A stretch of DNA of 61,595 nt, the filler included. It is 4 parts of 4 records of this genome, joined end to end, with 100 filler letters (N's around TTAATTAATTAA, not from the genome) between each part and the next. Parts side by side here need not be neighbours in the genome. Positions count along the whole stretch, not along the records: positions 38,610 to 50,146 come from SRR31156797_5527; 3 more parts are not named here. One strand, given 5' to 3'. A program made the translations under genes and the position numbers. A model generated the notes under the pieces. It was not told the origin of the DNA. It saw nothing but the letters and a program-made list of their open reading frames with translations, and did no database searches. Shown here one piece after another: positions 1 through 61,595 of this stretch; position 1 is the first letter of the stretch; each line of letters begins with the position of its first letter.

Positions 1-784
1 GGATGGCAACCAGGATTTGGCTAAACACATCCGCTGGGGTGATGATGGCTGCAAGGATGAGTACAACCACAAACATGACCTTGCGGTTTTTGCGCATAAA
101 GTGCGGGGTGAGGATGCCGACTTTGGTGAGGAAGAAAACAAAAATGGGAAGCTCAAAAACTATTCCCACCGCAAAGGTGAGCGAAACTACAGTTGAAATA
201 TAACTGGTGAGGGCAATCTGATTCTCTACGCTGGCACTTACGTTATATGATCCGAGGAACATCACGGCCAGGGGGACTATAAGGAAATAACTAAATGAAA
301 TCCCAACCAAAAAAAGGAATGAGCTCCAAAAGACCGCGCCACGGGTATGTTTCTGTTCATTTTGGTAAAGTGCAGGTTTTACAAATTGCCATATCTCAAA
401 GATGATGTAAGGAATAGCCACAATGATGCCGGCAAAAATGGAGATCCAAAGGTGAATCAGAAACTGCCCCGCCATCTTGATGTTGATGAGCTTGAGGTTG
501 AAATTCTCGATACACAGTGCATCCGGGGATATTGCTGACCAGTAAGCTGCAATCCGTTTGCTCAGTTCGCAAAGGGCACGGTTTGTAATAAAGTCTGAGG
601 ATTTTGGTGCAAGGATAATGACGTCGAATATGAAATCTTTGGCCATAAATGCCACGATCCCAAGTATGACCACCACAGAGATAGATCGCACGATATGCCA
701 GCGCAACTGTTCAAGATGTTCCCAAAACGTCATCTCATCCTGCTGAGGATTCTCTGTATTTTCCGGTAATTCCTGCTGCGACAT
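1..784 (-). CDS. tatC: Twin-arginine translocase subunit TatC (3' end truncated by window edge)
   Basis: Not in the ORF track. Minus-strand translation from ATG 784 gives MSQQELPENTENPQQDEMTFWEHLEQLRWH...; near the edge it reads FELP...VLILAAIITPADVFSQILVAI, which are TatC motifs. Confidence 0.93.
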   Translation of the reverse strand, partial: MSQQELPENTENPQQDEMTFWEHLEQLRWHIVRSISVVVILGIVAFMAKDFIFDVIILAPKSSDFITNRALCELSKRIAAYWSAISPDALCIENFNLKLINIKMAGQFLIHLWISIFAGIIVAIPYIIFEIWQFVKPALYQNEQKHTRGAVFWSSFLFLVGISFSYFLIVPLAVMFLGSYNVSASVENQIALTSYISTVVSLTFAVGIVFELPIFVFFLTKVGILTPHFMRKNRKVMFVVVLILAAIITPADVFSQILVAI

Positions 785-831
785 TCCTTTTTTTAAATAA
801 CAATTGAACCAATTCTTAATTCATCATTCAA

Positions 832-868
832 TATTCCAACCTTCCAACATCCCAATATTCCATTACTC
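832..868. repeat. Degenerate 8-bp tandem repeat (tattccaa ccttccaa catcccaa tattccat tactc)
   Basis: Read directly in the intergenic gap between the GT2 gene and tatC. Confidence 0.55.
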
Positions 869-912
869 GAGTATCTCATCCTTCTCTATTTTTAGCTTGC
901 ATATCACTTCCG

Positions 913-1788
913 TCATCTTACAACCCTGTAGGTCCTGAACTTCCCGATTTCAATCCCATGCTTTTTTTCAAGCCAGTTTAAAAAACGTAATCTTGGCGAA
1001 AGTTTAATGCCTTTCGTAGGATCGAATGAAAACTCCCAGTTCATCCGCCTGATGCGCTCCTGCATCACTTTTGGATGTGTACCTGTGAAGCGTGATAGCG
1101 AGTCAATGTTCGTATAATCAAACTCATCTACTTTCTCGAAATTTTGTTCCATCCACTGATCGTCGTGCCACATTTTATTGAATGCTTCCAGTTTGTCCTG
1201 CATGGCGTCCGGTTTTCTAACCCAGCCATAGTGATAAACCGTTGCACCAATCTTTTTCACTTTCAGGCGTTTACCGTTTTTCATAAAGCTGATGGCATCG
1301 CGGAAAGAGGTGATGGCCTGATCGTTGCGGATAACGCGGATTTGTTTGTAAGTCCACTTTCTTGAATCTGCCACAAAATCGAAAGAACCGTAAAAATTCA
1401 GGTGATCAAAAAGTAATCCTTCCACACGCTTGATGTTGAGATTTTCCTGCATGGCTTTACGGATGGCCGGATAATCATTTTCGTGCAGCACTTCATCGCC
1501 CTGGATGTAAATTGCCCAATCGATGTCAGTGGGCAGGGCTGCTTTGGCTTTGTCGGTTTCCACTGCCAGTACGCGGCCACCCTTGCGAAGATTGTCATCC
1601 CAGATTGTTTGGATGATCCTGATTTTCGGAGAGCCGATCTTTTCGACCATCTCAAGCGTATTGTCATCCGAGTTACCTACCGCCACTACCATTTCATCAC
1701 AAAGCGGCAGTACTGATTTGATGGATTCGATAAACGGGTAGTCAAATTTTTCCCCGTTACGGATGATGGTGAAACCGGCAACTTTCAT
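913..1788 (-). CDS. Glycosyltransferase family 2 protein
   Basis: MKVAGFTIIRNG...VVAVGNSDD...YIQGDE (DxD-like) GT-A pattern; ATG 1788 preferred as start. Confidence 0.8.
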   Translation of the reverse strand: MKVAGFTIIRNGEKFDYPFIESIKSVLPLCDEMVVAVGNSDDNTLEMVEKIGSPKIRIIQTIWDDNLRKGGRVLAVETDKAKAALPTDIDWAIYIQGDEVLHENDYPAIRKAMQENLNIKRVEGLLFDHLNFYGSFDFVADSRKWTYKQIRVIRNDQAITSFRDAISFMKNGKRLKVKKIGATVYHYGWVRKPDAMQDKLEAFNKMWHDDQWMEQNFEKVDEFDYTNIDSLSRFTGTHPKVMQERIRRMNWEFSFDPTKGIKLSPRLRFLNWLEKKHGIEIGKFRTYRVVR

Positions 1789-1794
1789 AGGCCG

Positions 1795-1802
1795 CAAAAG
1801 TA
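1795..1802 (-). promoter_or_regulatory. Bacteroidota housekeeping promoter -7 element (TAnnTTTG)
   Basis: TACTTTTG on the minus strand just upstream of the GT2 start. Confidence 0.5.
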
Positions 1803-1961
1803 GTTATATTATCAGATTTTAAGGTTTGGAAAATTAACATCCTGATAAGCGGATATCTTACCAAATACGGTGATCGTTTTAAATGCTACGACCAGCCTAC
1901 GCAAGAGAGGACGTCTGTTACAAGAGAGATAGTCCTTTCGGAATTTTCCTCCATTCCCCCC

Positions 1962-2094
1962 TGCGCTAAGCGCTTAGCACCATACGCTATGCCTTTCAAC
2001 AAACTCGTTTATCCAACCCAACAAAACTCCAACACTTTCCCCTTCTCAAGTCGCTTTGGTCGCCTATTTCGCCCCTTTCGCTTTAGTCGCCCCC
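1962..2094. repeat. Two degenerate short tandem arrays (7-mers at 1962-1992; five 9-mers nTCGC... at 2050-2094)
   Basis: tgcgcta agcgctt agcacca tacgcta; gtcgctttg gtcgcctat ttcgcccct ttcgcttta gtcgccccc. Confidence 0.6.
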
Positions 2095-2095
2095 G

Positions 2096-3259
2096 TTACC
2101 CTCCCAGTGGATGCACATACTTATCAACATCTTCTGCCTTCACTTCCTCATTACACAATATCGCCAGCCTTTCGATTACGTTTCGTAATTCACGCACATT
2201 TCCGGTCCAGGTGTAGTCTTCCAGTTTTTTCAGGGCTTCGTCAGTAAAATTGAGTACAGGCTTACCCATTTTTGCGGATACGTCTTCCATAAAATGTTTG
2301 GCGAGTAGCGGTATGTCGCCATCGCGTTCATTCAGGGTGGGAACTTCGATGATGATAACACTCAGGCGGTGATACAGGTCTTCGCGGAAACGGTTGTTCT
2401 CGATTTCCTCGGCCAGTGATTTGTTGGTGGCTGCGATGATGCGTACATCCACAGGTATTTCCTTCTCGCCACCCACGCGGGTGATTTTATTTTCCTGCAA
2501 CGCCCTCAGCACTTTGGCCTGTGCCGAATGACTCATGTCGCCAATCTCATCCAGAAATAGCGTTCCGCCATGGGCCAGTTCAAAATCGCCTTTTCTTTGC
2601 TTGATGGCTGAGGTGAAGGAACCTTTTTCGTGCCCAAAAAGCTGGCTTTCGATGAGTTCCGAGGGAATGGCGGCACAGTTCACCTCGATGAAGGGTGCAT
2701 GGCCACGTGGACTTTTATGATGTAACCAGCGGGCCACAAGCTCTTTTCCTGTTCCGTTATTTCCCTGAATCAAAACCCTGGCGTTGGTTGGGGCAACCTT
2801 GTGGATCATATCTTTTACCTGCAACATGGCCGGCGACTGCCCGATCATTTCCCAGGCCTGAGGTACATCCTGCTTCAGTGTTTTGGTTTCTTTAATTAGG
2901 GTAGATTTATCGAGGGCATTCCGGAGCGTGATCAGCAGCCGGTTCAGGTCGAGGGGTTTGGCGATGTAGTCGTAGGCACCTTTTTTAATGGCTTCAACTG
3001 CCGTCTCAATGTTACCGTGGCCGGAGATCATCACCACGGGTGTATCCGTAATTTTCATGATATGATCCAGCACTTCCATGCCATCCATACCCTGCATTTT
3101 AATGTCGAGCAGGATCACATCAAATTTTTTGCTGTTCACCAGTTTCAGCCCTTCGATGCCATTTTCGGCATCATCCACTTTGTAACCCTCATTATCCAGG
3201 ATATCGCGCAGGGTGTTGCGGATACTTTTTTCATCATCAATGACCAGAATTTTTGCCAT
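2096..3259 (-). CDS. NtrC/NtrX-type response regulator (REC + sigma54-activator AAA+), no C-terminal HTH
   Basis: ILVIDDE receiver, GNNGTGKE Walker A, LFGHEKGSFTSA, LFLDEIG, WTGNVREL. Confidence 0.88.
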   Translation of the reverse strand: MAKILVIDDEKSIRNTLRDILDNEGYKVDDAENGIEGLKLVNSKKFDVILLDIKMQGMDGMEVLDHIMKITDTPVVMISGHGNIETAVEAIKKGAYDYIAKPLDLNRLLITLRNALDKSTLIKETKTLKQDVPQAWEMIGQSPAMLQVKDMIHKVAPTNARVLIQGNNGTGKELVARWLHHKSPRGHAPFIEVNCAAIPSELIESQLFGHEKGSFTSAIKQRKGDFELAHGGTLFLDEIGDMSHSAQAKVLRALQENKITRVGGEKEIPVDVRIIAATNKSLAEEIENNRFREDLYHRLSVIIIEVPTLNERDGDIPLLAKHFMEDVSAKMGKPVLNFTDEALKKLEDYTWTGNVRELRNVIERLAILCNEEVKAEDVDKYVHPLGG

Positions 3260-3405
3260 GGTTATCTCTTTAGATTTCAATTTCCCTTGGTAACGAAATA
3301 TTTTCAATTCTATTCTAAATCCGGATTAAAGCTAAAATGGATGGAAAAGTTACACCATCCGGCAAGTAAATAAACAGATTTGTTGTATCCTGATTTTTGA
3401 TTAGC

Positions 3406-4824
3406 CTATTTTGATATGATTATCGGATGTTCCAAAAAACCATATCCTGTTTTCAGAATCAACCTGTAGATGCCATTGGATAGGTCTGAAACGTTGACAT
3501 TGAGGGAGTTTGTGTTCACCGGTATTGTTTTAACCGCTTTACCTTCGGCGGAATAAATCATCAATAGCATACCTTTTGACAACTGATGGTCATCCTCAAA
3601 ACGGATGTTGAAAATCCCATTTGACGGATTGGGAAAAATCTCAAAATCCTTCTGGCTTAATTCAGGAACGGAGGGTGAAGGATAAAATCCCCAGAAATTG
3701 CGTTCGCGATAATAGTTTTTCCAGCGTTCCAATTCAATATCCCAGGTATAAAAAGTGAATTCTTTCCGGTTTCCTGAAGCAGCATGGTAGGTGTAGGTAT
3801 TTAAGGAAACATTGCGCCAAACCTCTGACCCGAATGACCAAAATTCGTTTAAAATCTCAAGAGGCGATTGATTTGCGTCATACAAATAGGTTTTGCGGGT
3901 GGTGTTCAGCCAATCCGATCCATCCCAAAAATATTCGGTAATCCGGTAAGTTGTTTCATCCGGGTTGTATTCGTAGTCACTATACCTGTTGTACATCCAT
4001 TCTCCAAGAGCCGGCTGCCAGGCGTATTCGTAAATTTTATCCACGAGGTCATCCGAATAAACATGTTCCCATTTCCTTTCATTTACCCACTCAACGCCAT
4101 CCCATGTTTCCTGAATTTCTTCGGCCAGGAATAATTTTGGTGTATAGGAATTGGTTATTTGCCGGTCCTTGATCCATGCCAGGCCGTTCCAATAAAAAAT
4201 CTGTCTGAGCGAATCCAGGTTATTTTGGTTGTAGAGAACCACTTCGTAATTGTCCCGCTCCCAACTTTGATCTATGGTGTCATAATAGTGATTATAGGTA
4301 AGGTGGAGAATTCCGGATTCGTTATAAAAAAAATCTGATAGCTTTCCCCCGACAAATTTATGGGAGAATGGGTCCCAGGTTTTGTACCAGCTTATGGTAG
4401 GTTCACCATGAATATTAAAATGAATTGAATCAGATAGTATCCAGGCGTTGTTTGCTGTATTTTTGACCCAGCTAAGCCACACTTTTCTGATGGTGTCGTT
4501 CAGGAAACTGCCTTCATATTTACGTTGCATGTACCAGTCACCCGTTAAAGAATCATGATCATAATCGTAGGCTTGCAATACATTTCCGATTTCATTTCGC
4601 TGCGCAACCCTGTAAATCCTGTTATTGTACCACTGTGAACCCGATTGAACGCCGTCGTAGAAGTAGGTTGAATCGGTGAGGTACTGGTCTTTACTGTGAT
4701 TTTCAATACCGGGAATAATGGTTTTTTTGTCACCGAATTGATTTTGTGAGGTTAACGAAGGAGCAAAAAGCAGCAATAAAACTGCCGTAAATATGTCTTT
4801 TATTGTGATCATTTTTGTCATCAT
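3406..4824 (-). CDS. T9SS type A sorting-domain protein with Trp/Tyr-rich internal repeats
   Basis: Signal peptide; repeated Y-x-W...W-x-N units; C-terminal IFPNPSNG...LSNGIYRL...IIISK sorting domain. Confidence 0.8.
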   Translation of the reverse strand: MMTKMITIKDIFTAVLLLLFAPSLTSQNQFGDKKTIIPGIENHSKDQYLTDSTYFYDGVQSGSQWYNNRIYRVAQRNEIGNVLQAYDYDHDSLTGDWYMQRKYEGSFLNDTIRKVWLSWVKNTANNAWILSDSIHFNIHGEPTISWYKTWDPFSHKFVGGKLSDFFYNESGILHLTYNHYYDTIDQSWERDNYEVVLYNQNNLDSLRQIFYWNGLAWIKDRQITNSYTPKLFLAEEIQETWDGVEWVNERKWEHVYSDDLVDKIYEYAWQPALGEWMYNRYSDYEYNPDETTYRITEYFWDGSDWLNTTRKTYLYDANQSPLEILNEFWSFGSEVWRNVSLNTYTYHAASGNRKEFTFYTWDIELERWKNYYRERNFWGFYPSPSVPELSQKDFEIFPNPSNGIFNIRFEDDHQLSKGMLLMIYSAEGKAVKTIPVNTNSLNVNVSDLSNGIYRLILKTGYGFLEHPIIISK

Positions 4825-4925
4825 GGTAATGCAACAAATGTAATCGAATTTTCAAAGTGTAATATGATGCATGCGTTTCAAACGTTGATTTTTATAGTTT
4901 TGTTAATAGTGATATCTTATCGAAA

Positions 4926-7271
4926 ATGAAAAAATTTCCAATTATATTTTTTATGCTGATTTTGGTGAATGTTGCTGTAATTGCACAGTACGACCTGCCA
5001 CTTGGATTTGAGAAAAACTACAATATTGCTGTGGCCGATACTTCTGGGATTGTGTTGCCCAATCCCTGGGGCGGTGGCATTAATGCCTGTCAGTTCGGAG
5101 AAATCGACCTGGATGATGACGGGGTCCGCGACCTGGTGGTTTTTGATCGCAATGGTAACCGCACACTGACCTGGAATAATGAAGGTGTCTCTGGAGAATT
5201 CAGCTACACATTTGAACCTGCGTTGGCAGAAAAATTACCTCATTTTGACGACTGGGTGATTTTTGCCGATTACAACATGGATGGGCGCAACGATATTTTT
5301 ACCTATTCCCGCGGTTTTGCCGGAATTAAAGTTTATCAAAATACAGGAAATCCTGATGAGATGTTTGAACTGGTGGTCTATCCATATCTCAAGTCCTTTC
5401 AGGGCAATGGTTATGTGAACGTACTGGTTACCTATGTAGATTATCCTGCAATCAGTGATCTGGATAACGATGGTGATCTGGACTTGCTCACCTTTTGGGG
5501 TCTGGGCTCGTTTGTTGAATTTCATTTGAATGAGTCTATGGAATTGTATGGTGTTCCTGATTCATTGATTTTCAGGAAAACGGAAAACTGCTGGGGTCGC
5601 TTTGCCGAAAGTGATGAATCCAACACCATCTACCTGGATACCTGTTTTGATCGCTCTCAAACCAACAGGGCGTTGGAGGTTTCTCCTCCTCAAGGAGAAG
5701 CAGGGTGGGTTTCAATGGCCGGAGGAGGTGCATTGGCCGGCAGTGCTGCGATGCCCCCAAGGCACACCGGTTCAACATTCTTAATTTTCGACAACAACGG
5801 AGATGGCCTTGATGACCTGCTGCTTGGGGATGTGGATTATGCATCTCCGGCTCTGTTGATGAATGGGGGCACCCCGCGGGATGCGTTGATGACAAGCCAT
5901 ACGTTTACTTTTCCCGATTACGATACGCCCATCGACCTGCTGTCTTTTCCGGTGATGAGTTACCTGGATGTGAATAATGACAATGTGAACGATTTGATCG
6001 TCAGCCCTTTTGATCCCAGCCTCGTAAAATCAAAAAATGTGAATAACAATTGGTTATACCTCAATCAGGGCGAAACTGATAACCCCGATTTTAACCTGAC
6101 TACAGAATCATTCCTTCAGGATGAAATGCTCGATTTTGGTGCCGGGGCTGTCCCCGTATTTTTTGATCACAATAGCGATGGTTTGCTGGATATCGTTGTC
6201 GGGAATTTTGGCTATTTGGATTCATCTTATTATGGATCAGGGTTAAACCTTTATTGCGATTATCGTGCACAGCTTGCTCTGCTTGAAAATACCGGAACTT
6301 CTACTCAACCATCATTTAAGTTGAAAACCAGGAATTATGCAAATCTTCCCGGTTATTTTCAGGAACACCAAAAGCCCTTTGCAGCTGTCCCAACTTTTGG
6401 TGATCTGGATGGTGATGGTGATGATGACATGCTGGTGGGAAATGCCGAAGGAACTATAATTCATTTTGAAAATATTGCACCAACTGGCCAGCCCGCCGAT
6501 TTTCAATTGGTGGATTCGCACTATCAGGATATTGATGCGGGGAGTTTTAGTGCTCCGCAATTATTTGATCTGGATGATGATGGCCTCACAGATTTAGCGG
6601 TTGGAAAACGAAACGGTACAATCTCCTGGTACCGGAATACTGGCACTTTTGGAAATCCTGTCTTTTCACTTGTTACTGACAGCTTGGGTGGTGTAGATGT
6701 GCGCAATCCCAACCTGTCGATTTTTGGTTACTGTGTTCCGCTCTTTTACAGAGATGCTGAAGCGGAAATACACCTTTTTGCCGGATCGGAGTTTGGGGAA
6801 ATTTATTATTACAACAATATCGCCGGCAATATTGATGGTAAGTTCAACCTGGTCATGAAAAACTACCTGTGGATTGATGAAGGCATCAGAAGTGCTGTGA
6901 CCATTGGAAATCCTGATAATGACGACTTCCCGGATATGATCATCGGGAATTATTCAGGGGGGCTTTCCTTTTTTTCAGGAACAGTTCCACCGCCAGCCGG
7001 AGTCGGAAATCGACCTGACGAAGAGTGGGTAATCCACGTATATCCAAACCCCGCCAGAGACCATCTGAATATTGCTTATCCACAAAATACTGATGTTAAA
7101 ATCATAAAAATCAGCGTGGTGGATTTTACAGGAAAAGAAATCATGACGATGTTTGATCAACAAAAGCAAGTTGATGTACGTTATTTAAAGGATGGTGTTT
7201 ACCTGTTCCGATTTTGGATTGAATCACAAAACGGACTACAAATAAAGGTCATTAAAACAATCATTGGATGA
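4926..7271 (+). CDS. FG-GAP/VCBS repeat beta-propeller protein with T9SS type A CTD
   Basis: Many D-x-D/N-x-DG-x-x-D motifs; C-terminal VYPNPARD...LKDGVYLF. Confidence 0.85.
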   Translation: MKKFPIIFFMLILVNVAVIAQYDLPLGFEKNYNIAVADTSGIVLPNPWGGGINACQFGEIDLDDDGVRDLVVFDRNGNRTLTWNNEGVSGEFSYTFEPALAEKLPHFDDWVIFADYNMDGRNDIFTYSRGFAGIKVYQNTGNPDEMFELVVYPYLKSFQGNGYVNVLVTYVDYPAISDLDNDGDLDLLTFWGLGSFVEFHLNESMELYGVPDSLIFRKTENCWGRFAESDESNTIYLDTCFDRSQTNRALEVSPPQGEAGWVSMAGGGALAGSAAMPPRHTGSTFLIFDNNGDGLDDLLLGDVDYASPALLMNGGTPRDALMTSHTFTFPDYDTPIDLLSFPVMSYLDVNNDNVNDLIVSPFDPSLVKSKNVNNNWLYLNQGETDNPDFNLTTESFLQDEMLDFGAGAVPVFFDHNSDGLLDIVVGNFGYLDSSYYGSGLNLYCDYRAQLALLENTGTSTQPSFKLKTRNYANLPGYFQEHQKPFAAVPTFGDLDGDGDDDMLVGNAEGTIIHFENIAPTGQPADFQLVDSHYQDIDAGSFSAPQLFDLDDDGLTDLAVGKRNGTISWYRNTGTFGNPVFSLVTDSLGGVDVRNPNLSIFGYCVPLFYRDAEAEIHLFAGSEFGEIYYYNNIAGNIDGKFNLVMKNYLWIDEGIRSAVTIGNPDNDDFPDMIIGNYSGGLSFFSGTVPPPAGVGNRPDEEWVIHVYPNPARDHLNIAYPQNTDVKIIKISVVDFTGKEIMTMFDQQKQVDVRYLKDGVYLFRFWIESQNGLQIKVIKTIIG

Positions 7272-7318
7272 CGGATAGGTTGGTAATTGTCAGACAGTTC
7301 ATATTTAAAAAACAACAC

Positions 7319-9175
7319 ATGAGAACATTCATACTTTCGATTTTAATATTTTTCTCAACCGGTATCTTCGCTCAACCTGTACCCCAGAAGCAGCCTGCCG
7401 ACCCTGATTTTTTTATTTCGGATGAAGAACTGCAGGATATGGAGAAACATGGTGTTGGATTGCCTCCGATACGTCCGGCATATGACCGATGGAAGAATTT
7501 TACGTATGAATCTTCGCGTGATTTTCCGGTGGTTTACGATTTAAGGGAAACCAACTACCTAACACCGGTTAAGTCACAATCTGCAGGTGGCTGTTGGGCA
7601 TATTCAACCATGGGTTGTGTGGAGGCACGACTAAAGATGTTGGGATATCCTGAATACAACCTTTCGGATAATAATCTTAAATTCTGCCATGGCTACATTC
7701 CATCAAGGAATACCAACGGCAACCACTGGATGTCATCGGCATATTTTGCCAGACGATCCGGGCCGTATCTCGAAATCGAAGACCCCCATCCGGGAGGTAC
7801 CAGCAGCAACGATGATTGCCCAACGGAATTTTCTGCTTTGTATTATATCCACGAATCCCGCTATCCTCCGGCTCAGGACATCGATTACATCAAACAAACC
7901 GTACTCGATTTTGGCCCGGTGTGGAGCCTGTTGATGTGGAATGAGGCATCCTACAATCCTGATGATTACACCTACTATTACACAGGAAGTTCTGTAAACC
8001 ACGCAGGGGTGATCGTTGGGTGGAATGATACCCTGGTTACTGCCGGCGGACCAGGTGCCTGGATCGTCCGAAATACCTGGGGACAGGGATTTGGCGAAGG
8101 CGGTTATTACTATATCTCGTACAACGATTCACAATTTGGAAAGTACAACGGCTACTGGCCTGAAGTGATGGAAAACGAAGCAGGAACAGTCGTTCATCAG
8201 TATGATGAAATTGGCGGATACTGGGGTGTGGGTTTTAATGGTGAGGTTGGCTATGGGCTGGTTAAATTTGAGGGTACCGACCGTGACAGTGAAATTTCTA
8301 AAATCGGGTCCTACATTGTTTCGACTAATTGCGGGGTTGAAATCAAAATCTTCGATCATTTCCAGGATTCGGTTTATGGATTGCTTGGCGGGATGGATGA
8401 AGTGCTTTTGGAATTGCCCGGTTATCACACTTTCGATCTTGATTCCGTCATTCATATCCCGGCAGGTGAAGATTTTTATGTGCAGATAAAATACGACTCA
8501 AATGATCCTGAGGACCTCTGGCCCATCGCCATCGAAGACACCATCAGTGGTTATGCTATGCCGGAGCTCGAATCAGGGAAATACTGGATTGCACCTGATC
8601 CAAACTTGTGGCCTACTTACTGGTATCCGGTGGGTGCAGGCACATCATATCACTACGATCTTTGCATAAAAGCTTACGCACACGAAATGTTTAATATTTC
8701 AGGTATAGTAACTTATGCAGATACACCGGGCACTGCGCTGGAAAATGTGAAGCTTTATTTAATGGGTCCTGATTCCTGCTGCATCGATTCCACCATGAGC
8801 AGCCTTGATGGGAATTATTCCTTTCACGGTTTGAGATCCGGAGATTATCAGGTGCAACTTTCGATAGATTTGGATTGGGGTAGTGTGAACTCAACGGATG
8901 CTTTGGCTGCAAAACTACATTACGAAAATGTTCCCGGTTTTACTCTGGAAGGACTTGCTTTGCAAGCGGCGGATGTGAATGGTGATTCGGTTGTGGACAG
9001 CCTGGATGCGGCTCTGATTCAAAAACGATCTATTTTTTTGGCAGATGATTTTCCTGCTTCAGAATTCGTGTTTAACAACCAGCCATTTACCATTGGAGGT
9101 GCCGATGCTGTAAAAGATATACAAGTCCTGATTCGTGGTGATATAAATGCTTCAAGGTATTGGGAAGATGATTAG
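7319..9175 (+). CDS. Papain-like C1 cysteine peptidase with lectin-like middle domain and C-terminal dockerin-like domain
   Basis: PVKSQSAGGCWAYS (Gln, Cys), NHAG (His), RNTWG (Asn); C-terminal VNSTDAL...ADVNGDSVVDSLDAALI...GDINAS; signal peptide from ATG 7319. Confidence 0.85.
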   Translation: MRTFILSILIFFSTGIFAQPVPQKQPADPDFFISDEELQDMEKHGVGLPPIRPAYDRWKNFTYESSRDFPVVYDLRETNYLTPVKSQSAGGCWAYSTMGCVEARLKMLGYPEYNLSDNNLKFCHGYIPSRNTNGNHWMSSAYFARRSGPYLEIEDPHPGGTSSNDDCPTEFSALYYIHESRYPPAQDIDYIKQTVLDFGPVWSLLMWNEASYNPDDYTYYYTGSSVNHAGVIVGWNDTLVTAGGPGAWIVRNTWGQGFGEGGYYYISYNDSQFGKYNGYWPEVMENEAGTVVHQYDEIGGYWGVGFNGEVGYGLVKFEGTDRDSEISKIGSYIVSTNCGVEIKIFDHFQDSVYGLLGGMDEVLLELPGYHTFDLDSVIHIPAGEDFYVQIKYDSNDPEDLWPIAIEDTISGYAMPELESGKYWIAPDPNLWPTYWYPVGAGTSYHYDLCIKAYAHEMFNISGIVTYADTPGTALENVKLYLMGPDSCCIDSTMSSLDGNYSFHGLRSGDYQVQLSIDLDWGSVNSTDALAAKLHYENVPGFTLEGLALQAADVNGDSVVDSLDAALIQKRSIFLADDFPASEFVFNNQPFTIGGADAVKDIQVLIRGDINASRYWEDD

Positions 9176-9360
9176 AATTTGTATTGTACATTTCCGGGAT
9201 TTTGCCTGGAGCCCCAAATCATCATATTTATTATTGAATCCTTAAAAAGGGTGTTTAACCTTATGCTGTAATTATTGGTTTTGTTCCGATTAATCCAGTA
9301 ATCAAATATGTTAAATCTGTACTGTTATGCTTTTAGTGTCCAGATTACTTTTTTAGCCAT
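9172..9360 (-). pseudogene. Decayed RelE/ParE-family toxin
   Basis: Translates as MAKKVIWTLKA*QYRFNIFDYWINRNKTNNYSIRLNTLFKDSIINMMIWGSRQNPGNVQYKF*. In-frame TAA at 9327-9325; overlaps the 3' end of the antitoxin-like gene; only about 62 codons. Confidence 0.75.
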
Positions 9361-9581
9361 GCCTCAATTTGATTGTTGGCCTCATCATTCGTCAAAGTAT
9401 TTCCCTTTTTGTAATCTGCTCTGGCCTCCTGGAGCGCAGATTTTTGTTCCTCAGATAATTCATAAACATCTTCTGATTGCTGGTTAATTTCCATTAATCG
9501 CCTGATTTCTGTCAGCAGTTCAGCATCCTCAGGTAAATTTAATTGTTGAATGATTTCGGATTTTAGTTCGGACAGCGACAT
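9345..9581 (-). CDS. Putative type II antitoxin (addiction-module component)
   Basis: 78-aa acidic protein with LSEEQKSALQEARADYKKG...EAWL pattern, directly upstream of a RelE/ParE-like remnant. Confidence 0.65.
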   Translation of the reverse strand: MSLSELKSEIIQQLNLPEDAELLTEIRRLMEINQQSEDVYELSEEQKSALQEARADYKKGNTLTNDEANNQIEAWLKK

Positions 9582-9635
9582 AGCTAATGAATTTTTACAT
9601 AAATATTAAATTTATTTTGTTTTGTGAATATTGCC

Positions 9636-10124
9636 TTATGATTTTCTGTGATAAGTCTCAAAACTATAGCTGAAACTCCCATTTTCCATCTCAAAGTCCG
9701 CTGATTTTTCAACAAGTTTCCAATCTTTTTCATCGATTTCGGGAAAAAATGTATCTCCTTCAAAATCCTTATTTACCCGTGTAATGTAAAGCTTGTCTGC
9801 CAACGGCATAAACTGCTTGTAAATTGAAGCGCCACCCATCACAAAACACTCTTCGTTCTGGCTGCATTTTGCAGCAGCCTCTTCGATGGAATAAACCATT
9901 TCGCACCCTTCGAAAACCTCCTCCGAATTATCCGTTATCACAATATTGGTACGTTTTGGCAATGGCCATTTGGGTAACGAAAGCAGGGTGTTCCGGCCCA
10001 TGATAACTTTGTGCCCTGCTGTGATCCGCTTAAATCGTTTCAGGTCTTCAGAAATATGCCACAGGAGTTGGTTGTCTTTTCCGATGGCACGGTTTTTTGC
10101 TACGGCTACAATGATTGAAAGCAT
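9636..10124 (-). CDS. folA: Dihydrofolate reductase
   Basis: IIVAVAKNRAIGKDNQLLW, MGRNT, MGGASIY, GDTFFP; adjacent to thyA. Confidence 0.96.
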   Translation of the reverse strand: MLSIIVAVAKNRAIGKDNQLLWHISEDLKRFKRITAGHKVIMGRNTLLSLPKWPLPKRTNIVITDNSEEVFEGCEMVYSIEEAAAKCSQNEECFVMGGASIYKQFMPLADKLYITRVNKDFEGDTFFPEIDEKDWKLVEKSADFEMENGSFSYSFETYHRKS

Positions 10125-10218
10125 GACGGAAAATGTTGTTAAGTTGTTGGTTAATAAGTTAATCGTTAATCAGGACTAATGTTCATCATTTCAAGTAATA
10201 AAAATGGATCGTCTGAAT

Positions 10219-11013
10219 TTACACAGATATCTCCCCTTTGATATGTGGGTGTGATTCATAGTTAATCAATTCAAAATCTTCGATTTTAAAATCGAAAACA
10301 TTTTTCACTTCCGGGTTGATCTTCATTTGTGGCAGGGGCAACGGATCACGGGTAAGCTGCAACTTAACCTGTTCCAGATGGTTCAGGTAGATATGGGCAT
10401 CGCCAAAAGTATGCACAAACTCTCCTGGTTTTAATCCGGTTACCTGCGCAATCATCATGGTGAGTAACGCATATGAAGCAATATTGAAAGGTACACCCAG
10501 GAAAATATCAGCGCTGCGCTGGTACATCTGGCACGACAACTTTCCGTTTGCCACATAAAACTGAAACATAATGTGGCAGGGTGGAAGTGCCATATTTTTT
10601 AAATCGCCGACATTCCAGGCATTTACCAGGTGCCGCCTTGAATTGGGATTGCTTTTAATGTTATCTATCACATCGCTGATCTGATCAATTTTAGATCCAT
10701 CAGGTGCAGGCCACGAACGCCACTGGTAGCCGTAAATATGTCCAAGATCGCCATTATCGTCTGCCCACTCATTCCAGATGCGCACCTTGTTTTCGTTCAA
10801 ATATTTGATGTTGGTATCACCCTGAAGAAACCACAACAGTTCGTGAATGATTGAACGGAGGTGTAGCTTTTTGGTGGTAAGGGCCGGGAAACCATCTTCA
10901 AGATTAAAACGCATCTGATGGCCAAACACGCTGATGGTGCCTGTTCCGGTGCGATCGGATTTTTCAATACCGTTTTTTAAAACATGGTCAAGTAAATCTA
11001 GATATTGTTTCAT
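10219..11013 (-). CDS. thyA: Thymidylate synthase
   Basis: MKQYLDLL...DRTGTGT...MALPPCH...[14 protein letters not shown]; 264 aa from ATG 11013. Confidence 0.98.
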
Positions 11014-11074
11014 GCCTGAAATAAATCTGGGATGCAAGATTTCGATCAACGCATCCGGGTTGTATATTTTCTTG

Positions 11075-12307
11075 TTAGATTTTAGCGCTCGTTTTGTTGG
11101 CAATTTGCTGAACCTGCTGCATTACACGCAAGATATTGCCTCCCCATATTTTAGCGATCTCTTCTTCGGTATAGCCGCGTTTTACCAGTTCGATGGTAAT
11201 ATTTGGCATTTCACTAACATCATAACAGCCAGATACCCCCCCACCACCATCGAAATCTGTGCCGATCCCCACATGGTCGATGCCTGCCACGTTTACAATA
11301 TGATCGATATGATCAACAACATCCTTCACAGTGGCCAGGTTTTTTGGGAATTTTTTGTTCACGGCATACCATTCTTCACGGGCCTGTTTCATCTCCTCAT
11401 CGGTCAGGTCATCAAACCCACGATATTTTTCAAGCAGGGCATTTTGAGCAGAATCGCGCTGTGGATTTGGTGGCATTTCCTTTACGTAATCGCTCAGTAT
11501 ACACACCTGGGCAACACCACCATTTTTAGCCAAAGCTTTTAGCATATCATCGGTTAAATTTCGTGGATGATCACATATAGCCCTGGATGAGGAATGCGAT
11601 GCGATGACCGGAGCATCTGATATTTCAACTACATCGTAAAAACTCTTATCAGAGATGTGCGAAACATCCACCATCATACCCGTCTGGTTCATTTCCCGAA
11701 CCACATCTCTGCCAAAATTACTCAAGCCGTCATGTTCAGTACTATCGGTTGAGGAGTCGCAGATATCATTGTTTCTGGTGTGGCAGATCGTTATGTAGCG
11801 CGCTCCACGATCGTAAAAATGCTTAACCAGCGAAATGTTACTTCCAATGGCGTATCCATTCTCGATACCCAGAAAAACAGCTCTCCTGCCACTTTGTGCA
11901 ATGCGTTCGGCATCATCTGGAGATCGGGCAATTTCAGCAAAATCTGGAGCACGTTCAATTACAGCATGTGCCGAATCGAAAATTCGTTCAGCCTTTTCTA
12001 AAGCTATTGCATTCCCTTCAGGTGTTCTATCGCGCTGGCCAAGGAATACAGCAAAAAACACAGCATCCATTCCGCCTTCTTTCATTCTGGGGAAGTCTAT
12101 CTTGCTGCCATGTTCGTGAACATCGTGCTTTTTGGTGAGATCAAACTCACCGCGTACAAACCACAACGGGGTGTCGGTATGCGAATCAACCGTCAGTATT
12201 TTTTCGTGGATTTTTTTGGCTTTTTCAACCAGATCAACAGAGCCGGGGTTTTGGTTACACGAAAAAAGCACAAGTAGTGGAAGTGATAGAAGTATAAATC
12301 TGCGCAT
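11075..12307 (-). CDS. Membrane dipeptidase (peptidase M19), lipoprotein
   Basis: LFSC lipobox; [34 protein letters not shown]. Confidence 0.92.
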
Positions 12308-12325
12308 GAAAAAATAAATTTAAAA

Positions 12326-12353
12326 TGCCCGCTTTTTATCAAAAAAACGGGCA
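12326..12353. terminator. Stem-loop between the YceI gene and the dipeptidase gene
   Basis: tgcccg...cgggca inverted repeat. Confidence 0.5.
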
Positions 12354-12390
12354 CCAAAATTAGAAATATTTGAAGCTAAATTGGTTCAAA

Positions 12391-13317
12391 CTATTCAGCA
12401 GTTATGAACAATTGCAGCGTAATATTGTCGTTCACAAGGTGCATACCAAGCCTTTCAAAAAACCTGCCCGATCCGTACATTACGTTCCATTTTGTTCGGT
12501 CTATTTCGAAGGCAGCCTGTGCAAAAAATACTGCATCCGTATTCCAGCCAATAACAGCATCAAAAGTGATTGAATTTGTGAATGCCTTCATGGTGAGATC
12601 ACCGGTTATTTTGTAGTTTGGTGCGCCAGGTGAAGCTGTTTTTAACAATGTTGCATTGGTGATCTTGAATCTGGCTTCCGGAAAAACGGACGTCTCGAAA
12701 AAATCGGCGGAGAAAAGATGTTTAACCAACATTTTGTTCATCGTCCCGTCTTTGATATCCTCACAAACAATTGATTTCATGTCGATGGTAAATTCACCGC
12801 CGATGATCACGCCATCACGAACATTAATTACACCATTGTTGAGCTTCAAATAACCAAAGTGGAGGTTCCCCAGGTTGCGGCCTGTCCAGGTGATTTTACT
12901 TTTTTCGGTGTTTACGGTCAGTTTGCTTTTGTTTTGATGATGGGTTGGGTCCTCATATTCAATGCTTCCAGTTGATTCATCCGGATCAGATTTTGTTTTT
13001 TCCCAGGCTTCGATGCCGCCTTTCAACTCAAACACATTGGCGTAACCTGCAGCTTTAAGTTTTGTAAAAGCCGCTGCGGAAGCAAAAAATCCTTCCCGTT
13101 CTCCGTAAACTACTATGGGTGTAGATTTTGAAGGATTTAACGCGCTTATGTTGTCTAAAAATGCGACTTCATAAACACACGCATTTTTTGCTCCTTCGAT
13201 GTGTTTTTGAATGTAGTATTGCTCCGGAAGCACATCCACAAGCAGGAAATCCTTACCCGTTTTTTTCCATTGCCGTAATTCAAGTGCACTGAGTGTTTTT
13301 CTGGCTTTACTTATCAT
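12391..13317 (-). CDS. Rhodanese-like domain fused to YceI polyisoprenoid-binding domain
   Basis: LLVDV...HIEGAKN...LKGGIEAW rhodanese signature; SKITWTG...HFG...HLFSADFF...IDRTKW YceI signature. Confidence 0.85.
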   Translation of the reverse strand: MISKARKTLSALELRQWKKTGKDFLLVDVLPEQYYIQKHIEGAKNACVYEVAFLDNISALNPSKSTPIVVYGEREGFFASAAAFTKLKAAGYANVFELKGGIEAWEKTKSDPDESTGSIEYEDPTHHQNKSKLTVNTEKSKITWTGRNLGNLHFGYLKLNNGVINVRDGVIIGGEFTIDMKSIVCEDIKDGTMNKMLVKHLFSADFFETSVFPEARFKITNATLLKTASPGAPNYKITGDLTMKAFTNSITFDAVIGWNTDAVFFAQAAFEIDRTKWNVMYGSGRFFERLGMHLVNDNITLQLFITAE

Positions 13318-13570
13318 GGTATTGAAATTTGAATGTTGATGACGAAACAACCATAATGCGGATTAGTTTGTAATTGTTTTAAAAATGGTAGAAAATCAGG
13401 TGTTAAAAACCTTGGGATTTCAAAGGGCCCAAATGCGCTGTCTTTTTGACAAGAAAAGCATTTCAACACAGTTTTGCATATTGTGTTTACCCGAAAAATT
13501 TTTAGGTTTTGTAATACATTGTGGTGCTGGCTTGCGGAAAGGATTACTTGAAATTTTCCTCAAAAAATCG

Positions 13571-13578
13571 TATCTTTG
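13571..13578 (+). promoter_or_regulatory. Bacteroidota -7 promoter element upstream of the KamA-like/deoC pair
   Basis: TATCTTTG matches TAnnTTTG. Confidence 0.55.
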
Positions 13579-13733
13579 CACGAAAATTGATAGCCGGGGT
13601 TCTTAAGGTTCACAACCATCGCATTTTCAGTAAGTAACATTTAAGTTACACCTTGTAAGACATATTTTTGTTTCCGTACTCGGAAAGCATTTTAGCCCCG
13701 TTTTTTTCCGAACCTATAAAAAGCTATTTGACC

Positions 13734-15929
13734 ATGTTTCTCGAAGAATTATCTCTTACATCTCAAAACACCAATCGCAGGAAAATTCTCAACACTTTCC
13801 TGAATGAAAATCCTAAAGTCAAAGACATTTTCACCCATGCTTCAAACCTGGAACAAGCGATTAAAGGCCTCAAAGCATGGGTTTTTTCATTTTTAGAGGG
13901 GCGCGAACACACCATGCGGTTTTACCAGTATAAAGAACAGGGCCGGGAGGCTGGTGAAAATTTATCCTGGCGGGATGTAGCCGCAATACGCATACTGGAC
14001 TACGTTGATAATACCGGACGTAGCTTTGAAGATCTTAATTTGAACGGTAAAGAAATCACCAACAATCCATTTAAACCATTGTGGCAGGCCGTTAAACAAC
14101 CGGAAAAGCAGATTAATTCGGGTTACCTGCTGGATATGATTTATCTGTTCAGGCAATTTAATGGTAACCTTAAAAGGACAACCCCAGATAATAAGCAGAT
14201 TAATGAATGGATGGAACGCCACCCTTCAGGACTTGATGATGAAATTGTAACAATGCGCAGAGCCAATAAAAAGCGCATCTTAAAGATCATCATCCGTAAC
14301 ATTGAAGAAGGTAAAATTACCAGCGAAAAATATTCATTTAAACCGGGCATGAATGACGAAGAAAAGTTTGACCTTGCCTGTGAATGGTGGGAAACAAGTC
14401 ATTTCCATCTTAAATTTGCAATCCGTACACCTGAATTACTCAATGAAATGCTGGGGTATTCGGTGAATAAAAATACCATGCAGCTTTTCGAAGATGCACG
14501 GGCCAAAGGCATCCCGATTTTTGTTAATCCATATTATTTGTCACTGCTCAACGTGGATGAACCCGAGTTTGCAAAAGGTGCCGACCAGGCCATTCATGAT
14601 TACATTTTTGTGAGCCGCGAACTGATTGATGAGTTTGGGGAGATTGTAGCATGGGAAATGGAGGACATTGTAGAACCCGGTAAACCCAATGCCGCAGGCT
14701 GGATTTTACCATCACTTCACAACGTGCACCGTCGTTACCCTGAAGTTGCTATCCTGATTCCTGATACGGTTGGACGAGCATGTGGAGGATTGTGCGTTTC
14801 ATGCCAGCGCATGTATGATTTCCAGAGCGGGCATCTCAATTTTGACCTGGATAAACTGAAACCCAAAGAAAGATGGCCCGATAAACTGGTCAGGTTACTC
14901 AATTATTATGAAAATGATTCCCAGCTTCGGGATATCCTGATTACGGGTGGTGATGCTTTAATGAGCAGTGATCGATCCATACGTTTTATCCTGGATGAGG
15001 TTTATGAGATGGCCCTGCGAAAAATTGAAGCTAATAAAAGCAGGCCCGAAGGTGAAAAATATGCGGAGATGTTAAGGGTGCGTCTTGGAACCAGGCTGCC
15101 CGTTTATTTGCCTCAACGAATCACGGAGTCACTGACCGGGGTGCTTGCACAGTTTAAAGAAAAAGCATCAAAAATTGGTTTTAAGCAATTTGTGGTGCAA
15201 ACACACTTTGAATCTGCCATGGAAATTACGCCTGAGGTGAAGGCCGGGATTGAGAAAATACTTTCGGCAGGTTGGATTGTTACCAATCAGCAGGTGTTTA
15301 CCACAGCAGCCTCTGTACGTGGGCATACGGCCAAACTGAGGAAAGCCCTCAATGATATTGGTGTGATGACCTATTACACTTTTACCGTGAAGGGCTACCA
15401 GGAAAACAAACATAATTTTGCTACAAATGCACGGGCTGTACAGGAGCAGATAGAAGAGAAAAAGATTGGCGAAATTCCCGTGAAATACTACAATGAAATA
15501 AAGGATTTTCCGCTTGAAGCAGAAAAGATTGCGGAGAAAATTGAGTCATTACGCAAGAAGGCCGGATTACCTTTTTTGGGAACAGACAGAAATGTTTTAA
15601 ACCTGCCGGGTGTTGGCAAAAGCCTTACATTTAGAACTATTGGTATAACTGATGATGGACGCAGAATTCTTGAATTTGACCATGACGGTAATCGCCGCCA
15701 CAGTCCGATCATTGATAAAATGGGAAAGGTTGTGATCATCGAATCGAAAACGGTTCAGGAATATTTGCAACAACTTGAAGAAATTGGTGAAGATATCCAT
15801 GAATATACATCACTTTTTGGGTATTCTATGGGTGTAACAGAACCACGCATCCCAATTTATAAATATCCTGAATATGATTTTAAAGTTTCTGAACGTTTCA
15901 CAAACTTTGGAATTTCTGATGCTGATTAA
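13734..15929 (+). CDS. Long-form KamA-family (lysine 2,3-aminomutase-like) radical SAM protein
   Basis: HRRYPE...CGGLCVSCQR (CxxxCxxC), DILITGGDAL, RLGTRLPV, NQQV, LPGVGK (PLP-Lys motif); start codon uncertain. Confidence 0.85.
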   Translation: MFLEELSLTSQNTNRRKILNTFLNENPKVKDIFTHASNLEQAIKGLKAWVFSFLEGREHTMRFYQYKEQGREAGENLSWRDVAAIRILDYVDNTGRSFEDLNLNGKEITNNPFKPLWQAVKQPEKQINSGYLLDMIYLFRQFNGNLKRTTPDNKQINEWMERHPSGLDDEIVTMRRANKKRILKIIIRNIEEGKITSEKYSFKPGMNDEEKFDLACEWWETSHFHLKFAIRTPELLNEMLGYSVNKNTMQLFEDARAKGIPIFVNPYYLSLLNVDEPEFAKGADQAIHDYIFVSRELIDEFGEIVAWEMEDIVEPGKPNAAGWILPSLHNVHRRYPEVAILIPDTVGRACGGLCVSCQRMYDFQSGHLNFDLDKLKPKERWPDKLVRLLNYYENDSQLRDILITGGDALMSSDRSIRFILDEVYEMALRKIEANKSRPEGEKYAEMLRVRLGTRLPVYLPQRITESLTGVLAQFKEKASKIGFKQFVVQTHFESAMEITPEVKAGIEKILSAGWIVTNQQVFTTAASVRGHTAKLRKALNDIGVMTYYTFTVKGYQENKHNFATNARAVQEQIEEKKIGEIPVKYYNEIKDFPLEAEKIAEKIESLRKKAGLPFLGTDRNVLNLPGVGKSLTFRTIGITDDGRRILEFDHDGNRRHSPIIDKMGKVVIIESKTVQEYLQQLEEIGEDIHEYTSLFGYSMGVTEPRIPIYKYPEYDFKVSERFTNFGISDAD

Positions 15930-15961
15930 TTTACGTTACTTCAAACCACAAAACAAAAAAA

Positions 15962-16813
15962 ATGATTGAATTTGAAAATTACAATACCAAGTTTACAGAT
16001 TTATCTGAAAGGGCAGAAACCATTTCGAAAATTAAGCTCACCGATTCAGAAATGCATGACGCTTTTAAAACTATGCTTGGGTCTATCGACCTGACTTCTC
16101 TTGAAGGAAATGACACCAACGTTAAGGTGTTTTCGATATGTCAGCATGCACAAACATTTCAGGATAAAACCAAAGGAATTCCAAATGTTGCGGCCGTATG
16201 TTTTTATTCCGTGTTTACAGAGTTGGCCAGGGAACAACTCAAAGGCAGCGACATTAAGGTAGCCTCGGTTGCCGGCGGTTTTCCAAGTGGATTAATGCCA
16301 GCCGAGATCAAGGAAGCAGAGGTGAGATTTGCCGTTGAGAAAGGTGCTGACGAAGTTGATGTTGTGATTTCACGTGGTTTTATACTGGCCAATAAATGCA
16401 GGGAGGCATATGACCAGATTGTTGGAATGCGTAAGGCAGCCGGAAACGCCACCATGAAAGTTATTCTTGAGACCGGTGAACTGGAAACGGTGTTCAAGAT
16501 CAGGAGAGCAAGTGAGGTAGCCATAGATGCCGGAGCTGATTTTATTAAGACCTCAACCGGAAAAATTAAACCCGGTGCTACACCAGAGGCGGTCCTGGTT
16601 ATGCTTGATACCATCAAGGAATATTATGAAAAAACCGGAAAAATGATAGGTATTAAACCTTCTGGTGGAATTTCGGAACCTGCTGATGCACTGCAATATT
16701 ACCTGATGGTAAGAGAAGTGCTGGGTGAAAAATGGCTGAACAAAAATTATTTCAGGATTGGTGCAAGTAAACTGGCACATAAATTAGTAGCCATGCTAAA
16801 AGATCAAGGTTGA
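15962..16813 (+). CDS. deoC: Deoxyribose-phosphate aldolase
   Basis: IDLTSL, GADEVDVV, KVILETGEL, DFIKTSTG, KPSGGI, RIGAS. Confidence 0.93.
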   Translation: MIEFENYNTKFTDLSERAETISKIKLTDSEMHDAFKTMLGSIDLTSLEGNDTNVKVFSICQHAQTFQDKTKGIPNVAAVCFYSVFTELAREQLKGSDIKVASVAGGFPSGLMPAEIKEAEVRFAVEKGADEVDVVISRGFILANKCREAYDQIVGMRKAAGNATMKVILETGELETVFKIRRASEVAIDAGADFIKTSTGKIKPGATPEAVLVMLDTIKEYYEKTGKMIGIKPSGGISEPADALQYYLMVREVLGEKWLNKNYFRIGASKLAHKLVAMLKDQG

Positions 16814-16863
16814 TCAGTTAGCATCAAATAGACTGACAAATCCTTTCAGCAGAATAATATGAT

Positions 16864-16897
16864 GAAAGCCGGGAAATATTTATAAATCCCGGCTTTC
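16864..16897 (+). terminator. Stem-loop after deoC
   Basis: gaaagccggga...tcccggctttc inverted repeat. Confidence 0.6.
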
Positions 16898-17024
16898 GTG
16901 CATTCAGGGCTTTAATTTCGAGCTGAAGTATTATTTGAATCAGGGAAACATTTTTCAGGTATGTAACTTTTTTTAAATGCTCTCCGTCATAGAGTTGAAT
17001 TTAACTGATAAAAAACGGAAGATT

Positions 17025-18542
17025 ATGAAAACGATCCAATTCAGCAAACTTATCCTGGCTCTACTAATTGTGGTAGTTGTGTTTCCAACCAATATGAATG
17101 CCCAAACGGTTAAAGGCAATAAAAAAGTAATAAAGGAAAACAGGGAAATCCCAACCTTTAATAGCCTGAGCGTTGGCGGAGCATTTAATGTTTATTTCAC
17201 CCAGACTGATAAAACCTCGCTCATGGTTGAAGCCGATGAAAACCTGATGCCAAAAATCAAAACGGAAGTTACAGGCAACAAACTCAGGATTTCATCCAAC
17301 AACATTAAAAACGCTACAGTTCTTAATATTTACCTGACAAATCCGGAAATCAAGCAAATAGATGTGAGTGGGGCTGCTTCGCTGAAAAGTGAAAATACAC
17401 TCACCGGCAGGAGTTTATTCCTCAAAGCTTCAGGGGCCTCGGAAGCTACCCTTGATGTTGAGGTTGAAGAACTGGAGACAAAAGCGTCAGGAGCATCAAA
17501 CATAAACCTTTCAGGAAACGCCTTTTTCCATAAAATATCGGCAAGTGGTGCTTCAGAAGTTAAAGCCAGTAACCTGGTTACCAATAAAACCGAAGCTGAT
17601 GCCAGCGGTGCTTCGGAAATCAGGATAAATGCCACCGAAGAGGTAAAAAGTTCAAAAAGCGGTGCCGGAAGTATTTCGGTAGCCGGAAATCCCGAAACCA
17701 TTACCACCAAGGGTGATTACAAAAACTGGGATGATTTTGAAGTGGTTGACAACCGGGTGGAATCCTGGACCCGCGGGGATACAACAATTGTTGAAGTGGG
17801 TGGAATAAAAGTACAGGTTATTGATGGTGATTCAACAAAGGTTGCTGTTGGTAATCATAGCCTGGTTGTGGATGACGACGGACACGTGAAATGGAAGCGG
17901 AGCAAGAAACATAAGTTCAAAGGCCACTGGGCCGGTTTCGATATGGGTGTAAATGGTTATGTTGACAAAGATTTCAACATAGATGTGCCGGATGAATATG
18001 ATTACCTCACATTGAGATATGAAAAATCAATTGATGTTCACATTAACTTTTTTGAGCAGAACATCAATATTGCAAATAATAAATTCGGATTTGTTACCGG
18101 TTTGGGCCTGCGATGGAATAATTACCGGTTTAGCGATAACGTGATCCTCAGTCCGGATTCATCAAAAATCTATGGCTATTATGATGATACCAAACCATGG
18201 AGGAAAAGTAAGCTGGTGGCCAATTATTTAACCCTGCCCTTGTTTTTCGAGTATCAAACCAACAGATTTTCGAACAGCAGTAGTTTCCACATTTCTGCCG
18301 GTATGCTTTTTGGGTGGAGATATGCAACTCATACCAAGATGCTTTATTTCGATAATGGACGTCAAAAACCAAAGCAACATGACAGCTTTCACCTCAATCC
18401 ATTCCGGTACGATGCCATGGTTAGAGTCGGTTGGGGAGTAATCAACCTGTATGCTACATACTCCATGAATACATTGTTTAAAGATGGCCGCGGGCCTGAA
18501 CTGTATCCTTTTGCCGTTGGTATTACCTTCCTGAATTTTTAA
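17025..18542 (+). CDS. GIN/DUF2807-like beta-helix domain fused to C-terminal outer-membrane beta-barrel
   Basis: Repeated ASGAS motifs in the N-half; HWAGFDMGVNGY, SKLVANYLTLPLFFEY and a terminal Phe in the C-half. Confidence 0.75.
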   Translation: MKTIQFSKLILALLIVVVVFPTNMNAQTVKGNKKVIKENREIPTFNSLSVGGAFNVYFTQTDKTSLMVEADENLMPKIKTEVTGNKLRISSNNIKNATVLNIYLTNPEIKQIDVSGAASLKSENTLTGRSLFLKASGASEATLDVEVEELETKASGASNINLSGNAFFHKISASGASEVKASNLVTNKTEADASGASEIRINATEEVKSSKSGAGSISVAGNPETITTKGDYKNWDDFEVVDNRVESWTRGDTTIVEVGGIKVQVIDGDSTKVAVGNHSLVVDDDGHVKWKRSKKHKFKGHWAGFDMGVNGYVDKDFNIDVPDEYDYLTLRYEKSIDVHINFFEQNINIANNKFGFVTGLGLRWNNYRFSDNVILSPDSSKIYGYYDDTKPWRKSKLVANYLTLPLFFEYQTNRFSNSSSFHISAGMLFGWRYATHTKMLYFDNGRQKPKQHDSFHLNPFRYDAMVRVGWGVINLYATYSMNTLFKDGRGPELYPFAVGITFLNF

Positions 18543-18560
18543 GGAAAAACAAAATATAGC

Positions 18561-18592
18561 AAAAGCCTTCCGGATTTGGAAGGCTTTTTTTT
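18561..18592. terminator. Bidirectional intrinsic terminator
   Basis: aaaagccttcc ggattt ggaaggcttttttt between convergent genes. Confidence 0.85.
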
Positions 18593-18593
18593 A

Positions 18594-19895
18594 TCACGGA
18601 AATTTTGTTTTAAAAATTGTACTTCCGGCAAACGCCGATAAGTATAAACCACGCACCAGCAAAAATGCCGTTAAGGCCAGCCAAAGCGCATGATTGTCAA
18701 ATCTGGATTTGGTTCCAAAATACAATGCCAGGAAAACTGCAAGGGCCACAAGGATAGAGTTGCGTAAATGGTTGGATATGGTGGCACCAATATAAATGCC
18801 GTCCCAGATAAATGCTACAAATGAAATGAGTGGAATTGCAATAATCCACGGTAAATAGGGTTTTGCACCTGAAATAATATCGGTACTACTGGTCATAAGC
18901 TGCAATAAAAGGTTACTTCCAAAGAAATTTACGAGCGTAAATCCAAGACTCACAACCAACGACCATGTAAAAATCAATTTTACTGATTTTACTAAATTTC
19001 TCCTGTCACCTGCACCAATGTACCTCCCGGCCAGAGCCTCACCGGCATTGGCAAATCCATCCACAAAATAGGAGAAAAAAATGAAGAACTGGAAAAGGAT
19101 GGTGTTGATGGCCAACATCAGATCGTTAGTTGCCGCAGATTTTGCCGTGAAAAACGACATGGTGAAAATGAGAGCCAGTGTCCGGATAAAAATATCCTTG
19201 TTCACCATAAAAAACTTGCGCAGTGCTTCAAGGTTTGTCATGGCTTTTCGCTCCCATAGCTTTACCAGGTGGCCGTACTTCTTATTGAAGAAGTAAATAC
19301 TGAGTGCGAGCCCCGAATATTGGGCCACCAGCGTTCCCCAGGCCACACCGTCAGATTTCAGGTCAAGCACAAACACGAAAAACATGTTGAACCCGATATT
19401 GAGCAGGTTGATTACAATGGCAACCGTCATGGGTACCTTGGCATTTTGCATGCCTATAAACCAACCTGTGAAAGCATAAAGCGAAATGGTGGCCGGGGCA
19501 GCCCAGATCCTGATATAAAAATAACTTCGGGCGTAGTTTTCAACGGCATCGCTGCTGTTGAGAACCCAGAAGCTGAATAATTCAAGCGGCCATTGCAAAA
19601 TGATTACAAGCGTGCTTCCAAGCAATGCTGCCAGCAAACTTCTTGACAGAATAATGATCGATTCTTTATTATCCCGTTTGCCAAATGCCTGTGCGGTAAA
19701 TCCTGAAGTACCCATGCGCAGGAAGCTAAAACCCCAGTAAATGAAATTAAATATCATTCCGCCGATTGCGATTGCCCCGATGTAAACCTCATCTCCCAGC
19801 CTGCCCATGAGCGTAAGATCAACAATACCAAGCAAAGGCACGGTAATGTTACTGATGATATTGGGAATTGCCAGATTGAGAATTTTACGGTTCAT
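18594..19895 (-). CDS. MATE (DinF-like) efflux transporter
   Basis: LAIPNIISNITVPLLGIVD, FLRMGTSGFTAQAFG, about 12 hydrophobic segments. Confidence 0.9.
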   Translation of the reverse strand: MNRKILNLAIPNIISNITVPLLGIVDLTLMGRLGDEVYIGAIAIGGMIFNFIYWGFSFLRMGTSGFTAQAFGKRDNKESIIILSRSLLAALLGSTLVIILQWPLELFSFWVLNSSDAVENYARSYFYIRIWAAPATISLYAFTGWFIGMQNAKVPMTVAIVINLLNIGFNMFFVFVLDLKSDGVAWGTLVAQYSGLALSIYFFNKKYGHLVKLWERKAMTNLEALRKFFMVNKDIFIRTLALIFTMSFFTAKSAATNDLMLAINTILFQFFIFFSYFVDGFANAGEALAGRYIGAGDRRNLVKSVKLIFTWSLVVSLGFTLVNFFGSNLLLQLMTSSTDIISGAKPYLPWIIAIPLISFVAFIWDGIYIGATISNHLRNSILVALAVFLALYFGTKSRFDNHALWLALTAFLLVRGLYLSAFAGSTIFKTKFP

Positions 19896-19934
19896 CCTGC
19901 CTGATTTTGGCGCGAAAATAGGGATATTAAGCTG

Positions 19935-20001
19935 GTTGTTCGTTATCCGTTAATTGTTAATCGTATGAGGTAATCCTTTGTAACAAATAACCAAATAACT
20001 C
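19935..20001. repeat. Degenerate 7-bp tandem repeats with an inverted partner
   Basis: gttgttc gttatcc gttaatt gttaatc, followed by taacaaa taaccaaa taactc. Confidence 0.5.
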
Positions 20002-20070
20002 AAAAACCGCATCAACTACCAAGGCACTGTTTATCTAAAATCATATTTTTGCGCACCAAAAATTTTACGT

Positions 20071-20742
20071 ATGTCAAAACTCATCATACACAACCAGGTT
20101 AGCCTCGATGGGGCCATTTCAGGGTTTCAGGTCGATCCGGCGGTTTATTACTCCATTGTAAATTCCTTTGGTGCTGAAATGTATCTGGTCGGTTCCGAAA
20201 CTGCCCGGCATGGCATAAAGATGTTCCCGAAAAATGTTTCTGCCGAAGAACCTTCAGATTTTAAGGCGTATTCAGAAAATAAAAATCAACAAAGCCCGGT
20301 TTGGATATTCCCTGACAGCACCGGCAAACTTGAAGGCCTGCTTCACGTATACCGCCGTTACGAGCACTGCCGTGATATAATTGTGCTGGTAACTGTGGAA
20401 ACACCAAAATCATACATCAACTACCTTGAAGAACGCAGCTACAAATATTACATCTGTGGAGATGTGAAAGTAGATTTTAAAATTGCTTTAGAAAAGATAT
20501 CTGCTGACTATTCATGGGATAAAATGATAACAGATAATGGTGGTTTATTGAGTAGTATTCTACTGGAGAATGGTTTGGTTGACCAGGTTAGTATGATCCT
20601 TTCGCCTACCCTCACAGGAAAAAAACCGCCTAAACTATTCAGGGAGCTAAAACTTGGCAAACGCGTAATAAAGTTCAATCCATTAAAAGCCGAAATTTTG
20701 AAAAGCAAAGATGTATTGCTGCTGTTTGAGGTGGTGAAATAA
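20071..20742 (+). CDS. RibD C-terminal/DHFR-like reductase family protein
   Basis: IIHNQVSLDGAI, NGG...LLENGLVDQVSMILSP. Confidence 0.75.
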   Translation: MSKLIIHNQVSLDGAISGFQVDPAVYYSIVNSFGAEMYLVGSETARHGIKMFPKNVSAEEPSDFKAYSENKNQQSPVWIFPDSTGKLEGLLHVYRRYEHCRDIIVLVTVETPKSYINYLEERSYKYYICGDVKVDFKIALEKISADYSWDKMITDNGGLLSSILLENGLVDQVSMILSPTLTGKKPPKLFRELKLGKRVIKFNPLKAEILKSKDVLLLFEVVK

Positions 20743-20751
20743 AGGCCGCGA

Positions 20752-21051
20752 CTATTTTTCTTCTTTATCCTCAACAATCAGAAAAATCTTCTCGTCATCC
20801 TTTTTCATGAGGTATTTTTCCCGGGCCATTTTTTCCATTACTTCGGGGTCGTTTTCAAGCTGTTTCAGCAGGGTGCTGTCCTTTTCAAATTCCGAAGAAT
20901 AATACTCTTGTTTTTCCCGGGCCTCGTCCAACTCACGGGTAAGTTTGAATTGGCGGAAAAGATTGTCCTGGTCAAAAAATGCCAACCAAACTATAAAGAT
21001 AGCCAGGATGAGCACATACCTGTTTTTTAATATTTTACCGATTTTTTCCAT
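20752..21051 (-). CDS. Septum formation initiator (FtsB/DivIC family)
   Basis: One TM helix, coiled coil, EKMAREKYLMKKDDE. Confidence 0.85.
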   Translation of the reverse strand: MEKIGKILKNRYVLILAIFIVWLAFFDQDNLFRQFKLTRELDEAREKQEYYSSEFEKDSTLLKQLENDPEVMEKMAREKYLMKKDDEKIFLIVEDKEEK

Positions 21052-21347
21052 AGAAATATTGATTGGGTTTTAAGGTGGGTCAAAATTACAAATCTTATCC
21101 GGATTTAAAACATATTCAGGTTAAAGCTTTCATTATTTAAAACGCATTCGGCATCAATATGTTAAAATTTGAATCGGCTGGAAATTCAAAGTGCTGGTTT
21201 GTAGTCCGTTATTGTGATGTGTTGGAAATCAAAAACATATAGTTTTCACCAGATGAATTGTTTTTTCTATTTTTACAGCCACTTTCAAAAAAAATTTATG
21301 AAGTCTGCTAACTTTTTACACTAAATATTAAACTTAATTAAAAAATC

Positions 21348-24300
21348 ATGAATTACCGTAAATTTACGAACTACAGCTTTTTAACTTTACTCATGGCTGC
21401 TTTTTCGGTCATGACACTCCAAGCTCAGGAATTTACATACGAAGACTCCTGGGGTGATGCTGGTTTTACACTTGAAAAACAAACCCGCTCTAACGTGCAG
21501 GTAAACTACTCGATTGATCAATTTCGCCTCGCCGACACAAGGATTAACAACGAGGCAATGCAAAACATTGAAATGACTGGTGCGCTTATTCCCAATGACG
21601 AAGGCATGCCAAATGTACCCGGATTGAGCCGTTACATAGCCATCCCGGAAGGAGCAAAAGCTTCTCTCAACGTCCTGGAATATCGCGTGGAAACGCTCCA
21701 GGGTGTAGAACTTTCTCCGGCGCCGCGTATCCCACTCGATACGGATAAAGGCCCGCTACACTATGAGAAAGGTGCTGTTTACAGCCAAAATGCATTCTAC
21801 CCGGCAAATCCATTCCGGATTTCCGAAGTTACCGAAATTAGGGGTGTGGATGTTGTAATGCTTGGTATTACTCCATTCCAGTATAATCCTGTAACCAAAG
21901 AACTGAAGGTATATCACGATGTAAAAGTTGAAATAACATTTGAAGGTGGCAGCGGCCAGTTTGGTGATACTCGCCTGAGAAACCGTTGGTGGGATCCAAT
22001 TATGGAAGATGCATTCCTCAACAGTGCTTCTTTACCACAGGTTGATTATAATAAAAGGCGCCAGCAAATTATGAACAGCACCCGCGACGCAGGTTACGAA
22101 TACCTGATCGTGGTTCCGAACAACCCTGAATTTTCACAATGGGCTGATTCAATCAAAATGTTCCGCCAGAATCAGGGTATCCTCACCGGAATTGTAACCC
22201 TCGACGAAATAGGCGGTAACAGTACAAGTGTATTAGAAAATTACTTTAACGATGCTTACAATAACTGGGACATTCCCCCTGCTGCAGTACTTCTGCTTGC
22301 CGATTATGGTAGCAATGCATCAAATACGATCACATCACCGATTTGGGATAACTATTGTGCTTCCGATAATATTTATTCTGACGTAAATAACAACGACATG
22401 CCTGACATGATTTTTGCCAGGATAACGGCCAACAACGCCAGTCAGCTCGAAACCATGGTAACCAAGTTTATCCATTATGAGCAAAATCCTCCAACCAGTC
22501 CTGATTTTTATGCACATCCAATAACGGCATTAGGTTGGCAAACCGAACGATGGTTCCAGCTTTGTTCAGAAATTGTTGGTGGATTCTGGCGTGAAGCACA
22601 AGGAAAAGACCCCGTACGTGTGAATGCTATATATCAGGGAACACCCGGTAATTCATGGTCGTCAACATCCTACGGAAATACTGCTGCTGTGGTTAATTAT
22701 TTTGGCCCTAATGGTTTGGGTTATATTCCCGCAACACCAGCAGAGCTTGGTGGATGGACAGGCGGAAATGCTACCATGGTAAATAACGCCATCAACAGCG
22801 GTTCATTCATGCTCCAGCACCGCGATCACGGTTATGAGCAAGGCTGGGGTGAGCCATCATATAGCAGCAGCAATATTAATGCACTGAATAATACCGACCT
22901 TACATTTGTAATGTCGATCAACTGCCTCACTGGTAAATACAACATGGGCGGTGAGTGTTTCACCGAAAAATTCCACCGCTATACTTCAGGTGGCCACAAC
23001 TCAGGCGCACTTGGCCTTATCGCCGCATCTGAAGTTTCTTACTCATTTGTAAATGATGCATTCGTTTGGGGTATATACGACAATATGTGGCCCGAATTTA
23101 TGCCTACCTATGGAATGCCTGTGGAAGAAAGAGGTATTTTACCTGCATTTGGTAATGCCGCCGGTAAATATTTCCTCCAGCAAAGTGCATGGCCCTACAA
23201 TACCAACAATAAAGAGGTAACTTACAATTTGTTCCACCACCATGGCGGAGCCTTCCTTACCGTATATTCAGAAGTTCCGGAGGAATTGGCTGTAACACAT
23301 AATCCTGTTTTGATCAGTGGCGAATCTTCATTTACAGTTACAGCCGATGAAGGATCATTTATTGCACTTACAGTAGAAGGTGAAATTATTGGAACAGCTG
23401 AAGGAACCGGTGCTCCGGTAGCCATCGAAATAGAGCCACAACTTCCACCAAATGCCATGCTCGTTACCATCACCAAACAAAACTACTATCGTTACGAGGA
23501 AACCGTTGATATCATCCCTCCGTCAGGCCCGTATGTGGTTTATAACGACGTTGAACTCGACGATTCGATGGGTAACGATAATGGAATGATGGATTTTGGT
23601 GAAGATATCATGCTCAACCTGACCATGGAAAACGTTGGAGTTGAAACTGCCGAAAATATCACGGCTACTTTGACCAGCGATGATGATTTTATCACCATCG
23701 TTAATGGTACTGCAAATTTCGGAGATATCGAAGCCAACTCAACAGCAACAATGGATGACGCATTCGAAATCCAGTCTGCTGAAAATATTCCTGATATGCA
23801 CACCGTAGCTTTCACATTAACCGTTACAGATGGAACTGACACCTGGGAAAGTTTCTTTAGTTTAACAGGGCATGCCCCAATGCTGGAAGTTGTAAACATT
23901 ACCGTATCTGATGCTGCCGGAAATGGAAACGGATTCCTCGATCCGGGTGAAAATGCCGATATTATGTTCGAAACAGCAAACAATGGTAGTGCAGATGCTC
24001 CTGGAGTGATGACAACGCTTGTTACCATGAGTCCATTCCTTACGCTTAACAATAGTACGGCTGATTTGGGTGATATGGCAGCAGGAGAGGATGGAATCGC
24101 AACCTTCAATGTAACTGTTGATGTAAATACACCAATCGGAACTGTGGTTGATCTCATTTACACCGCTGAAAGCGGAATGTATGAAGTTGAAGAAATGACC
24201 GGATTGAAAGTTGGACTTATCGTTGAAGATTTTGAATCCGGAGATTTTAGCCAGTACGAATGGGAATTTGGTGGAGCAGCTGACTGGACATTAGTTTCAT

Positions 24301-26240
24301 CAGGAGCCTACGAAGGAACCTATGCAGCAAAATCTGGCAGTATTGGCGACCAGCAGGAGTCTGTCATCGAAGTAACCATGGATGTAATGAATGATGATGA
24401 GATTTCATTCTACTATAAAGTTTCTTCGGAAGCAACCTACGATTACCTCCGTTTCTATATTGATAATGTTCAACAGGCCGAATGGGAAGGTGAAGAAGGA
24501 TGGGCTCTGGCAACATTTGATGTTACCGAAGGTGAGCATACATTCACATGGTCATACGAAAAAGATTATTCAGTTAGCAATGGCGACGACTGCGGATGGA
24601 TCGATTATATCACATTCCCTGCCGTAGCCAATGATGCGATGATTATTTATGCCGGTCCGGATGATGAAACCTGCGAAGGCAACGACTATGCCCTCAATGC
24701 AACAGGTGCCAACTACGAGTCAGTGGTTTGGGCTACATCAGGAAGCGGAACATTTGACGATAATACAAGCCTGACGCCGGTTTACACACCAAGTGATGAT
24801 GACTTTGCAAATGGTGAAGTTACTTTATCGATTACAGCAATATCAGGAGGTGATAACATGACCGATGATATGATGCTCACTTTTATGCCGATGCCCGGCC
24901 AGTGTACTGCTCCCACAGGAGATGCCGAACTTTGTATGAACCCCGGCATGACTGAATATGTAACTGATGAAATGCCGCATGTGGATGATTACATGTGGAT
25001 GATCGAACCGGAAGAGGCAGGTACCATTACTTTTGATATGAATGTAGCCGAAGTTATGTGGAATGAAGACTACATGGGTGAAGCTCAAATTATGGTTATG
25101 GGTATGAACGATTGCGGTGAAGGCGACATGTCGGAACCAATGATGGTGAATATTATGGATGTTCCCGCTGCGGCAACGGTCCCAACTGGTGACATTGACC
25201 TTTGCGAAGGCACAATGACAACCGTTTACTCAGCTGCTGAGATTATGTATGCAGATGATTACAACTGGTCAATTATGCCGGAAGAGGCCGGAACAATCAT
25301 GGCCAGCGGCATGGAAGCCGAAGTTACCTGGAACGCAGAATGGGCCGGAGAGGCTGAAATTTATGTTACTGGTGTAAACGATTGTGGCGAAGGTGAAATA
25401 TCTTCAGCACTCTTGGTGATGATGACAGCAATGCCTGAAATGCCTGCAATGCCAACCGGTGAAACCGAGCTTTGCGAAAACAATACATCAACCATGTATG
25501 AAACTACAGGTGCCAATGGCGCTGATGAATATGTTTGGGAAGTGCTACCTGCTGAAGCCGGTACAATTGCTCCAAATGGTATGACTGCTGAAGTTACCTG
25601 GACCGAAGGTTACAGTGGCGAAGCCAATGTTCATGTTAAAGCCATGAACCCATGTGGTGAAAGTGATTTTTCAGATGCAATCATGGTAACACTTGCTCCA
25701 TTACCATCACAACCCGAAACCATTACCGGGCAAGATGAAGTATGTCAGGGACTTACCATTGCGCTGGACGTTGCTGAAATCGCCAATGCCACTGATTGTG
25801 AATGGATGATTGAGCCCGCTGAAGCTGGTGTGGTAACAATGAATGGTACAAGTTGTGATGTAACGGTTAGTGAAACCTGGGAAGGTGATGCAACCATCAT
25901 GGCACGCGGTATAAATGATTGCGGAACCGGCGAATGGTCAGATGGATTCACACTTACAATTCAGGATTGTACAGGAATTGATGAGAACGAAGCCATCAGC
26001 CTTGAGGTTTATCCAAATCCGAACAACGGCGCCTTTACCATCAGCCTGGATGCCAACGAAACCATCAATATCAGGTTGATGAACGCCATTGGTGAAGTTG
26101 TATATTATGAGAATAATGTTGAAGTATTTGGAACTGTTAGCAAGCAAATCCGTACAGCAGGATTGGCAAACGGAGTTTATTACCTCAACCTTACAGGTGA
26201 AACTGTGAATGGTTTCCAAAAGATAGTAATTCGCAAATAA
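21348..26240 (+). CDS. C25 (gingipain-family) cysteine peptidase with propeptide, Ig/PKD-like repeats and T9SS CTD
   Basis: PFQYNPV propeptide, SDNIY, QHRDHG (His), SINCLTG (Cys); four ~90-aa repeats; VYPNPNNG...LANGVYYL...KIVIRK. Confidence 0.9.
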   Translation: MNYRKFTNYSFLTLLMAAFSVMTLQAQEFTYEDSWGDAGFTLEKQTRSNVQVNYSIDQFRLADTRINNEAMQNIEMTGALIPNDEGMPNVPGLSRYIAIPEGAKASLNVLEYRVETLQGVELSPAPRIPLDTDKGPLHYEKGAVYSQNAFYPANPFRISEVTEIRGVDVVMLGITPFQYNPVTKELKVYHDVKVEITFEGGSGQFGDTRLRNRWWDPIMEDAFLNSASLPQVDYNKRRQQIMNSTRDAGYEYLIVVPNNPEFSQWADSIKMFRQNQGILTGIVTLDEIGGNSTSVLENYFNDAYNNWDIPPAAVLLLADYGSNASNTITSPIWDNYCASDNIYSDVNNNDMPDMIFARITANNASQLETMVTKFIHYEQNPPTSPDFYAHPITALGWQTERWFQLCSEIVGGFWREAQGKDPVRVNAIYQGTPGNSWSSTSYGNTAAVVNYFGPNGLGYIPATPAELGGWTGGNATMVNNAINSGSFMLQHRDHGYEQGWGEPSYSSSNINALNNTDLTFVMSINCLTGKYNMGGECFTEKFHRYTSGGHNSGALGLIAASEVSYSFVNDAFVWGIYDNMWPEFMPTYGMPVEERGILPAFGNAAGKYFLQQSAWPYNTNNKEVTYNLFHHHGGAFLTVYSEVPEELAVTHNPVLISGESSFTVTADEGSFIALTVEGEIIGTAEGTGAPVAIEIEPQLPPNAMLVTITKQNYYRYEETVDIIPPSGPYVVYNDVELDDSMGNDNGMMDFGEDIMLNLTMENVGVETAENITATLTSDDDFITIVNGTANFGDIEANSTATMDDAFEIQSAENIPDMHTVAFTLTVTDGTDTWESFFSLTGHAPMLEVVNITVSDAAGNGNGFLDPGENADIMFETANNGSADAPGVMTTLVTMSPFLTLNNSTADLGDMAAGEDGIATFNVTVDVNTPIGTVVDLIYTAESGMYEVEEMTGLKVGLIVEDFESGDFSQYEWEFGGAADWTLVSSGAYEGTYAAKSGSIGDQQESVIEVTMDVMNDDEISFYYKVSSEATYDYLRFYIDNVQQAEWEGEEGWALATFDVTEGEHTFTWSYEKDYSVSNGDDCGWIDYITFPAVANDAMIIYAGPDDETCEGNDYALNATGANYESVVWATSGSGTFDDNTSLTPVYTPSDDDFANGEVTLSITAISGGDNMTDDMMLTFMPMPGQCTAPTGDAELCMNPGMTEYVTDEMPHVDDYMWMIEPEEAGTITFDMNVAEVMWNEDYMGEAQIMVMGMNDCGEGDMSEPMMVNIMDVPAAATVPTGDIDLCEGTMTTVYSAAEIMYADDYNWSIMPEEAGTIMASGMEAEVTWNAEWAGEAEIYVTGVNDCGEGEISSALLVMMTAMPEMPAMPTGETELCENNTSTMYETTGANGADEYVWEVLPAEAGTIAPNGMTAEVTWTEGYSGEANVHVKAMNPCGESDFSDAIMVTLAPLPSQPETITGQDEVCQGLTIALDVAEIANATDCEWMIEPAEAGVVTMNGTSCDVTVSETWEGDATIMARGINDCGTGEWSDGFTLTIQDCTGIDENEAISLEVYPNPNNGAFTISLDANETINIRLMNAIGEVVYYENNVEVFGTVSKQIRTAGLANGVYYLNLTGETVNGFQKIVIRK

Positions 26241-26266
26241 GCGGAACAAAATAAGCATTGAATAAT

Positions 26267-26294
26267 AAGGGGCTGGATTTCCGGCCCCTTTTTT
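26267..26294 (+). terminator. Intrinsic terminator
   Basis: aaggggctgg attt ccggcccctttttt. Confidence 0.8.
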
Positions 26295-26389
26295 ATTGTT
26301 ATCATATCACCTATATTTTACCGGCAACCAACACGAATTGGTTTAACTTTTCTATATTTGTTGATTGTAGAACTTAAATAGCGGCAAAA

Positions 26390-27496
26390 ATGAACTTGAA
26401 GGAAGACAAAAGAATCGTAATGACGTTGGATGCAGGCGGAACAAACCTGGTTTTTTCTGCCATCCGTGGGGAAGAAGAAATTGTTGAACCCATTACTTTG
26501 CCATCACAGGCAGAGTCGTTGAATGATGTGTTAAACCGGATTATTCAGGGTTTTGAGGAGGTGAAAGGCAAGCTTACCGAAAACCCTGTCGCTATCAGTT
26601 TTGCATTTCCGGGGCCCGCTGAATATGAAATGGGAATTATTGGTAACCTCGAAAATCTGCCACTGTTTCGTGGTGGTGTTGCCCTGGGCCCCATGCTTGA
26701 AGAGAAATTCGATATACCTGTATATATCAATAACGATGGTGATCTGTTCACCTATGGTGAAGCTATCAGTGGTTTGCTCCCCGAGATCAACCATAAACTC
26801 GAAGAATCCGGCAGTCCAAAGCGATATAACAATCTGTTTGGAGGTACCTTTGGAACGGGCTTTGGTGGTGGCATCGTGAGCCGTGGTGAATTGTTTACCG
26901 GCGACAATTCCGCACAGGGTGAGATCAACCGCATACGGAGTAAGGTGCATCCTTTTTACAGTGTTGAAGAAACCGTTAGTATTCGAGGTATTCGCAAGGC
27001 CTATGCCCGCGAAACTAAAATTGAGGAAGTGATGGTTCCAACACCACAATCCATTTTTGAAATCGGCATGGGTAAGGTTGAAGGTGACAGGGAAGCAGCC
27101 CGTAAAGTATTCAGGAAATTTGCCCTTGCAGCAGGCGATGCATTGGCCAATGCCATCACACTTGTTGACGGGTTGATAGTACTTGGAGGCGGGCTTTCCG
27201 GAGCTCATCCCATGTTCCTGCAGCAAATGGTTAACGAAATGAACCATAAGTTTGAAACACCCGGAGGAGGCCGGCTATCAAGGCTGGAAATCAAAGTTTT
27301 TAACCTCGAAAATGAAAAAGACCTGAAAAAATTTCTCACCGGCAATAAGCAGGAAATCACGGTACCATTCAGCGATAAAAAGATCAACTACGACCCACTT
27401 AAAAGAGTTGGAGTAGGGATTTCCAGGTTAGGAACCTCCAAAGCAACATCCATCGGTGCTTATGCCTTTGCCCTGAATCAACTGGACAAGAAATAG
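26390..27496 (+). CDS. ROK family sugar kinase
   Basis: LDAGGT, FPGP, INNDGD, GTGFGGG, LGGGLS. Confidence 0.9.
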   Translation: MNLKEDKRIVMTLDAGGTNLVFSAIRGEEEIVEPITLPSQAESLNDVLNRIIQGFEEVKGKLTENPVAISFAFPGPAEYEMGIIGNLENLPLFRGGVALGPMLEEKFDIPVYINNDGDLFTYGEAISGLLPEINHKLEESGSPKRYNNLFGGTFGTGFGGGIVSRGELFTGDNSAQGEINRIRSKVHPFYSVEETVSIRGIRKAYARETKIEEVMVPTPQSIFEIGMGKVEGDREAARKVFRKFALAAGDALANAITLVDGLIVLGGGLSGAHPMFLQQMVNEMNHKFETPGGGRLSRLEIKVFNLENEKDLKKFLTGNKQEITVPFSDKKINYDPLKRVGVGISRLGTSKATSIGAYAFALNQLDKK

Positions 27497-27499
27497 TTG

Positions 27500-27548
27500 G
27501 AAGTAAGAAGTAGGAAGTAAGAAGAAGGTAGTAGGAAGAAGGTAAAAG
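27500..27548. repeat. Seven degenerate 7-bp purine-rich tandem repeats
   Basis: gaagtaa gaagtag gaagtaa gaagaag gtagtag gaagaag gtaaaag. Confidence 0.7.
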
Positions 27549-27865
27549 TGGGTTTTGAGTTATGAGTACAAAATAGGACAAGCTAAATAGCATACGAATA
27601 TCACGAGGTTGAGAATCATAGGAGCTATCTCAAAAAGGTATTGACTACCATGGACAAATATTGATACACGAAGTGTTATTTACCTTGATCGTGCGAAGAA
27701 AATGACGCTGAATGAATTGAGTATATAAACCAGGAATCCCGCCTTTGCTGAAGCTCCTGAAGATGAAATCAATAACCTGTAACTTTATAACCCAATGCCT
27801 CCCAACGCTATGAACTTCAGGCACTTTATGAACTCTAGCTCATCTTCCTAAAAAAGGCTATGTAG

Positions 27866-27965
27866 NNNNNNNNNNNNNNNNNNNNNNNNNNNNNNNNNNN
27901 NNNNNNNNNTTAATTAATTAANNNNNNNNNNNNNNNNNNNNNNNNNNNNNNNNNNNNNNNNNNNN
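27866..27965. other. Artificial contig-joining linker
   Basis: N-run, TTAATTAATTAA, N-run (100 nt); GC content and gene type change across it. Confidence 0.98.
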
Positions 27966-28070
27966 AGAGTTCCGGCCCCTGTTGCCACACCCGTTCCTAC
28001 ATCCCTGGTTCTGCTGTTCTCGGGGGTTGCAGGGTTTGCGGCTTTGAAAAGGAAGAACGTTATGAATTAG
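27966..28070 (+). CDS. C-terminal fragment of a PEP-CTERM-type (PxP variant) sorting-signal protein
   Basis: Translates as RVPAPVATPVPTSLVLLFSGVAGFAALKRKNVMN*: motif, TM helix and basic tail. Confidence 0.8.
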   Translation, partial: RVPAPVATPVPTSLVLLFSGVAGFAALKRKNVMN

Positions 28071-28099
28071 AGCGGGATGCTGATTCGGATTGATAATCG

Positions 28100-28135
28100 A
28101 GCGCAGAAAATAGCGATATTTTCTGCGCTATTTTT
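28100..28135 (+). terminator. Intrinsic terminator
   Basis: agcgcagaaaata gcga tattttctgcgct followed by attttt. Confidence 0.75.
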
Positions 28136-28236
28136 ATGTGGATTCGTTGGTTCCTCTCTCTGATTCTGTGCTAAATATTTGACAATTTTTGATTTTTGTA
28201 TTGTAACAATAGAAACTTAAATTCAGGGAGTTATGG

Positions 28237-30342
28237 TTGATGAGAAAGAGAGTCGGAATCCCGAAGGGTTTTGTTCTGCTTGTGGTTGTGTGCGCGCTTG
28301 TAGCAGGATGCGGCACGCCTGAAGAGAAAAAAGAAGCGTTTTTTACCAAGGGCATGACCCTGTATGATCAGGGGGATTATGTCAAGGCCCGACTGGAGTT
28401 CAAGAACGCTGTTCAGATCGATCCCGAATTTGCCAAAGCCTATTACATGCTTGGAAAGATCGATCTTCAATCCAAGGATTTCAAACAGGCCTACGGATTG
28501 ATCATGAAGGCGGTCAACCTTGACCCCACGCTTACGGAGGCCAGGATCGATCTTGGCAGGCTTCTCTTTTCCGGCAGGGCGTTTGACCGGGCCCTTGAAC
28601 AGGCCGAGGCCGTGCTGGCCAATGACCCGGACAACGGGGACGCTCTTTTGATAAAAGCGTCGGTGGCCATGGCGCAAAAGGAGGGGGAAAAGGCCCTAAC
28701 CATCCTTACCGGTCTTATGGACAAGGGCATGACCAAGCCCGATCTGTTCATGATGCTCGCCTCCGTTTACAACGGCCTGGGCGACCGCGAAAAAACAGGG
28801 GAGGTGTTACGCAAGGGGGTTGAGAAGAATCCTGAGTCCGTAGCGCTTCTTTTGACCCTTGCCCGGCTGGAAGCGCGTCAGGGCAACCTTTCGGGCGCAG
28901 AAGCGGGCTTGCAGAAGATCGTCACCCTTGATCCGGAGAATGTCAGGTCTCGGATCAATCTGGCTTCGTTTTTCATGGACACGGAGCAGAAAGACAAGGC
29001 TTTGAAAACACTGGACGAGATCCTGGAACGCTGGCCCCTGGATGAGAAAAAACGGGGCCTGGTTGCCCAGTTCCTGGTCAAGACCCGGCAGTACAACAGG
29101 GCTGAGGAGGTCCTGAAAAAGGGGATGGAGCTTATTCCGGAAGGCTACCTTGCCTACCAGATGCTTGGCGAGTTCTATGTGCGCCAGGGCCGGTCCGAGG
29201 AGTCCCTCACGGTGCTTGAGTCGGCCCTTGCCCTGGACAAGGATCCCGCCCATCCCGAGATCATCCGGACCAAGATCGCCCTTGCAAAGGTCCATATGCT
29301 CCGGGCCGAGATCGATAAGGCCAACACTTACGTGGACGATGTCCTGGCCAACGACTCCGGCAACCTGGACGGACATGGCCTCAAAGGGCGTATCCATCTG
29401 GTTAAGAAAGAGGGGATCGAGGCGGTCTCAGAGTTCAGGCTCCTGGTGGATGAGCGGCCCGAGGATCTGGCCGGTTATGTCCAGCTTGCCCAGGCCCACC
29501 TGATCAACAAGGACAACGACCTTGCCCTGGACATCATCAAGAGAGGGCTCGAGGTCAAGCCCGACTCCATCGCCATGATCAAGGCAATGGTCAAGATCTA
29601 TCTGATCAAAGAGGATGCGGCCGCGGCTGAAAAATTCTGCCGTGATCGCCTTGACCGATCGCCAAAAGAGGCCTTTACCTGGAACCTTCTGGGCCGGATA
29701 CTCCTCTTCCAGGAAAAATTCGACCAGGCCCTTGAATCCTTTGAAAACGCAAGTGAACTTCAGCCCGGCTGGCCCCTTCCCAACAACAGCATTGCCGGCA
29801 TTTACCTTCTCCAGGGGAAAAAGGCGGAGGCGGTCGAGAAGTTCAAGTCTGCGTTGAAAGTCAATCCGGGCAATGCCTCTGCATGGCTCACCCTGGGTAA
29901 CATCTACGAGCAGAGCCGTGAGTATGACAAGGCCATCGCCATCTACAAGGATGCCCTCAAGTATCTGCCCCGGCTCTGGGCCGCGTCAAACAACCTTGCC
30001 TTTATCATGACCGAATTTTCTTCAAAGAAAGAGGATCTTGAAACCGCCCTTGACTATGCTGAAATGGCCGCGGAACTCCAGCCGGAGTCCCCTGTGGTCC
30101 TGGATACCCTGGGCTGGGTTCACTATAAGCTCGGCGACCTGGACAAGGCCATGTCTATCATTGAAAAGGCCGTTGACAAGACCACGGACAACAGCGCCAT
30201 CAACTTTCACATGGGGGTATTGCTCCATGCAAAGGGCCGGGATAAGGAAGCAAGCGTGATGCTTGAAAAGGCCCTGACGGACGATGGGGACTTTTATGGA
30301 AAAGACCAGGCGGAAGCGCTTCTTAAAACCATTAACAAATAG
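28237..30342 (+). CDS. TPR-repeat lipoprotein (PrsT-like) of a PEP-CTERM/EPS locus
   Basis: LVAGC lipobox; many TPR units; NNLAF...DTLGWVHY. Confidence 0.85.
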   Translation: MMRKRVGIPKGFVLLVVVCALVAGCGTPEEKKEAFFTKGMTLYDQGDYVKARLEFKNAVQIDPEFAKAYYMLGKIDLQSKDFKQAYGLIMKAVNLDPTLTEARIDLGRLLFSGRAFDRALEQAEAVLANDPDNGDALLIKASVAMAQKEGEKALTILTGLMDKGMTKPDLFMMLASVYNGLGDREKTGEVLRKGVEKNPESVALLLTLARLEARQGNLSGAEAGLQKIVTLDPENVRSRINLASFFMDTEQKDKALKTLDEILERWPLDEKKRGLVAQFLVKTRQYNRAEEVLKKGMELIPEGYLAYQMLGEFYVRQGRSEESLTVLESALALDKDPAHPEIIRTKIALAKVHMLRAEIDKANTYVDDVLANDSGNLDGHGLKGRIHLVKKEGIEAVSEFRLLVDERPEDLAGYVQLAQAHLINKDNDLALDIIKRGLEVKPDSIAMIKAMVKIYLIKEDAAAAEKFCRDRLDRSPKEAFTWNLLGRILLFQEKFDQALESFENASELQPGWPLPNNSIAGIYLLQGKKAEAVEKFKSALKVNPGNASAWLTLGNIYEQSREYDKAIAIYKDALKYLPRLWAASNNLAFIMTEFSSKKEDLETALDYAEMAAELQPESPVVLDTLGWVHYKLGDLDKAMSIIEKAVDKTTDNSAINFHMGVLLHAKGRDKEASVMLEKALTDDGDFYGKDQAEALLKTINK

Positions 30343-30354
30343 AAGGAGGGCGGC

Positions 30355-30936
30355 ATGAAAACGATTATTTGGGCGATCTCTCTTACCGTGATCGGATTTA
30401 CTCTGTTGGTTCAACCGGTATCCGCAACCCAGGGAGCGGCGCTTGCACCGGGCCAGGGATATCAGATCGGCACCGGTGATGTGCTGGATATCACCGTGTG
30501 GAAGGATGCGGCACTCACAAAGCAGGTGACCGTGCTTCCCGACGGCACCATTCACTTCCCCCTGGTTGGGGAGATCAATGTCCTTGGCATGACCGTCTCC
30601 GAGCTCAAAAAGACCCTTGAAAAAAAGATCGATCGCTATGTGCCCGATCCCGTGCTCTCGGTGGGCATCCTCCAGGTGAACAGCATGCTCATCTATGTGA
30701 TCGGCAAGGTCAACAAGCCGGGCCGGTTCGTTTTGAATACCAACATCAACGTTCTCCAGGCCCTTGCCATGGCAGGGGGGCTCAATCCCTTTGCCAAGGA
30801 AAAGGATGTGCGGATCTTCCGGGAAAACAACGGTGCTACGGACCAGTTCAAGTTCAATTATGACGAGGTGCGGGAGGGTGAAAAGCTCGAGCAGAACATC
30901 ACCCTCATGCGTGGTGACATCATTGTCGTTCCCTAG
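30355..30936 (+). CDS. Polysaccharide export protein (Wza-like; Poly_export + SLBB)
   Basis: YQIGTGDVLDITVW, VLPDGTIHFPLVG, VIGKVNKPG, GDIIVVP. Confidence 0.9.
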   Translation: MKTIIWAISLTVIGFTLLVQPVSATQGAALAPGQGYQIGTGDVLDITVWKDAALTKQVTVLPDGTIHFPLVGEINVLGMTVSELKKTLEKKIDRYVPDPVLSVGILQVNSMLIYVIGKVNKPGRFVLNTNINVLQALAMAGGLNPFAKEKDVRIFRENNGATDQFKFNYDEVREGEKLEQNITLMRGDIIVVP

Positions 30937-30945
30937 GAGATTGCT

Positions 30946-32202
30946 ATGGTTTCTTTTAGAACATGCATGATCATCCTGGTTGCGGGGCTGCTGCCCTTGA
31001 ACGCCATTGCCGATCCGTTGAAATTTGTCCCCTCCGTCCGTGTGAAACAGGAGTATAACGACAACATCCTGTTTGAAGAATCCGTGGAGGAGGAGGATTT
31101 CATCACCACGGTTTCCCCCTCTTTCACGGTCGACCAGAGGGTGGAACGCCTCCAGGCAAGCCTCCGGGCCGGTGTCGACAAGATCATCTACTGGAAGTTT
31201 GATGAGCTCAATGCCCTGGATATGGATTTTGACGGGAAGCTGCGGTTCCAGTCAACCGAGCGGCTCGGGTTCGGGGTCACGGGGCGGTATGCCGAGGATT
31301 CCCGGCGGGACAGGGAGACCGACCTCACCGGATTGGTGCTGGCGGGTGACCGGGACAGGATAAATATTTCGGTTTTTTCCGATTATCTGGTGAGCGAAAA
31401 GACCAAGGCGACCCTTACCTTGAGCTATTCCGACGACACCATCGAGTCGCCGGATGATGAAGAGAACGAGTATTACAAGGTGGATCTCGCATTTACCCAC
31501 AACCTGTCCCAATGGTTTGACAACACCATGGGGTTGTTGAATTTCTCATACATGAACTATGATTCCGATGACAGGGATCTATATGGCAACAACCCGGTGG
31601 CAGGTATTACCATGGAGTCGAACCAGGCATATGAGTTCGATCTCTGGCAGATGTATGCAGGGTTTTCCAGAAATATCACCGAGCTCTTCAGCGTATATGT
31701 CCAGGCAGGCGCCGGTTACACCCGGTCCGACGAGAGTGTGCGCAGACGATATTTTGCCACCTCTACCGGAAGTGATATTTCCATCCCAACCCGTACCTCG
31801 TCAAGCGATTCCAACTTCAACGGGGTGCTTGTCGCAGGGCTTGATTACAAGGGGTTGTATTATACTGCCGGGTTATCGCTTTCCCATGATGCCCGGGGCT
31901 CATCCGGGGTGAACGGCCTTGTGGAGAGGACCTCTGTGTCGGCGGATCTTTCCAGGAAAATCAGCTCGGAACTGATCGCCACCCTGTCCGGATCCTGTCA
32001 CCTCAACCGCACCGACAGAAGTATCGGCACGGATGAGGACGACCTGACCTACACCGTCCGGACAGGTCTTCGGTACAAGTTCTCCCGGGATTTGACGCTT
32101 TCTGCCTACTACCGGTTCCGCACCCTGGATGAACGGGAAGAAAATGACCAACGGCACCAGAACCTTGTATATTTGATGATAAACAAGACCTTTGAACTAT
32201 AA
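30946..32202 (+). CDS. Outer-membrane beta-barrel protein of EPS export locus
   Basis: Signal peptide, EYNDNI...DFITTVSP, alternating beta-strand pattern; located between wza-like and chain-length genes. Confidence 0.75.
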   Translation: MVSFRTCMIILVAGLLPLNAIADPLKFVPSVRVKQEYNDNILFEESVEEEDFITTVSPSFTVDQRVERLQASLRAGVDKIIYWKFDELNALDMDFDGKLRFQSTERLGFGVTGRYAEDSRRDRETDLTGLVLAGDRDRINISVFSDYLVSEKTKATLTLSYSDDTIESPDDEENEYYKVDLAFTHNLSQWFDNTMGLLNFSYMNYDSDDRDLYGNNPVAGITMESNQAYEFDLWQMYAGFSRNITELFSVYVQAGAGYTRSDESVRRRYFATSTGSDISIPTRTSSSDSNFNGVLVAGLDYKGLYYTAGLSLSHDARGSSGVNGLVERTSVSADLSRKISSELIATLSGSCHLNRTDRSIGTDEDDLTYTVRTGLRYKFSRDLTLSAYYRFRTLDEREENDQRHQNLVYLMINKTFEL

Positions 32203-33783
32203 TTGTTAATGGAGATTCCCATGGAAGAGATTGTCCTAACCCCCTCTGATTATCTGGCCATCCTGAAACGAAGGCTGTGGAGCCTTGTTCTTCCCCTGGT
32301 GCTTGTCGTGCTGGTGGCCGGCTGGGTGGCCCTGCTGCTGCCGGCCATTTACAAATCCACCGCAACCATCCTCATTGAAAAGCAGGAGATCCCTTCGGAA
32401 TACGTCATGTCGAGCATGACAACCTATGCCGAGCAGCGGATCCAGAGCATCAACCAGCGGGTCATGACCTCCTCGAAGCTTTTGGATCTCATCAGGCGGT
32501 TTGATCTTTATCCTGATCTGAGGTCCAAGAAGACCACGGATGAGATCATCGAAAACATGAAAGAGGATATCCACTTTGCGCCGGTGAACGTGGAGGTGGC
32601 AGACCAGCGTTCGGGACGCGCGGTCACCGCCACCATCGCCTTTACCATCTCCTATGAGGGGAAAAACCCCGCCAAGGTCCAGCAGGTGGCCAACACCATC
32701 ACCTCCCTGTTCCTGAAAGAGGATTTGAGCGTGAGGGAACAGCAGGCCGAGGATACCTATTCCTTTCTCGATGATGAGAAGAACAAGGTGAGAAAAGAGC
32801 TGGATGAGTGCGAAAAGAAGATCGCGCTTTTCAAGCGGGAAAATATCGAGAGCCTGCCCGAGGTGTTCCAGGTCAACATGCAGACCCTGAACAGCCTCCA
32901 GCAGAATGTTGAACGGGTCAAGGAGAACCTGCGGTCGCTGCGGGAGCGGGAAGGGTATCTGGAAACCCAGCTTGTTAATGTATCCCCGAACCTTGAGTTT
33001 GACGATGAGGATTCAAAGCGTCTCGAGGCTTTGAAAATGCAACTGATCAATCTCAAGAGTAAATTTTCCGATGAGTATCCGGATGTGGCAAAACTGAAAA
33101 CCGAGATCGCCGAAGTGGAGAAGTCCGTTGCCTCAAGGAAGAAGGAGAAGGCCGGTGTGCCCGACAATCCGGCTTATATCACCCTCTCTTCCCAGCTTTC
33201 CAGCACCCGGACCGATATCGACTCGGTGAAAAATCAGATCAAGGATCTTGATTCCCAGATCCAGGACTACAAGGAGCGCATTGAAGCCACCCCGGCAGTG
33301 GAAGAGGCCTACGGCGCCCTCCTGGCGGACCGGAACAACCTCAAGGGAAAATATGACGACCTCCAGCGAAAATCCATGGAAGCCAAGGTGGCCCAGGGGC
33401 TCCAGGCGGAACAGAAAGGGGAGCGCTTCACCTTGATCGAGCCGGCAAGAAGGGCTGAAAAACCCTTCAAGCCCAACCGGCTTGCCATCGTCCTCATCGG
33501 CATTGTGCTGGGACTGGGGGCCGGGGTGGGATACGCCTCCCTGCGGGAGTTTGCCGACTCATCCTTCAGGGATCCTGAGGGCCTCATGCGGCTGACCGGC
33601 TTTTCGGTATTGACAGTGATCCCCGAAATCGTGACCCAGAAGGACAAGGCCGCAAAGACGAAAAAACGGATTTTGATCCTGGCGGTCCTGGCCGTGAGCG
33701 TCATTGTCTCCATCTTTCTGTTTGACATGTTTGTGATGGATCTTGACGTGCTCTGGGCAAAAATTCTTCGCAAAATTTCCTAG
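32203..33783 (+). CDS. Polysaccharide chain-length determinant (GumC/Wzz-Wzc N-half)
   Basis: Two TM regions flanking a coiled coil; YKSTATILI, YPDV, KPFKPNR. Confidence 0.88.
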   Translation: MLMEIPMEEIVLTPSDYLAILKRRLWSLVLPLVLVVLVAGWVALLLPAIYKSTATILIEKQEIPSEYVMSSMTTYAEQRIQSINQRVMTSSKLLDLIRRFDLYPDLRSKKTTDEIIENMKEDIHFAPVNVEVADQRSGRAVTATIAFTISYEGKNPAKVQQVANTITSLFLKEDLSVREQQAEDTYSFLDDEKNKVRKELDECEKKIALFKRENIESLPEVFQVNMQTLNSLQQNVERVKENLRSLREREGYLETQLVNVSPNLEFDDEDSKRLEALKMQLINLKSKFSDEYPDVAKLKTEIAEVEKSVASRKKEKAGVPDNPAYITLSSQLSSTRTDIDSVKNQIKDLDSQIQDYKERIEATPAVEEAYGALLADRNNLKGKYDDLQRKSMEAKVAQGLQAEQKGERFTLIEPARRAEKPFKPNRLAIVLIGIVLGLGAGVGYASLREFADSSFRDPEGLMRLTGFSVLTVIPEIVTQKDKAAKTKKRILILAVLAVSVIVSIFLFDMFVMDLDVLWAKILRKIS

Positions 33784-33813
33784 TATCCGGAATTATGAAT
33801 AAGGAACAGCGTA

Positions 33814-34590
33814 ATGAAACTTAGAAAAGCACTTGATAAAGCCAAAGATAACCGGGCCCATGCGGCCGAGCCTGCCGGCAGTTCCGCGACAGACACCGGC
33901 AACGGGTGGACGGCGCCGGTGTACACGGAGTCCCGGTCCTACAAAGTCGATCTCAAGGTGGTTGAGGAGAACCGGGGGGTCTGCATGATGCCGGATGCCG
34001 CCGAGATCCAGCGATACAAAATCCTGAGGACCCGGATCCAGCAGCAGACAAAGGGCAGGGGACTCAACACCATCATGGTCACAAGTCCCAACAAGCGGGA
34101 GGGCAAGACCGTCACCTGTATCAACATGGCCTTCACCTTTGCACGGGAGCTCAACCAGACCGTGCTGCTGGTGGACTGCGATTTCACCGGCCAGGATATC
34201 CACCGGTACCTTGGTATTCAGAGCTCCGCAAGCCTGGTGGACTATTTTGTTAATGATGTGCCCTTGAATGAGCTTATCATCTGGCCCGGCATTGAAAAGC
34301 TCAGTCTCATCTCAGGTAACAGGACCGTCACCGACAGTTCCGAGCTGCTCTCCTCTCCCTTGATGAAGGAGGCGGTGGCGGATATGAAGAACCGGTACGA
34401 TGACCGGTACGTCCTCTTTGATGCCCCGCCGGTGCTGGAACATGCCGATGCCATCTCCCTGGCTCCCCTGGTTGACGGGGTGATCATGGTGATAGAGGCC
34501 GGCGTCACCTCAAAGCGGGATGTTCAGCGGGCCGTTGATATGATTCCCAGGGAGAAGTTCCTTGGTTTTGTCCTGAACCGGCAGAAATAA
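33814..34590 (+). CDS. BY-kinase (CpsD/CapB-type protein tyrosine kinase)
   Basis: VTSPNKREGKT Walker A, LLVDCD, LFDAPP, LGFVLN. Confidence 0.88.
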   Translation: MKLRKALDKAKDNRAHAAEPAGSSATDTGNGWTAPVYTESRSYKVDLKVVEENRGVCMMPDAAEIQRYKILRTRIQQQTKGRGLNTIMVTSPNKREGKTVTCINMAFTFARELNQTVLLVDCDFTGQDIHRYLGIQSSASLVDYFVNDVPLNELIIWPGIEKLSLISGNRTVTDSSELLSSPLMKEAVADMKNRYDDRYVLFDAPPVLEHADAISLAPLVDGVIMVIEAGVTSKRDVQRAVDMIPREKFLGFVLNRQK

Positions 34591-34592
34591 CC

Positions 34593-35690
34593 ATGTACAC
34601 AGAGTTTTACGGGTTTAAGGAAAAACCGTTCCACCTGGTGCCCAACCCGGCCTATCTCTATCTGAGTCCGCGCCATGAAAACGCCCTGACTTACCTGGAG
34701 TACGGCCTTGCCGAAAAGGTCGGGTTCATCATGCTCACCGGCGAGATCGGCATGGGCAAGACCACCCTTGTCAGGCATATCCTGAACGATATCGAGGCCG
34801 ACATGGATGTGGCCGTCATCTTCAACACCAACGTGCTGTCCGATGATCTCATCTCCCTGATCCTCACGGAATTCGAGATCGAGCATGATCCCCGGATCAC
34901 CAAGGTGAAAGCCCTGGATTTATTCTACGAGTTCCTGATAGGGAAGTATGCGGCGGGACGCAAGGTGCTTCTCATCATTGACGAGGCCCAGAACCTCACC
35001 GACGAAGTGCTGGAGGAGATCCGGATGCTCTCCAACCTTCAGACGGATGAGGACATGCTGCTTCAGATCATGATCGTGGGGCAGCCGGAGCTCAGGCAGA
35101 AGATCGAGAGTCCACGGCTCGAGCAGTTTGCCCAGCGCATCGCCGTGAGCTACCACCTTTCGCCCATGGAGAGGGATGAGACCCGCTGCTATATTTCACA
35201 CCGGTTGAAAAAGGCCGGGGGCAGGGAGGACCTTTTCGATGACAGCGCCGTGGAGATGATCTTTGAGGCTGCGGAAGGTATTCCCAGGCGGGTGAATCTC
35301 CTGTGTGACGCCGCCCTGGTCTACGGCTTTGCCGACAATGCCGAAACCATCACCGACACCATCGTCTCCCAGGTGATCCAAGACAAGGGGGGCATGGGGA
35401 TCATCGACAGTAAGAGTGCACCGATTCCCCTGACGGACATGGTGGATGAGGGGACGGACTCCGATCTCTCGCGACGGTTGTCAACCGTTGAAGACACCCT
35501 TGCCCAGCTCCAGGCCCGGATGACCTTCCAGGTGGAGGCCCTGGAAAAGCGGGAAAAAGACGCCAAGGATGAGCTGATTGCCAAGCTCCACCGCATGCTT
35601 GCGGCCGAACGCAAGATCAGCATGAAGCTTACCTACGATTATGGACGGCTCAAGGAAAAATACCTTGTTCTGAAAAATAAATCCAATTAA
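34593..35690 (+). CDS. ExeA-like AAA ATPase associated with PEP-CTERM/exosortase loci
   Basis: MYTEFYGFKEKPF, GEIGMGKTT, IIDEAQNL, GQPEL, GIPRRVNLLCD. Confidence 0.9.
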   Translation: MYTEFYGFKEKPFHLVPNPAYLYLSPRHENALTYLEYGLAEKVGFIMLTGEIGMGKTTLVRHILNDIEADMDVAVIFNTNVLSDDLISLILTEFEIEHDPRITKVKALDLFYEFLIGKYAAGRKVLLIIDEAQNLTDEVLEEIRMLSNLQTDEDMLLQIMIVGQPELRQKIESPRLEQFAQRIAVSYHLSPMERDETRCYISHRLKKAGGREDLFDDSAVEMIFEAAEGIPRRVNLLCDAALVYGFADNAETITDTIVSQVIQDKGGMGIIDSKSAPIPLTDMVDEGTDSDLSRRLSTVEDTLAQLQARMTFQVEALEKREKDAKDELIAKLHRMLAAERKISMKLTYDYGRLKEKYLVLKNKSN

Positions 35691-35795
35691 GTGTGTGAAA
35701 ATTTATTCCTATATATAGGTTGAAAACTACATAGGTCGCAGAGGATTGTAACCATAATTTCATAGAAATATGGTTATTGTTGCCGTTTTTGTGGC

Positions 35796-35811
35796 TGGTA
35801 CAAAAATTGCA
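35796..35811 (+). promoter_or_regulatory. Sigma54 (-24/-12) promoter upstream of PEP-CTERM gene
   Basis: TGGTAC-AAAAA-TTGCA has the canonical GG-N10-GC spacing. Confidence 0.75.
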
Positions 35812-35883
35812 CTGTATCGTGTAGTTTCGCGGTTTAGCGATTTTGGTAGTAAAACTAATCAACCTTTTTATGGGAGGATTTTG

Positions 35884-36441
35884 ATGAAAATGTTCAAACG
35901 GCTGACGTGGTTTCTTTTTGTTGCTCTCTTTCTTTTAGTCGGTGGTGCGGCTTCTGCTTCGACGGTTATAAACCCGCCGCTAATGAAGTATAACGGTGCC
36001 TGGCTGCCTGATAGTGATAATGATATCCTGGCTTTCAAAGTGCCTGGTCATAGTATTGGGTTAAGTCTTTATGATTGGGGTAATCCAGGAGAATTATTGA
36101 ATCTGGCACCATCAATGCTGATCATGGAGAGCGTTGCAGGGGTTGGGATTCTTAAGTTAAGGTTTGATCAAGATGGGAGCGGCAATTGGTTCTTGACGGA
36201 TTTGCTTGACAATAGACTATCCTTGGGGGATTCAAGAGAATTCGGTATCAGTTTAGGCGGATCTTTTGAGTACAATGTCGCAGAAACCCCCGAACATGAT
36301 GTGTTTGTCCTTTATAATGATAATAACAGGGTGTATGTCCTGAATGACGTCACTCCTTTGGCCGCGCCCATTCCTACTGCCTTAATTCTTTTTGGCAGCG
36401 GGCTCCTGGGCCTTGTGGGACTGAAACGTAAGAACTATTAA
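35884..36441 (+). CDS. PEP-CTERM-type (PIPT variant) sorting-domain protein
   Basis: GGAGGA RBS before ATG 35884; signal peptide; C-terminal APIPTALILFGSGLLGLVGLKRKNY. Confidence 0.85.
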   Translation: MKMFKRLTWFLFVALFLLVGGAASASTVINPPLMKYNGAWLPDSDNDILAFKVPGHSIGLSLYDWGNPGELLNLAPSMLIMESVAGVGILKLRFDQDGSGNWFLTDLLDNRLSLGDSREFGISLGGSFEYNVAETPEHDVFVLYNDNNRVYVLNDVTPLAAPIPTALILFGSGLLGLVGLKRKNY

Positions 36442-36471
36442 GCCCACCGTTTTAGGTTCAAGAAAAACAGA

Positions 36472-36512
36472 CACCCTGGGTGGTCATGGTACGTGACCAC
36501 CCAGGATGTTTT
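36472..36512. terminator. Terminator hairpin between convergent genes
   Basis: cctgggtggtca...tgaccacccagg followed by T-run. Confidence 0.7.
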
Positions 36513-37039
36513 TATTTGTAGTACCGGTCCTTTTCACTGTAGATGCAGCCGCAGTACTGCTGGCGGTACATCTCCAGGCGTTTTGATTCTTCTATTCCCT
36601 GTTTCCAGCCCTCCCGGAAATCCCGGTACACGAATTTGATTCCCTCTTTCCTGGCGATGGCCTCGGCGGTCTCACAGATAAGTTTGTGGTTCTGGAACTT
36701 GCTGTAGAGAAGGGTCGAGGAGAACCCGTCAAATTTTCCTTTTTTGGCAATCTTGGCCGTTGCCTTGAGGCGGTCGTAATAGCAGAACCGGCACCGGTCC
36801 GCTTCCCGGAACGCCACGGATCGAAGAAAGCGTTCCAGCTCATACCCCTTCTGCCAGATCATTCCAAGCCCCTGGGCCTCGGCGTATGCCTTCAGGGTCT
36901 CTTCCCGTTTCATGCATTCTGTCAGGGGGTGGATGTTGTGGCGATAGAAGAATCCCATCACCTCCATGCCCTCTTGTCTCAGCACCTCAAGGGGATAGAT
37001 GGTGCAGGGGCCGCAGCAGCAGTGTAAAAGGATCTTCAA
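36512..37039 (-). CDS. queH: Epoxyqueuosine reductase QueH (DUF208)
   Basis: LLHCCCGPC, NIHP, RCRFCY, MYRQQYCGCIYS. Confidence 0.9.
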   Translation of the reverse strand: MKILLHCCCGPCTIYPLEVLRQEGMEVMGFFYRHNIHPLTECMKREETLKAYAEAQGLGMIWQKGYELERFLRSVAFREADRCRFCYYDRLKATAKIAKKGKFDGFSSTLLYSKFQNHKLICETAEAIARKEGIKFVYRDFREGWKQGIEESKRLEMYRQQYCGCIYSEKDRYYK

Positions 37040-37728
37040 TCTCTCTCTCCGAAAATGGCGGTTCCGATTCTCACCATGGTGGCGCCCTCTGCAATGGCCA
37101 CCCTGAAATCCCCGCTCATGCCCATGGAAAGGTGGTCCATGGAGATTTTCGGGATCTTCTCCCGTTCAATGACGGATTTTATCCCGGCCATGGCCTTGAA
37201 GAAGGGACGTGCCTTTTCCGGGGCGTCAAAAAACGGGGGCATGCCCATGAGTCCCCTTACGGAGACATTTTCAAGGGGGGAGATCTCTTTCACAAGGGCC
37301 AGGGCGTCGTCTGCGCCGGTTCCGGATTTGGACGCCTCCTGGCTGATGTTGATCTGGATCAGGATCTTCTGGATCTTGCCGATCTTCTTTGCCTGCTTGT
37401 CGATTTCCCGTGCAAGCTTCAGGGAGTCCACCGTATGGATCAGGTCAAAGTGCTTTACGGCAAAGCGCGCCTTGTTGGACTGAAGGTGGCCGATGAAGTG
37501 CCAGACCGCGGGAATCTCTCCCAGGGTCTCGATCTTGTCAATGGCCTCCTGGATGTAGTTTTCACCGAGAATGGCGACCCCTGCATCCACAGCCTCTTTT
37601 ACCAATGCCGCACTCTTTCTCTTGCTGACGCTGACAAGGTGGACCTCGTCGGGGTTGCGGTTCGCTGCCCTGGCGGCGCTCCGGATCTCATCCTGTATGG
37701 TCAGTAGTCGGTTTTTAATGTCATTCAT
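37036..37728 (-). CDS. yggS: PLP homeostasis protein YggS/PLPBP
   Basis: LVSVSK, GENYIQE, WHFIGHLQSNK, LSMGMSGDF, VRIGTAIFG. Confidence 0.95.
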   Translation of the reverse strand: MNDIKNRLLTIQDEIRSAARAANRNPDEVHLVSVSKRKSAALVKEAVDAGVAILGENYIQEAIDKIETLGEIPAVWHFIGHLQSNKARFAVKHFDLIHTVDSLKLAREIDKQAKKIGKIQKILIQINISQEASKSGTGADDALALVKEISPLENVSVRGLMGMPPFFDAPEKARPFFKAMAGIKSVIEREKIPKISMDHLSMGMSGDFRVAIAEGATMVRIGTAIFGERD

Positions 37729-37740
37729 GGTTTTTGGGTT

Positions 37741-38352
37741 CTATTTATTAGGGGTTGATTCGTTGTTTGGGGAAAGGGTGATCACCCCTTGTGCCAGGAG
37801 AATTTCGATCACCTCGCAAACGGGAAGGCCGACAACGTTGGTGTAGGAGCCGTTGATGCTTTTTACCAGAAAGGTGCCAAGCCCCTGGATCGCATAGGCC
37901 CCAGCCTTGTCAAAGGGCTCGTCCGTACCCACGTACCACTGGATCTCCTGGTCAGATAGCTCCTTGAACTTCACCTCGGTGGTGACAGCCCGGGTGATGG
38001 TCTTGCCCTCGTTGCCGCAGCACAGGGTAAAACCGGTGTAGACCGTATGGGTACGATTGCTCAACCGCTTGAGCATGGCAGCGGCATGGTCGATGGAATC
38101 CGGTTTTTCAAGGATTTTGTCATCGATCACCACCACGGTGTCGGCCCCCAGGGTCCAGGCCTCCGGGTGGCGGGCGGCCACGAACCGGGCCTTTTCCATG
38201 GATAACCGTTTCACATAGGCTTCGGGTGATTCCGAACCCAGCATCTTCTCTTCGATGTCTGCCGGCTCCACAGTAAACCGGATGCCCGCCTGCTCGAGCA
38301 GGTACTTTCTCCGGGGGGACTGGGACGCCAGAATTAGTTTTTTTGTATTCAT
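37741..38352 (-). CDS. maf: Maf nucleoside triphosphate pyrophosphatase
   Basis: LILASQSPRR, GADTVV, KAGAYAIQG, NVVGLP. Confidence 0.95.
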   Translation of the reverse strand: MNTKKLILASQSPRRKYLLEQAGIRFTVEPADIEEKMLGSESPEAYVKRLSMEKARFVAARHPEAWTLGADTVVVIDDKILEKPDSIDHAAAMLKRLSNRTHTVYTGFTLCCGNEGKTITRAVTTEVKFKELSDQEIQWYVGTDEPFDKAGAYAIQGLGTFLVKSINGSYTNVVGLPVCEVIEILLAQGVITLSPNNESTPNK

Positions 38353-38480
38353 GGGACACTCTTTTACCAGAACCGGTTTTCCCTTACAAGGGGGTTCTCC
38401 CTTTGCCTGTTTTTTTTAGTCGATTTTCAAGAATTTTGCTTGCAATATTCTGACGCATACTATATTAATACCCCTGATTT

Positions 38481-38509
38481 GCCTGGGTGGCGGAACTGGT
38501 AGACGCAAG
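38481..38509 (+). tRNA. 5' part of a tRNA, probably tRNA-Leu (truncated by contig end)
   Basis: GCCTGGGTGGCGGAACTGGTAGACGCAAG has a Leu-type acceptor and D-arm; anticodon not visible. Confidence 0.8.
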
Positions 38510-38609
38510 NNNNNNNNNNNNNNNNNNNNNNNNNNNNNNNNNNNNNNNNNNNNTTAATTAATTAANNNNNNNNNNNNNNNNNNNNNNNNNNNNNNNNNNN
38601 NNNNNNNNN
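38510..38609. other. Artificial contig-joining linker
   Basis: N-run, TTAATTAATTAA, N-run. Confidence 0.98.
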
Positions 38610-38680
38610 GAGGAACCGGATGCGGGAAAACCGCACGTCTGGATCTGTGCGCTGGGTAACTGACGTTGTTGGCGTGAGAG
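38610..38680 (+). mobile_element. Group II intron 3' remnant (domain V plus degenerate domain VI)
   Basis: GAGGAACCGGATGCGGGAAAACCGCACGTCTGGATCTGTGCG resembles domain V (GCGG-GAAA tetraloop hairpin, AC bulge); the following sequence resembles a decayed domain VI. Confidence 0.7.
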
Positions 38681-38696
38681 CTGAGGAGGAACCGGA

Positions 38697-39263
38697 ATGT
38701 CAGATCCAAATTGGCTTGTGCAAATTATTATAGGAGCGTTTTTAGGGTTGATGGCCCCTTATAGTGTACGACTAATACAATGGCCATTCAAGAGATTAAG
38801 GCCACATGTTTTGAAGGATAACTGGTGGCTATACCACTTTTCTGAAATTGAAAGTGAACCCAAACTGATTGAATCCGAGTGTATAATATCTACCGGCCTT
38901 AGTAGCAAGTTAAAATTCAACACCAAACAAACGCAGACTGGTTTGTGCTACAAAGGAATAGTAAAGTTGGAAGATGGTTCGGCACAATTTCTCCTTGTCG
39001 GTAATTCAGCAGATTACCATCACGACGAGCATACCATTTTTCGGTTTTATCTTCCCTTAAGATCGGTCAAGAACTTAGTAGGAGGAGTACATGTTTCGTA
39101 TAGTCATGACAAAAACCCATACGCAGCAACTGCAATATTAAGCACTTCACAGCTATCTCCAGAACAAGCAGAAAAAGAGTTACAAAGTCGTTCAAAACGA
39201 CCTGACGGAAAATCAATGATCGTCGTACGGAAAACGAATTATAAGAACAGCGAATGGGGATAG
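38697..39263 (+). CDS. Hypothetical protein with N-terminal TM helix and beta-rich soluble domain (AT-rich accessory gene)
   Basis: GAGGAG RBS; WLVQIIIGAFLGLMAPY hydrophobic segment; lower GC than, and opposite orientation to, the neighbouring phage genes. Confidence 0.7.
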   Translation: MSDPNWLVQIIIGAFLGLMAPYSVRLIQWPFKRLRPHVLKDNWWLYHFSEIESEPKLIESECIISTGLSSKLKFNTKQTQTGLCYKGIVKLEDGSAQFLLVGNSADYHHDEHTIFRFYLPLRSVKNLVGGVHVSYSHDKNPYAATAILSTSQLSPEQAEKELQSRSKRPDGKSMIVVRKTNYKNSEWG

Positions 39264-39288
39264 GACTCCCAATCACTAAGGAGCCCTA
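39261..39288. terminator. Hairpin between the convergent accessory gene and phage genes
   Basis: taggactcc...ggagcccta imperfect inverted repeat. Confidence 0.4.
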
Positions 39289-39330
39289 CCACACCGCCAA
39301 CAAAGCTTGCGGTATCTGATTCCGTTAAAG

Positions 39331-39486
39331 TTAACATTCCTTTGGTTCGGACACTCGGCACAGGCAGTCCTTACTACCACCTTCAACATGCAGTCGTCCA
39401 TTTTGTATTGATATGGTGGACCCACAGGAGCTACACACCAGTGGCCCACATAGGACACACGCCTCATAGACGCTGTGGTTATCCAT
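39331..39486 (-). CDS. Small Cys-rich phage protein (51 aa, not in ORF track)
   Basis: GGAGG RBS; MDNHSVYEACVLCGPLVCSSCGTTISIQNGRLHVEGGSKDCLCRVSEPKEC*; start overlaps the DUF5664 stop. Confidence 0.6.
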   Translation of the reverse strand: MDNHSVYEACVLCGPLVCSSCGSTISIQNGRLHVEGGSKDCLCRVSEPKEC

Positions 39487-39817
39487 CGTGTTCCTCCATG
39501 AGCCTCAATTGCAATCGTGCCAAGGCGTTCCAAGCAGTAGCGATGTCGTGGGGCATGTCGGTCTCAGGGTCAACCGCCTCGATTCGTTCCTTCAGGTAGT
39601 GACGCATCATGGCATCGGTGTACCGCTCCACGCCGTTCGGAACCTGGAGGAAACCACCACGGCTGTACTTGTTGGCACCAAATGTTGCTAACCGCATGAC
39701 CTCCAAAAGGGCCTCCCCAAACATCCCGAGGATACCGGCCTGTACCTTACCGGCGTCGAGCTTGGCACCCGGATCATGGGCGGCAATCCCAAGGGGATCA
39801 GTTTCAATGTTCTCCAT
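39479..39817 (-). CDS. dATP/dGTP diphosphohydrolase-domain protein (DUF5664)
   Basis: GAKLDAGK...FGANKY...YTDAMMRH...DPETDMPH...AWNAL. Confidence 0.85.
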   Translation of the reverse strand: MENIETDPLGIAAHDPGAKLDAGKVQAGILGMFGEALLEVMRLATFGANKYSRGGFLQVPNGVERYTDAMMRHYLKERIEAVDPETDMPHDIATAWNALARLQLRLMEEHDG

Positions 39818-39968
39818 AGGTTCTCCTTACGAACCCCGAGGCCGCCTTAAGCGAACCCCGGACTCTTGCTTTGCGTTTATCATTGAGTTGTTTCTGAAGG
39901 ACTGTCCGTTGGTTATTGAGCAGGATGGCATCGGGATGGTGGATCAGGACAAAGTTAGGCTTGTTCAT
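39804..39968 (-). CDS. Small basic phage hypothetical protein
   Basis: MNKPNFVLIHH... (54 aa), overlapping both neighbours as in a phage operon. Confidence 0.45.
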   Translation of the reverse strand: MNKPNFVLIHHPDAILLNNQRTVLQKQLNDKRKARVRGSLKAASGFVRRTYGEH

Positions 39969-40329
39969 GGTGGGCCATATACTCCTCATAATGTTGATGG
40001 AGGAAATCCATGGAGGCAGCCTCCCTGATGACATCCCGCCCACTAATCTCGGTGTACCGCTCTTTGATATAGTCAATGGCGTCCCGGATGAATCCCAAGA
40101 ACCCCTGGTAATCAGAGAAGAGGTGGCAGGAGTCGGTATCTTCGTCGATATAAAGGCTGATCTTCATGAGCATCATGTTGAAAAGGATCTCAGCGTAATG
40201 CTTGTTGATCTCTTCAGGCTCATCAGTGCCCATGGCTTGGCGTATGATGGCCCGTATGGTCTCAAAGCGGTCGTACATGTTGTGACCATCCAGCTCCACC
40301 AGATAGATCAGGTCCCTTGAGCAGTTCAT
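39955..40329 (-). CDS. Phage hypothetical protein
   Basis: MNCSRDLIYLVE... after a GGGGA RBS; ATG overlaps the upstream stop. Confidence 0.6.
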   Translation of the reverse strand: MNCSRDLIYLVELDGHNMYDRFETIRAIIRQAMGTDEPEEINKHYAEILFNMMLMKISLYIDEDTDSCHLFSDYQGFLGFIRDAIDYIKERYTEISGRDVIREAASMDFLHQHYEEYMAHHEQA

Positions 40330-40517
40330 ATGGTCCCCCTTACGATTGCACCCAGGGGCACAGTGTTTTTGATGGGGGTCCACGCATCGCACATACCGAT
40401 CACATCAACTTTGCGCTTGGGTTTGGACATCAGGTTCGGGTAGTCGTTACGGCTGGCAAGCTTACAGCCACGGGCTTTGGCACAGGTGTTGCAGTTATGA
40501 TTCGAATTCAAGGACAT
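40326..40517 (-). CDS. Small Cys-containing phage hypothetical protein
   Basis: AAGGA RBS; CNTC...C...C; first gene after the third promoter-like motif. Confidence 0.55.
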   Translation of the reverse strand: MSLNSNHNCNTCAKARGCKLASRNDYPNLMSKPKRKVDVIGMCDAWTPIKNTVPLGAIVRGTI

Positions 40518-40546
40518 TAGTGGTTTCCTTTCTATGTGTTAATTCA

Positions 40547-40569
40547 GTAGGATTGTTAGTAGTGAGGGA
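40547..40569 (-). promoter_or_regulatory. Putative third phage-RNAP promoter (partial match)
   Basis: TCCCTCACT-ACT-AACAATCC shares the 9-nt core and the downstream ACAAYCC with the copy at 46945-46985; intergenic, after the DNA polymerase gene. Confidence 0.5.
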
Positions 40570-40627
40570 CAGCAGAGGCACACCAGTAGCAGCGTAAGAA
40601 ACACCACTACTGGTGACCGGTCGATTT

Positions 40628-42415
40628 TCAATGTGTATCTTTCCAGGATGATCCGATGTCGAACGTGCCGTCCATCGGGATGTTGAGCTTAAAGTAGAGC
40701 CCGGCGTCGATGATGGCCTGCCTTGCGATCTCGCCGCACTCCTGGGCATAATCGGGGTCCGCTTCGATCTGGACCTCATCGTGAATATTCAGGACAGGGA
40801 GACACCTCTTGAAATCCAGGCGTTCCCACATGAGACAGCAGGCTTTCTTCATAACGTAGGCACCTGCTGATTGGAGCAATAGGTTAAGAGCAGAATGTGA
40901 CGACCGGCTGTAGAGCCGTTGACCAGCCAGGCCAGTGATCCAGCCATGCTTCTCCACCTGTTTGGTGATCTTGTCGATCAGGGCACCCAGGTGTGGCAGG
41001 TTCCGCAGGAAGTTATCCCGCAGTTTCTTACCCAGCTTGGCATCACCTTTGCCTAACAGCTTGTTCCCGGCACCGTAGATGAAGCCATAGAACCATGTCT
41101 TGCCGTCAGATCTACTGAGCCCCAGGGCATCGGCGTTTTTCTGGTGGATGTCACCATTGAGAACAATGTCGATGTATTCCGGATCATTCATGAAGCTCGC
41201 CAAGAGGCGCAACTCAAGGCCAGCAGCATCGCAGCCCACCATGACTCTGCTTGGTGTTGGCACAAAGACTGACCGGCAGCGCTTACCATACTTGACACCA
41301 TTAGCAGGGACCTGAGCCAGGTTGGGATTACTATGGGTGCATCGGTTGGTGATCGCACCGCAACTGTTGACATACCCACGGATACGCCCGTCGTCGTCGA
41401 TGAATTTGACCCATGCTTTGGCACCGGTACTCACCTGGCTCAGACGCTTCTTGATCAGCTTGTACCGGGCTAGAGGTCCGCACTCGGGATAGACCGATGT
41501 CAGGGCCTCAAGGATCTCATCATCAATCTTGGGCTCCTTGGACTTGTCGGTGAACTCAACGGGTTTCCAGCCGTGGGTCCTTATCAGATATTCATAGATG
41601 TGTTTGTTTGCATTGGGATTGAACTCAACGTACTTGATCTTAGTCATTGAGGCACCCTTGATGTAGCCGTACCTCTTGTTGTCAGCCTTTGGTGTAAACA
41701 GCTTGCCCTTAACGATCACCGGCCTGTTAAAGATGTCGGCAATCTCAAGGCGTGTAGTCTCCAGATCAGTCCAGAGATCAGCGATCAAATTGTCCAGAAC
41801 CACCTGATCAGCATACACACCGATTCGCATCTGAAGGGAAATGAACCGTGCGAAATCATGCTCAATATCACAGGCATCAGTGCCAAACCCAGGGCGTTCC
41901 CTGAGCCGTTCGAGTAGATCCACGGTTACCCGGACATCCTGTTTACAATAGGTTGTCATCTCAGGTTCCCAGAACTGCCAGTCCTGATCCTTGCCGTAAT
42001 CGCCTTTGTAATTACCCAGGCGATAACCATAGGCCTCCAGGCTGTGAGAGCCGATCAGCTTAGGTGGCAGCATACCCTTACGGGCACGGGCATAGTCTCC
42101 TTGTTTGATAGTTGGGTTGAGTAGCCTGGCAAGCACCAATGTATCGGTGGATTTTGCTGGCGGTTTGTACCACGGGTAGACCATGGCGATGGCCTGCTCA
42201 TCGTAGCCAATAACATTGTGGCCGCAAGTCTCATCTCCAGCCTCAAGAAGTCTGCGGACTCCAAGTTCAACGGGTCTCTTCTCTTGATCATAGATTTCAT
42301 ACTGGTTTGTCTCTGTATCGAAGATCACAATGCAGTGGATTTTGGTTAATTGACGAATATCCTTTTTAGGTTCAGGCCTGAGTAGGCCATCTGTTTCAAC
42401 GTCATATATGAGCAA
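40628..42415 (-). CDS. T7 gp5-like DNA polymerase (family A, 3'-5' exo + pol)
   Basis: YDVETDG exo I, GHNVIGYD exo II, HSLEAYG, YCKQDV exo III, DAAGLELR motif A, KTWFYGFIYG motif B, IHDE motif C; TTG start after GGAGG. Confidence 0.96.
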   Translation of the reverse strand: MLIYDVETDGLLRPEPKKDIRQLTKIHCIVIFDTETNQYEIYDQEKRPVELGVRRLLEAGDETCGHNVIGYDEQAIAMVYPWYKPPAKSTDTLVLARLLNPTIKQGDYARARKGMLPPKLIGSHSLEAYGYRLGNYKGDYGKDQDWQFWEPEMTTYCKQDVRVTVDLLERLRERPGFGTDACDIEHDFARFISLQMRIGVYADQVVLDNLIADLWTDLETTRLEIADIFNRPVIVKGKLFTPKADNKRYGYIKGASMTKIKYVEFNPNANKHIYEYLIRTHGWKPVEFTDKSKEPKIDDEILEALTSVYPECGPLARYKLIKKRLSQVSTGAKAWVKFIDDDGRIRGYVNSCGAITNRCTHSNPNLAQVPANGVKYGKRCRSVFVPTPSRVMVGCDAAGLELRLLASFMNDPEYIDIVLNGDIHQKNADALGLSRSDGKTWFYGFIYGAGNKLLGKGDAKLGKKLRDNFLRNLPHLGALIDKITKQVEKHGWITGLAGQRLYSRSSHSALNLLLQSAGAYVMKKACCLMWERLDFKRCLPVLNIHDEVQIEADPDYAQECGEIARQAIIDAGLYFKLNIPMDGTFDIGSSWKDTH

Positions 42416-42471
42416 GGACTACACCTCCCTGTATGCGGAATCGTTAGCCACGTTATGGGCCTCGCATTTGT

Positions 42472-42660
42472 TCATATGGTTCTCCTATGCTTTCTGATAA
42501 ATTGATGAATGAGCCGCCGGTATATCCACACATCCATTCTGTCGATGGACACATGGGCGATCAGGAGATCACAGTAGCGGCGGGCGTTATGGAGTTGGGG
42601 AAGGGTTCGGCAGGAGGTGATTATCTTGTGCATCCTCCTGAGAGGATCATTAGAAGTCAT
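42472..42660 (-). CDS. Small phage hypothetical protein
   Basis: 62-aa ORF overlapping the helicase stop, same strand as the operon. Confidence 0.4.
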   Translation of the reverse strand: MTSNDPLRRMHKIITSCRTLPQLHNARRYCDLLIAHVSIDRMDVWIYRRLIHQFIRKHRRTI

Positions 42661-44311
42661 TCAGGTTTGAGGCGTTGTCAGTACCATCCCAGGCGTTCTC
42701 CTCGAATGGCAGCAGGCGTCCAGTCGTTGGGTTATACTCAAGGGTATCAGCAATGCCGACCGCACCAGTGAGCCTGTTCTTGAGGACCCGTACTGTTCTG
42801 ACATTGGGCTGATCACCTTGCTGGTCACCCTCAAGGCTGATCACAAAGTCGGGGATCTGTTCCAGGGCTGCGGACCCGCGCAGATCCGTGAGTGAAACCT
42901 GGCGTCCTTCATTCCAGGATTTACCTTGACCGGGCCTCTTCAGATGAGACACAGCAATGACGGTCACACCGGTCTCCTCGACAAGGGAACGCAGGGCTGT
43001 CATGAGTTGATCAAGTTGTTTTCGTTCCGAGGATTCCACCTCATCGTTGCCGGACACCACGATTGACACATGGTCCACCAGCAGGATATCCATCTCCAGG
43101 GCACGGACCAGATAGCGCATCTTGGTTAGCACGGTGGTAATATCACTGGAGCCCCAGTGTTGATCGAATGCTATGTTGTCGTTGTGGATCACCGCCTCTG
43201 CTGCCTTGGTGATCTCCGCATCTGATGGGCGCTTGATGTGGATCGGTTGGTTCAACCACAGGCTCATGAACCCTTCGCATGACTGCTTGAGATCCTCTTC
43301 CCATGCCATCACACCAACCTTCTTGCCATGGTTCATCAACAGGTCGTAGCAGATTTCCTTACCCAGGGTGGATTTACCAATGCCGGAGCCAGCGGTAATC
43401 AGGTAGAGCCGCTTGCCGTGGATACCCAGTGTCTTAGCATTGAGCTTTGGATATGGTGTCTGGACCCCAGGCTCGGGCCGAAAGAGCAGCGTCGCCAGGG
43501 GAACATCACGTCCCAGGACAATGCCGTCAGGACGCCAGGGTTTGGCCTCAAAGATGCACTTTGGGACCTCAGCACCACGGTTTTCAAGCAAGAGTTCATT
43601 GGCATCCTTGAGACCATTCCAGGTGGCAATCGAGGCCTTACCCACGGTGAGTAATTGGGCACACTGCTTGGCTGCTTTCTGACCCGGTTCATCAGCGTCG
43701 AACGCAATGACCACCTTCTTGAATGACTCAACGAATCTCAGATTCTGCTTGATGTATTTGAGGGCACTGGCTGCACCGCTGGGCACCGACACCACGGGGA
43801 TCTTGAGGTTAAATGCCTGGGAGATGGTGAGACAATCGAGTTCACCCTCGGTGATGACCAAAAGTCGGCCACCGGGTTGCCAAAGGTGCTGACCGAAAAG
43901 CTCCAGGTGTTTTACCTGTCCGGTCCACCAGAAGTCCTTGTCCTTGGTCCGGTAATGCTGGGCCACCTCTTTGTTGGAGTGACGGTAGGTTGCGACCTGG
44001 ACGATTCCACTCTTGGTCCGGGCGTATCCATAGCCGTACTTTTGGCAGGTCTTCTTGAGGAGCTTTCGCGCTTTAATCTCTTTAATGTCCGGGCGTAGCA
44101 GGCTTCCTGAATCCGATCCAGAGTTACCGCCAGTCCAATCACCAGGATCATCATTGTTGTCGGGTCCATCGGCCTCCTCCACTATGGCTTTCTTGTCGTA
44201 GGCCTCGCAGACGAAACAGTAACCATGTCCATCGGTATAGACTGCATAGCCATCGCTGGAACCACAGGCCTCATGGGGACACGCTGTTTTATAATGGTCT
44301 CCATCATGCAC
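42650..44311 (-). CDS. T7 gp4-like primase-helicase
   Basis: CPHEACGSSDG...GYCFVC Zn finger, ITEGELD and FDADEPG TOPRIM, AGSGIGKST, LVDH, VSHLKR, DLRGS, KNR; acidic tail ending DF; GTG start after GGAGG. Confidence 0.96.
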   Translation of the reverse strand: MHDGDHYKTACPHEACGSSDGYAVYTDGHGYCFVCEAYDKKAIVEEADGPDNNDDPGDWTGGNSGSDSGSLLRPDIKEIKARKLLKKTCQKYGYGYARTKSGIVQVATYRHSNKEVAQHYRTKDKDFWWTGQVKHLELFGQHLWQPGGRLLVITEGELDCLTISQAFNLKIPVVSVPSGAASALKYIKQNLRFVESFKKVVIAFDADEPGQKAAKQCAQLLTVGKASIATWNGLKDANELLLENRGAEVPKCIFEAKPWRPDGIVLGRDVPLATLLFRPEPGVQTPYPKLNAKTLGIHGKRLYLITAGSGIGKSTLGKEICYDLLMNHGKKVGVMAWEEDLKQSCEGFMSLWLNQPIHIKRPSDAEITKAAEAVIHNDNIAFDQHWGSSDITTVLTKMRYLVRALEMDILLVDHVSIVVSGNDEVESSERKQLDQLMTALRSLVEETGVTVIAVSHLKRPGQGKSWNEGRQVSLTDLRGSAALEQIPDFVISLEGDQQGDQPNVRTVRVLKNRLTGAVGIADTLEYNPTTGRLLPFEENAWDGTDNASNLNDF

Positions 44312-44552
44312 GTTCCACCTCCGCATGGATCTCATCAACGCTCAGATCTTCGACCAGCAAGGTGTCCATCAATCGCAGGTTGCGGGCCTCAATGTTCGGA
44401 TCATAGAAATCCCTGGGGTCCAGACCCAGGCTCAACATACCGATGCGGACATCGTTAAGGACAATCCTTGGGACCAGGATTCGTTTGATCTTGACGCCGT
44501 TCTCTTTGACATACTCAATGATCTGCTTCAGGTCCTTTATGCTTTTATTCAT
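44304..44552 (-). CDS. Phage hypothetical protein
   Basis: AAGGAG RBS, 82 aa, overlaps the primase start. Confidence 0.65.
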   Translation of the reverse strand: MNKSIKDLKQIIEYVKENGVKIKRILVPRIVLNDVRIGMLSLGLDPRDFYDPNIEARNLRLMDTLLVEDLSVDEIHAEVERA

Positions 44553-44562
44553 AGGGTTCTCC

Positions 44563-45381
44563 TTATTGATTGATCTTGAGATAGACGGCGAGTTTAGGAC
44601 GAAGGGTATTCAGATCTGCATGGCTCTTGAAAATGGTCACAGCGTCGCGGTGCCACTGGGTTATGGGGTAACGGGTGCCAGGGATCTTATGATAGGGTAG
44701 ATCATACTTATCGCTGATCTCCTTGAGATGCATACCGATCATAAGCTGAACATGATTGGAGCCAGCACTGCTGAAGACCTGTTTAAGCCAGGGGATCGCC
44801 GTACTGGTCATGAACTCAGGGTTCTCATACTTCTCTTTGAGACGGTTGGCTTCACGCTTTGCTGCACTGGCTGTTCCCATTGCACTGGCTTCACGCTTCC
44901 GGCTGATGTGAGCCTTGGTCCTGATGGCCTCGTCACGCTCCAGTTTGATCTGCTTCATTTTCTGAAGAACCCCGATCATATAGTCAGGATCTTCCAGGGT
45001 CTTCGCCAGGGCGTCGTCGGTCATGTAGGTGCCACCTGTTTTACGGATGGTGGGTAGGACATCTTCCATTACCCATTCCTCAAACTGTTCAGCCCAGGGG
45101 AGTTTGGATTTCATGATGAGGCGGTAGACATCTGATTCGGGAATGATGGTCAGACCACGGGATGGAATATTTACCAAAGGTAGCGAAACGCTACTTTTGA
45201 GGATTGACGCACGTTTGCAATGTTTCTTGATGGCATCTCTTGAGTTCACATACCCCAAAGCTTCTGCCACATCCTTACCAACAAACCAGGGATTACCATC
45301 CCGTTCAACAATCCGAACCTCACATAGTGTCGGGGAGGTGTTATCTTCATAGTCGAAAGTAAAAGCCTTAAGCTCAGTCAT
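44563..45381 (-). CDS. BRO-N domain (antirepressor-like) protein
   Basis: VRIVERDGNPWFVGKDVAEALGY, IPESDVYRLIMKSKLP, FEEWVMEDVLPTIRKTG; AAGGAG RBS before ATG 45381. Confidence 0.9.
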   Translation of the reverse strand: MTELKAFTFDYEDNTSPTLCEVRIVERDGNPWFVGKDVAEALGYVNSRDAIKKHCKRASILKSSVSLPLVNIPSRGLTIIPESDVYRLIMKSKLPWAEQFEEWVMEDVLPTIRKTGGTYMTDDALAKTLEDPDYMIGVLQKMKQIKLERDEAIRTKAHISRKREASAMGTASAAKREANRLKEKYENPEFMTSTAIPWLKQVFSSAGSNHVQLMIGMHLKEISDKYDLPYHKIPGTRYPITQWHRDAVTIFKSHADLNTLRPKLAVYLKINQ

Positions 45382-45438
45382 AGGGTTCTCCTTGTATGAG
45401 TGATGGCGTGGCACCTTTCGATACCACGATGTTCGGTT

Positions 45439-45624
45439 CTATTTGTCTGTGTATTTGTCGCGGGCCTGTGCATAATTGGCGTAGAACAGGATGCAGTGTT
45501 CGCAGTCCGTCGAGTTGCAATCGTATGTGTCAGACAGCAGGCATTCATCACCGGATGGTTCGCTGAATGATTCAGTCACCGCTGGCAACTGGAGCGGTAT
45601 CGTTTGTTCAATGGTGAGACTCAT
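45439..45624 (-). CDS. Small acidic Cys-rich phage protein (61 aa)
   Basis: AGGAGA RBS then MSLTIEQTIP...ECLLSDTYDCNSTDCEHCILF; true start lies inside the longer track ORF. Confidence 0.6.
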   Translation of the reverse strand: MSLTIEQTIPLQLPAVTESFSEPSGDECLLSDTYDCNSTDCEHCILFYANYAQARDKYTDK

Positions 45625-45640
45625 AATGTTTCTCCTATTG

Positions 45641-46069
45641 TTATTCGTTAAGCCATTCCTCGGGGACGAACTTGTTGGCCCACAGAAAGCGGTTCTTCTC
45701 GCACCACTGGGCGTAAGTTGTCTTGCTGGATTGACTGAGTTTGTTCTGGGAATTCTGAAAGACGAACCGGATGTCAGCGTCGGGGTGAGCCTTGCGTACC
45801 AGGATCGCTTTCTTGCGGTCGGCGGGCTCGAACAGACCTTTGGCCTCGATATAAATGATGGCACCGGACTGCCGCTTAATGATGAAGTCAGGGGTGTATC
45901 GTTTAGATTCAGCAGGAACTGTGTAGGGGAGAGTGATTGTCTCATAGTCAAACCCAATGCCACGCTGGGTAAGGTTCTGAGCAAGGTGCTTCTCAAACAT
46001 TGAGCGGTACGGTGCCATCTCTACCCGTTGGTGCTTCGTAGGGTAGAAACGACGACGGTAACCAGACAC
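45641..46069 (-). CDS. T7 gp3-like endonuclease I (Holliday junction resolvase)
   Basis: YRSMFE, YTPDF, IEAKGLF, IRFVFQ, TTYAQWCEK. Confidence 0.93.
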   Translation of the reverse strand: MSGYRRRFYPTKHQRVEMAPYRSMFEKHLAQNLTQRGIGFDYETITLPYTVPAESKRYTPDFIIKRQSGAIIYIEAKGLFEPADRKKAILVRKAHPDADIRFVFQNSQNKLSQSSKTTYAQWCEKNRFLWANKFVPEEWLNE

Positions 46070-46689
46070 TAAAAGTCCGGTTCGCCCTGATCATCAGGTC
46101 CACCGGATGATTCACCATCCCAGTCATCGCCAGCACCACCACCGGCAGCTACCAGCTCATTGACCTTCACACCCACCAGACGCAATGACACACCGGCCTT
46201 ACCAGAGGCAGGATTATAGAAGGCGTACCCCTCGTATTCGATCTGGATCTTGGAGCCACTACCGATCTTGCCGATCCGTTCCTCCAGATCAACCAGCTTG
46301 ACCCACTTGCCGCGCTCATCATAGTAGTTGACGTAGATGGGCTTCATTTCACCGGTCTTCTTATCCTTGAATTCAGCCAGGCGTTTGAACCTGAAGACAG
46401 TGTCGCCGGTCAATTCATCCTGATCGTCGTATACCTCTTCATATGGGTAATACTTCCGGGCTTCATCGCGCTCTTTCTTCTTGAGACTCTTGGTCTCGAT
46501 CTCAAACGCTTCATCAACCAAGGAGTTGATCTGTTCAATAAGGTCCTGACATTCAGGGCTATCGGTAAGCAGGAGCAGATCAGTCTTCCATGACTTCTTG
46601 CCTTTGTATTCATCCGGGATGTTGAGCCAGGGGTAACGTGCAGTTCCTTCAGTGGTTTTGTAACGGGGAGCATATTGCTTTTTAGCCAT
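46069..46689 (-). CDS. T7 gp2.5-like ssDNA-binding protein
   Basis: GTARYPWLNIPD, IGSGS, AGVSLRLVGVKV; acidic tail ending EPDF; directly upstream of endonuclease I. Confidence 0.88.
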   Translation of the reverse strand: MAKKQYAPRYKTTEGTARYPWLNIPDEYKGKKSWKTDLLLLTDSPECQDLIEQINSLVDEAFEIETKSLKKKERDEARKYYPYEEVYDDQDELTGDTVFRFKRLAEFKDKKTGEMKPIYVNYYDERGKWVKLVDLEERIGKIGSGSKIQIEYEGYAFYNPASGKAGVSLRLVGVKVNELVAAGGGAGDDWDGESSGGPDDQGEPDF

Positions 46690-46697
46690 GGGTCTCC

Positions 46698-46889
46698 TTA
46701 ATTAATGATATCGGGGTTGATGTAGATGTCGATGGGCATGAAGCCATCATCGAATGCGTCCCACACTGCGGCAGGACTGATGTCGTGATCGTCAAGATTG
46801 TCCCAAACGTTTTTACTGAGATAGGCCTCATCGTCCTGGTACTCGGTGTAAGCACGTTCGATCCACTCTTGGATGCTCTTGGTTTTCAT
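46698..46889 (-). CDS. Small acidic phage hypothetical protein
   Basis: 63 aa, Asp/Glu-rich; first gene after the promoter copy at 46945-46985. Confidence 0.55.
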   Translation of the reverse strand: MKTKSIQEWIERAYTEYQDDEAYLSKNVWDNLDDHDISPAAVWDAFDDGFMPIDIYINPDIIN

Positions 46890-46944
46890 GTCGCTATTTC
46901 ATATGACCTCCATGTAAGGGTTAAGGGTTGAACCCGGCAAAATT

Positions 46945-46985
46945 TCGATGGGTTGTCTGAAGTGAGGGAGTTGTGGTCAGCATGA
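46945..46985 (-). promoter_or_regulatory. Putative phage-RNAP promoter, copy downstream of RNAP gene
   Basis: TCATGCTGACCACAACTCCCTCACTTCAGACAACCCATCGA; CCCTCACT core as in the T3 promoter; 34/41 identical to 49947-49987. Confidence 0.75.
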
Positions 46986-47000
46986 GGAAATTAGACCCTT

Positions 47001-47042
47001 CAAAAAATAGCAAAGGACCCGCAGTCCAGACGCAAAGGTCCG
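47001..47042 (-). terminator. Possible early terminator after RNAP gene
   Basis: ggacc...ggtcc stem followed by tttgctattttttg on the minus strand. Confidence 0.35.
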
Positions 47043-47087
47043 AACTACAGGAGTTTCCGTATGTCGACAGTTCATATCAGGAAGGTG

Positions 47088-49817
47088 TTAGGCAAAAGAA
47101 AAATCTGCCTGTAGCATTAGAGCCGGGTCCCAGGTCCCAGGCGTTATCCTTTCAGGAAGGCCTTGAGTAATGGTATCTAACACTTTCTCTGTGGCGGTAA
47201 TCAATGCCCCGATGCGCTTGGTCTCCTTGGGTTGCTCGACCTTTTCTATGTCTGCCTGGAGAGTAGCCAAGGTGTCAGTCCACCTAATCTCAGCTTGGTC
47301 TATTAAAGGTATGACGTCCTTTATAAAGGCATCAATCCTGTCATCATTGTAAAGTTCCATGAATGTACGTTGGAGGGTTTCATGCAGTTCGGCACTCACG
47401 GATGGGAGGGCAGCGAACGAGTCATGGATGACCACTATATCCTTATGTTCAAATGGATCTGGGACCCCCTGCTCGCCATCAATGAGATTGAACCCGGCGT
47501 TGCAGAACTCATTGATCACAGTCCGCAGGTGGCAGGCGTCATAGCTATGAATGAAGTTTGCAGCCATACCGTTCTTCATACGGCCTTGAGCCATGCCTTT
47601 ATCCTTGGGTTCCTGGACCCGTGGTTTCAGGTAGGTCCCGCCCCAGTAGGTATCAATTTGTTTCATAGCCATCTGGCGGTAGCTCATGGATACACGGACC
47701 CCATCAGGCATAGTCCATATCATGGGTGTATCAGCCTTGGCACATATCTCAGCAACCTCTTGCATCCAGTCCATGAATTGGGTCCCCTTGACAATGACCT
47801 GTCGCATTCCCTTACTGATCATCCCCTTGAGGTAAGTACAGGCGTTGAACTTCTGGTCGTCAGACACCTCGATCAGCTTCTTGCCTTTGTCCTCATGCTT
47901 CTGGAGCAGTTCCAATAGCTGCTTTACATATGTACGATCCTTGGCACCGTACACAAAGGTCATGACCGCTGCTTTACAGCATTTTCTTGTGATCACTCCA
48001 TCCCAGAGTTGCGCCATTTCGTTATCAGCTTGTGCATCAGCGTGAACGAGGGGTGCGATGACCTCAGCGACCTTGCCATAGATGTCATTTGGAAGGTGAT
48101 GCGGCATAAGATTAACCTCAAAGGCGCACACTTCATCCTTGAGCATACCGCTGATGTGCTGCAGGCCACTGCAAGATCCATCCTGGGCAGACGGGATGCG
48201 GCACATGAAGTCCGGAGACTTACCGGTCTTGAGCCAGTCGGCATACTCAAAGGTCCAGGCCAGATAGGTCAACGCCTTGTCAGCCTTGAGCCAGAGCGCA
48301 TTGTCACGCCAGGGGTTTTCAGCGTCGTCCAAGATCTCCCGTTCATGCAGATCCACCCACCGTTCACGATCCTCGAAGGACAGTTTGTCCACCGCCTTGT
48401 CATTCCAGGGTCCGGCGATTCCACAATCACAGGTCTCGGCGAAACACCCGGCACCATGCCTCTTGAACCACGCTTCCGCATGCGCACTGTTGCTGATAGG
48501 AAGCTCATTCTTCAAATAAATTAGGGACTTCCCCACATCGTTAGCCTGGGGAGACACATGGTTCTGCTTGCAGTTGATCCGGCCACGCCACTCGGCTGTA
48601 TAGCAGAAGTAGATGGCATCCTCATCCTTGAACCGGTTGGCGATCTCAATTTGCTTGAAAAAGCCGGACCTCTTGCTAACATTTTTGGCCCATGCTTCGT
48701 GCCTCAACATGTATGGTCTTTGAACTTTCTTATAGGCATCAAGGTTATTCTTCTTGAGATCCTCCATCTCTTCATCACTGGACCACGGGCGTACCGGGGC
48801 GTCCTCGAACAGTTTGGCTTTATCCAAAGGCACAACCCCTGCGATCCCGCCTTCGCGGTCCCGGATCTCTTTGATGATCTCCAGCATACGCTTGTTAATA
48901 CGCCAGGGGACTGCCTGCAGTTTGTTCACGGCGGTTTTGATAGGTTCCAGGTCACTAAGCTTGGGATCAGACTTATGGCTCTCCTTATTGGGACCCACCA
49001 GGTTATACCTCGTGCCTACATGCTGGCCCAGGTGCCCACCGTCGGACTCATTGGTCCAGTCCAGGGGTGGCATGACCATTGGCATATGCATGGGTTGACG
49101 AATCTCATGGTACTCATGGGCATTGTCCAGTTTAGCGACTATCTCAGGGTAGGGGACCCACATCTTGGTGGGCTTGTGCTTCTTATTGGTTTTAGCACTG
49201 TTGTAGATGTCCTCAACGTAGCCTACATGAGCGTTGCTACATAGGGTTGTCAGTAAGACCATACCCATCTTGATCCGGTCAGCCTCGGACCAGCGTTCAA
49301 ATGCTGTTTCTGGGCTGGTGTTCGCCCGGTTCTTGATGACGATCCGCTTCTGGCTATCACTCTTCATACGGACAAAGTTCTTCACATTGTTGAAGTACTG
49401 TGGATTCTTAACCTTGAAGTTAATGTACCCGACGTGATCATTGACAGCGGTCCCAATGGCTTTACAGACAGCGGTCAGGGGGATACCATTCTCATGGATG
49501 ATATTGAACACCGTCCTCAATGTAACAAAGGCGACCTCCATAGGGCTAATATCCTTGAGATACTTCCTTGCAATAATATCTCTCCTGCAACTCTTGGCAC
49601 CGGTACGTTTGAGGATAGCTATTAAGCCATCAGATTTGCCTTTACCTCTAAGGAAGGGGTTCATATAAGATCTGATTGCTGCGGCCTCTGATGCCATCGT
49701 TTCGACGCCTCCTTTGGTCCGTGCATTTTGCAGTGCTTTACGGTAGGACGCGATGCCAATCTCAACTGATTCCATTTCGAGTGCGAGCTGACGATTGATC
49801 ATATCTTGAGTGATCAT
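47088..49817 (-). CDS. Single-subunit T7/T3-like DNA-directed RNA polymerase
   Basis: PMVMPPLDW, WRINK, WRGR, DGSCSGLQH (motif A), RKCCKAAVMTFVYG (motif B), NFIHSYDACH, IHDSF (motif C), C-terminal DFSFA; AAGGAG RBS. Confidence 0.97.
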   Translation of the reverse strand: MITQDMINRQLALEMESVEIGIASYRKALQNARTKGGVETMASEAAAIRSYMNPFLRGKGKSDGLIAILKRTGAKSCRRDIIARKYLKDISPMEVAFVTLRTVFNIIHENGIPLTAVCKAIGTAVNDHVGYINFKVKNPQYFNNVKNFVRMKSDSQKRIVIKNRANTSPETAFERWSEADRIKMGMVLLTTLCSNAHVGYVEDIYNSAKTNKKHKPTKMWVPYPEIVAKLDNAHEYHEIRQPMHMPMVMPPLDWTNESDGGHLGQHVGTRYNLVGPNKESHKSDPKLSDLEPIKTAVNKLQAVPWRINKRMLEIIKEIRDREGGIAGVVPLDKAKLFEDAPVRPWSSDEEMEDLKKNNLDAYKKVQRPYMLRHEAWAKNVSKRSGFFKQIEIANRFKDEDAIYFCYTAEWRGRINCKQNHVSPQANDVGKSLIYLKNELPISNSAHAEAWFKRHGAGCFAETCDCGIAGPWNDKAVDKLSFEDRERWVDLHEREILDDAENPWRDNALWLKADKALTYLAWTFEYADWLKTGKSPDFMCRIPSAQDGSCSGLQHISGMLKDEVCAFEVNLMPHHLPNDIYGKVAEVIAPLVHADAQADNEMAQLWDGVITRKCCKAAVMTFVYGAKDRTYVKQLLELLQKHEDKGKKLIEVSDDQKFNACTYLKGMISKGMRQVIVKGTQFMDWMQEVAEICAKADTPMIWTMPDGVRVSMSYRQMAMKQIDTYWGGTYLKPRVQEPKDKGMAQGRMKNGMAANFIHSYDACHLRTVINEFCNAGFNLIDGEQGVPDPFEHKDIVVIHDSFAALPSVSAELHETLQRTFMELYNDDRIDAFIKDVIPLIDQAEIRWTDTLATLQADIEKVEQPKETKRIGALITATEKVLDTITQGLPERITPGTWDPALMLQADFSFA

Positions 49818-49874
49818 AGACGTGAATCTCCTTATGATGTCTGGACAAACTAATAGGTGGTATGAAGGGGGATT

Positions 49875-49943
49875 GATCTTTGAGTTAGATCATGGGATTA
49901 GGTGGAGCTTAGGGATGGATCTTTAGGTTGGATCTTAGGGTGA
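49875..49943. repeat. Five degenerate 13-bp repeats headed by GATC/GAGC in the RNAP leader
   Basis: gatctttgagtta, gatcatgggatta(ggtg), gagcttagggatg, gatctttaggttg, gatcttagggtga. Confidence 0.65.
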
Positions 49944-49946
49944 TAA

Positions 49947-49987
49947 TCGTTGGGTTCTTCAAAGTGAGGGAGTTATAGTCAGCATGA
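49947..49987 (-). promoter_or_regulatory. Putative phage-RNAP promoter directly upstream of the RNAP gene
   Basis: TCATGCTGACTATAACTCCCTCACTTTGAAGAACCCAACGA; repeat of 46945-46985. Confidence 0.75.
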
Positions 49988-50060
49988 AAATAAATAGGTC
50001 GGTGGGCCGTGCTGACCCTCTTTGAGTCAGCAAATGGGGTGTGGAACAGAGCGTGAAACG

Positions 50061-50095
50061 AAAAAAGGGACCCTTGGGTTTAACCAAGAGTCCCT
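50061..50095 (-). terminator. Intrinsic terminator downstream of the tRNA
   Basis: Minus strand agggactcttgg ttaaac ccaagggtccct ttttt. Confidence 0.8.
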
Positions 50096-50118
50096 ATTAA
50101 TTCAGTAGCTTATGTTAA

Positions 50119-50146
50119 TGGCGCGCCCGGCGCGATTCGAACACGC
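50119..50146 (-). tRNA. 3' part of a tRNA (probably tRNA-Arg); candidate att core
   Basis: GCGTGTTCGAATCGCGCCGGGCGCGCCA: T-loop, acceptor strand and encoded CCA. Isotype inferred from the acceptor stem only. Confidence 0.8.
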
Positions 50147-50246
50147 NNNNNNNNNNNNNNNNNNNNNNNNNNNNNNNNNNNNNNNNNNNNTTAATTAATT
50201 AANNNNNNNNNNNNNNNNNNNNNNNNNNNNNNNNNNNNNNNNNNNN
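50147..50246. other. Artificial contig-joining linker
   Basis: N-run, TTAATTAATTAA, N-run. Confidence 0.98.
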
Positions 50247-50275
50247 AGCGCGTCTACCAATTCCGCCACCTGGGC
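50247..50275 (-). tRNA. 5' part of a tRNA, probably tRNA-Leu (truncated)
   Basis: GCCCAGGTGGCGGAATTGGTAGACGCGCT; TACATTTG -7 promoter element at 50302-50295. Confidence 0.8.
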
Positions 50276-50418
50276 ATTGCTTTTGAATGCGATGCAAATG
50301 TAGATAAATGTTTCATTCTCGCAAAACAAAATCTACATTTTTTTCAAAAAAAATTAAAAGGTAAAAATCAGTGCAAATGCCCATGATTGCTAGATACACT
50401 GACTTTCACTTTATTAGT

Positions 50419-51957
50419 TTATTTTGGCATTGTATATTCTAGTCCAGCTCCCGGTCCTAATGGCAAGCCTAACAATATCCATCCCATCAATAATATTACC
50501 CAAACCACAAAGAAAGCCACCGAATACGGCAACATGGTTGCGATAATGGTTCCTATTCCCGATTTCTTATCGTATTTCTGAACGTAAGCAATAATTAGCG
50601 CAAAGAAACTCATCATTGGAGAAATTACATTGGTTACAGAATCACCAATGCGATATACTACCTGTGATAATTCTGGAGAATATCCCATCAGCATAAACAT
50701 AGGAATGAAAATTGGAGCCATAATTGCCCACTTAGCCGAAGCCGAGCCCATGAGCATATTGATTAGAGCCGATAAGAGAACGAAAAGTATCATTAAAGGA
50801 ATCATCCCTATATCCGCAGCCATAAGTGCTCCTGCTCCTTTAATAGCCATAATTACCCCTAAGTTAGACCATTTAAAATAGGCTACAAATTGAGCTGCAA
50901 AAAAGACAAGTACATAATATCCGGCAAGGGTTTCCATCGATTTTCCCATTCCCTTCATGATATCGGCATCCGATTTGAAAACTTTAGCTCCAAATCCGTA
51001 AGCAATACCACATCCTCCTGCTCCAAGAAACAATAGTGCTACAACACCTTTAATCAACGGAGAAGTTAAAAAACCACCATCAGATCCACGGAAAAATCCA
51101 TTTTCTGGAAGTAAACCCCAAATAGTAATAGCGGTTAGGAAAAGAACAACATATAGTGCCCAACGCAATCCTCGTCGCTCTAAATCGTTCAAATCATGAA
51201 TTTCTTCCTTATGATCGGCGGCATCTTTATATACTCCCAGGCGAGGTTCTATGACTTTTTCGGTTACTAGTGTACCTACCGTTGCAATTACAAAAGTTGA
51301 AACCACCATAAAATAATAGTTAGCCGTAGGGTTAACAACTACCGTTGGATCAACAATTCGAGCAGCTTCCTGCGAAAGCCCAGCTAATAAAGGATCGATT
51401 GTTCCCAAAATTAGGTTTGCCGAAAATCCCCCGGAAACACCAGCAAAAGCCGCAGCCATACCCGCAATAGGATGACGATCGACAGCAACGAATATTATCC
51501 CGGCAAGTGGAATCAGAAGTACGTAGCCTACATCCGATGCTGTATTTGAAAGAATACCAGCCAAAACCAGAACGAACGTCAACATTTTTTTAGGTGCCGA
51601 TAATACCAATTTGCGAATTAATGTTCCGATTAATCCACTACTTTCCGCAATTCCAATACCCAGCATGGCTACCATTACAATTCCCAATGGCGCGAAACCA
51701 GTAAAATTATCTACCATCTCGATAAGTATGCGATGTAGTCCTTCTATTGATAAAAGATTAACTACTTCAATAGTCTCTTTAGTTCCTGGATGAATTGCCT
51801 GCCACCCAAAAAGGGAAGCTAGTCCAGATAATAGAATTGCCAGTATGGCAAAAATTGCAAATAATGTTGCAGGATGCGGAAGCGCATTCCCAAATTTCTC
51901 AGTTACATTTAAAAAACGATCTGTCCAGCTTCGTTTTTTCTTTAAAGTGTTTTGCAT
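50419..51957 (-). CDS. AbgT family transporter (YdaH/MtrF-like)
   Basis: [41 protein letters not shown]. Confidence 0.93.
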
Positions 51958-52236
51958 GTTAGTTAGTTGGTTAAGTTTTTCAATCGGAAAACCAATTGAA
52001 CCACAAAAAAAGGTAAAATCAAGAGATACTGCAAATAAGAATCAAGTTTGAAATTTTATGCTAACAATGGTTTTAGTAGCTTAAGCAAAAGGAACAAAAT
52101 AATTTCTTGAACTTCTGAGTTTAATCAGATAAGGATTCTCTATATTAGTATAAAGATTATTGATTTGTAATAAAGCATTTCCCCTGCTAAATTTGAGTAA
52201 ATATCAAAAACAAAACATAAACTAAACTTTTCTAAT

Positions 52237-53232
52237 ATGCCTAACTTAACAACTAACTATTTAGGATTGGATTTAAAAAATCCTATCATCGTAGCAAGCT
52301 CTGGATTAACCGATACTGTAGAAAAATTAATAGAATTAGAAGCAAACGGTGCAGGAGCCATTGTTCTTAAGTCTCTTTTCGAAGAAGAAATTGTAATGGA
52401 AATGGAAGAGCAAATGCATGCCATGACCAACCGTCCGTACATTTATCCTGAGACTTTCGACTATATGGAGGAAGAGCCTCATGAGGATATTTTGAGGAAA
52501 TATTTAAGATTGATTGAAGAAGCCAAAGCTGCTGTTTCGATTCCTATAATTGCTAGTATTAACTGTGTTAGCGCACAAAAATGGACTTACTTTTCTCGTG
52601 AAATTGAAAAAGCAGGTGCTGATGCTCTAGAGGTAAACTTATTTGTATTACCAACCGATATGAACAGAAGCGGTGAAGAAAACGAACAGATTTATTTCGA
52701 TGTATTAAAAACAGTAAAAGAACAAGTTGCCATTCCTGTTGCTTTAAAAATTAGTCCTTACCATTCCAATTTGGCGAATGTTATCAAGAAATTGGACAAT
52801 ATGGATGCGGATGGAGTTGTAATGTTCAACCGTTTTTACAGTCCTGATATTGACATTAATAATCTTAGTATTACCAGTGGACAAGTACTATCACATTCCG
52901 ATGATTACAAAAATTCATTACGTTGGATTGGAATTATGTCGGATCGTGTAAAATGTTCAATGGCGGCAACTACAGGTATTCATACTTCTGAAAGTATCAT
53001 TAAGCAAATTCTGGCTGGTGCAGATGCTGTTCAATTGGCATCCATTCTTTATAAAAACGGACCAGAATATATCGATATCCTAACAAAAGAAATTTATTCA
53101 TGGATGGAAGATCAGGGATTTGAAAACATTCGTGATTTTAAAGGCAAAATGTGCCAATCAAAATCAAATGAGCCTGCGGCTTACGAGCGTGTTCAGTTCA
53201 TGAAGAATTTCAGAAATTTCGTAATGCATTAA
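52237..53232 (+). CDS. Dihydroorotate dehydrogenase-like flavoprotein
   Basis: YLGLDLKNPIIVASS, VLKSLFEE, KISPY, FNRFY, ILAGADAVQ, AYERVQFMK. Confidence 0.85.
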   Translation: MPNLTTNYLGLDLKNPIIVASSGLTDTVEKLIELEANGAGAIVLKSLFEEEIVMEMEEQMHAMTNRPYIYPETFDYMEEEPHEDILRKYLRLIEEAKAAVSIPIIASINCVSAQKWTYFSREIEKAGADALEVNLFVLPTDMNRSGEENEQIYFDVLKTVKEQVAIPVALKISPYHSNLANVIKKLDNMDADGVVMFNRFYSPDIDINNLSITSGQVLSHSDDYKNSLRWIGIMSDRVKCSMAATTGIHTSESIIKQILAGADAVQLASILYKNGPEYIDILTKEIYSWMEDQGFENIRDFKGKMCQSKSNEPAAYERVQFMKNFRNFVMH

Positions 53233-53270
53233 AAAGAACCTTTTGTTTTATAAAAAATAAATATCCTTTC

Positions 53271-53303
53271 AGCCCGAGTCAAGTAATTGATTCGGGCTTT
53301 TTT
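53271..53303 (+). terminator. Intrinsic terminator
   Basis: agcccgagtcaa gtaa ttgattcgggct ttttt. Confidence 0.8.
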
Positions 53304-53412
53304 ATATTCTTAAACCGTTAAACTGATAAAAATCATTACTATTTAGATTTAGTTTTATTAAATTGTATACTTCTATAGTTTAAGCATAAATACAGTAAAA
53401 ATTCATAATCAC

Positions 53413-54972
53413 ATGGAAACGACAACTACACAAAAAATCATGAAAAATTTTGATGTACAGGATACACTACAACGATTGGGCATAAAAGAATTAAATGCCG
53501 GAGTCTCAACAGGAACTGAATGGTTCGACTGCAAAGGTGCTGTTACCGAATCCTTCTCTCCTATTGATGGATCTTTAATTGCGAAAGTTCAAAATGCAGA
53601 TGGAGATGATTATGAAAAAGTACTTGTAAAAGCGCAAGAAGCATTTAAAGTATGGCGTAAAATGCCAGCCCCAAAACGAGGTGAAATTGTTCGTCAAATT
53701 GGAAATGCCTTACGCGACGCTAAAGATGATTTGGGTAGATTGGTTACTTTGGAAATGGGTAAAATCTATCAGGAAGGCTTAGGTGAAGTTCAAGAAATGA
53801 TAGACATTTGCGACTTTGCTGTAGGACAATCGAGAATGCTTTATGGATTTACAATGCACTCGGAACGACCAGATCACAAAATGATGGATCAATATCATCC
53901 GTTAGGGATTACTGGTGTTATTTCTGCTTTTAACTTCCCAGTTGCAGTTTGGGCATGGAATGCAATGATAGCCGCTGTTTGTGGTGATGTTGTAATCTGG
54001 AAACCTAGCTCTAAAGTTCCTCTTTGTGCAATCGCATGTCACAATATCATTCAAAAAGTATTAAAAGATAATGATGTTCCTGAAGGTGTTTTCAATTTGG
54101 TTGTTGCTAAATCATCAGTAATGGGTGATAACTTTATTGAAGACAAACGTGTTCCACTAATATCAGTAACCGGATCAACAGCTATTGGAAAACGTGTGGC
54201 TGAAAAAGTTGGTGCTCGTTTGGGAAGAACCATTGCTGAATTGGGTGGAAACAATGCAATTATTGTTGCTCCAACTGCTGATTTGGATCTGGCAATTCCA
54301 GGGATTGTTTTCGGTTCGGTAGGTACTGCAGGACAAAGATGTACTTCTACTCGTCGACTAATCATTCACGAAAGTATTTACGATGATGTAAAAGGTCGAT
54401 TGCTGAATGCATACAAACAAGTTGAAGGAAAAATTGGTAATCCACTTGATGAAAATACTTTGGTTGGACCGGTAATTGATGAAGGTGCTGTTGAAGTTTA
54501 TAAAACTGCCATTGCCGAGGTAAAAAAAGCAGGTGGTAAAATTGTATTTGGTGATAAGGTTATTGAAGGCAATTTCGTACTTCCAACTTTCTGCGAGGTA
54601 GAAAACCACTGGCAAATTGTTCAGGATGAATCTTTTGTTCCGGTATTGTACATCATGAAATACAAAACTTTGGAAGAAGCAATTGAATTGCACAATGATG
54701 TTCCTCAAGGATTATCATCCTCAATCTTTACCATGAACATGCGCGAAGCTCAAACTTTTATTTCTGCAGTTGGTAGCGATTGCGGAATAGCAAATGTTAA
54801 TATTGGAACTTCAGGTGCCGAAATTGGTGGTGCATTTGGTGGTGAAAAAGAGACTGGTGGCGGACGCGAATCAGGTTCAGACTCTTGGAAAACATACATG
54901 AGAAGACAGACAAACACCTTAAACTATGGTAATGATTTGCCATTAGCACAAGGAATCAAATTTGACTTATAA
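53413..54972 (+). CDS. ALDH7/antiquitin-type aldehyde dehydrogenase (aminoadipate-semialdehyde/P6C dehydrogenase-like)
   Basis: [58 protein letters not shown]. Confidence 0.92.
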
Positions 54973-55000
54973 ACGATAACATTCAAATTTTAATAATGTA

Positions 55001-55029
55001 AGGCCTCCGCTAATGCGGGGGCTTTTTTT
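55001..55029 (+). terminator. Intrinsic terminator
   Basis: gcctccgc taat gcgggggc ttttttt. Confidence 0.8.
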
Positions 55030-55194
55030 ATTTAATTCTTCCAAATTTATAGCGTAATTCGAGCTTCTCACCTATCAAAATCACTAATTCACACATTAAT
55101 GCAATATCATTCACAAAAGCCTTTCACATAATTTTTTAAAGCCTTCATAAATTCTTATTTTTGATGCAACACTATACCATCCAATCTGTTTACT

Positions 55195-57945
55195 ATGCTG
55201 AGAAAAATTTTGACCTCTTTTTTCATTTTTTTGCTTTTGGCAATCATTGTTTTAGGCTATTTATATCTTCAAAAACAAAAAGAATACAAAGGAATTGATC
55301 CCTTCTCGGCAATACCGGTAAACTCAGAATTAATCATTCAATTTGAGAGTTTGGAAAAACTCATTACCAAATTAGAAAATAACACTGGTGCATGGAAAGA
55401 GCTTGGCAACTTCGAAAAAATAGCAAAAATCAATAACAACCTTCAGTTTATTGATAGTTTGGTTAGCAATTTTGATTCAGATTATTCTTTTTCATTAGAT
55501 CGCAGTTTTACCATGGCTAGTCATTTGCAAGGTAAAAATGATATTGAATATCTCTACATCTTGCCAATTAATGACTACCTGGAAGAAAAGAAAATTCAAA
55601 GCTCTGTTAGCAATTGGATCGGTCCGGATTTACAGTTAAGAGAACGACATTACCAAAATACAACTCTTTATACCATTCCGAACTCTTCCAAAAAAGGTGA
55701 AGAATTGCACTTTTCATTCTCAAATGGCTTATTTATTGGAAGTCGATCCATGTTATTATTGGAAAACTCGATTCGACAATTGAGTACCGAAAATTCTATT
55801 TCCAAATCGAAAGGATTTGAACAAATCAGAAGAACAATTGGTAAAAATGTTGATGCCAATATATTCTTAAATTTAAAGACTTTCCCAAAACAGATCTCAT
55901 TTTCATTAGATAAAAGTCACAGTAAATTTATCCGCAACTACACCAATTTAGCAAACTGGACAGAGCTTGATCTTAGCTTTAGAAACCGAATTATTTTACT
56001 GAATGGCTTTACTTATAGTGATCCTCAACAAGGGAATCTGATGAATCTATTTTTGCAGCAAGAACCTGTTAAAATGGAAATGGAATCCATTCTTCCTTCA
56101 GAGACTGGTATTTTGGCAGTATTGGGTATTGCAGATCCTTTAATGCACAAGGGAAAATATCGAAAGTTCTTGGATCAAATGGGGAAACTATCCGACTATC
56201 AAAAGGATATCAATGATTTAAAAAAGAAAACAGGAGAAGATTTTGAAGAAATCATATTCTCAATTATCCATAAAGAAATTGGTTTAGCATTTGCTGAAGG
56301 TAATTCTGATAAAAGATTCACCGTAATAAGAACCAAAAGTGCAAGTATTGCCAAAGAGAAAATGCTGAAGCCTGTTTTGGGATACGCTAAAAAGCAACAA
56401 CGCACTTTGGCATATTACAAAAGAACCTATAAACTAGATTCAGAAACTTCATTCGATATCTACAGATTACCGGATGATCGTTTGCCAGAAAAGCTCTTTG
56501 GAAGCTTTTTTACGGATGCCTCATCGGCTTATTTTACCTTTATCGACAACTATTTGGTTATGGGACCGAATATCAACTCCTTATCGGAGTTCATTAAAGA
56601 ATCAGTTCTAGGAAAAACCCTTGATAGCAATCAGAGTTATCAGGAAAATAAAGAGTTTCTTTCCAATAAAGCCAACTTCTTCTTTTATACGGCAACACCA
56701 AAAGCAAATCGATTTATATCAAGCTTTTTAAATGAAGAATTGCAAAAAGAAATTAAAAATCATAAGGAAAGTGTAAACAAATTTCAGGCAATTGGCTTGC
56801 AATTGAGTTCGAACCGAAACTTAATTTACAACAACTTGTTTATCGAGTACGATCCGGTTTTGGAAGCTGCCCCACAAACCGATTGGGAATCCAGATTAGA
56901 TACTTGTTTCAAGCACAAACCCTATTTGGTAAGAAATCATTACACCAAGGAGAATGAAATTCTGATTCAGGATATCAACAATCAATTGTGCCTTTTGAAT
57001 CCAGCAGGTAGAATGCTATGGAAAAAACCATTGGATTCTAAAATCATTGGAGAAATTCAGCAAGTTGATTACTTCAAAAATAACAAATTGCAATATCTGT
57101 TTGCAACCAAAAAGCATTTGCATTTGATTGATAGAAATGGCAACAACGTAAAGAATTATCCAATTCGATTAAAATCGGATGCGGTAAGAGGAGTTTCCAT
57201 ATTCGATTACGATAAAAATCGCAATTATCGATTCTTTATTCCTTGCAAGGATCAAAAAGCATACGCTTACACTAAAGAAGGAAAAATACTTACCGGATGG
57301 AATCCTGCGAAGGCTGAAAACCAAATTACAAGCCAAATTCAGCATTTCAGAGTCAACAACAAAGATTACATTGTTTATGCCGATAAATACCGAGTATACA
57401 TTTTAAATCGACGTGGTGCAGAACGAGTAAAACTCAAGAAGCAATTCTCAAAATCAGAGAAGAATCCTTTCTTCCTGGAAAAAACGAATAGCCGTTTGGT
57501 TACAACTGATACCAATGGTACCATTCACTATATTTATTTTACAGGAAAAGTGGAAAGCAAAACATTTACCGAATTATCGGAAGCACACTTTTTTACTGCT
57601 GCCGACTTGAATTCTGATGGTAAAAATGAATACCTGTTTGCAGATTATAATTTCCTCAAGGTTTTTGATGCTTCTGGAAAAACAAAACTCGAGAAAAAAT
57701 TCGACTCTGGTATCAGCTATGCTCCTCATGTTTACAGGTTCTCCAGAAGGAATATCGAGATTGGAATATGTGTTGAAAATGAGAATAAAATTTACTTGCT
57801 TGATACCAATGGTAACAATCACAGTGGATTTCCTCTGAAAGGCAACACAGAATTTTCCATTGGCTTTGCCAAATCGGGTGATAAATCTTTTAACCTATAC
57901 GTAGGAGATAATCGTAACTTCTTGTTAAACTACTCCGTACACTAG
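55195..57945 (+). CDS. Large membrane-anchored conserved hypothetical protein (DUF3352-like N-part, beta-propeller-like C-part)
   Basis: N-terminal TM helix; C-terminal DYFKNNKLQY, DYDKNRNY, DLNSDGKNE and GFP blade-like motifs. Confidence 0.65.
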   Translation: MLRKILTSFFIFLLLAIIVLGYLYLQKQKEYKGIDPFSAIPVNSELIIQFESLEKLITKLENNTGAWKELGNFEKIAKINNNLQFIDSLVSNFDSDYSFSLDRSFTMASHLQGKNDIEYLYILPINDYLEEKKIQSSVSNWIGPDLQLRERHYQNTTLYTIPNSSKKGEELHFSFSNGLFIGSRSMLLLENSIRQLSTENSISKSKGFEQIRRTIGKNVDANIFLNLKTFPKQISFSLDKSHSKFIRNYTNLANWTELDLSFRNRIILLNGFTYSDPQQGNLMNLFLQQEPVKMEMESILPSETGILAVLGIADPLMHKGKYRKFLDQMGKLSDYQKDINDLKKKTGEDFEEIIFSIIHKEIGLAFAEGNSDKRFTVIRTKSASIAKEKMLKPVLGYAKKQQRTLAYYKRTYKLDSETSFDIYRLPDDRLPEKLFGSFFTDASSAYFTFIDNYLVMGPNINSLSEFIKESVLGKTLDSNQSYQENKEFLSNKANFFFYTATPKANRFISSFLNEELQKEIKNHKESVNKFQAIGLQLSSNRNLIYNNLFIEYDPVLEAAPQTDWESRLDTCFKHKPYLVRNHYTKENEILIQDINNQLCLLNPAGRMLWKKPLDSKIIGEIQQVDYFKNNKLQYLFATKKHLHLIDRNGNNVKNYPIRLKSDAVRGVSIFDYDKNRNYRFFIPCKDQKAYAYTKEGKILTGWNPAKAENQITSQIQHFRVNNKDYIVYADKYRVYILNRRGAERVKLKKQFSKSEKNPFFLEKTNSRLVTTDTNGTIHYIYFTGKVESKTFTELSEAHFFTAADLNSDGKNEYLFADYNFLKVFDASGKTKLEKKFDSGISYAPHVYRFSRRNIEIGICVENENKIYLLDTNGNNHSGFPLKGNTEFSIGFAKSGDKSFNLYVGDNRNFLLNYSVH

Positions 57946-58103
57946 CCGTTCATCAGCAATAAGATTTTATTCACGTAATCAATTAAGTTGTTTACATGAT
58001 TTCGTATTTTTGTTGAGGCAAACTAAAAATCTAATCAAATACATTAGGGTTGCACATGCGTTAAGCGGTATTAATTTACGTATGTCAATTAAATAAAACT
58101 ACT

Positions 58104-59741
58104 ATGATATCTAAATTTCGATTTCTCATTCCGGTACTAATTTCCGGTATTTTAGCCGTAACAATGCAATCATGTTTCGATTCAGATGATTACGACATGG
58201 ATAAATTATCTGATAAGGTAGATTGGACTCCAAATATGATCGTTCCCGTTAGTTACGGAACCTATTCTCTTTGGTATTTATTAAACGAACATGAAACTGA
58301 TCCTGCTGATCAAACCATCTTTTTAGAAAATGGTTTTCTTCACATCAAATATCGCGAAAATGACATTTTCACTTACGATGCAGGTTCCGTATTAACATTT
58401 CCTGATCAGCTTACAGAAAGCTATTCAATGCCCCTTCCTCCGGTAGGTTTCGCTGGTCCAATACCTATTCCACCTCAATCTGATGTATATGGAGTACAAA
58501 CAGGTCAAGCTGGCATTACCTTATCTCAATTAGAAATTGATGGAAATCTACAATTGACTTTTAGCAATCCGCTAAATGCAGATATCTCTCTTGATGTGAC
58601 TATTCCTGGTGGAACAATCGGAGGTGCACCTGCAACAGATAACTTTACAATTCCAGCAAACAATCCAAACCATGTTGAGAACTTCGATTTAACTGATTTA
58701 AATCTAACTTTTAACACACCATACACAACTGCAAACGAAATTACCATTGAATTTTCTGGATCAATTTTAGACAATGGTGGAACCATTTCAGGTATAGGTA
58801 GCTTAGGAATTCAATATCAGGTTCAGAATATCAATTTCGATATGGCTTATGGTGATTTTGGTAAACAAATGATAGACATAGGAACGGGTAATATAGATAT
58901 GGATGTTGATTTTTGGGATGATATTGAAGGCGAATATGAATTTGCTGATCCAAGAATTTACTTGTACATGCGCAATTCGGTTGGTGTACCTTTTGAGATT
59001 AATGCCAATATGACTGGTTATAGTACAGATGGCAATTCGGCATCTCTAAATCCAGATCCTTTGCAACCCAATTATCCAAGAAATTTATCCGAAGTTACCA
59101 ACGGAATATCAGAAACAGTTGTTTACGACAGAAACAACTCACAAATCACTCAAGTGATGGCTTTGCCACCTTCTGATCGATTAGATTATTCAGGTCAGGT
59201 TGATTTAAATCCAAATCCCGTAGATATTAATTCACAACCGAACATTCTTAGCAGCAATTCTAGAATTGATGTAGATCTGGAAATTGATGTTCCTCTTGAT
59301 TTCTCGGCAACTAATTTAATGTTGCGCGATACCATTGATGATATGGACATTGACGATGCAGAAAAAATAATGAATGCAGCCATCGTTATTACAGCCGAAA
59401 ATGGTTACCCATTAGATGTTCAAATTGATAGAGTATACATGACCGATGAACTTTATAATGTTATTGATTCTATTGTGGATAGTGAAATAATAGATGCTGC
59501 AGGAGTCTATCCAACAGGACATCCATCCGAAGGAGAAGTTGATCCAAGTACAATTGTTGAAGTAACTCATGAAATTAAATTGACTCAGACTCAAATTGAA
59601 CACTTAAACGAAACTGAGAACCTGATAATTAATGCAAGTGTTAAAACTTCCGGAACAGGAACTGAAGCTGTAAAATTAAAAGGTGATTACGAACTTAAAT
59701 TTGCAATAGCAGTTCAAGCCCAAATCGACTTAAATAACTAG
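58104..59741 (+). CDS. Acidic beta-rich lipoprotein, hypothetical
   Basis: TMQSC lipobox; TATTTTTG promoter element at 58005-58012; 19 nt upstream of the DUF5723 gene. Confidence 0.7.
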   Translation: MISKFRFLIPVLISGILAVTMQSCFDSDDYDMDKLSDKVDWTPNMIVPVSYGTYSLWYLLNEHETDPADQTIFLENGFLHIKYRENDIFTYDAGSVLTFPDQLTESYSMPLPPVGFAGPIPIPPQSDVYGVQTGQAGITLSQLEIDGNLQLTFSNPLNADISLDVTIPGGTIGGAPATDNFTIPANNPNHVENFDLTDLNLTFNTPYTTANEITIEFSGSILDNGGTISGIGSLGIQYQVQNINFDMAYGDFGKQMIDIGTGNIDMDVDFWDDIEGEYEFADPRIYLYMRNSVGVPFEINANMTGYSTDGNSASLNPDPLQPNYPRNLSEVTNGISETVVYDRNNSQITQVMALPPSDRLDYSGQVDLNPNPVDINSQPNILSSNSRIDVDLEIDVPLDFSATNLMLRDTIDDMDIDDAEKIMNAAIVITAENGYPLDVQIDRVYMTDELYNVIDSIVDSEIIDAAGVYPTGHPSEGEVDPSTIVEVTHEIKLTQTQIEHLNETENLIINASVKTSGTGTEAVKLKGDYELKFAIAVQAQIDLNN

Positions 59742-59760
59742 AAGACACATTCACCCCACT

Positions 59761-61233
59761 ATGACTAAACTATTTAATAAAATTTCTCTTACAGGGATTC
59801 TGATTGTTTTTCTGATTGCAAATGCCACGGCTCAGAAATTAAACAACACGTTGTATTTAATGCAAAATGTGCCACAATCCAATCAGTTAAACCCTGCTAT
59901 TCAACCAGAATGTAAAGTGTTTGTAGGTTTTCCTGCCCTCAGTTCTATTTATGTGAATTATGGCAATACCGCTTTCGCTTACGATGATATTATTACCGAT
60001 GGAACAGGGATTCGTTCCGATTCGTTGGTGGTAAATGTGAATAGCTTTCACGATGCCTTAAAAACAACCAATTATGTATCTCAACAACTTGAAATAACTC
60101 TTTTTGCTTTAGGAATTCGTGCGAAAGATTATTATTTCACTCTGGATGTAATTGAAAAGGAAGATTCAAGATTTAGCTTCGACAAAGAAATGATTACCTT
60201 CCTGAAAGATGGTAACTACGATTATCGAGGTAGAACTTCGAATTGGGGAGGACTTGGTATTGATGCCAACTATTATCACGAAATTGCGCTTGGAGCATCT
60301 AAAAAGATCAACGATAAATGGACCGTTGGTATTAAGGGGAAAGTATTGTTTGGTGTTGCAAATGTGCACATGGAAGAATCAGATATGTCAATATTCACCT
60401 CAGCTTCGGGAGATCAAATTGTTCTGAACTCAAAACACAGACTTAGAGCCTCTTTACCCATCAATCAAATTGGTTACGATGCAGATGGATATGTAGATGA
60501 TATCAACTTTGATGGTGATGATTTCGATCAGGATTTCTTTTTAAACACAGACAATAAAGGATTTGCTGTTGATTTGGGTATGACCTATCAAATGGATGAA
60601 AAAACAACTCTTTATGCAAGTATTTTAGATATTGGTTCAATCAATTGGAAATCGAATGGATACGAGTTTGTTCAGGATGGTACTTTTACTTATAACGGTG
60701 CCGATTGGTCACAATCTGGAAATTCAAATGATCCAAATTATGAAGAGATTGAAGATGTTTTTGAAGATCTTTCGGATGATATTGCTGACGAATTTCGTGC
60801 TACTGATTTGGTAGGATCTTATTCTGTTGCCTTACCAACTAAAATCTATTTGGGAGGAACGCATCAAATTGGGAAGAGAGTTAATTTAGGAGCATTAAGT
60901 AGAACCGAAATTTTTAATGGCAAGGTTCAATCTTCTCTGTCTTTTTCAGCAAATGCACGCTTTTTTAAGAACCTAAGCACTAGTGCCAGTTACACCGTTG
61001 CCAATAATTCATATGCCAACCTTGGGCTTGGTATTGCGGCTAAAGCGGGTCCTTTGCAATTCTATGTGATTAGCGACAATGTAATGGCTGCAATTAGACC
61101 CAACAGCGCACAAATAGCAAACATTCGTTTTGGTTTCAACTTTTTATTTGGTTGCAAAAACAAAGTAATCAGTCGAAATTCCTGTTCTTTCGAAGATGAA
61201 TTAAAGAACAAAAAGAAACCCTTATACAAATAA
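59761..61233 (+). CDS. DUF5723-family outer-membrane protein
   Basis: PQSNQLNPA, YYHEIALG, GFAVDLG, ASILDIGSINW, LPTKIYLG, QFYVISDN, FGFNFLFG. Confidence 0.8.
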   Translation: MTKLFNKISLTGILIVFLIANATAQKLNNTLYLMQNVPQSNQLNPAIQPECKVFVGFPALSSIYVNYGNTAFAYDDIITDGTGIRSDSLVVNVNSFHDALKTTNYVSQQLEITLFALGIRAKDYYFTLDVIEKEDSRFSFDKEMITFLKDGNYDYRGRTSNWGGLGIDANYYHEIALGASKKINDKWTVGIKGKVLFGVANVHMEESDMSIFTSASGDQIVLNSKHRLRASLPINQIGYDADGYVDDINFDGDDFDQDFFLNTDNKGFAVDLGMTYQMDEKTTLYASILDIGSINWKSNGYEFVQDGTFTYNGADWSQSGNSNDPNYEEIEDVFEDLSDDIADEFRATDLVGSYSVALPTKIYLGGTHQIGKRVNLGALSRTEIFNGKVQSSLSFSANARFFKNLSTSASYTVANNSYANLGLGIAAKAGPLQFYVISDNVMAAIRPNSAQIANIRFGFNFLFGCKNKVISRNSCSFEDELKNKKKPLYK

Positions 61234-61287
61234 AGCGTAACTACAATAAACTCCATGTTTTTGGAGTGTTTACATCAATTTAAATTC

Positions 61288-61319
61288 AGGGCTACCTATT
61301 GCAGGTAGTCCTTTTTTTT
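61288..61319 (+). terminator. Intrinsic terminator
   Basis: agggctacct attgc aggtagtcct ttttttt. Confidence 0.8.
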
Positions 61320-61356
61320 ATTTACCTCACCCTTTAGTCTACCAACAGTTTGTTCC

Positions 61357-61450
61357 GTTTCCCTAAAAGGGAAACACTCTACTTTAACCCCAGAGACTTT
61401 TACATCAAGATTTGTACTTTGCAATTGCAATTTTTCCCTCCCAGGGAAAA
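61357..61450. promoter_or_regulatory. Two copies of the palindrome TTTCCCT-N3-AGGGAAA (putative operator pair)
   Basis: 61358-61374 and 61433-61449; TACATTTG -7 element downstream at 61541-61548. Confidence 0.55.
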
Positions 61451-61595
61451 TGCCAACAGGCAAAAGGGTGAAAAAGAAAATATAAACCCACTTTTAAGCT
61501 TCATTAACTTTTGTTCAAAGCATTTAGCACAAATACCTCCTACATTTGTTACATACAAAACAGAGATGTTTTTTCATAGATTAGATTTAGGTTAG

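Follow-up and report, generated by a model that had tools for sequence, protein, structure and literature searches.

We find that positions 38610–50146 of a 61,595-nucleotide stretch of DNA (the window) form a metagenomic contig that probably carries the arm of a divergent temperate T7-like phage running from RNA polymerase (RNAP) to DNA polymerase (Pol A), cut by the assembly. It covers about the first quarter to third of the phage genome. The phage type, an integrase-carrying temperate T7-like podovirus with its own RNA polymerase, is already known. Because the window holds no integrase or second att copy, the temperate nature of this phage rests on one close relative with genomic context and on the sizes of the contigs that carry homologues.

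A T7-type transcription and replication module

The window consists of four unrelated contigs joined by 100-nt artificial linkers at 27866–27965, 38510–38609 and 50147–50246. The phage module is one 11,537-nt contig (38610–50146) with a GC content of 0.51, compared to 0.43, 0.53 and 0.36 for the remaining contigs, which are unrelated sequence. The preliminary description implied that the module adjoins the rest of the window, but artificial linkers bound it, and the window genes that could pass for host neighbours (Maf, YggS and QueH) are on another contig. The genes are as follows; identities are to G001, the relative described below.

47088–49817, minus strand: single-subunit T7-type RNA polymerase, 909 aa (PF00940 7e-77, PF14700 2e-19; 60% identity)
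46698–46889, minus strand: conserved small ORF, 63 aa (54% identity to G001 2823–3017)
46069–46689, minus strand: T7-type SSB (a protein that binds single-stranded DNA), 206 aa (PF21265 6e-16; 57% identity)
45641–46069, minus strand: endonuclease I, 142 aa (PF05367 4e-44; 75% identity)
44563–45414, minus strand: Bro-N domain protein, 283 aa (PF02498 1e-23; 52% identity, same position in G001, 4068–4943)
44304–44552, minus strand: conserved small ORF, 82 aa (33% identity to G001 4954–5223)
42650–44338, minus strand: T7-type primase-helicase, 562 aa (DnaB_C, Toprim_2, Helic-prim_T7_N; 73% identity)
40628–42415, minus strand: family A DNA polymerase (Pol A), 595 aa (PF00476 3e-41; 67% identity to a 599-aa protein)
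39955–40392, minus strand: conserved phage ORF with no assigned function, 145 aa (31% identity to G001 9502–9948)
39479–39817, minus strand: MazG/MazZ-like dATP/dGTP diphosphohydrolase N-terminal domain protein, 112 aa (PF18909 1e-18; phrog_5033, phrog_801)
39331–39486, minus strand: 51-aa ORF, the last of the colinear genes (G001 10683–10874; blastp 43% identity, 9e-8; tblastn)

Pfam assignments place RNAP, SSB, endonuclease I, the Bro-N protein, primase-helicase and Pol A in T7 order, all on the minus strand, in agreement with the preliminary description, which had also reported the BRO-N gene. These six core genes are uninterrupted and their lengths are within 9–43 residues of those of the relative. 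The phage-encoded single-subunit RNAP and the unidirectional order RNAP–SSB–endonuclease I–primase-helicase–Pol A make the module T7-like (Autographiviridae sensu lato).

The closest relative with flanking sequence is a provirus with its integrase at the far edge

The closest relative with retrievable flanks, G001 (IMGVR_UViG_3300005589_000752), is an uncultured, 39,916-nt, 98% complete element that IMG/VR classes as a provirus. An untrimmed copy, 100% identical over 12,598 nt, lies in L005, a bacterial metagenome contig of 211,975 nt (Ga0209692_10000169); this pair is the only close relative with retrievable flanking sequence. G001 is colinear with the window contig over its first 10.9 kb, with core proteins 52–75% identical, plus five small ORFs, yet nucleotide identity in the core genes is only 65–70%, and G001 does not have the MazZ-like gene of the window contig.

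Beyond 10.9 kb, G001 continues with exonuclease and ligase genes and has the complete late module of T7-type phages, with genes for portal, scaffold, major capsid, tail and tail fibre as well as the large terminase. All its genes are on one strand and the last, at the far edge, is a tyrosine integrase, preceded by a MarR-like winged helix-turn-helix (HTH) ORF whose MarR match (23.6 bits) is just below the Pfam cut-off of 24.6. At the other edge, in L005, a complete tRNA-Lys(CTT) ends 238 nt before the RNAP ATG, and the genes upstream are those of the host: an aminotransferase, a Mur ligase, ResB, a cytochrome c assembly protein, multihaem cytochromes and a Mo-oxidoreductase.

This arrangement supports the earlier proposal of a junction at a tRNA in the window, belonging to a T7-like phage of the integrase type whose RNAP lies at the edge of the prophage. 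The same is suggested by the closest RNAP homologues (33–74% identity): four of six are on contigs measuring 87, 212 and 352 kb and 4.7 Mb, implying host flanks. It is also suggested by Pasto and S2B, the cultured phages nearest in RNAP, both of which have an integrase upstream of RNAP. Relatives of the lineage are found beside multihaem-cytochrome genes and in a Geobacter chromosome. The arrangement is a general one: of five IMG/VR proviruses hand-picked for RNAP at one edge, four bear a tyrosine integrase no more than ~550 nt from the opposite edge.

Both ends of the contig are assembly breaks

The sequence beyond the last colinear gene, and the two limits of the contig, contain the following.

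38510–38609, unstranded: artificial linker, left limit of the phage contig (44 N + TTAATTAATTAA + 44 N)
38611–38711, plus strand: group II intron domain V/VI-like sequence (RF00029 25.4 bits, gathering score 40; RF04357 D5 model 25.2 bits)
38697–39263, plus strand, opposite to the phage genes: 188-aa ORFan, GC 0.40, not colinear with the relative (moron, host or chance)
50147–50246, unstranded: artificial linker, right limit of the phage contig (N/TTAATTAATTAA filler)

The contig is cut within the group II intron-like repeat on the left and within a tRNA on the right, both ends lying ~30 nt into sequence common to other molecules of the sample. On the left, positions 38610–38651 are common to other contigs of the source run (X1), with depths of 22–226. 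The D5 hairpin of the intron-like piece aligns well, though the RF00029 score is below the gathering score, and a group II intron-like repeated element probably broke the assembly here. On the right, summed depth rises to 60 in the last bin, compared to 15.7 elsewhere. Three of the six internal contig ends of the window stop 28–29 nt into a tRNA gene, so a break in a tRNA is generic for this assembly and is not evidence for branching at an att site. The contig extension proposed earlier gained nothing: the contig of run X1 is identical to the window contig and no longer, and it therefore provides no independent support.

The contig ends 2 kb past the DNA polymerase gene. No integrase, structural gene or second att copy was found anywhere in the window, and a tblastn search with the G001 genes beyond nt 10874 gave no match there; everything past that point of G001 is missing from the window contig. 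The preliminary description was thus right that exonuclease, structural and integrase genes are not visible in the window. However, because the contig ends at assembly breaks on both sides, their absence is most simply an effect of truncation and not a demonstrated property of the element.

Alternatively, the element itself could end near 39330, as what is left of a prophage, truncated or defective, or as a satellite-like island for replication and transcription only, in either case lacking exonuclease, structural and packaging genes. Colinearity with G001 does stop at 39331, no late gene of G001 is matched in the window, and the final 720 nt (38610–39330), with a GC content of 0.43 against 0.51, hold the opposite-strand ORFan and the intron-like piece, a composition that would also fit a deletion boundary. 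The ORFan matches nothing in Pfam, PHROG or PADLOC, and a search of 5.8 billion proteins gave no homologue at E ≤ 0.001. However, the contig stops just 720 nt further on at an artificial linker with no host gene on that side, the putative host genes Maf, YggS and QueH being on a different contig; none of the six Pfam-assigned core genes is interrupted; and G001, the closest relative with context, is a nearly complete provirus of 39.9 kb. The replication-only island, satellite or defective prophage contemplated in the preliminary description gains no support from these data, and we regard a remnant or island ending near 39330 as improbable.

A more specific form of it, a T7-derived island at a tRNA that has kept only RNAP and the replisome, its late genes replaced by the ORFan and the group II intron, is more doubtful still. 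If true, such an RNAP–replisome island would be a satellite or a domesticated transcription–replication module of a type undescribed for autographiviruses. Phage satellites and phage-inducible chromosomal islands are short elements that have defined att ends and no virion genes; the module, by contrast, is bounded on each side by an assembly break next to a linker, and not by an att end.

A tRNA 3' end and an ordered spacer precede RNAP

Upstream of RNAP, and again between RNAP and SSB, we identified the following features.

50119–50146, minus strand: candidate att core, the final 28 nt of a tRNA (T arm and acceptor strand, then discriminator G and CCA), truncated where the contig stops
50066–50095, minus strand: intrinsic terminator-like hairpin of 12 bp followed by TTTTTCGTTT, beginning 24 nt downstream from where the tRNA ends
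49947–49987, minus strand: 41-nt promoter-like repeat (family D4), copy 1, 130–170 nt upstream of the RNAP ATG
49870–49940, minus strand: four direct repeats A(A/T)GATC(N)A(N)C (family D11), between the promoter-like repeat and the RNAP ribosome-binding site
46945–46985, minus strand: 41-nt promoter-like repeat (family D4), copy 2, 83% identity, core ACTCCCTCACT, between RNAP and SSB

The gap between the tRNA 3' end and the RNAP ATG (49817) is 301 nt, matching the earlier figure of about 300 nt. The 28-mer fits the grammar of a tRNA 3' end (a 5-bp T stem, a TTCRANY loop, 7 nt, the discriminator and CCA), and 50119–50146 is the sole match to that grammar in the window, compared to 0.02 per shuffle. 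The 28-mer itself occurs once, against none expected in shuffles, and still only once when up to 3 mismatches are allowed. A full tRNA is not callable: ARAGORN finds none in the window and Rfam has no tRNA match there. Only 28 nt are present because the contig stops at 50146. This tRNA 3' end may be Arg-like. The second copy of the 28-mer that the preliminary description proposed to look for beside a tyrosine integrase was found neither in the window nor in IMG/VR, and no attB or attR came to light.

From the tRNA end, the spacer holds in order the terminator-like hairpin, the promoter-like repeat, the GATC direct repeats, AAGGAGATT and the RNAP ATG. The exact 11-mer core ACTCCCTCACT of the 41-nt repeat occurs twice in the contig, both times on the sense strand, and on the basis of this two-copy repeat we propose it as a candidate promoter for the phage RNAP. 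The GATC repeats are candidate operator or arm-type sites. The same layout is seen in L005, including a hairpin and T-run after its tRNA-Lys, two GATC-repeat copies at the equivalent place, and a repeat that recurs between RNAP and SSB. The ribosome-binding site is shared as well, whereas the promoter-like repeat has a different sequence and the tRNA end is 238 rather than 301 nt from RNAP. The tRNAs also differ (tRNA-Lys(CTT) in L005; acceptor strand CGGGCGC and discriminator G in the window contig, read from its 28 nt), so the sequence downstream of the tRNA is the phage's own.

A strictly lytic T7-like phage could instead carry its own complete tRNA gene upstream of RNAP and have no integrase, and indeed none is present on the phage contig. 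Some T7-like phages do carry a full tRNA near RNAP: among the 60 T7-like viral loci scanned (of 80 retrieved), 5 have a tRNA within 2.4 kb upstream of RNAP, and an excerpt of a pelagiphage study places a tRNA-Leu between integrase and RNAP in HTVC011P and HTVC025P (10.1101/410191). However, the published phages with a tRNA at this place also have integrases. Furthermore, the only close relative with context has both a host-flanked tRNA and an integrase, and four of the six nearest RNAP homologues come from contigs that greatly exceed a T7-like genome in size. We consider a lytic phage slightly less probable than a remnant or island ending near 39330.

An assembly chimera at a repeated tRNA k-mer is very improbable as the origin of the tRNA–RNAP adjacency: contigs of this assembly often break at tRNAs and this one ends ~30 nt into shared sequence of raised depth, but the 301 nt that separate tRNA and RNAP consist of unique sequence, the relative, which was assembled independently, has the same tRNA–terminator–repeat–RNAP layout, and, since the shared stretch is at the very end of the contig, nothing is joined across it.

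Proposed organization of the phage

For a temperate T7-like phage cut by the assembly, the circular map would have a tyrosine integrase just upstream of RNAP, with an att site between them that matches the 3' part of a host tRNA. Integration would then put the integrase at one edge of the prophage and, at the opposite edge, the tRNA, a few hundred nucleotides upstream of RNAP; the 28-nt tRNA end at 50119–50146 would be att-site sequence. We lean slightly towards an integrated copy (attL) over a free one (attP or a phage-borne tRNA). Genes for exonuclease, ligase, structural proteins, packaging and regulation, together with the integrase, would be on stretches of the genome left unjoined in the assembly. 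The terminator that follows the tRNA may shield RNAP from read-through out of the tRNA, the 41-nt repeat found upstream of both RNAP and SSB may be the polymerase's own promoter, and the GATC repeats between this putative promoter and the RNAP start may bind a repressor or an integrase/excisionase.

Comparison with known temperate T7-like phages

RNAP matches 2735 INPHARED phage records, all at <60% identity, the best 25 listed at 27–29%. Rhizobium phage Pasto (MT708545) and Caulobacter phage S2B (MN857473), which take two of the top three ranks among isolate records, are temperate-type Autographiviridae with a tyrosine integrase upstream of RNAP, although their RNAPs are only ~28–29% identical to that of the window. 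In Pasto, an HTH gene precedes the integrase, and a tRNA-Leu and a terminator precede RNAP; however, its integrase and RNAP have several genes between them and its tRNA is encoded on the other strand. S2B has a RusA-type resolvase and a lysozyme, whereas the window lineage has endonuclease I and the Bro-N protein.

The excerpt of the pelagiphage study describes 12 phages in which attP is always between integrase and RNAP and attB is in tRNA genes, with cores of 11–46 bp, so that integration puts RNAP beside a tRNA (10.1101/410191). There, the HTVC019P-group pelagiphages and cyanophage P-SSP7 have the integrase upstream of RNAP, a non-coding attP between the two, and attB in tRNA genes (10.1101/410191). 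Their hosts are marine, whereas the window lineage has relatives next to multihaem-cytochrome genes and in a Geobacter chromosome, and the likeness is one of description, not of sequence. T7-like prophages are widespread, with a MarR-like regulator upstream of the integrase, according to an excerpt of a second study (PMC10134795). Its Pseudomonas phage LUZ100, also likened by description only, is T7-like with an integrase upstream of RNAP and, upstream of that integrase, a MarR-like regulator; its RNAP gene is driven by a phage-specific promoter (PMC10134795). These features are paralleled by the sub-cut-off MarR-like ORF of G001 and by the promoter-like repeat upstream of RNAP in the window phage.

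The T7-like genes lie on one of four joined contigs

Three identical 100-nt linkers in the sequence show that the window was put together from four contigs and is not a single molecule, and neighbourhood across these linkers carries no meaning.

Segments of the window
1-27865: contig A, GC 0.427
27966-38509: contig B1, GC 0.533
38610-50146: contig B2 (SRR31156797_5527), 11,537 nt, GC 0.506, holding the whole finding
50247-61595: contig C, AT-rich, GC 0.358
27866-27965, 38510-38609 and 50147-50246: artificial linkers, each 44 N, TTAATTAATTAA and 44 N

The spread in GC (0.43, 0.53, 0.51 and 0.36) suggests that the four contigs derive from different organisms. The bacterial genes that appear to lie to the left of the phage module belong to another contig, B1, and the AT-rich stretch to its right is the separate contig C.

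Of the window's six internal contig ends, three lie within a tRNA gene, 28-29 nt past its edge. The right end of B1 (38481-38509, plus strand) and the left end of C (50247-50275, minus strand) each contain the first 29 nt of a tRNA-Leu-like gene, as aligned to the 5' ends of tRNA-Leu genes that ARAGORN calls elsewhere, and the third is the right end of B2, the tRNA 3' end of the finding. From this break pattern, we would guess that the assembly graph used k=31. Such a graph breaks about 30 nt into shared repeats, and thus the break in the tRNA is generic here and uninformative about att sites; assembling a mixed community with a short-k graph typically leaves contig ends inside tRNAs. A contig identical to B2 in the sequencing run X1, the one run that covers B2 in full and probably its source, has the same 11,537 nt and adds nothing at either end. 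The genes and the tRNA end reported in the preliminary description are real, but its most striking aspects were shaped by the construction of the window: the abrupt tRNA start, the missing late genes and the nearby host genes are products of joining short k-mer-graph contigs. That striking features can arise from contig concatenation is the larger practical lesson of the finding.

The neighbouring contig B1 carries, at 28237-38352, a bacterial exopolysaccharide export locus of the PEP-CTERM type, unrelated to the phage contig. It encodes a 701-aa TPR protein, a Poly_export/SLBB protein, a beta-barrel porin, a Wzz/GNVR chain-length protein and AAA_31 and AAA_22 ATPases. A PEP-CTERM-like C-terminus, read by eye from the sequence, lies before the locus (27966-28070), and genes for QueH, a YggS-like PLP protein and Maf come after it.

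Gene content of the phage contig

The T7-type gene set described earlier is fully present on B2, with all genes on the minus strand.

Genes of B2, with protein identity to the relative G001 where a counterpart is compared
47088-49817, minus: RNAP, 909 aa, 60%
46069-46689, minus: T7-type SSB, 206 aa, 57%
45641-46069, minus: endonuclease I, 142 aa, 75%
44563-45414, minus: Bro-N protein, 283 aa, 52%
42650-44338, minus: primase-helicase, 562 aa, 73%
40628-42415, minus: Pol A, 595 aa, 67%
39479-39817, minus: MazG/MazZ-like pyrophosphohydrolase domain protein, 112 aa

In T7, lysozyme occupies the position between endonuclease I and primase-helicase. This position is taken by the Bro-N protein both in B2 and in G001 (4068-4943), and no lysozyme or amidase gene was seen in the RNAP-to-Pol A arm of either. 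The 112-aa protein contains a dATP/dGTP diphosphohydrolase N-terminal domain (PF18909, 1e-18), a domain known from phage MazZ/MazG-type enzymes. Its gene is the only nucleotide-modification gene found on B2 and, unlike the other listed genes, lacks a counterpart in G001. An ORF at 45439-45996 lies partly over endonuclease I in a different frame and matches no family; it was regarded as spurious. GATC occurs 105 times in the 11.5 kb of B2, or 9.1 per kb, where our own arithmetic for random sequence of even base composition gives about 3.9 per kb, and a 13-nt GATC-containing repeat recurs near 44492, 44577, 44705 and 49802.

A close relative is integrated at a tRNA gene

Searching IMG/VR by RNAP, we found one close relative, G001 (IMGVR_UViG_3300005589_000752), a 39,916-nt record of the provirus class that is 98% complete. 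Colinearity with B2 covers the first 10.9 kb of G001, and five small ORFs match as well. Beyond the shared part G001 encodes, on the same strand, exonuclease, ligase, portal, scaffold, major capsid, tail, tail fibre and large terminase, and its last genes are a MarR-like wHTH ORF (23.6 bits, slightly under the Pfam cut-off of 24.6) followed by a 363-aa tyrosine integrase. These late genes have no match anywhere in the window.

The IMG/VR record of G001 was cut to start exactly with the RNAP ATG and finish exactly with the integrase stop codon, and its surroundings were read from L005, the untrimmed copy, which is part of a 211,975-nt metagenome contig (Ga0209692_10000169) and is 100% identical to G001 over 12,598 nt. 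L005 contains a complete tRNA-Lys(CTT) at 9682-9757 on the RNAP strand, separated by 238 nt from the RNAP ATG at 9996, and upstream of the tRNA lie chromosomal genes of ordinary kind. The relative thus has RNAP at a tRNA edge and the integrase at the opposite edge, and the tRNA and host flank of L005 together with the terminal integrase of G001 identify it as an integrated T7-like prophage. This arrangement, together with the literature, supports the earlier proposal that B2 represents a temperate T7-like phage with RNAP at a tRNA edge.

The tRNA end and the spacer upstream of RNAP

The tRNA end of B2 is a 28-mer at 50119-50146 (minus strand), which satisfies the grammar of a tRNA 3' end; this grammar has no other match in the window and yields 0.02 matches per shuffle. 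The distance from it to the RNAP ATG is 301 nt, bearing out the spacing of about 300 nt noted previously. Neither ARAGORN nor Rfam calls a complete tRNA at the right end of B2 because the contig end leaves just 28 nt, and an Rfam search of the final 100 nt returned nothing beyond noise. BLAST of a 30-mer against phage records returned weak matches with mixed annotations (tRNA-Pro, repressor and unannotated ends). The search for a second copy of the 28-mer, proposed as a check for an att site, gave a single copy in the window and 0 exact matches in IMG/VR. Because the tRNA piece is alike in attL and attP, these 28 nt fit an integrated and a free copy equally; certain pelagiphages have a full tRNA at the RNAP-upstream position, according to the excerpted text of one study (10.1101/410191).

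Spacer of B2, read on the sense strand from tRNA to RNAP
50119: tRNA end
50095-50066: terminator-like hairpin and T-run
49987-49947: 41-nt repeat, with a second copy at 46985-46945 between RNAP and SSB (83% identity, exact core ACTCCCTCACT)
49940-49870: four direct repeats A(A/T)GATC.A.C
49817: RNAP ATG, preceded by AAGGAGATT

The order of these elements is kept in the relative despite its different tRNA. There too a hairpin follows the tRNA, and the spacer contains two GATC repeats and the same ribosome-binding site as B2. The relative carries a sense-strand repeat of its own, with the core ACGTCTACACAGAG, at four places: upstream of RNAP, in the gap from RNAP to SSB, ahead of the portal gene and behind the terminase gene (L005:9866-9896; G001 (L003/L004) 2725-2742, 14997-15004 and 33519-33523). 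This family looks like a promoter set for a phage polymerase. The recurring repeats of both phages are candidate promoters for the phage polymerase; their sequences differ between B2 and the relative, as would be expected if promoter specificity diverged alongside the polymerase. A phage-specific promoter precedes the RNAP gene of phage LUZ100, as stated in an excerpt of its description (PMC10134795). The GATC repeats are candidate binding sites for a repressor or for the arm-binding of an integrase/excisionase. The conservation of this layout behind two unlike tRNAs indicates a phage origin for all DNA downstream of the tRNA, and recombination inside the 3' part of the tRNA.

The left end of the phage contig

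Colinearity with G001 ends at 39331, and across the remaining 720 nt (38610-39330) GC falls to 0.43.

Features of the left end
38611-38711, plus: resembles group II intron domains V/VI (25.4 bits, below the Rfam gathering score of 40)
38697-39263, plus: 188-aa ORFan, GC 0.40, on the strand opposite to all phage genes

Pfam, PHROGs and PADLOC give no match for the ORFan, and a search of 5.8 billion proteins found no homologue at E<=0.001. With 2-4 differences, 40 nt of this intron-like end are shared by other contigs of X1 at depths of 22-226, and from these high-depth contigs there seems to be an abundant group II intron-like family in the source community. The ORFan has its ATG within the intron-like stretch, whose predicted end at 38711 coincides with a codon boundary in the ORFan frame.

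The preliminary description also considered a replication-only island, a defective prophage or a satellite, for which we found no positive support. If 38610-39330 were a deletion boundary, this would give an island or satellite its sole remaining room, which is conceivable; however, the left end is more simply read as an insertion in a phage genome, where a moron or intron may have broken the assembly.

Hosts and occurrence

Multihaem-cytochrome genes adjoin the relative's prophage in L005, where the host flank includes cytochrome c7/c3-type and ResB/cytochrome c assembly genes, and an RNAP with 33% identity (protein P0006) is found on a 4.7-Mb contig named Geobacter sp. SVR by its source. Because of these cytochromes and this distant homologue in a Geobacter chromosome, the B2 phage, like its relatives, probably infects anaerobes, with a hint that the hosts of the wider lineage are Geobacter-like. 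Phages of this kind in Geobacter-like, multihaem-cytochrome anaerobes have received little attention in the literature searched, where, among papers mentioning Geobacter along with T7-like phages and prophages, none has such prophages as its subject by title. If the anaerobe-host reading holds, the lineage would be a source of a new orthogonal RNAP-promoter pair for testing, along with a compact control region made up of tRNA, terminator, promoter and repeats.

A second run, X2, labelled as a sediment metagenome, matches parts of B2 at 90-95% identity in short pieces of low depth, and a third, X3, gave no matching sequence. A related strain may occur elsewhere, with the share of 0.08 too small to name a habitat.

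Relation to known temperate T7-like phages

The RNAP of B2 is remote from that of described phages, with 27-29% identity to the best 25 of 2735 matching phage records and less than 60% to all 2735. Among 5.8 billion proteins just six homologues reach 33% identity (74, 62, 60, 48, 42 and 33%), about five of which exceed 40%. Four of these are encoded on contigs that measure 352 kb (the 74% homologue), 212 kb, 87 kb and 4.7 Mb. A wider RNAP alignment against IMG/VR gave, among the matches listed, only generic T7-like contigs at 25-30% identity, which served solely for the two surveys described next. Scanning genome contigs with the RNAP or with alignment A1 recovered no relatives, the peptide patterns being too strict for homologues at about 33%, such as that of Geobacter.

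In five IMG/VR proviruses picked for an RNAP at the very edge, a tyrosine integrase lies within about 550 nt of the far edge in four, and 5 of 60 T7-like viral loci scanned (60 of at least 80 retrieved) have a tRNA upstream of RNAP at no more than 2.4 kb. An integrase lies upstream of RNAP in the phages Pasto and S2B, which are among the top three isolate records when ranked by RNAP. In 12 pelagiphages, as excerpted, every attP lies between integrase and RNAP, with attB in tRNA genes and cores of 11-46 bp (10.1101/410191), and the excerpted LUZ100 paper calls T7-like prophage elements widespread (PMC10134795). The provirus survey, the isolates and these papers together show that this kind of phage is already known. 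Temperate T7-like phages are an established, still small group, to which the B2 phage is a deep-branching addition; with its few relatives, it adds a deep-branching lineage to them.

Follow-up and report, generated by a model that had tools for sequence, protein, structure and literature searches.

In phages T7 and T3, promoters of the phage's own RNA polymerase (RNAP) are found on both sides of gene 1 and on the same strand (phiOL and phi1.1A in T7, phiOL and phi1.05 in T3). The downstream promoters phi1.1A and phi1.05 lie within tens of nucleotides of the gene 1 stop codon, and the upstream promoter is 2.6-2.8 kb off, ahead of the A1-A3 host promoters and of all early genes. No terminator or att site is present there, and these phages have no integrase. 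In the engineered T7 autogene, T7 gene 1 is placed under a T7 promoter.

A phage-derived counterpart is found in Pseudomonas phage LUZ100, a T7-like phage of the integrase type. According to the LUZ100 paper (PMC10134795), the phage-specific promoter phi1 is located directly upstream of the RNAP gene, as mapped by transcript 5′ ends, and the proposed mechanism combines read-through of a terminator with positive feedback and repression by a MarR-like protein. In the literature searched, a positive-feedback model was found only in this paper and its preprint. In pelagiphages, every attP is placed between integrase and RNAP, with attB in tRNA genes (bioRxiv 10.1101/410191).

The locus described here lies in a stretch of 61,595 nucleotides, linkers included, referred to as the window. 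As in T7 and T3, predicted promoters of the phage RNAP occur on both sides of its gene and on the same strand, and the downstream copy has the same position as phi1.1A and phi1.05. The core of T3 promoters is that of the window, CCCTCACT, and both RNAPs have D at the position of T7 N748. A difference from T7 and T3 is that no promoter-like element other than the upstream copy was seen ahead of the RNAP gene; this copy is close to the gene, with a terminator and a presumed att site nearby. The locus resembles the engineered autogene in that the polymerase gene is predicted to stand behind its own promoter, but it is natural and is equipped with an upstream terminator and candidate operators. 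With LUZ100 it shares the order of a terminator past the integrase side, a phage-specific promoter (here predicted), and then RNAP, whereas at the motif level neither RNAP nor promoter is related in sequence, and the window elements are known from sequence alone. In the same paper (PMC10134795), the self-promoted layout, the feedback, and the MarR control are already proposed for LUZ100 and related phages; the locus is no new kind of system. Compared with LUZ100 as there described, it adds a second, extended copy of the predicted promoter right past RNAP, and both copies have candidate operator half-sites.

The RNAP contig and its polymerase

The window consists of four contigs with linkers of N and TTAATTAATTAA between them (Table 1). 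The RNAP contig is contained whole (38610-50146, 11,537 nt) and shows no differences from a public contig of exactly this length. Only small, diverged portions of it are present in runs X2 and X3, and run X4 gave no match. A low-depth contig from another metagenome spans 49850-50028 with three differences, none of which falls within the upstream repeat copy.

The contig stops inside a tRNA, of which it owns only a 3′ fragment, about 300 nt before RNAP. The tRNA 5′ half at 50247-50275 is part of the contig that follows; of the 7 positions in its acceptor strand, only 4 pair with the fragment. The tRNA of the earlier note therefore crosses a contig joint. ARAGORN, run over the whole window, returned no tRNAs because contig ends cut the tRNA pieces. 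Integration is likewise invisible in the window, since the contig stops inside the fragment and the adjoining pieces are other contigs. No integrase or MarR gene is present on the RNAP contig or elsewhere in the window, and only two motif copies are visible because the remainder of the phage lies outside it.

The polymerase is a T7-type enzyme with two domains, both above the cut-offs: PF00940 (RNA_pol, palm/fingers; 7e-77, 259.6 bits) and PF14700 (RPOL_N; 2.2e-19). In an alignment of 10 sequences including T7 and T3, the equivalents of T7 D537, K631, Y639, H811, and D812 are all conserved. Identity reaches 64% with the RNAP of the prophage L008/G001 and at most about 29% with that of any isolated phage, the nearest (Pasto, RHEph01, S2B, BB8, CRP-125, and the HTVC019P-type pelagiphages) being at 27-29%. 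Because of this ceiling, the RNAP and its predicted promoters form a new pair, as had been supposed from the first reading of the sequence.

Table 1. Features of the RNAP contig and of the joints in the window (positions along the whole window).
Feature	Position	Strand	Remarks
Linker blocks	27866-27965, 38510-38609, 50147-50246		Contig joiners; 100 nt each (44 N + TTAATTAATTAA + 44 N)
tRNA 3′ fragment	50119-50146	minus	28 nt (T arm, acceptor strand, CCA) at extreme contig end; presumed att core
Intrinsic terminator	50066-50095	minus	Between tRNA fragment and copy 1; 12-pair stem (7 G-C) and T-run; -22.2 kcal/mol, z = -4.4
Palindrome GCTGAC-N9-GTCAGC	50011-50031		Between terminator and copy 1; candidate repressor operator
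Repeat copy 1	49947-49987	minus	Predicted cognate promoter 5′ of RNAP gene; CCCTCACT at 49963-49970; predicted +1 at about 49959-49960
13-nt tandem array	49903-49940	minus	2.9 copies in RNAP leader; unit common to L008
T7-type single-subunit RNA polymerase	47088-49817	minus	909 aa; PF00940 and PF14700
Hairpin	47018-47051	minus	14 pairs, between RNAP stop and copy 2; -25.5 kcal/mol; 0 of 200 shuffles as stable
Repeat copy 2	46945-46985	minus	Predicted cognate promoter just 3′ of RNAP gene; CCCTCACT at 46961-46968; predicted +1 at G46957
T7-like DNA-metabolism module	38610-47087	minus	Remainder of contig
ORF	46698-46889	minus	63 aa
gp2.5-type SSB	46069-46689	minus	
Endonuclease I	45641-46069	minus	
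Bro-N protein	44563-45414	minus	
Primase-helicase	42650-44338	minus	
Family A DNA polymerase	40628-42415	minus	
dATP/dGTP diphosphohydrolase-like protein	39479-39817	minus	

The repeats flanking the RNAP gene

The 41-nt direct repeat reported in the earlier note was confirmed by repeat search, with 34 of 41 positions identical (83%). It is the top-scoring direct ungapped 41-nt match in the contig; dinucleotide shuffles gave best scores of 26-29 in 20 of 20 cases, none of them reaching 34, and the number of such pairs expected from composition is 8e-7. The 13-mer AACTCCCTCACTT has exact matches in the window at the two copies only, both on the minus strand. Both copies are intergenic and on this strand, which is the gene strand. 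The edge of copy 1 is 129 nt from the RNAP ATG (49817), and copy 2 lies 102 nt past the RNAP stop and 55 nt ahead of the ATG of the next ORF. The placement of one copy some 130 nt before the RNAP start and beyond a tRNA terminator had been noted earlier; the distance and the terminator hold, and the tRNA is reduced to its 28-nt fragment.

When the register of both copies is set by alignment with annotated T3 and T7 promoters, CCCTCACT is identical to positions -11 to -4 of the T3 promoters and is followed by a purine 3-4 nt on. The bases after it are TTG-A in copy 1 and TCA-G in copy 2. The predicted +1 is therefore not the same base (A in copy 1, G in copy 2), which counts against the promoter reading. 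The repeat also runs 10 nt past a T7-type promoter (TCATGCTGAC). As it exceeds such a promoter in length, part of it would serve another role. In copy 1, this 5′ part TCATGCTGAC contains a GCTGAC half-site at 49978-49983, and copy 2 has the same half-site at 46976-46981. GCTGAC/GTCAGC sites number 4 in the 441 nt flanking RNAP, compared with 0.22 expected (about 18-fold).

Other signals on the contig are at background level. There are 8 sigma-70-like sites compared with 12.0 expected and 12 terminator-like sites compared with 9.9 expected, neither above shuffles. Across the whole window, CCTAAAGATC with at most one mismatch gave 5 matches compared with 4.1 expected, and only the tandem array is notable.

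The most likely reading is that the repeats are the RNAP's own promoters. They are very probably promoters of the T7-type RNAP that they bracket, on a contig that would represent the left part of a T7-like phage or prophage, temperate and of the integrase type, with its attachment site, RNAP, and genes for DNA metabolism. In favour of cognate promoters, as originally proposed, are the intergenic position, the coding strand, the T3 core, and, as described below, the same positions in L008 and a core that tracks the residue at N748.

Different from this is the view that the repeats are mainly binding sites of a regulator (a repressor operator) or host-polymerase promoters. It is suggested by the extension of the repeat past -17, by the match between the GCTGAC half-site and the nearby palindrome, and by TATAAC in copy 1. 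However, copy 2 has CACAAC where copy 1 has TATAAC, a promoter scan of the contig found no sigma-70-like hexamer pair at either copy, and conservation is highest in the T3-like core instead of the half-site. Given also that the core follows the specificity-loop residue and is kept in the late copies of L008, from which the half-site is absent, such a role as the main one is very improbable.

Relatives of the locus

Searches by RNAP found one locus only among viral contigs and one distinct locus among metagenome contigs, the L008/G001 prophage. Scanning of genome contigs with the RNAP alignment gave 40 pattern matches and no relatives, and scanning of viral contigs with the 22-column motif pattern gave no matches. 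The 14-mer CAACTCCCTCACTT had at least 118 single matches in viral contigs, which were discarded because their flanks fit the window at no more than 11 of 27 positions, an agreement due to chance. In L001, CTCCCTCACTT with at most two mismatches gave 5 matches compared with 4.0 expected, all attributable to chance.

L008/G001 is an integrated prophage within a contig of 211,975 nt. It has a whole tRNA-Lys in place of the 28-nt fragment, followed by terminator, motif, RNAP, hairpin, and motif, which is the layout of the window; its hairpin has 19 pairs and a T-run. The flanks TGAC.ACAA and CAGACAACCCATC of the motif are common to both, and the core, ACGTCTACA, differs. This 12-mer core occurs in four copies at -114, 2739, 14997, and 33519, all four intergenic and on the gene strand. 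The copy at 14997 is ahead of the structural genes and that at 33519 is past the terminase. The two copies flanking RNAP are identical at 20 of 20 positions, and the two late ones retain the core without the half-site. Operator-like hexamers are also enriched beside the RNAP of L008 (about 14-fold), with GTGAC-N9-GTCAC at the position of the palindrome and GGTGAC at the promoter edges. The hexamer changes between the window phage and L008 in all copies together.

The far end of the prophage in G001 carries strong sigma-70-like promoters (TTGACA-17-TAGTAT and TTGACA-17-TATAAG), early genes, a MarR-like gene, and an integrase (PF00589, 1.7e-26), all of them pointing away from RNAP. The MarR-like gene is an ORF of 114 aa that overlaps the integrase start; its match to PF01047 (E = 4.8e-5, 23.6 bits) is just below the cut-off of 24.6.

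The layout extends to isolated phages. In a survey of eight integrase-bearing genomes, with T7 as the control, the 300 nt upstream of RNAP were compared with the 200 nt downstream, with 18 of 20 as the lowest match accepted. A shared motif across RNAP was found in 6 of the 8, a result reached by none of 200 shuffles, and none was found in the T7 control. Among the temperate MarR-integrase T7-like phages, four of the six isolated relatives examined carry a motif of their own on either side of the RNAP gene, and no shared motif was detected within these distances in Pasto and jiawei. The integrase is upstream of RNAP in all six. In RHEph01, the gene strand carries seven of seven motif copies, compared with 0 on the reverse strand and 0 for the control; two precede RNAP and one is just past it. 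In S2B, it carries three of three, with one copy on either side of RNAP. These phages differ from the window in that their motifs are unlike its own outside the core and that they carry the MarR-integrase module, whereas the integrase and MarR genes of the window phage lie outside the window.

The motif core co-varies with the specificity-loop residue at T7 N748. This residue is D in the window RNAP, RHEph01, and T3, all with CCCTCAC; BB8 and CRP-125, with GGTTGCAC in common, have K, and T7 and L008, both with other cores, have N. Positions 756 and 758 fit less simply. The window RNAP has Y and K at T7 R756/Q758, though bases -9 to -7 equal those of T3 and T7; this region contains a gap in the alignment, and the RNAP is only 29% identical to that of T7.

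The repeats had alternatively been regarded as boundaries at which an RNAP cassette is exchanged by recombination. Exactly one gene lies between the direct repeats, and the identity of the flanking copies in L008 would suit this view. In every lineage, however, the motif is particular to that lineage and suits the RNAP encoded there, relatives carry the same motif far from RNAP, and forms without RNAP or with a swapped one were not seen. The sole joint across part of RNAP (47896-49214, run X2) comes from one contig of depth 2.3 with a 29-nt side, and it does not end at the repeats. An exchangeable cassette thus finds no support here and is extremely unlikely.

The natural autogene arrangement of the earlier note is recovered as a topology not only in the window but also in L008 and in four of the six isolated relatives that bear an integrase. 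At the level of predicted elements, this topology is real and conserved.

Proposed control of a probably self-promoted polymerase

Taking the repeats as the RNAP's own promoters, copy 1 lies about 140 nt ahead of the RNAP start codon, so that whatever RNAP is made would transcribe the gene that encodes it. Placed behind the terminator, copy 1 would thus provide positive autoregulation. Copy 2 would start middle-gene transcripts, like phi1.1A of T7. The first RNAP molecules would derive from host-polymerase transcripts leaking past the terminator, and during lysogeny the loop would be silenced by a repressor of the phage, which in relatives is MarR-like. This repressor has candidate sites in the TCATGCTGAC extension and the GCTGAC-N9-GTCAGC palindrome, and the 13-nt leader array may be a further one.

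An additional layer of control had been envisaged, a recombination-gated bistable switch in which integration at the tRNA would part RNAP from the host-polymerase early promoters, and excision would rejoin them so that the self-promoter ignites. It may add to the self-promoted loop and does not need to replace it. The topology required is present in L008/G001, where RNAP is the first gene past the tRNA and terminator and the sigma-70-like promoters, together with the early genes, the MarR-like gene, and the integrase, are at the far end and face away from it. The attP position in pelagiphages (bioRxiv 10.1101/410191) agrees with it, as does the window itself, in which no sigma-70-like site is found between the terminator and the RNAP start, the sole nearby one overlapping the start codon. 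On the other hand, the window contig ends inside the tRNA fragment, and separation of RNAP from early promoters by integration is not supported as it was stated. The terminator was also supposed to insulate RNAP upon integration. It is located on the phage side of the tRNA fragment, and if the crossover takes place inside the tRNA, as is presumed, it would precede RNAP in the free phage as well. In the lysogen, transcription from the tRNA promoter would run into this same terminator, and leak-through would still be possible; recombination gating alone therefore leaves silence unexplained. The model published for LUZ100 (PMC10134795) needs a repressor only. Gating by recombination is for these reasons rather unlikely. 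No explicit statement of excision-gated RNAP ignition was found in the literature searched, and Boeckman et al. 2022 (Virology 568:86) or supplements may contain one.

In a more elaborate and quite doubtful proposal, the gene for RNAP would form an autonomous unit under double guard, in the order terminator, operator, promoter, RNAP, hairpin, operator, promoter. The loop would be held off by a repressor acting on co-evolving half-sites at both promoters and on the 13-nt leader array, and ignition would occur by excision only, as an integration/excision checkpoint. If this were true, only the excised circle would link the strong early promoters, via integrase and attP, to the leaky terminator before the self-promoter, and RNAP-driven replication and packaging would never begin on an unexcised prophage.

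The temperance of T7-like phages is only partly understood, as their own polymerase drives a fast, all-or-none lytic programme. In this regard, the locus and its relative afford a clean sequence-level view of the control region, which comprises terminator, palindrome, predicted self-promoter, tandem repeats in the leader, RNAP, and a second, extended predicted promoter. In two lineages, the promoter core changes in concert, as does the candidate operator, and this offers concrete sites to mutate. With an RNAP at most about 29% identical to those of isolated phages, the polymerase and its predicted promoter may also serve as an orthogonal expression pair.

Make-up of the window and of the phage contig

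Three identical 100-nt blocks (44 N, TTAATTAATTAA, 44 N) lie at 27866-27965, 38510-38609 and 50147-50246, and the G+C content, about 0.40-0.45, 0.53, 0.51 and 0.35 in the successive pieces A to D, shifts sharply at the first and third of them. The blocks are contig joiners, since one public contig of exactly 11,537 nt equals 38610-50146 end to end with 0 differences. The window is made of four separate, unrelated contigs, and features spanning the joiners are an artefact. Pieces A (1-27865), B (27966-38509) and D (50247-61595) contain ordinary bacterial genes, with no integrase or MarR gene in these three pieces.

The earlier note had referred to a tRNA upstream of the gene of the RNA polymerase (RNAP), which calls for correction. 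The sole tRNA part belonging to the piece C contig is a 28-nt 3′ fragment (50119-50146); the 5′ half beyond the joiner is part of piece D and has an acceptor strand that matches the fragment by pairing at no more than 4/7 positions. Across the window, ARAGORN gave 0 tRNA. The end of the fragment is presumably more like an arginine than a leucine tRNA. Read by eye, a leucine-type tRNA 5′ half ends pieces B (38481-38509, plus strand) and D (50247-50275, minus strand). The assembly broke repeatedly within tRNA genes, at the ends of pieces B, C and D. Stretches of about 40 nt at 39253-39295 and 38610-38651 recur, with loose ends at either side, in many other, deeper contigs from three metagenomes, and represent a small dispersed repeat where the assembly of piece C stops.

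The RNAP has all the equivalents of T7 D537, K631, Y639, H811 and D812. It is followed on the same strand by a gp2.5-type SSB, endonuclease I, a Bro-N protein, a primase-helicase and a family A DNA polymerase, and the gene order of piece C is the T7 early/middle order. The 2,735 matching records from isolated phages are all below 60% identity, the best among the matches listed being 27-29%; by this comparison the RNAP is remote from those of all isolated phages. Close to its C terminus it has an insertion of about 44 aa (residues about 840-885, window 47100-47300), absent from T7 and from the relative on metagenome contig L008, which directly precedes the conserved C-terminal FSFA tail. An AT-rich 188-aa ORF at the end of the contig (38697-39263, plus strand), without a match in Pfam or PHROG, is the only large ORF off the phage gene strand. 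A 112-aa protein (39479-39817, minus strand) contains a dATP/dGTP diphosphohydrolase N-terminal domain (PF18909, 1.2e-18); in PHROG, the top match is to the C-terminal part of a family profile labelled "endolysin; inhibits RNA polymerase".

Features of piece C around the polymerase gene
Feature	Position	Strand	Remarks
Piece C	38610-50146		holds the repeat and the RNAP
Copy 2 of the repeat	46945-46985	minus	3′ of RNAP stop and 14-pair hairpin
14-pair hairpin	47018-47051		between RNAP stop and copy 2
T7-type RNA polymerase, 909 aa	47088-49817	minus	PF00940 7e-77, PF14700 2.2e-19
13-nt tandem array in RNAP leader	49903-49940		unit about AACCTAAAGATC, 2.9 copies; L008 9906-9934, 2.3 copies
Copy 1 of the repeat	49947-49987	minus	129 nt upstream of RNAP ATG (49817)
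Palindrome GCTGAC-N9-GTCAGC	50011-50031		hexamer as in repeat extension
Strong terminator	50066-50095		precedes copy 1

The repeat and its counterparts in relatives

The 41-bp direct repeat reported earlier is real. Its copies are identical at 34/41 positions and form the top 41-nt direct match in piece C, 20/20 dinucleotide shuffles reaching only 26-29, with a composition expectation of 8e-7 for such pairs. Exact matches of the 13-mer AACTCCCTCACTT occur only at the two copies, both on the minus strand. The placement of one copy about 130 nt before the RNAP start, behind a terminator, was likewise borne out (see the table). With the register set by alignment on annotated 23-nt T3 promoters, the predicted transcription starts are G46957 in copy 2 and A49959 (or G49960) in copy 1; at its upstream end the repeat exceeds a T7-type promoter by 10 nt. 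Gene 1 of T7 and T3 is flanked by promoters of the phage itself, phiOL at 2.6-2.8 kb before the gene and phi1.1A or phi1.05 just downstream. In public run X2, an aquaculture metagenome, a low-depth contig matches 49850-50028 except for 2 substitutions and 1 insertion, all outside copy 1; by this match, other samples contain close relatives of the phage.

A relative prophage is available as an IMG/VR provirus (G001; 39,916 nt, rated 98% complete), whose RNAP is 64% identical to that of the window, and within the 211,975-nt contig L008, which is free of mismatches to G001 over 12 kb and reveals the upstream DNA. In L008, tRNA-Lys(CTT) (9682-9757) is followed by a terminator, the motif GGTGACACAAGCTAACGTCTACACAGAG and the RNAP ATG at 9995, and the gene by a 19-pair hairpin and the motif again; this is the layout of the window. 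The motif flanks TGAC.ACAA and CAGACAACCCATC are common to both, whereas the core is ACGTCTACA in L008 and CCCTCACTT in the window. The 12-mer core of the relative occurs 4 times, always intergenic and on the gene strand (-114, 2739, 14997, 33519); 14997 precedes the structural genes and 33519 comes after the T7-type terminase. Such a spread is that of phage-polymerase promoters. Besides the fourth promoter copy, the 1.6-kb non-coding stretch after the terminase (G001 33,520-35,180, equal to L007 13,520-15,180) contains two near-consensus sigma-70 promoters and tRNA-like 3′ ends; it probably marks virion genome ends and early promoters.

A tyrosine integrase lies just upstream of RNAP in 6/6 nearest isolates examined (RHEph01, S2B, Pasto, jiawei, BB8, CRP-125). 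RHEph01 carries ATTACCCCTC[A/C]CTTAAG in 7 copies, 7/7 on the gene strand, two before RNAP and one just after. S2B has its own motif in 3 copies, 3/3 on the gene strand, and RNAP has one of them at either side. In a uniform comparison of 300 nt upstream with 200 nt downstream of RNAP, a shared match of at least 18/20 was found in 6/8 integrase-bearing genomes (window, L008, RHEph01, S2B, BB8, CRP-125) and in 0/200 shuffles; no match at this threshold spans RNAP in Pasto, jiawei or the T7 control.

The T7/T3 promoter difference at -11/-10 is determined by the residue that corresponds to T7 N748. An alignment of ten polymerases has D at this position for the window, RHEph01 and T3, whose three motifs all contain CCCTCAC, N for T7 and L008, and K for BB8 and CRP-125, which have GGTTGCAC in common. 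The specificity loops of the window and L008 are otherwise invariant around the changed positions. At the T7 R756 and Q758 positions, where the alignment has a gap, the window has Y and K, and no simple rule fits. Comparison with L008, the isolates and the N748-position co-variation supports well the proposal of the earlier note that the repeats are cognate promoters of the encoded RNAP, which is quite probable.

Possible control of polymerase expression

In the relative prophage, the integrase, early genes and a MarR-like ORF scoring just under the Pfam cut-off lie together with strong sigma-70-like promoters at the far end; integration at the tRNA therefore puts RNAP and the host-polymerase promoters at opposite ends. 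In pelagiphages, attP is described as always lying between integrase and RNAP (bioRxiv 10.1101/410191). The separation of RNAP from host promoters inferred in the earlier note is thus seen in the topology of the relative, but gating by recombination only is weakened. Relative to the tRNA fragment, the terminator stands on the phage side and so would precede RNAP in the free genome as well, and in the lysogen the tRNA promoter aims at this same terminator. A recombination-gated switch is a hypothetical extension of the self-promoted layout.

The upstream extension of the repeat carries GCTGAC, and 4 GCTGAC/GTCAGC sites occur in the 441 nt flanking RNAP vs 0.22 expected. L008 has GTGAC-N9-GTCAC at the position equivalent to the window palindrome, and GGTGAC marks the 5′ edge of both RNAP-flanking motif copies there, not of the two late copies. 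Both phages share the unit of the 13-nt leader array, whose role may be that of an operator, of a roadblock or of an RNA element. BB8 has a palindrome with 10-nt arms at a similar place. The extension, the palindrome, their L008 counterparts and the array are candidate repressor sites.

In the Pseudomonas phage LUZ100, transcript 5′-end mapping placed a phage-specific promoter directly upstream of RNAP, behind a post-integrase terminator (PMC10134795). The model proposed there has ignition by read-through, positive feedback in a loop, and MarR as repressor at sites on either side of the promoter; its authors cite Boeckman et al. 2022 (PMC10134795). The self-promoted RNAP layout is a trait of the clade and the model is already in print; what is new here is the putative polymerase/promoter pair and some detail on the candidate operators.
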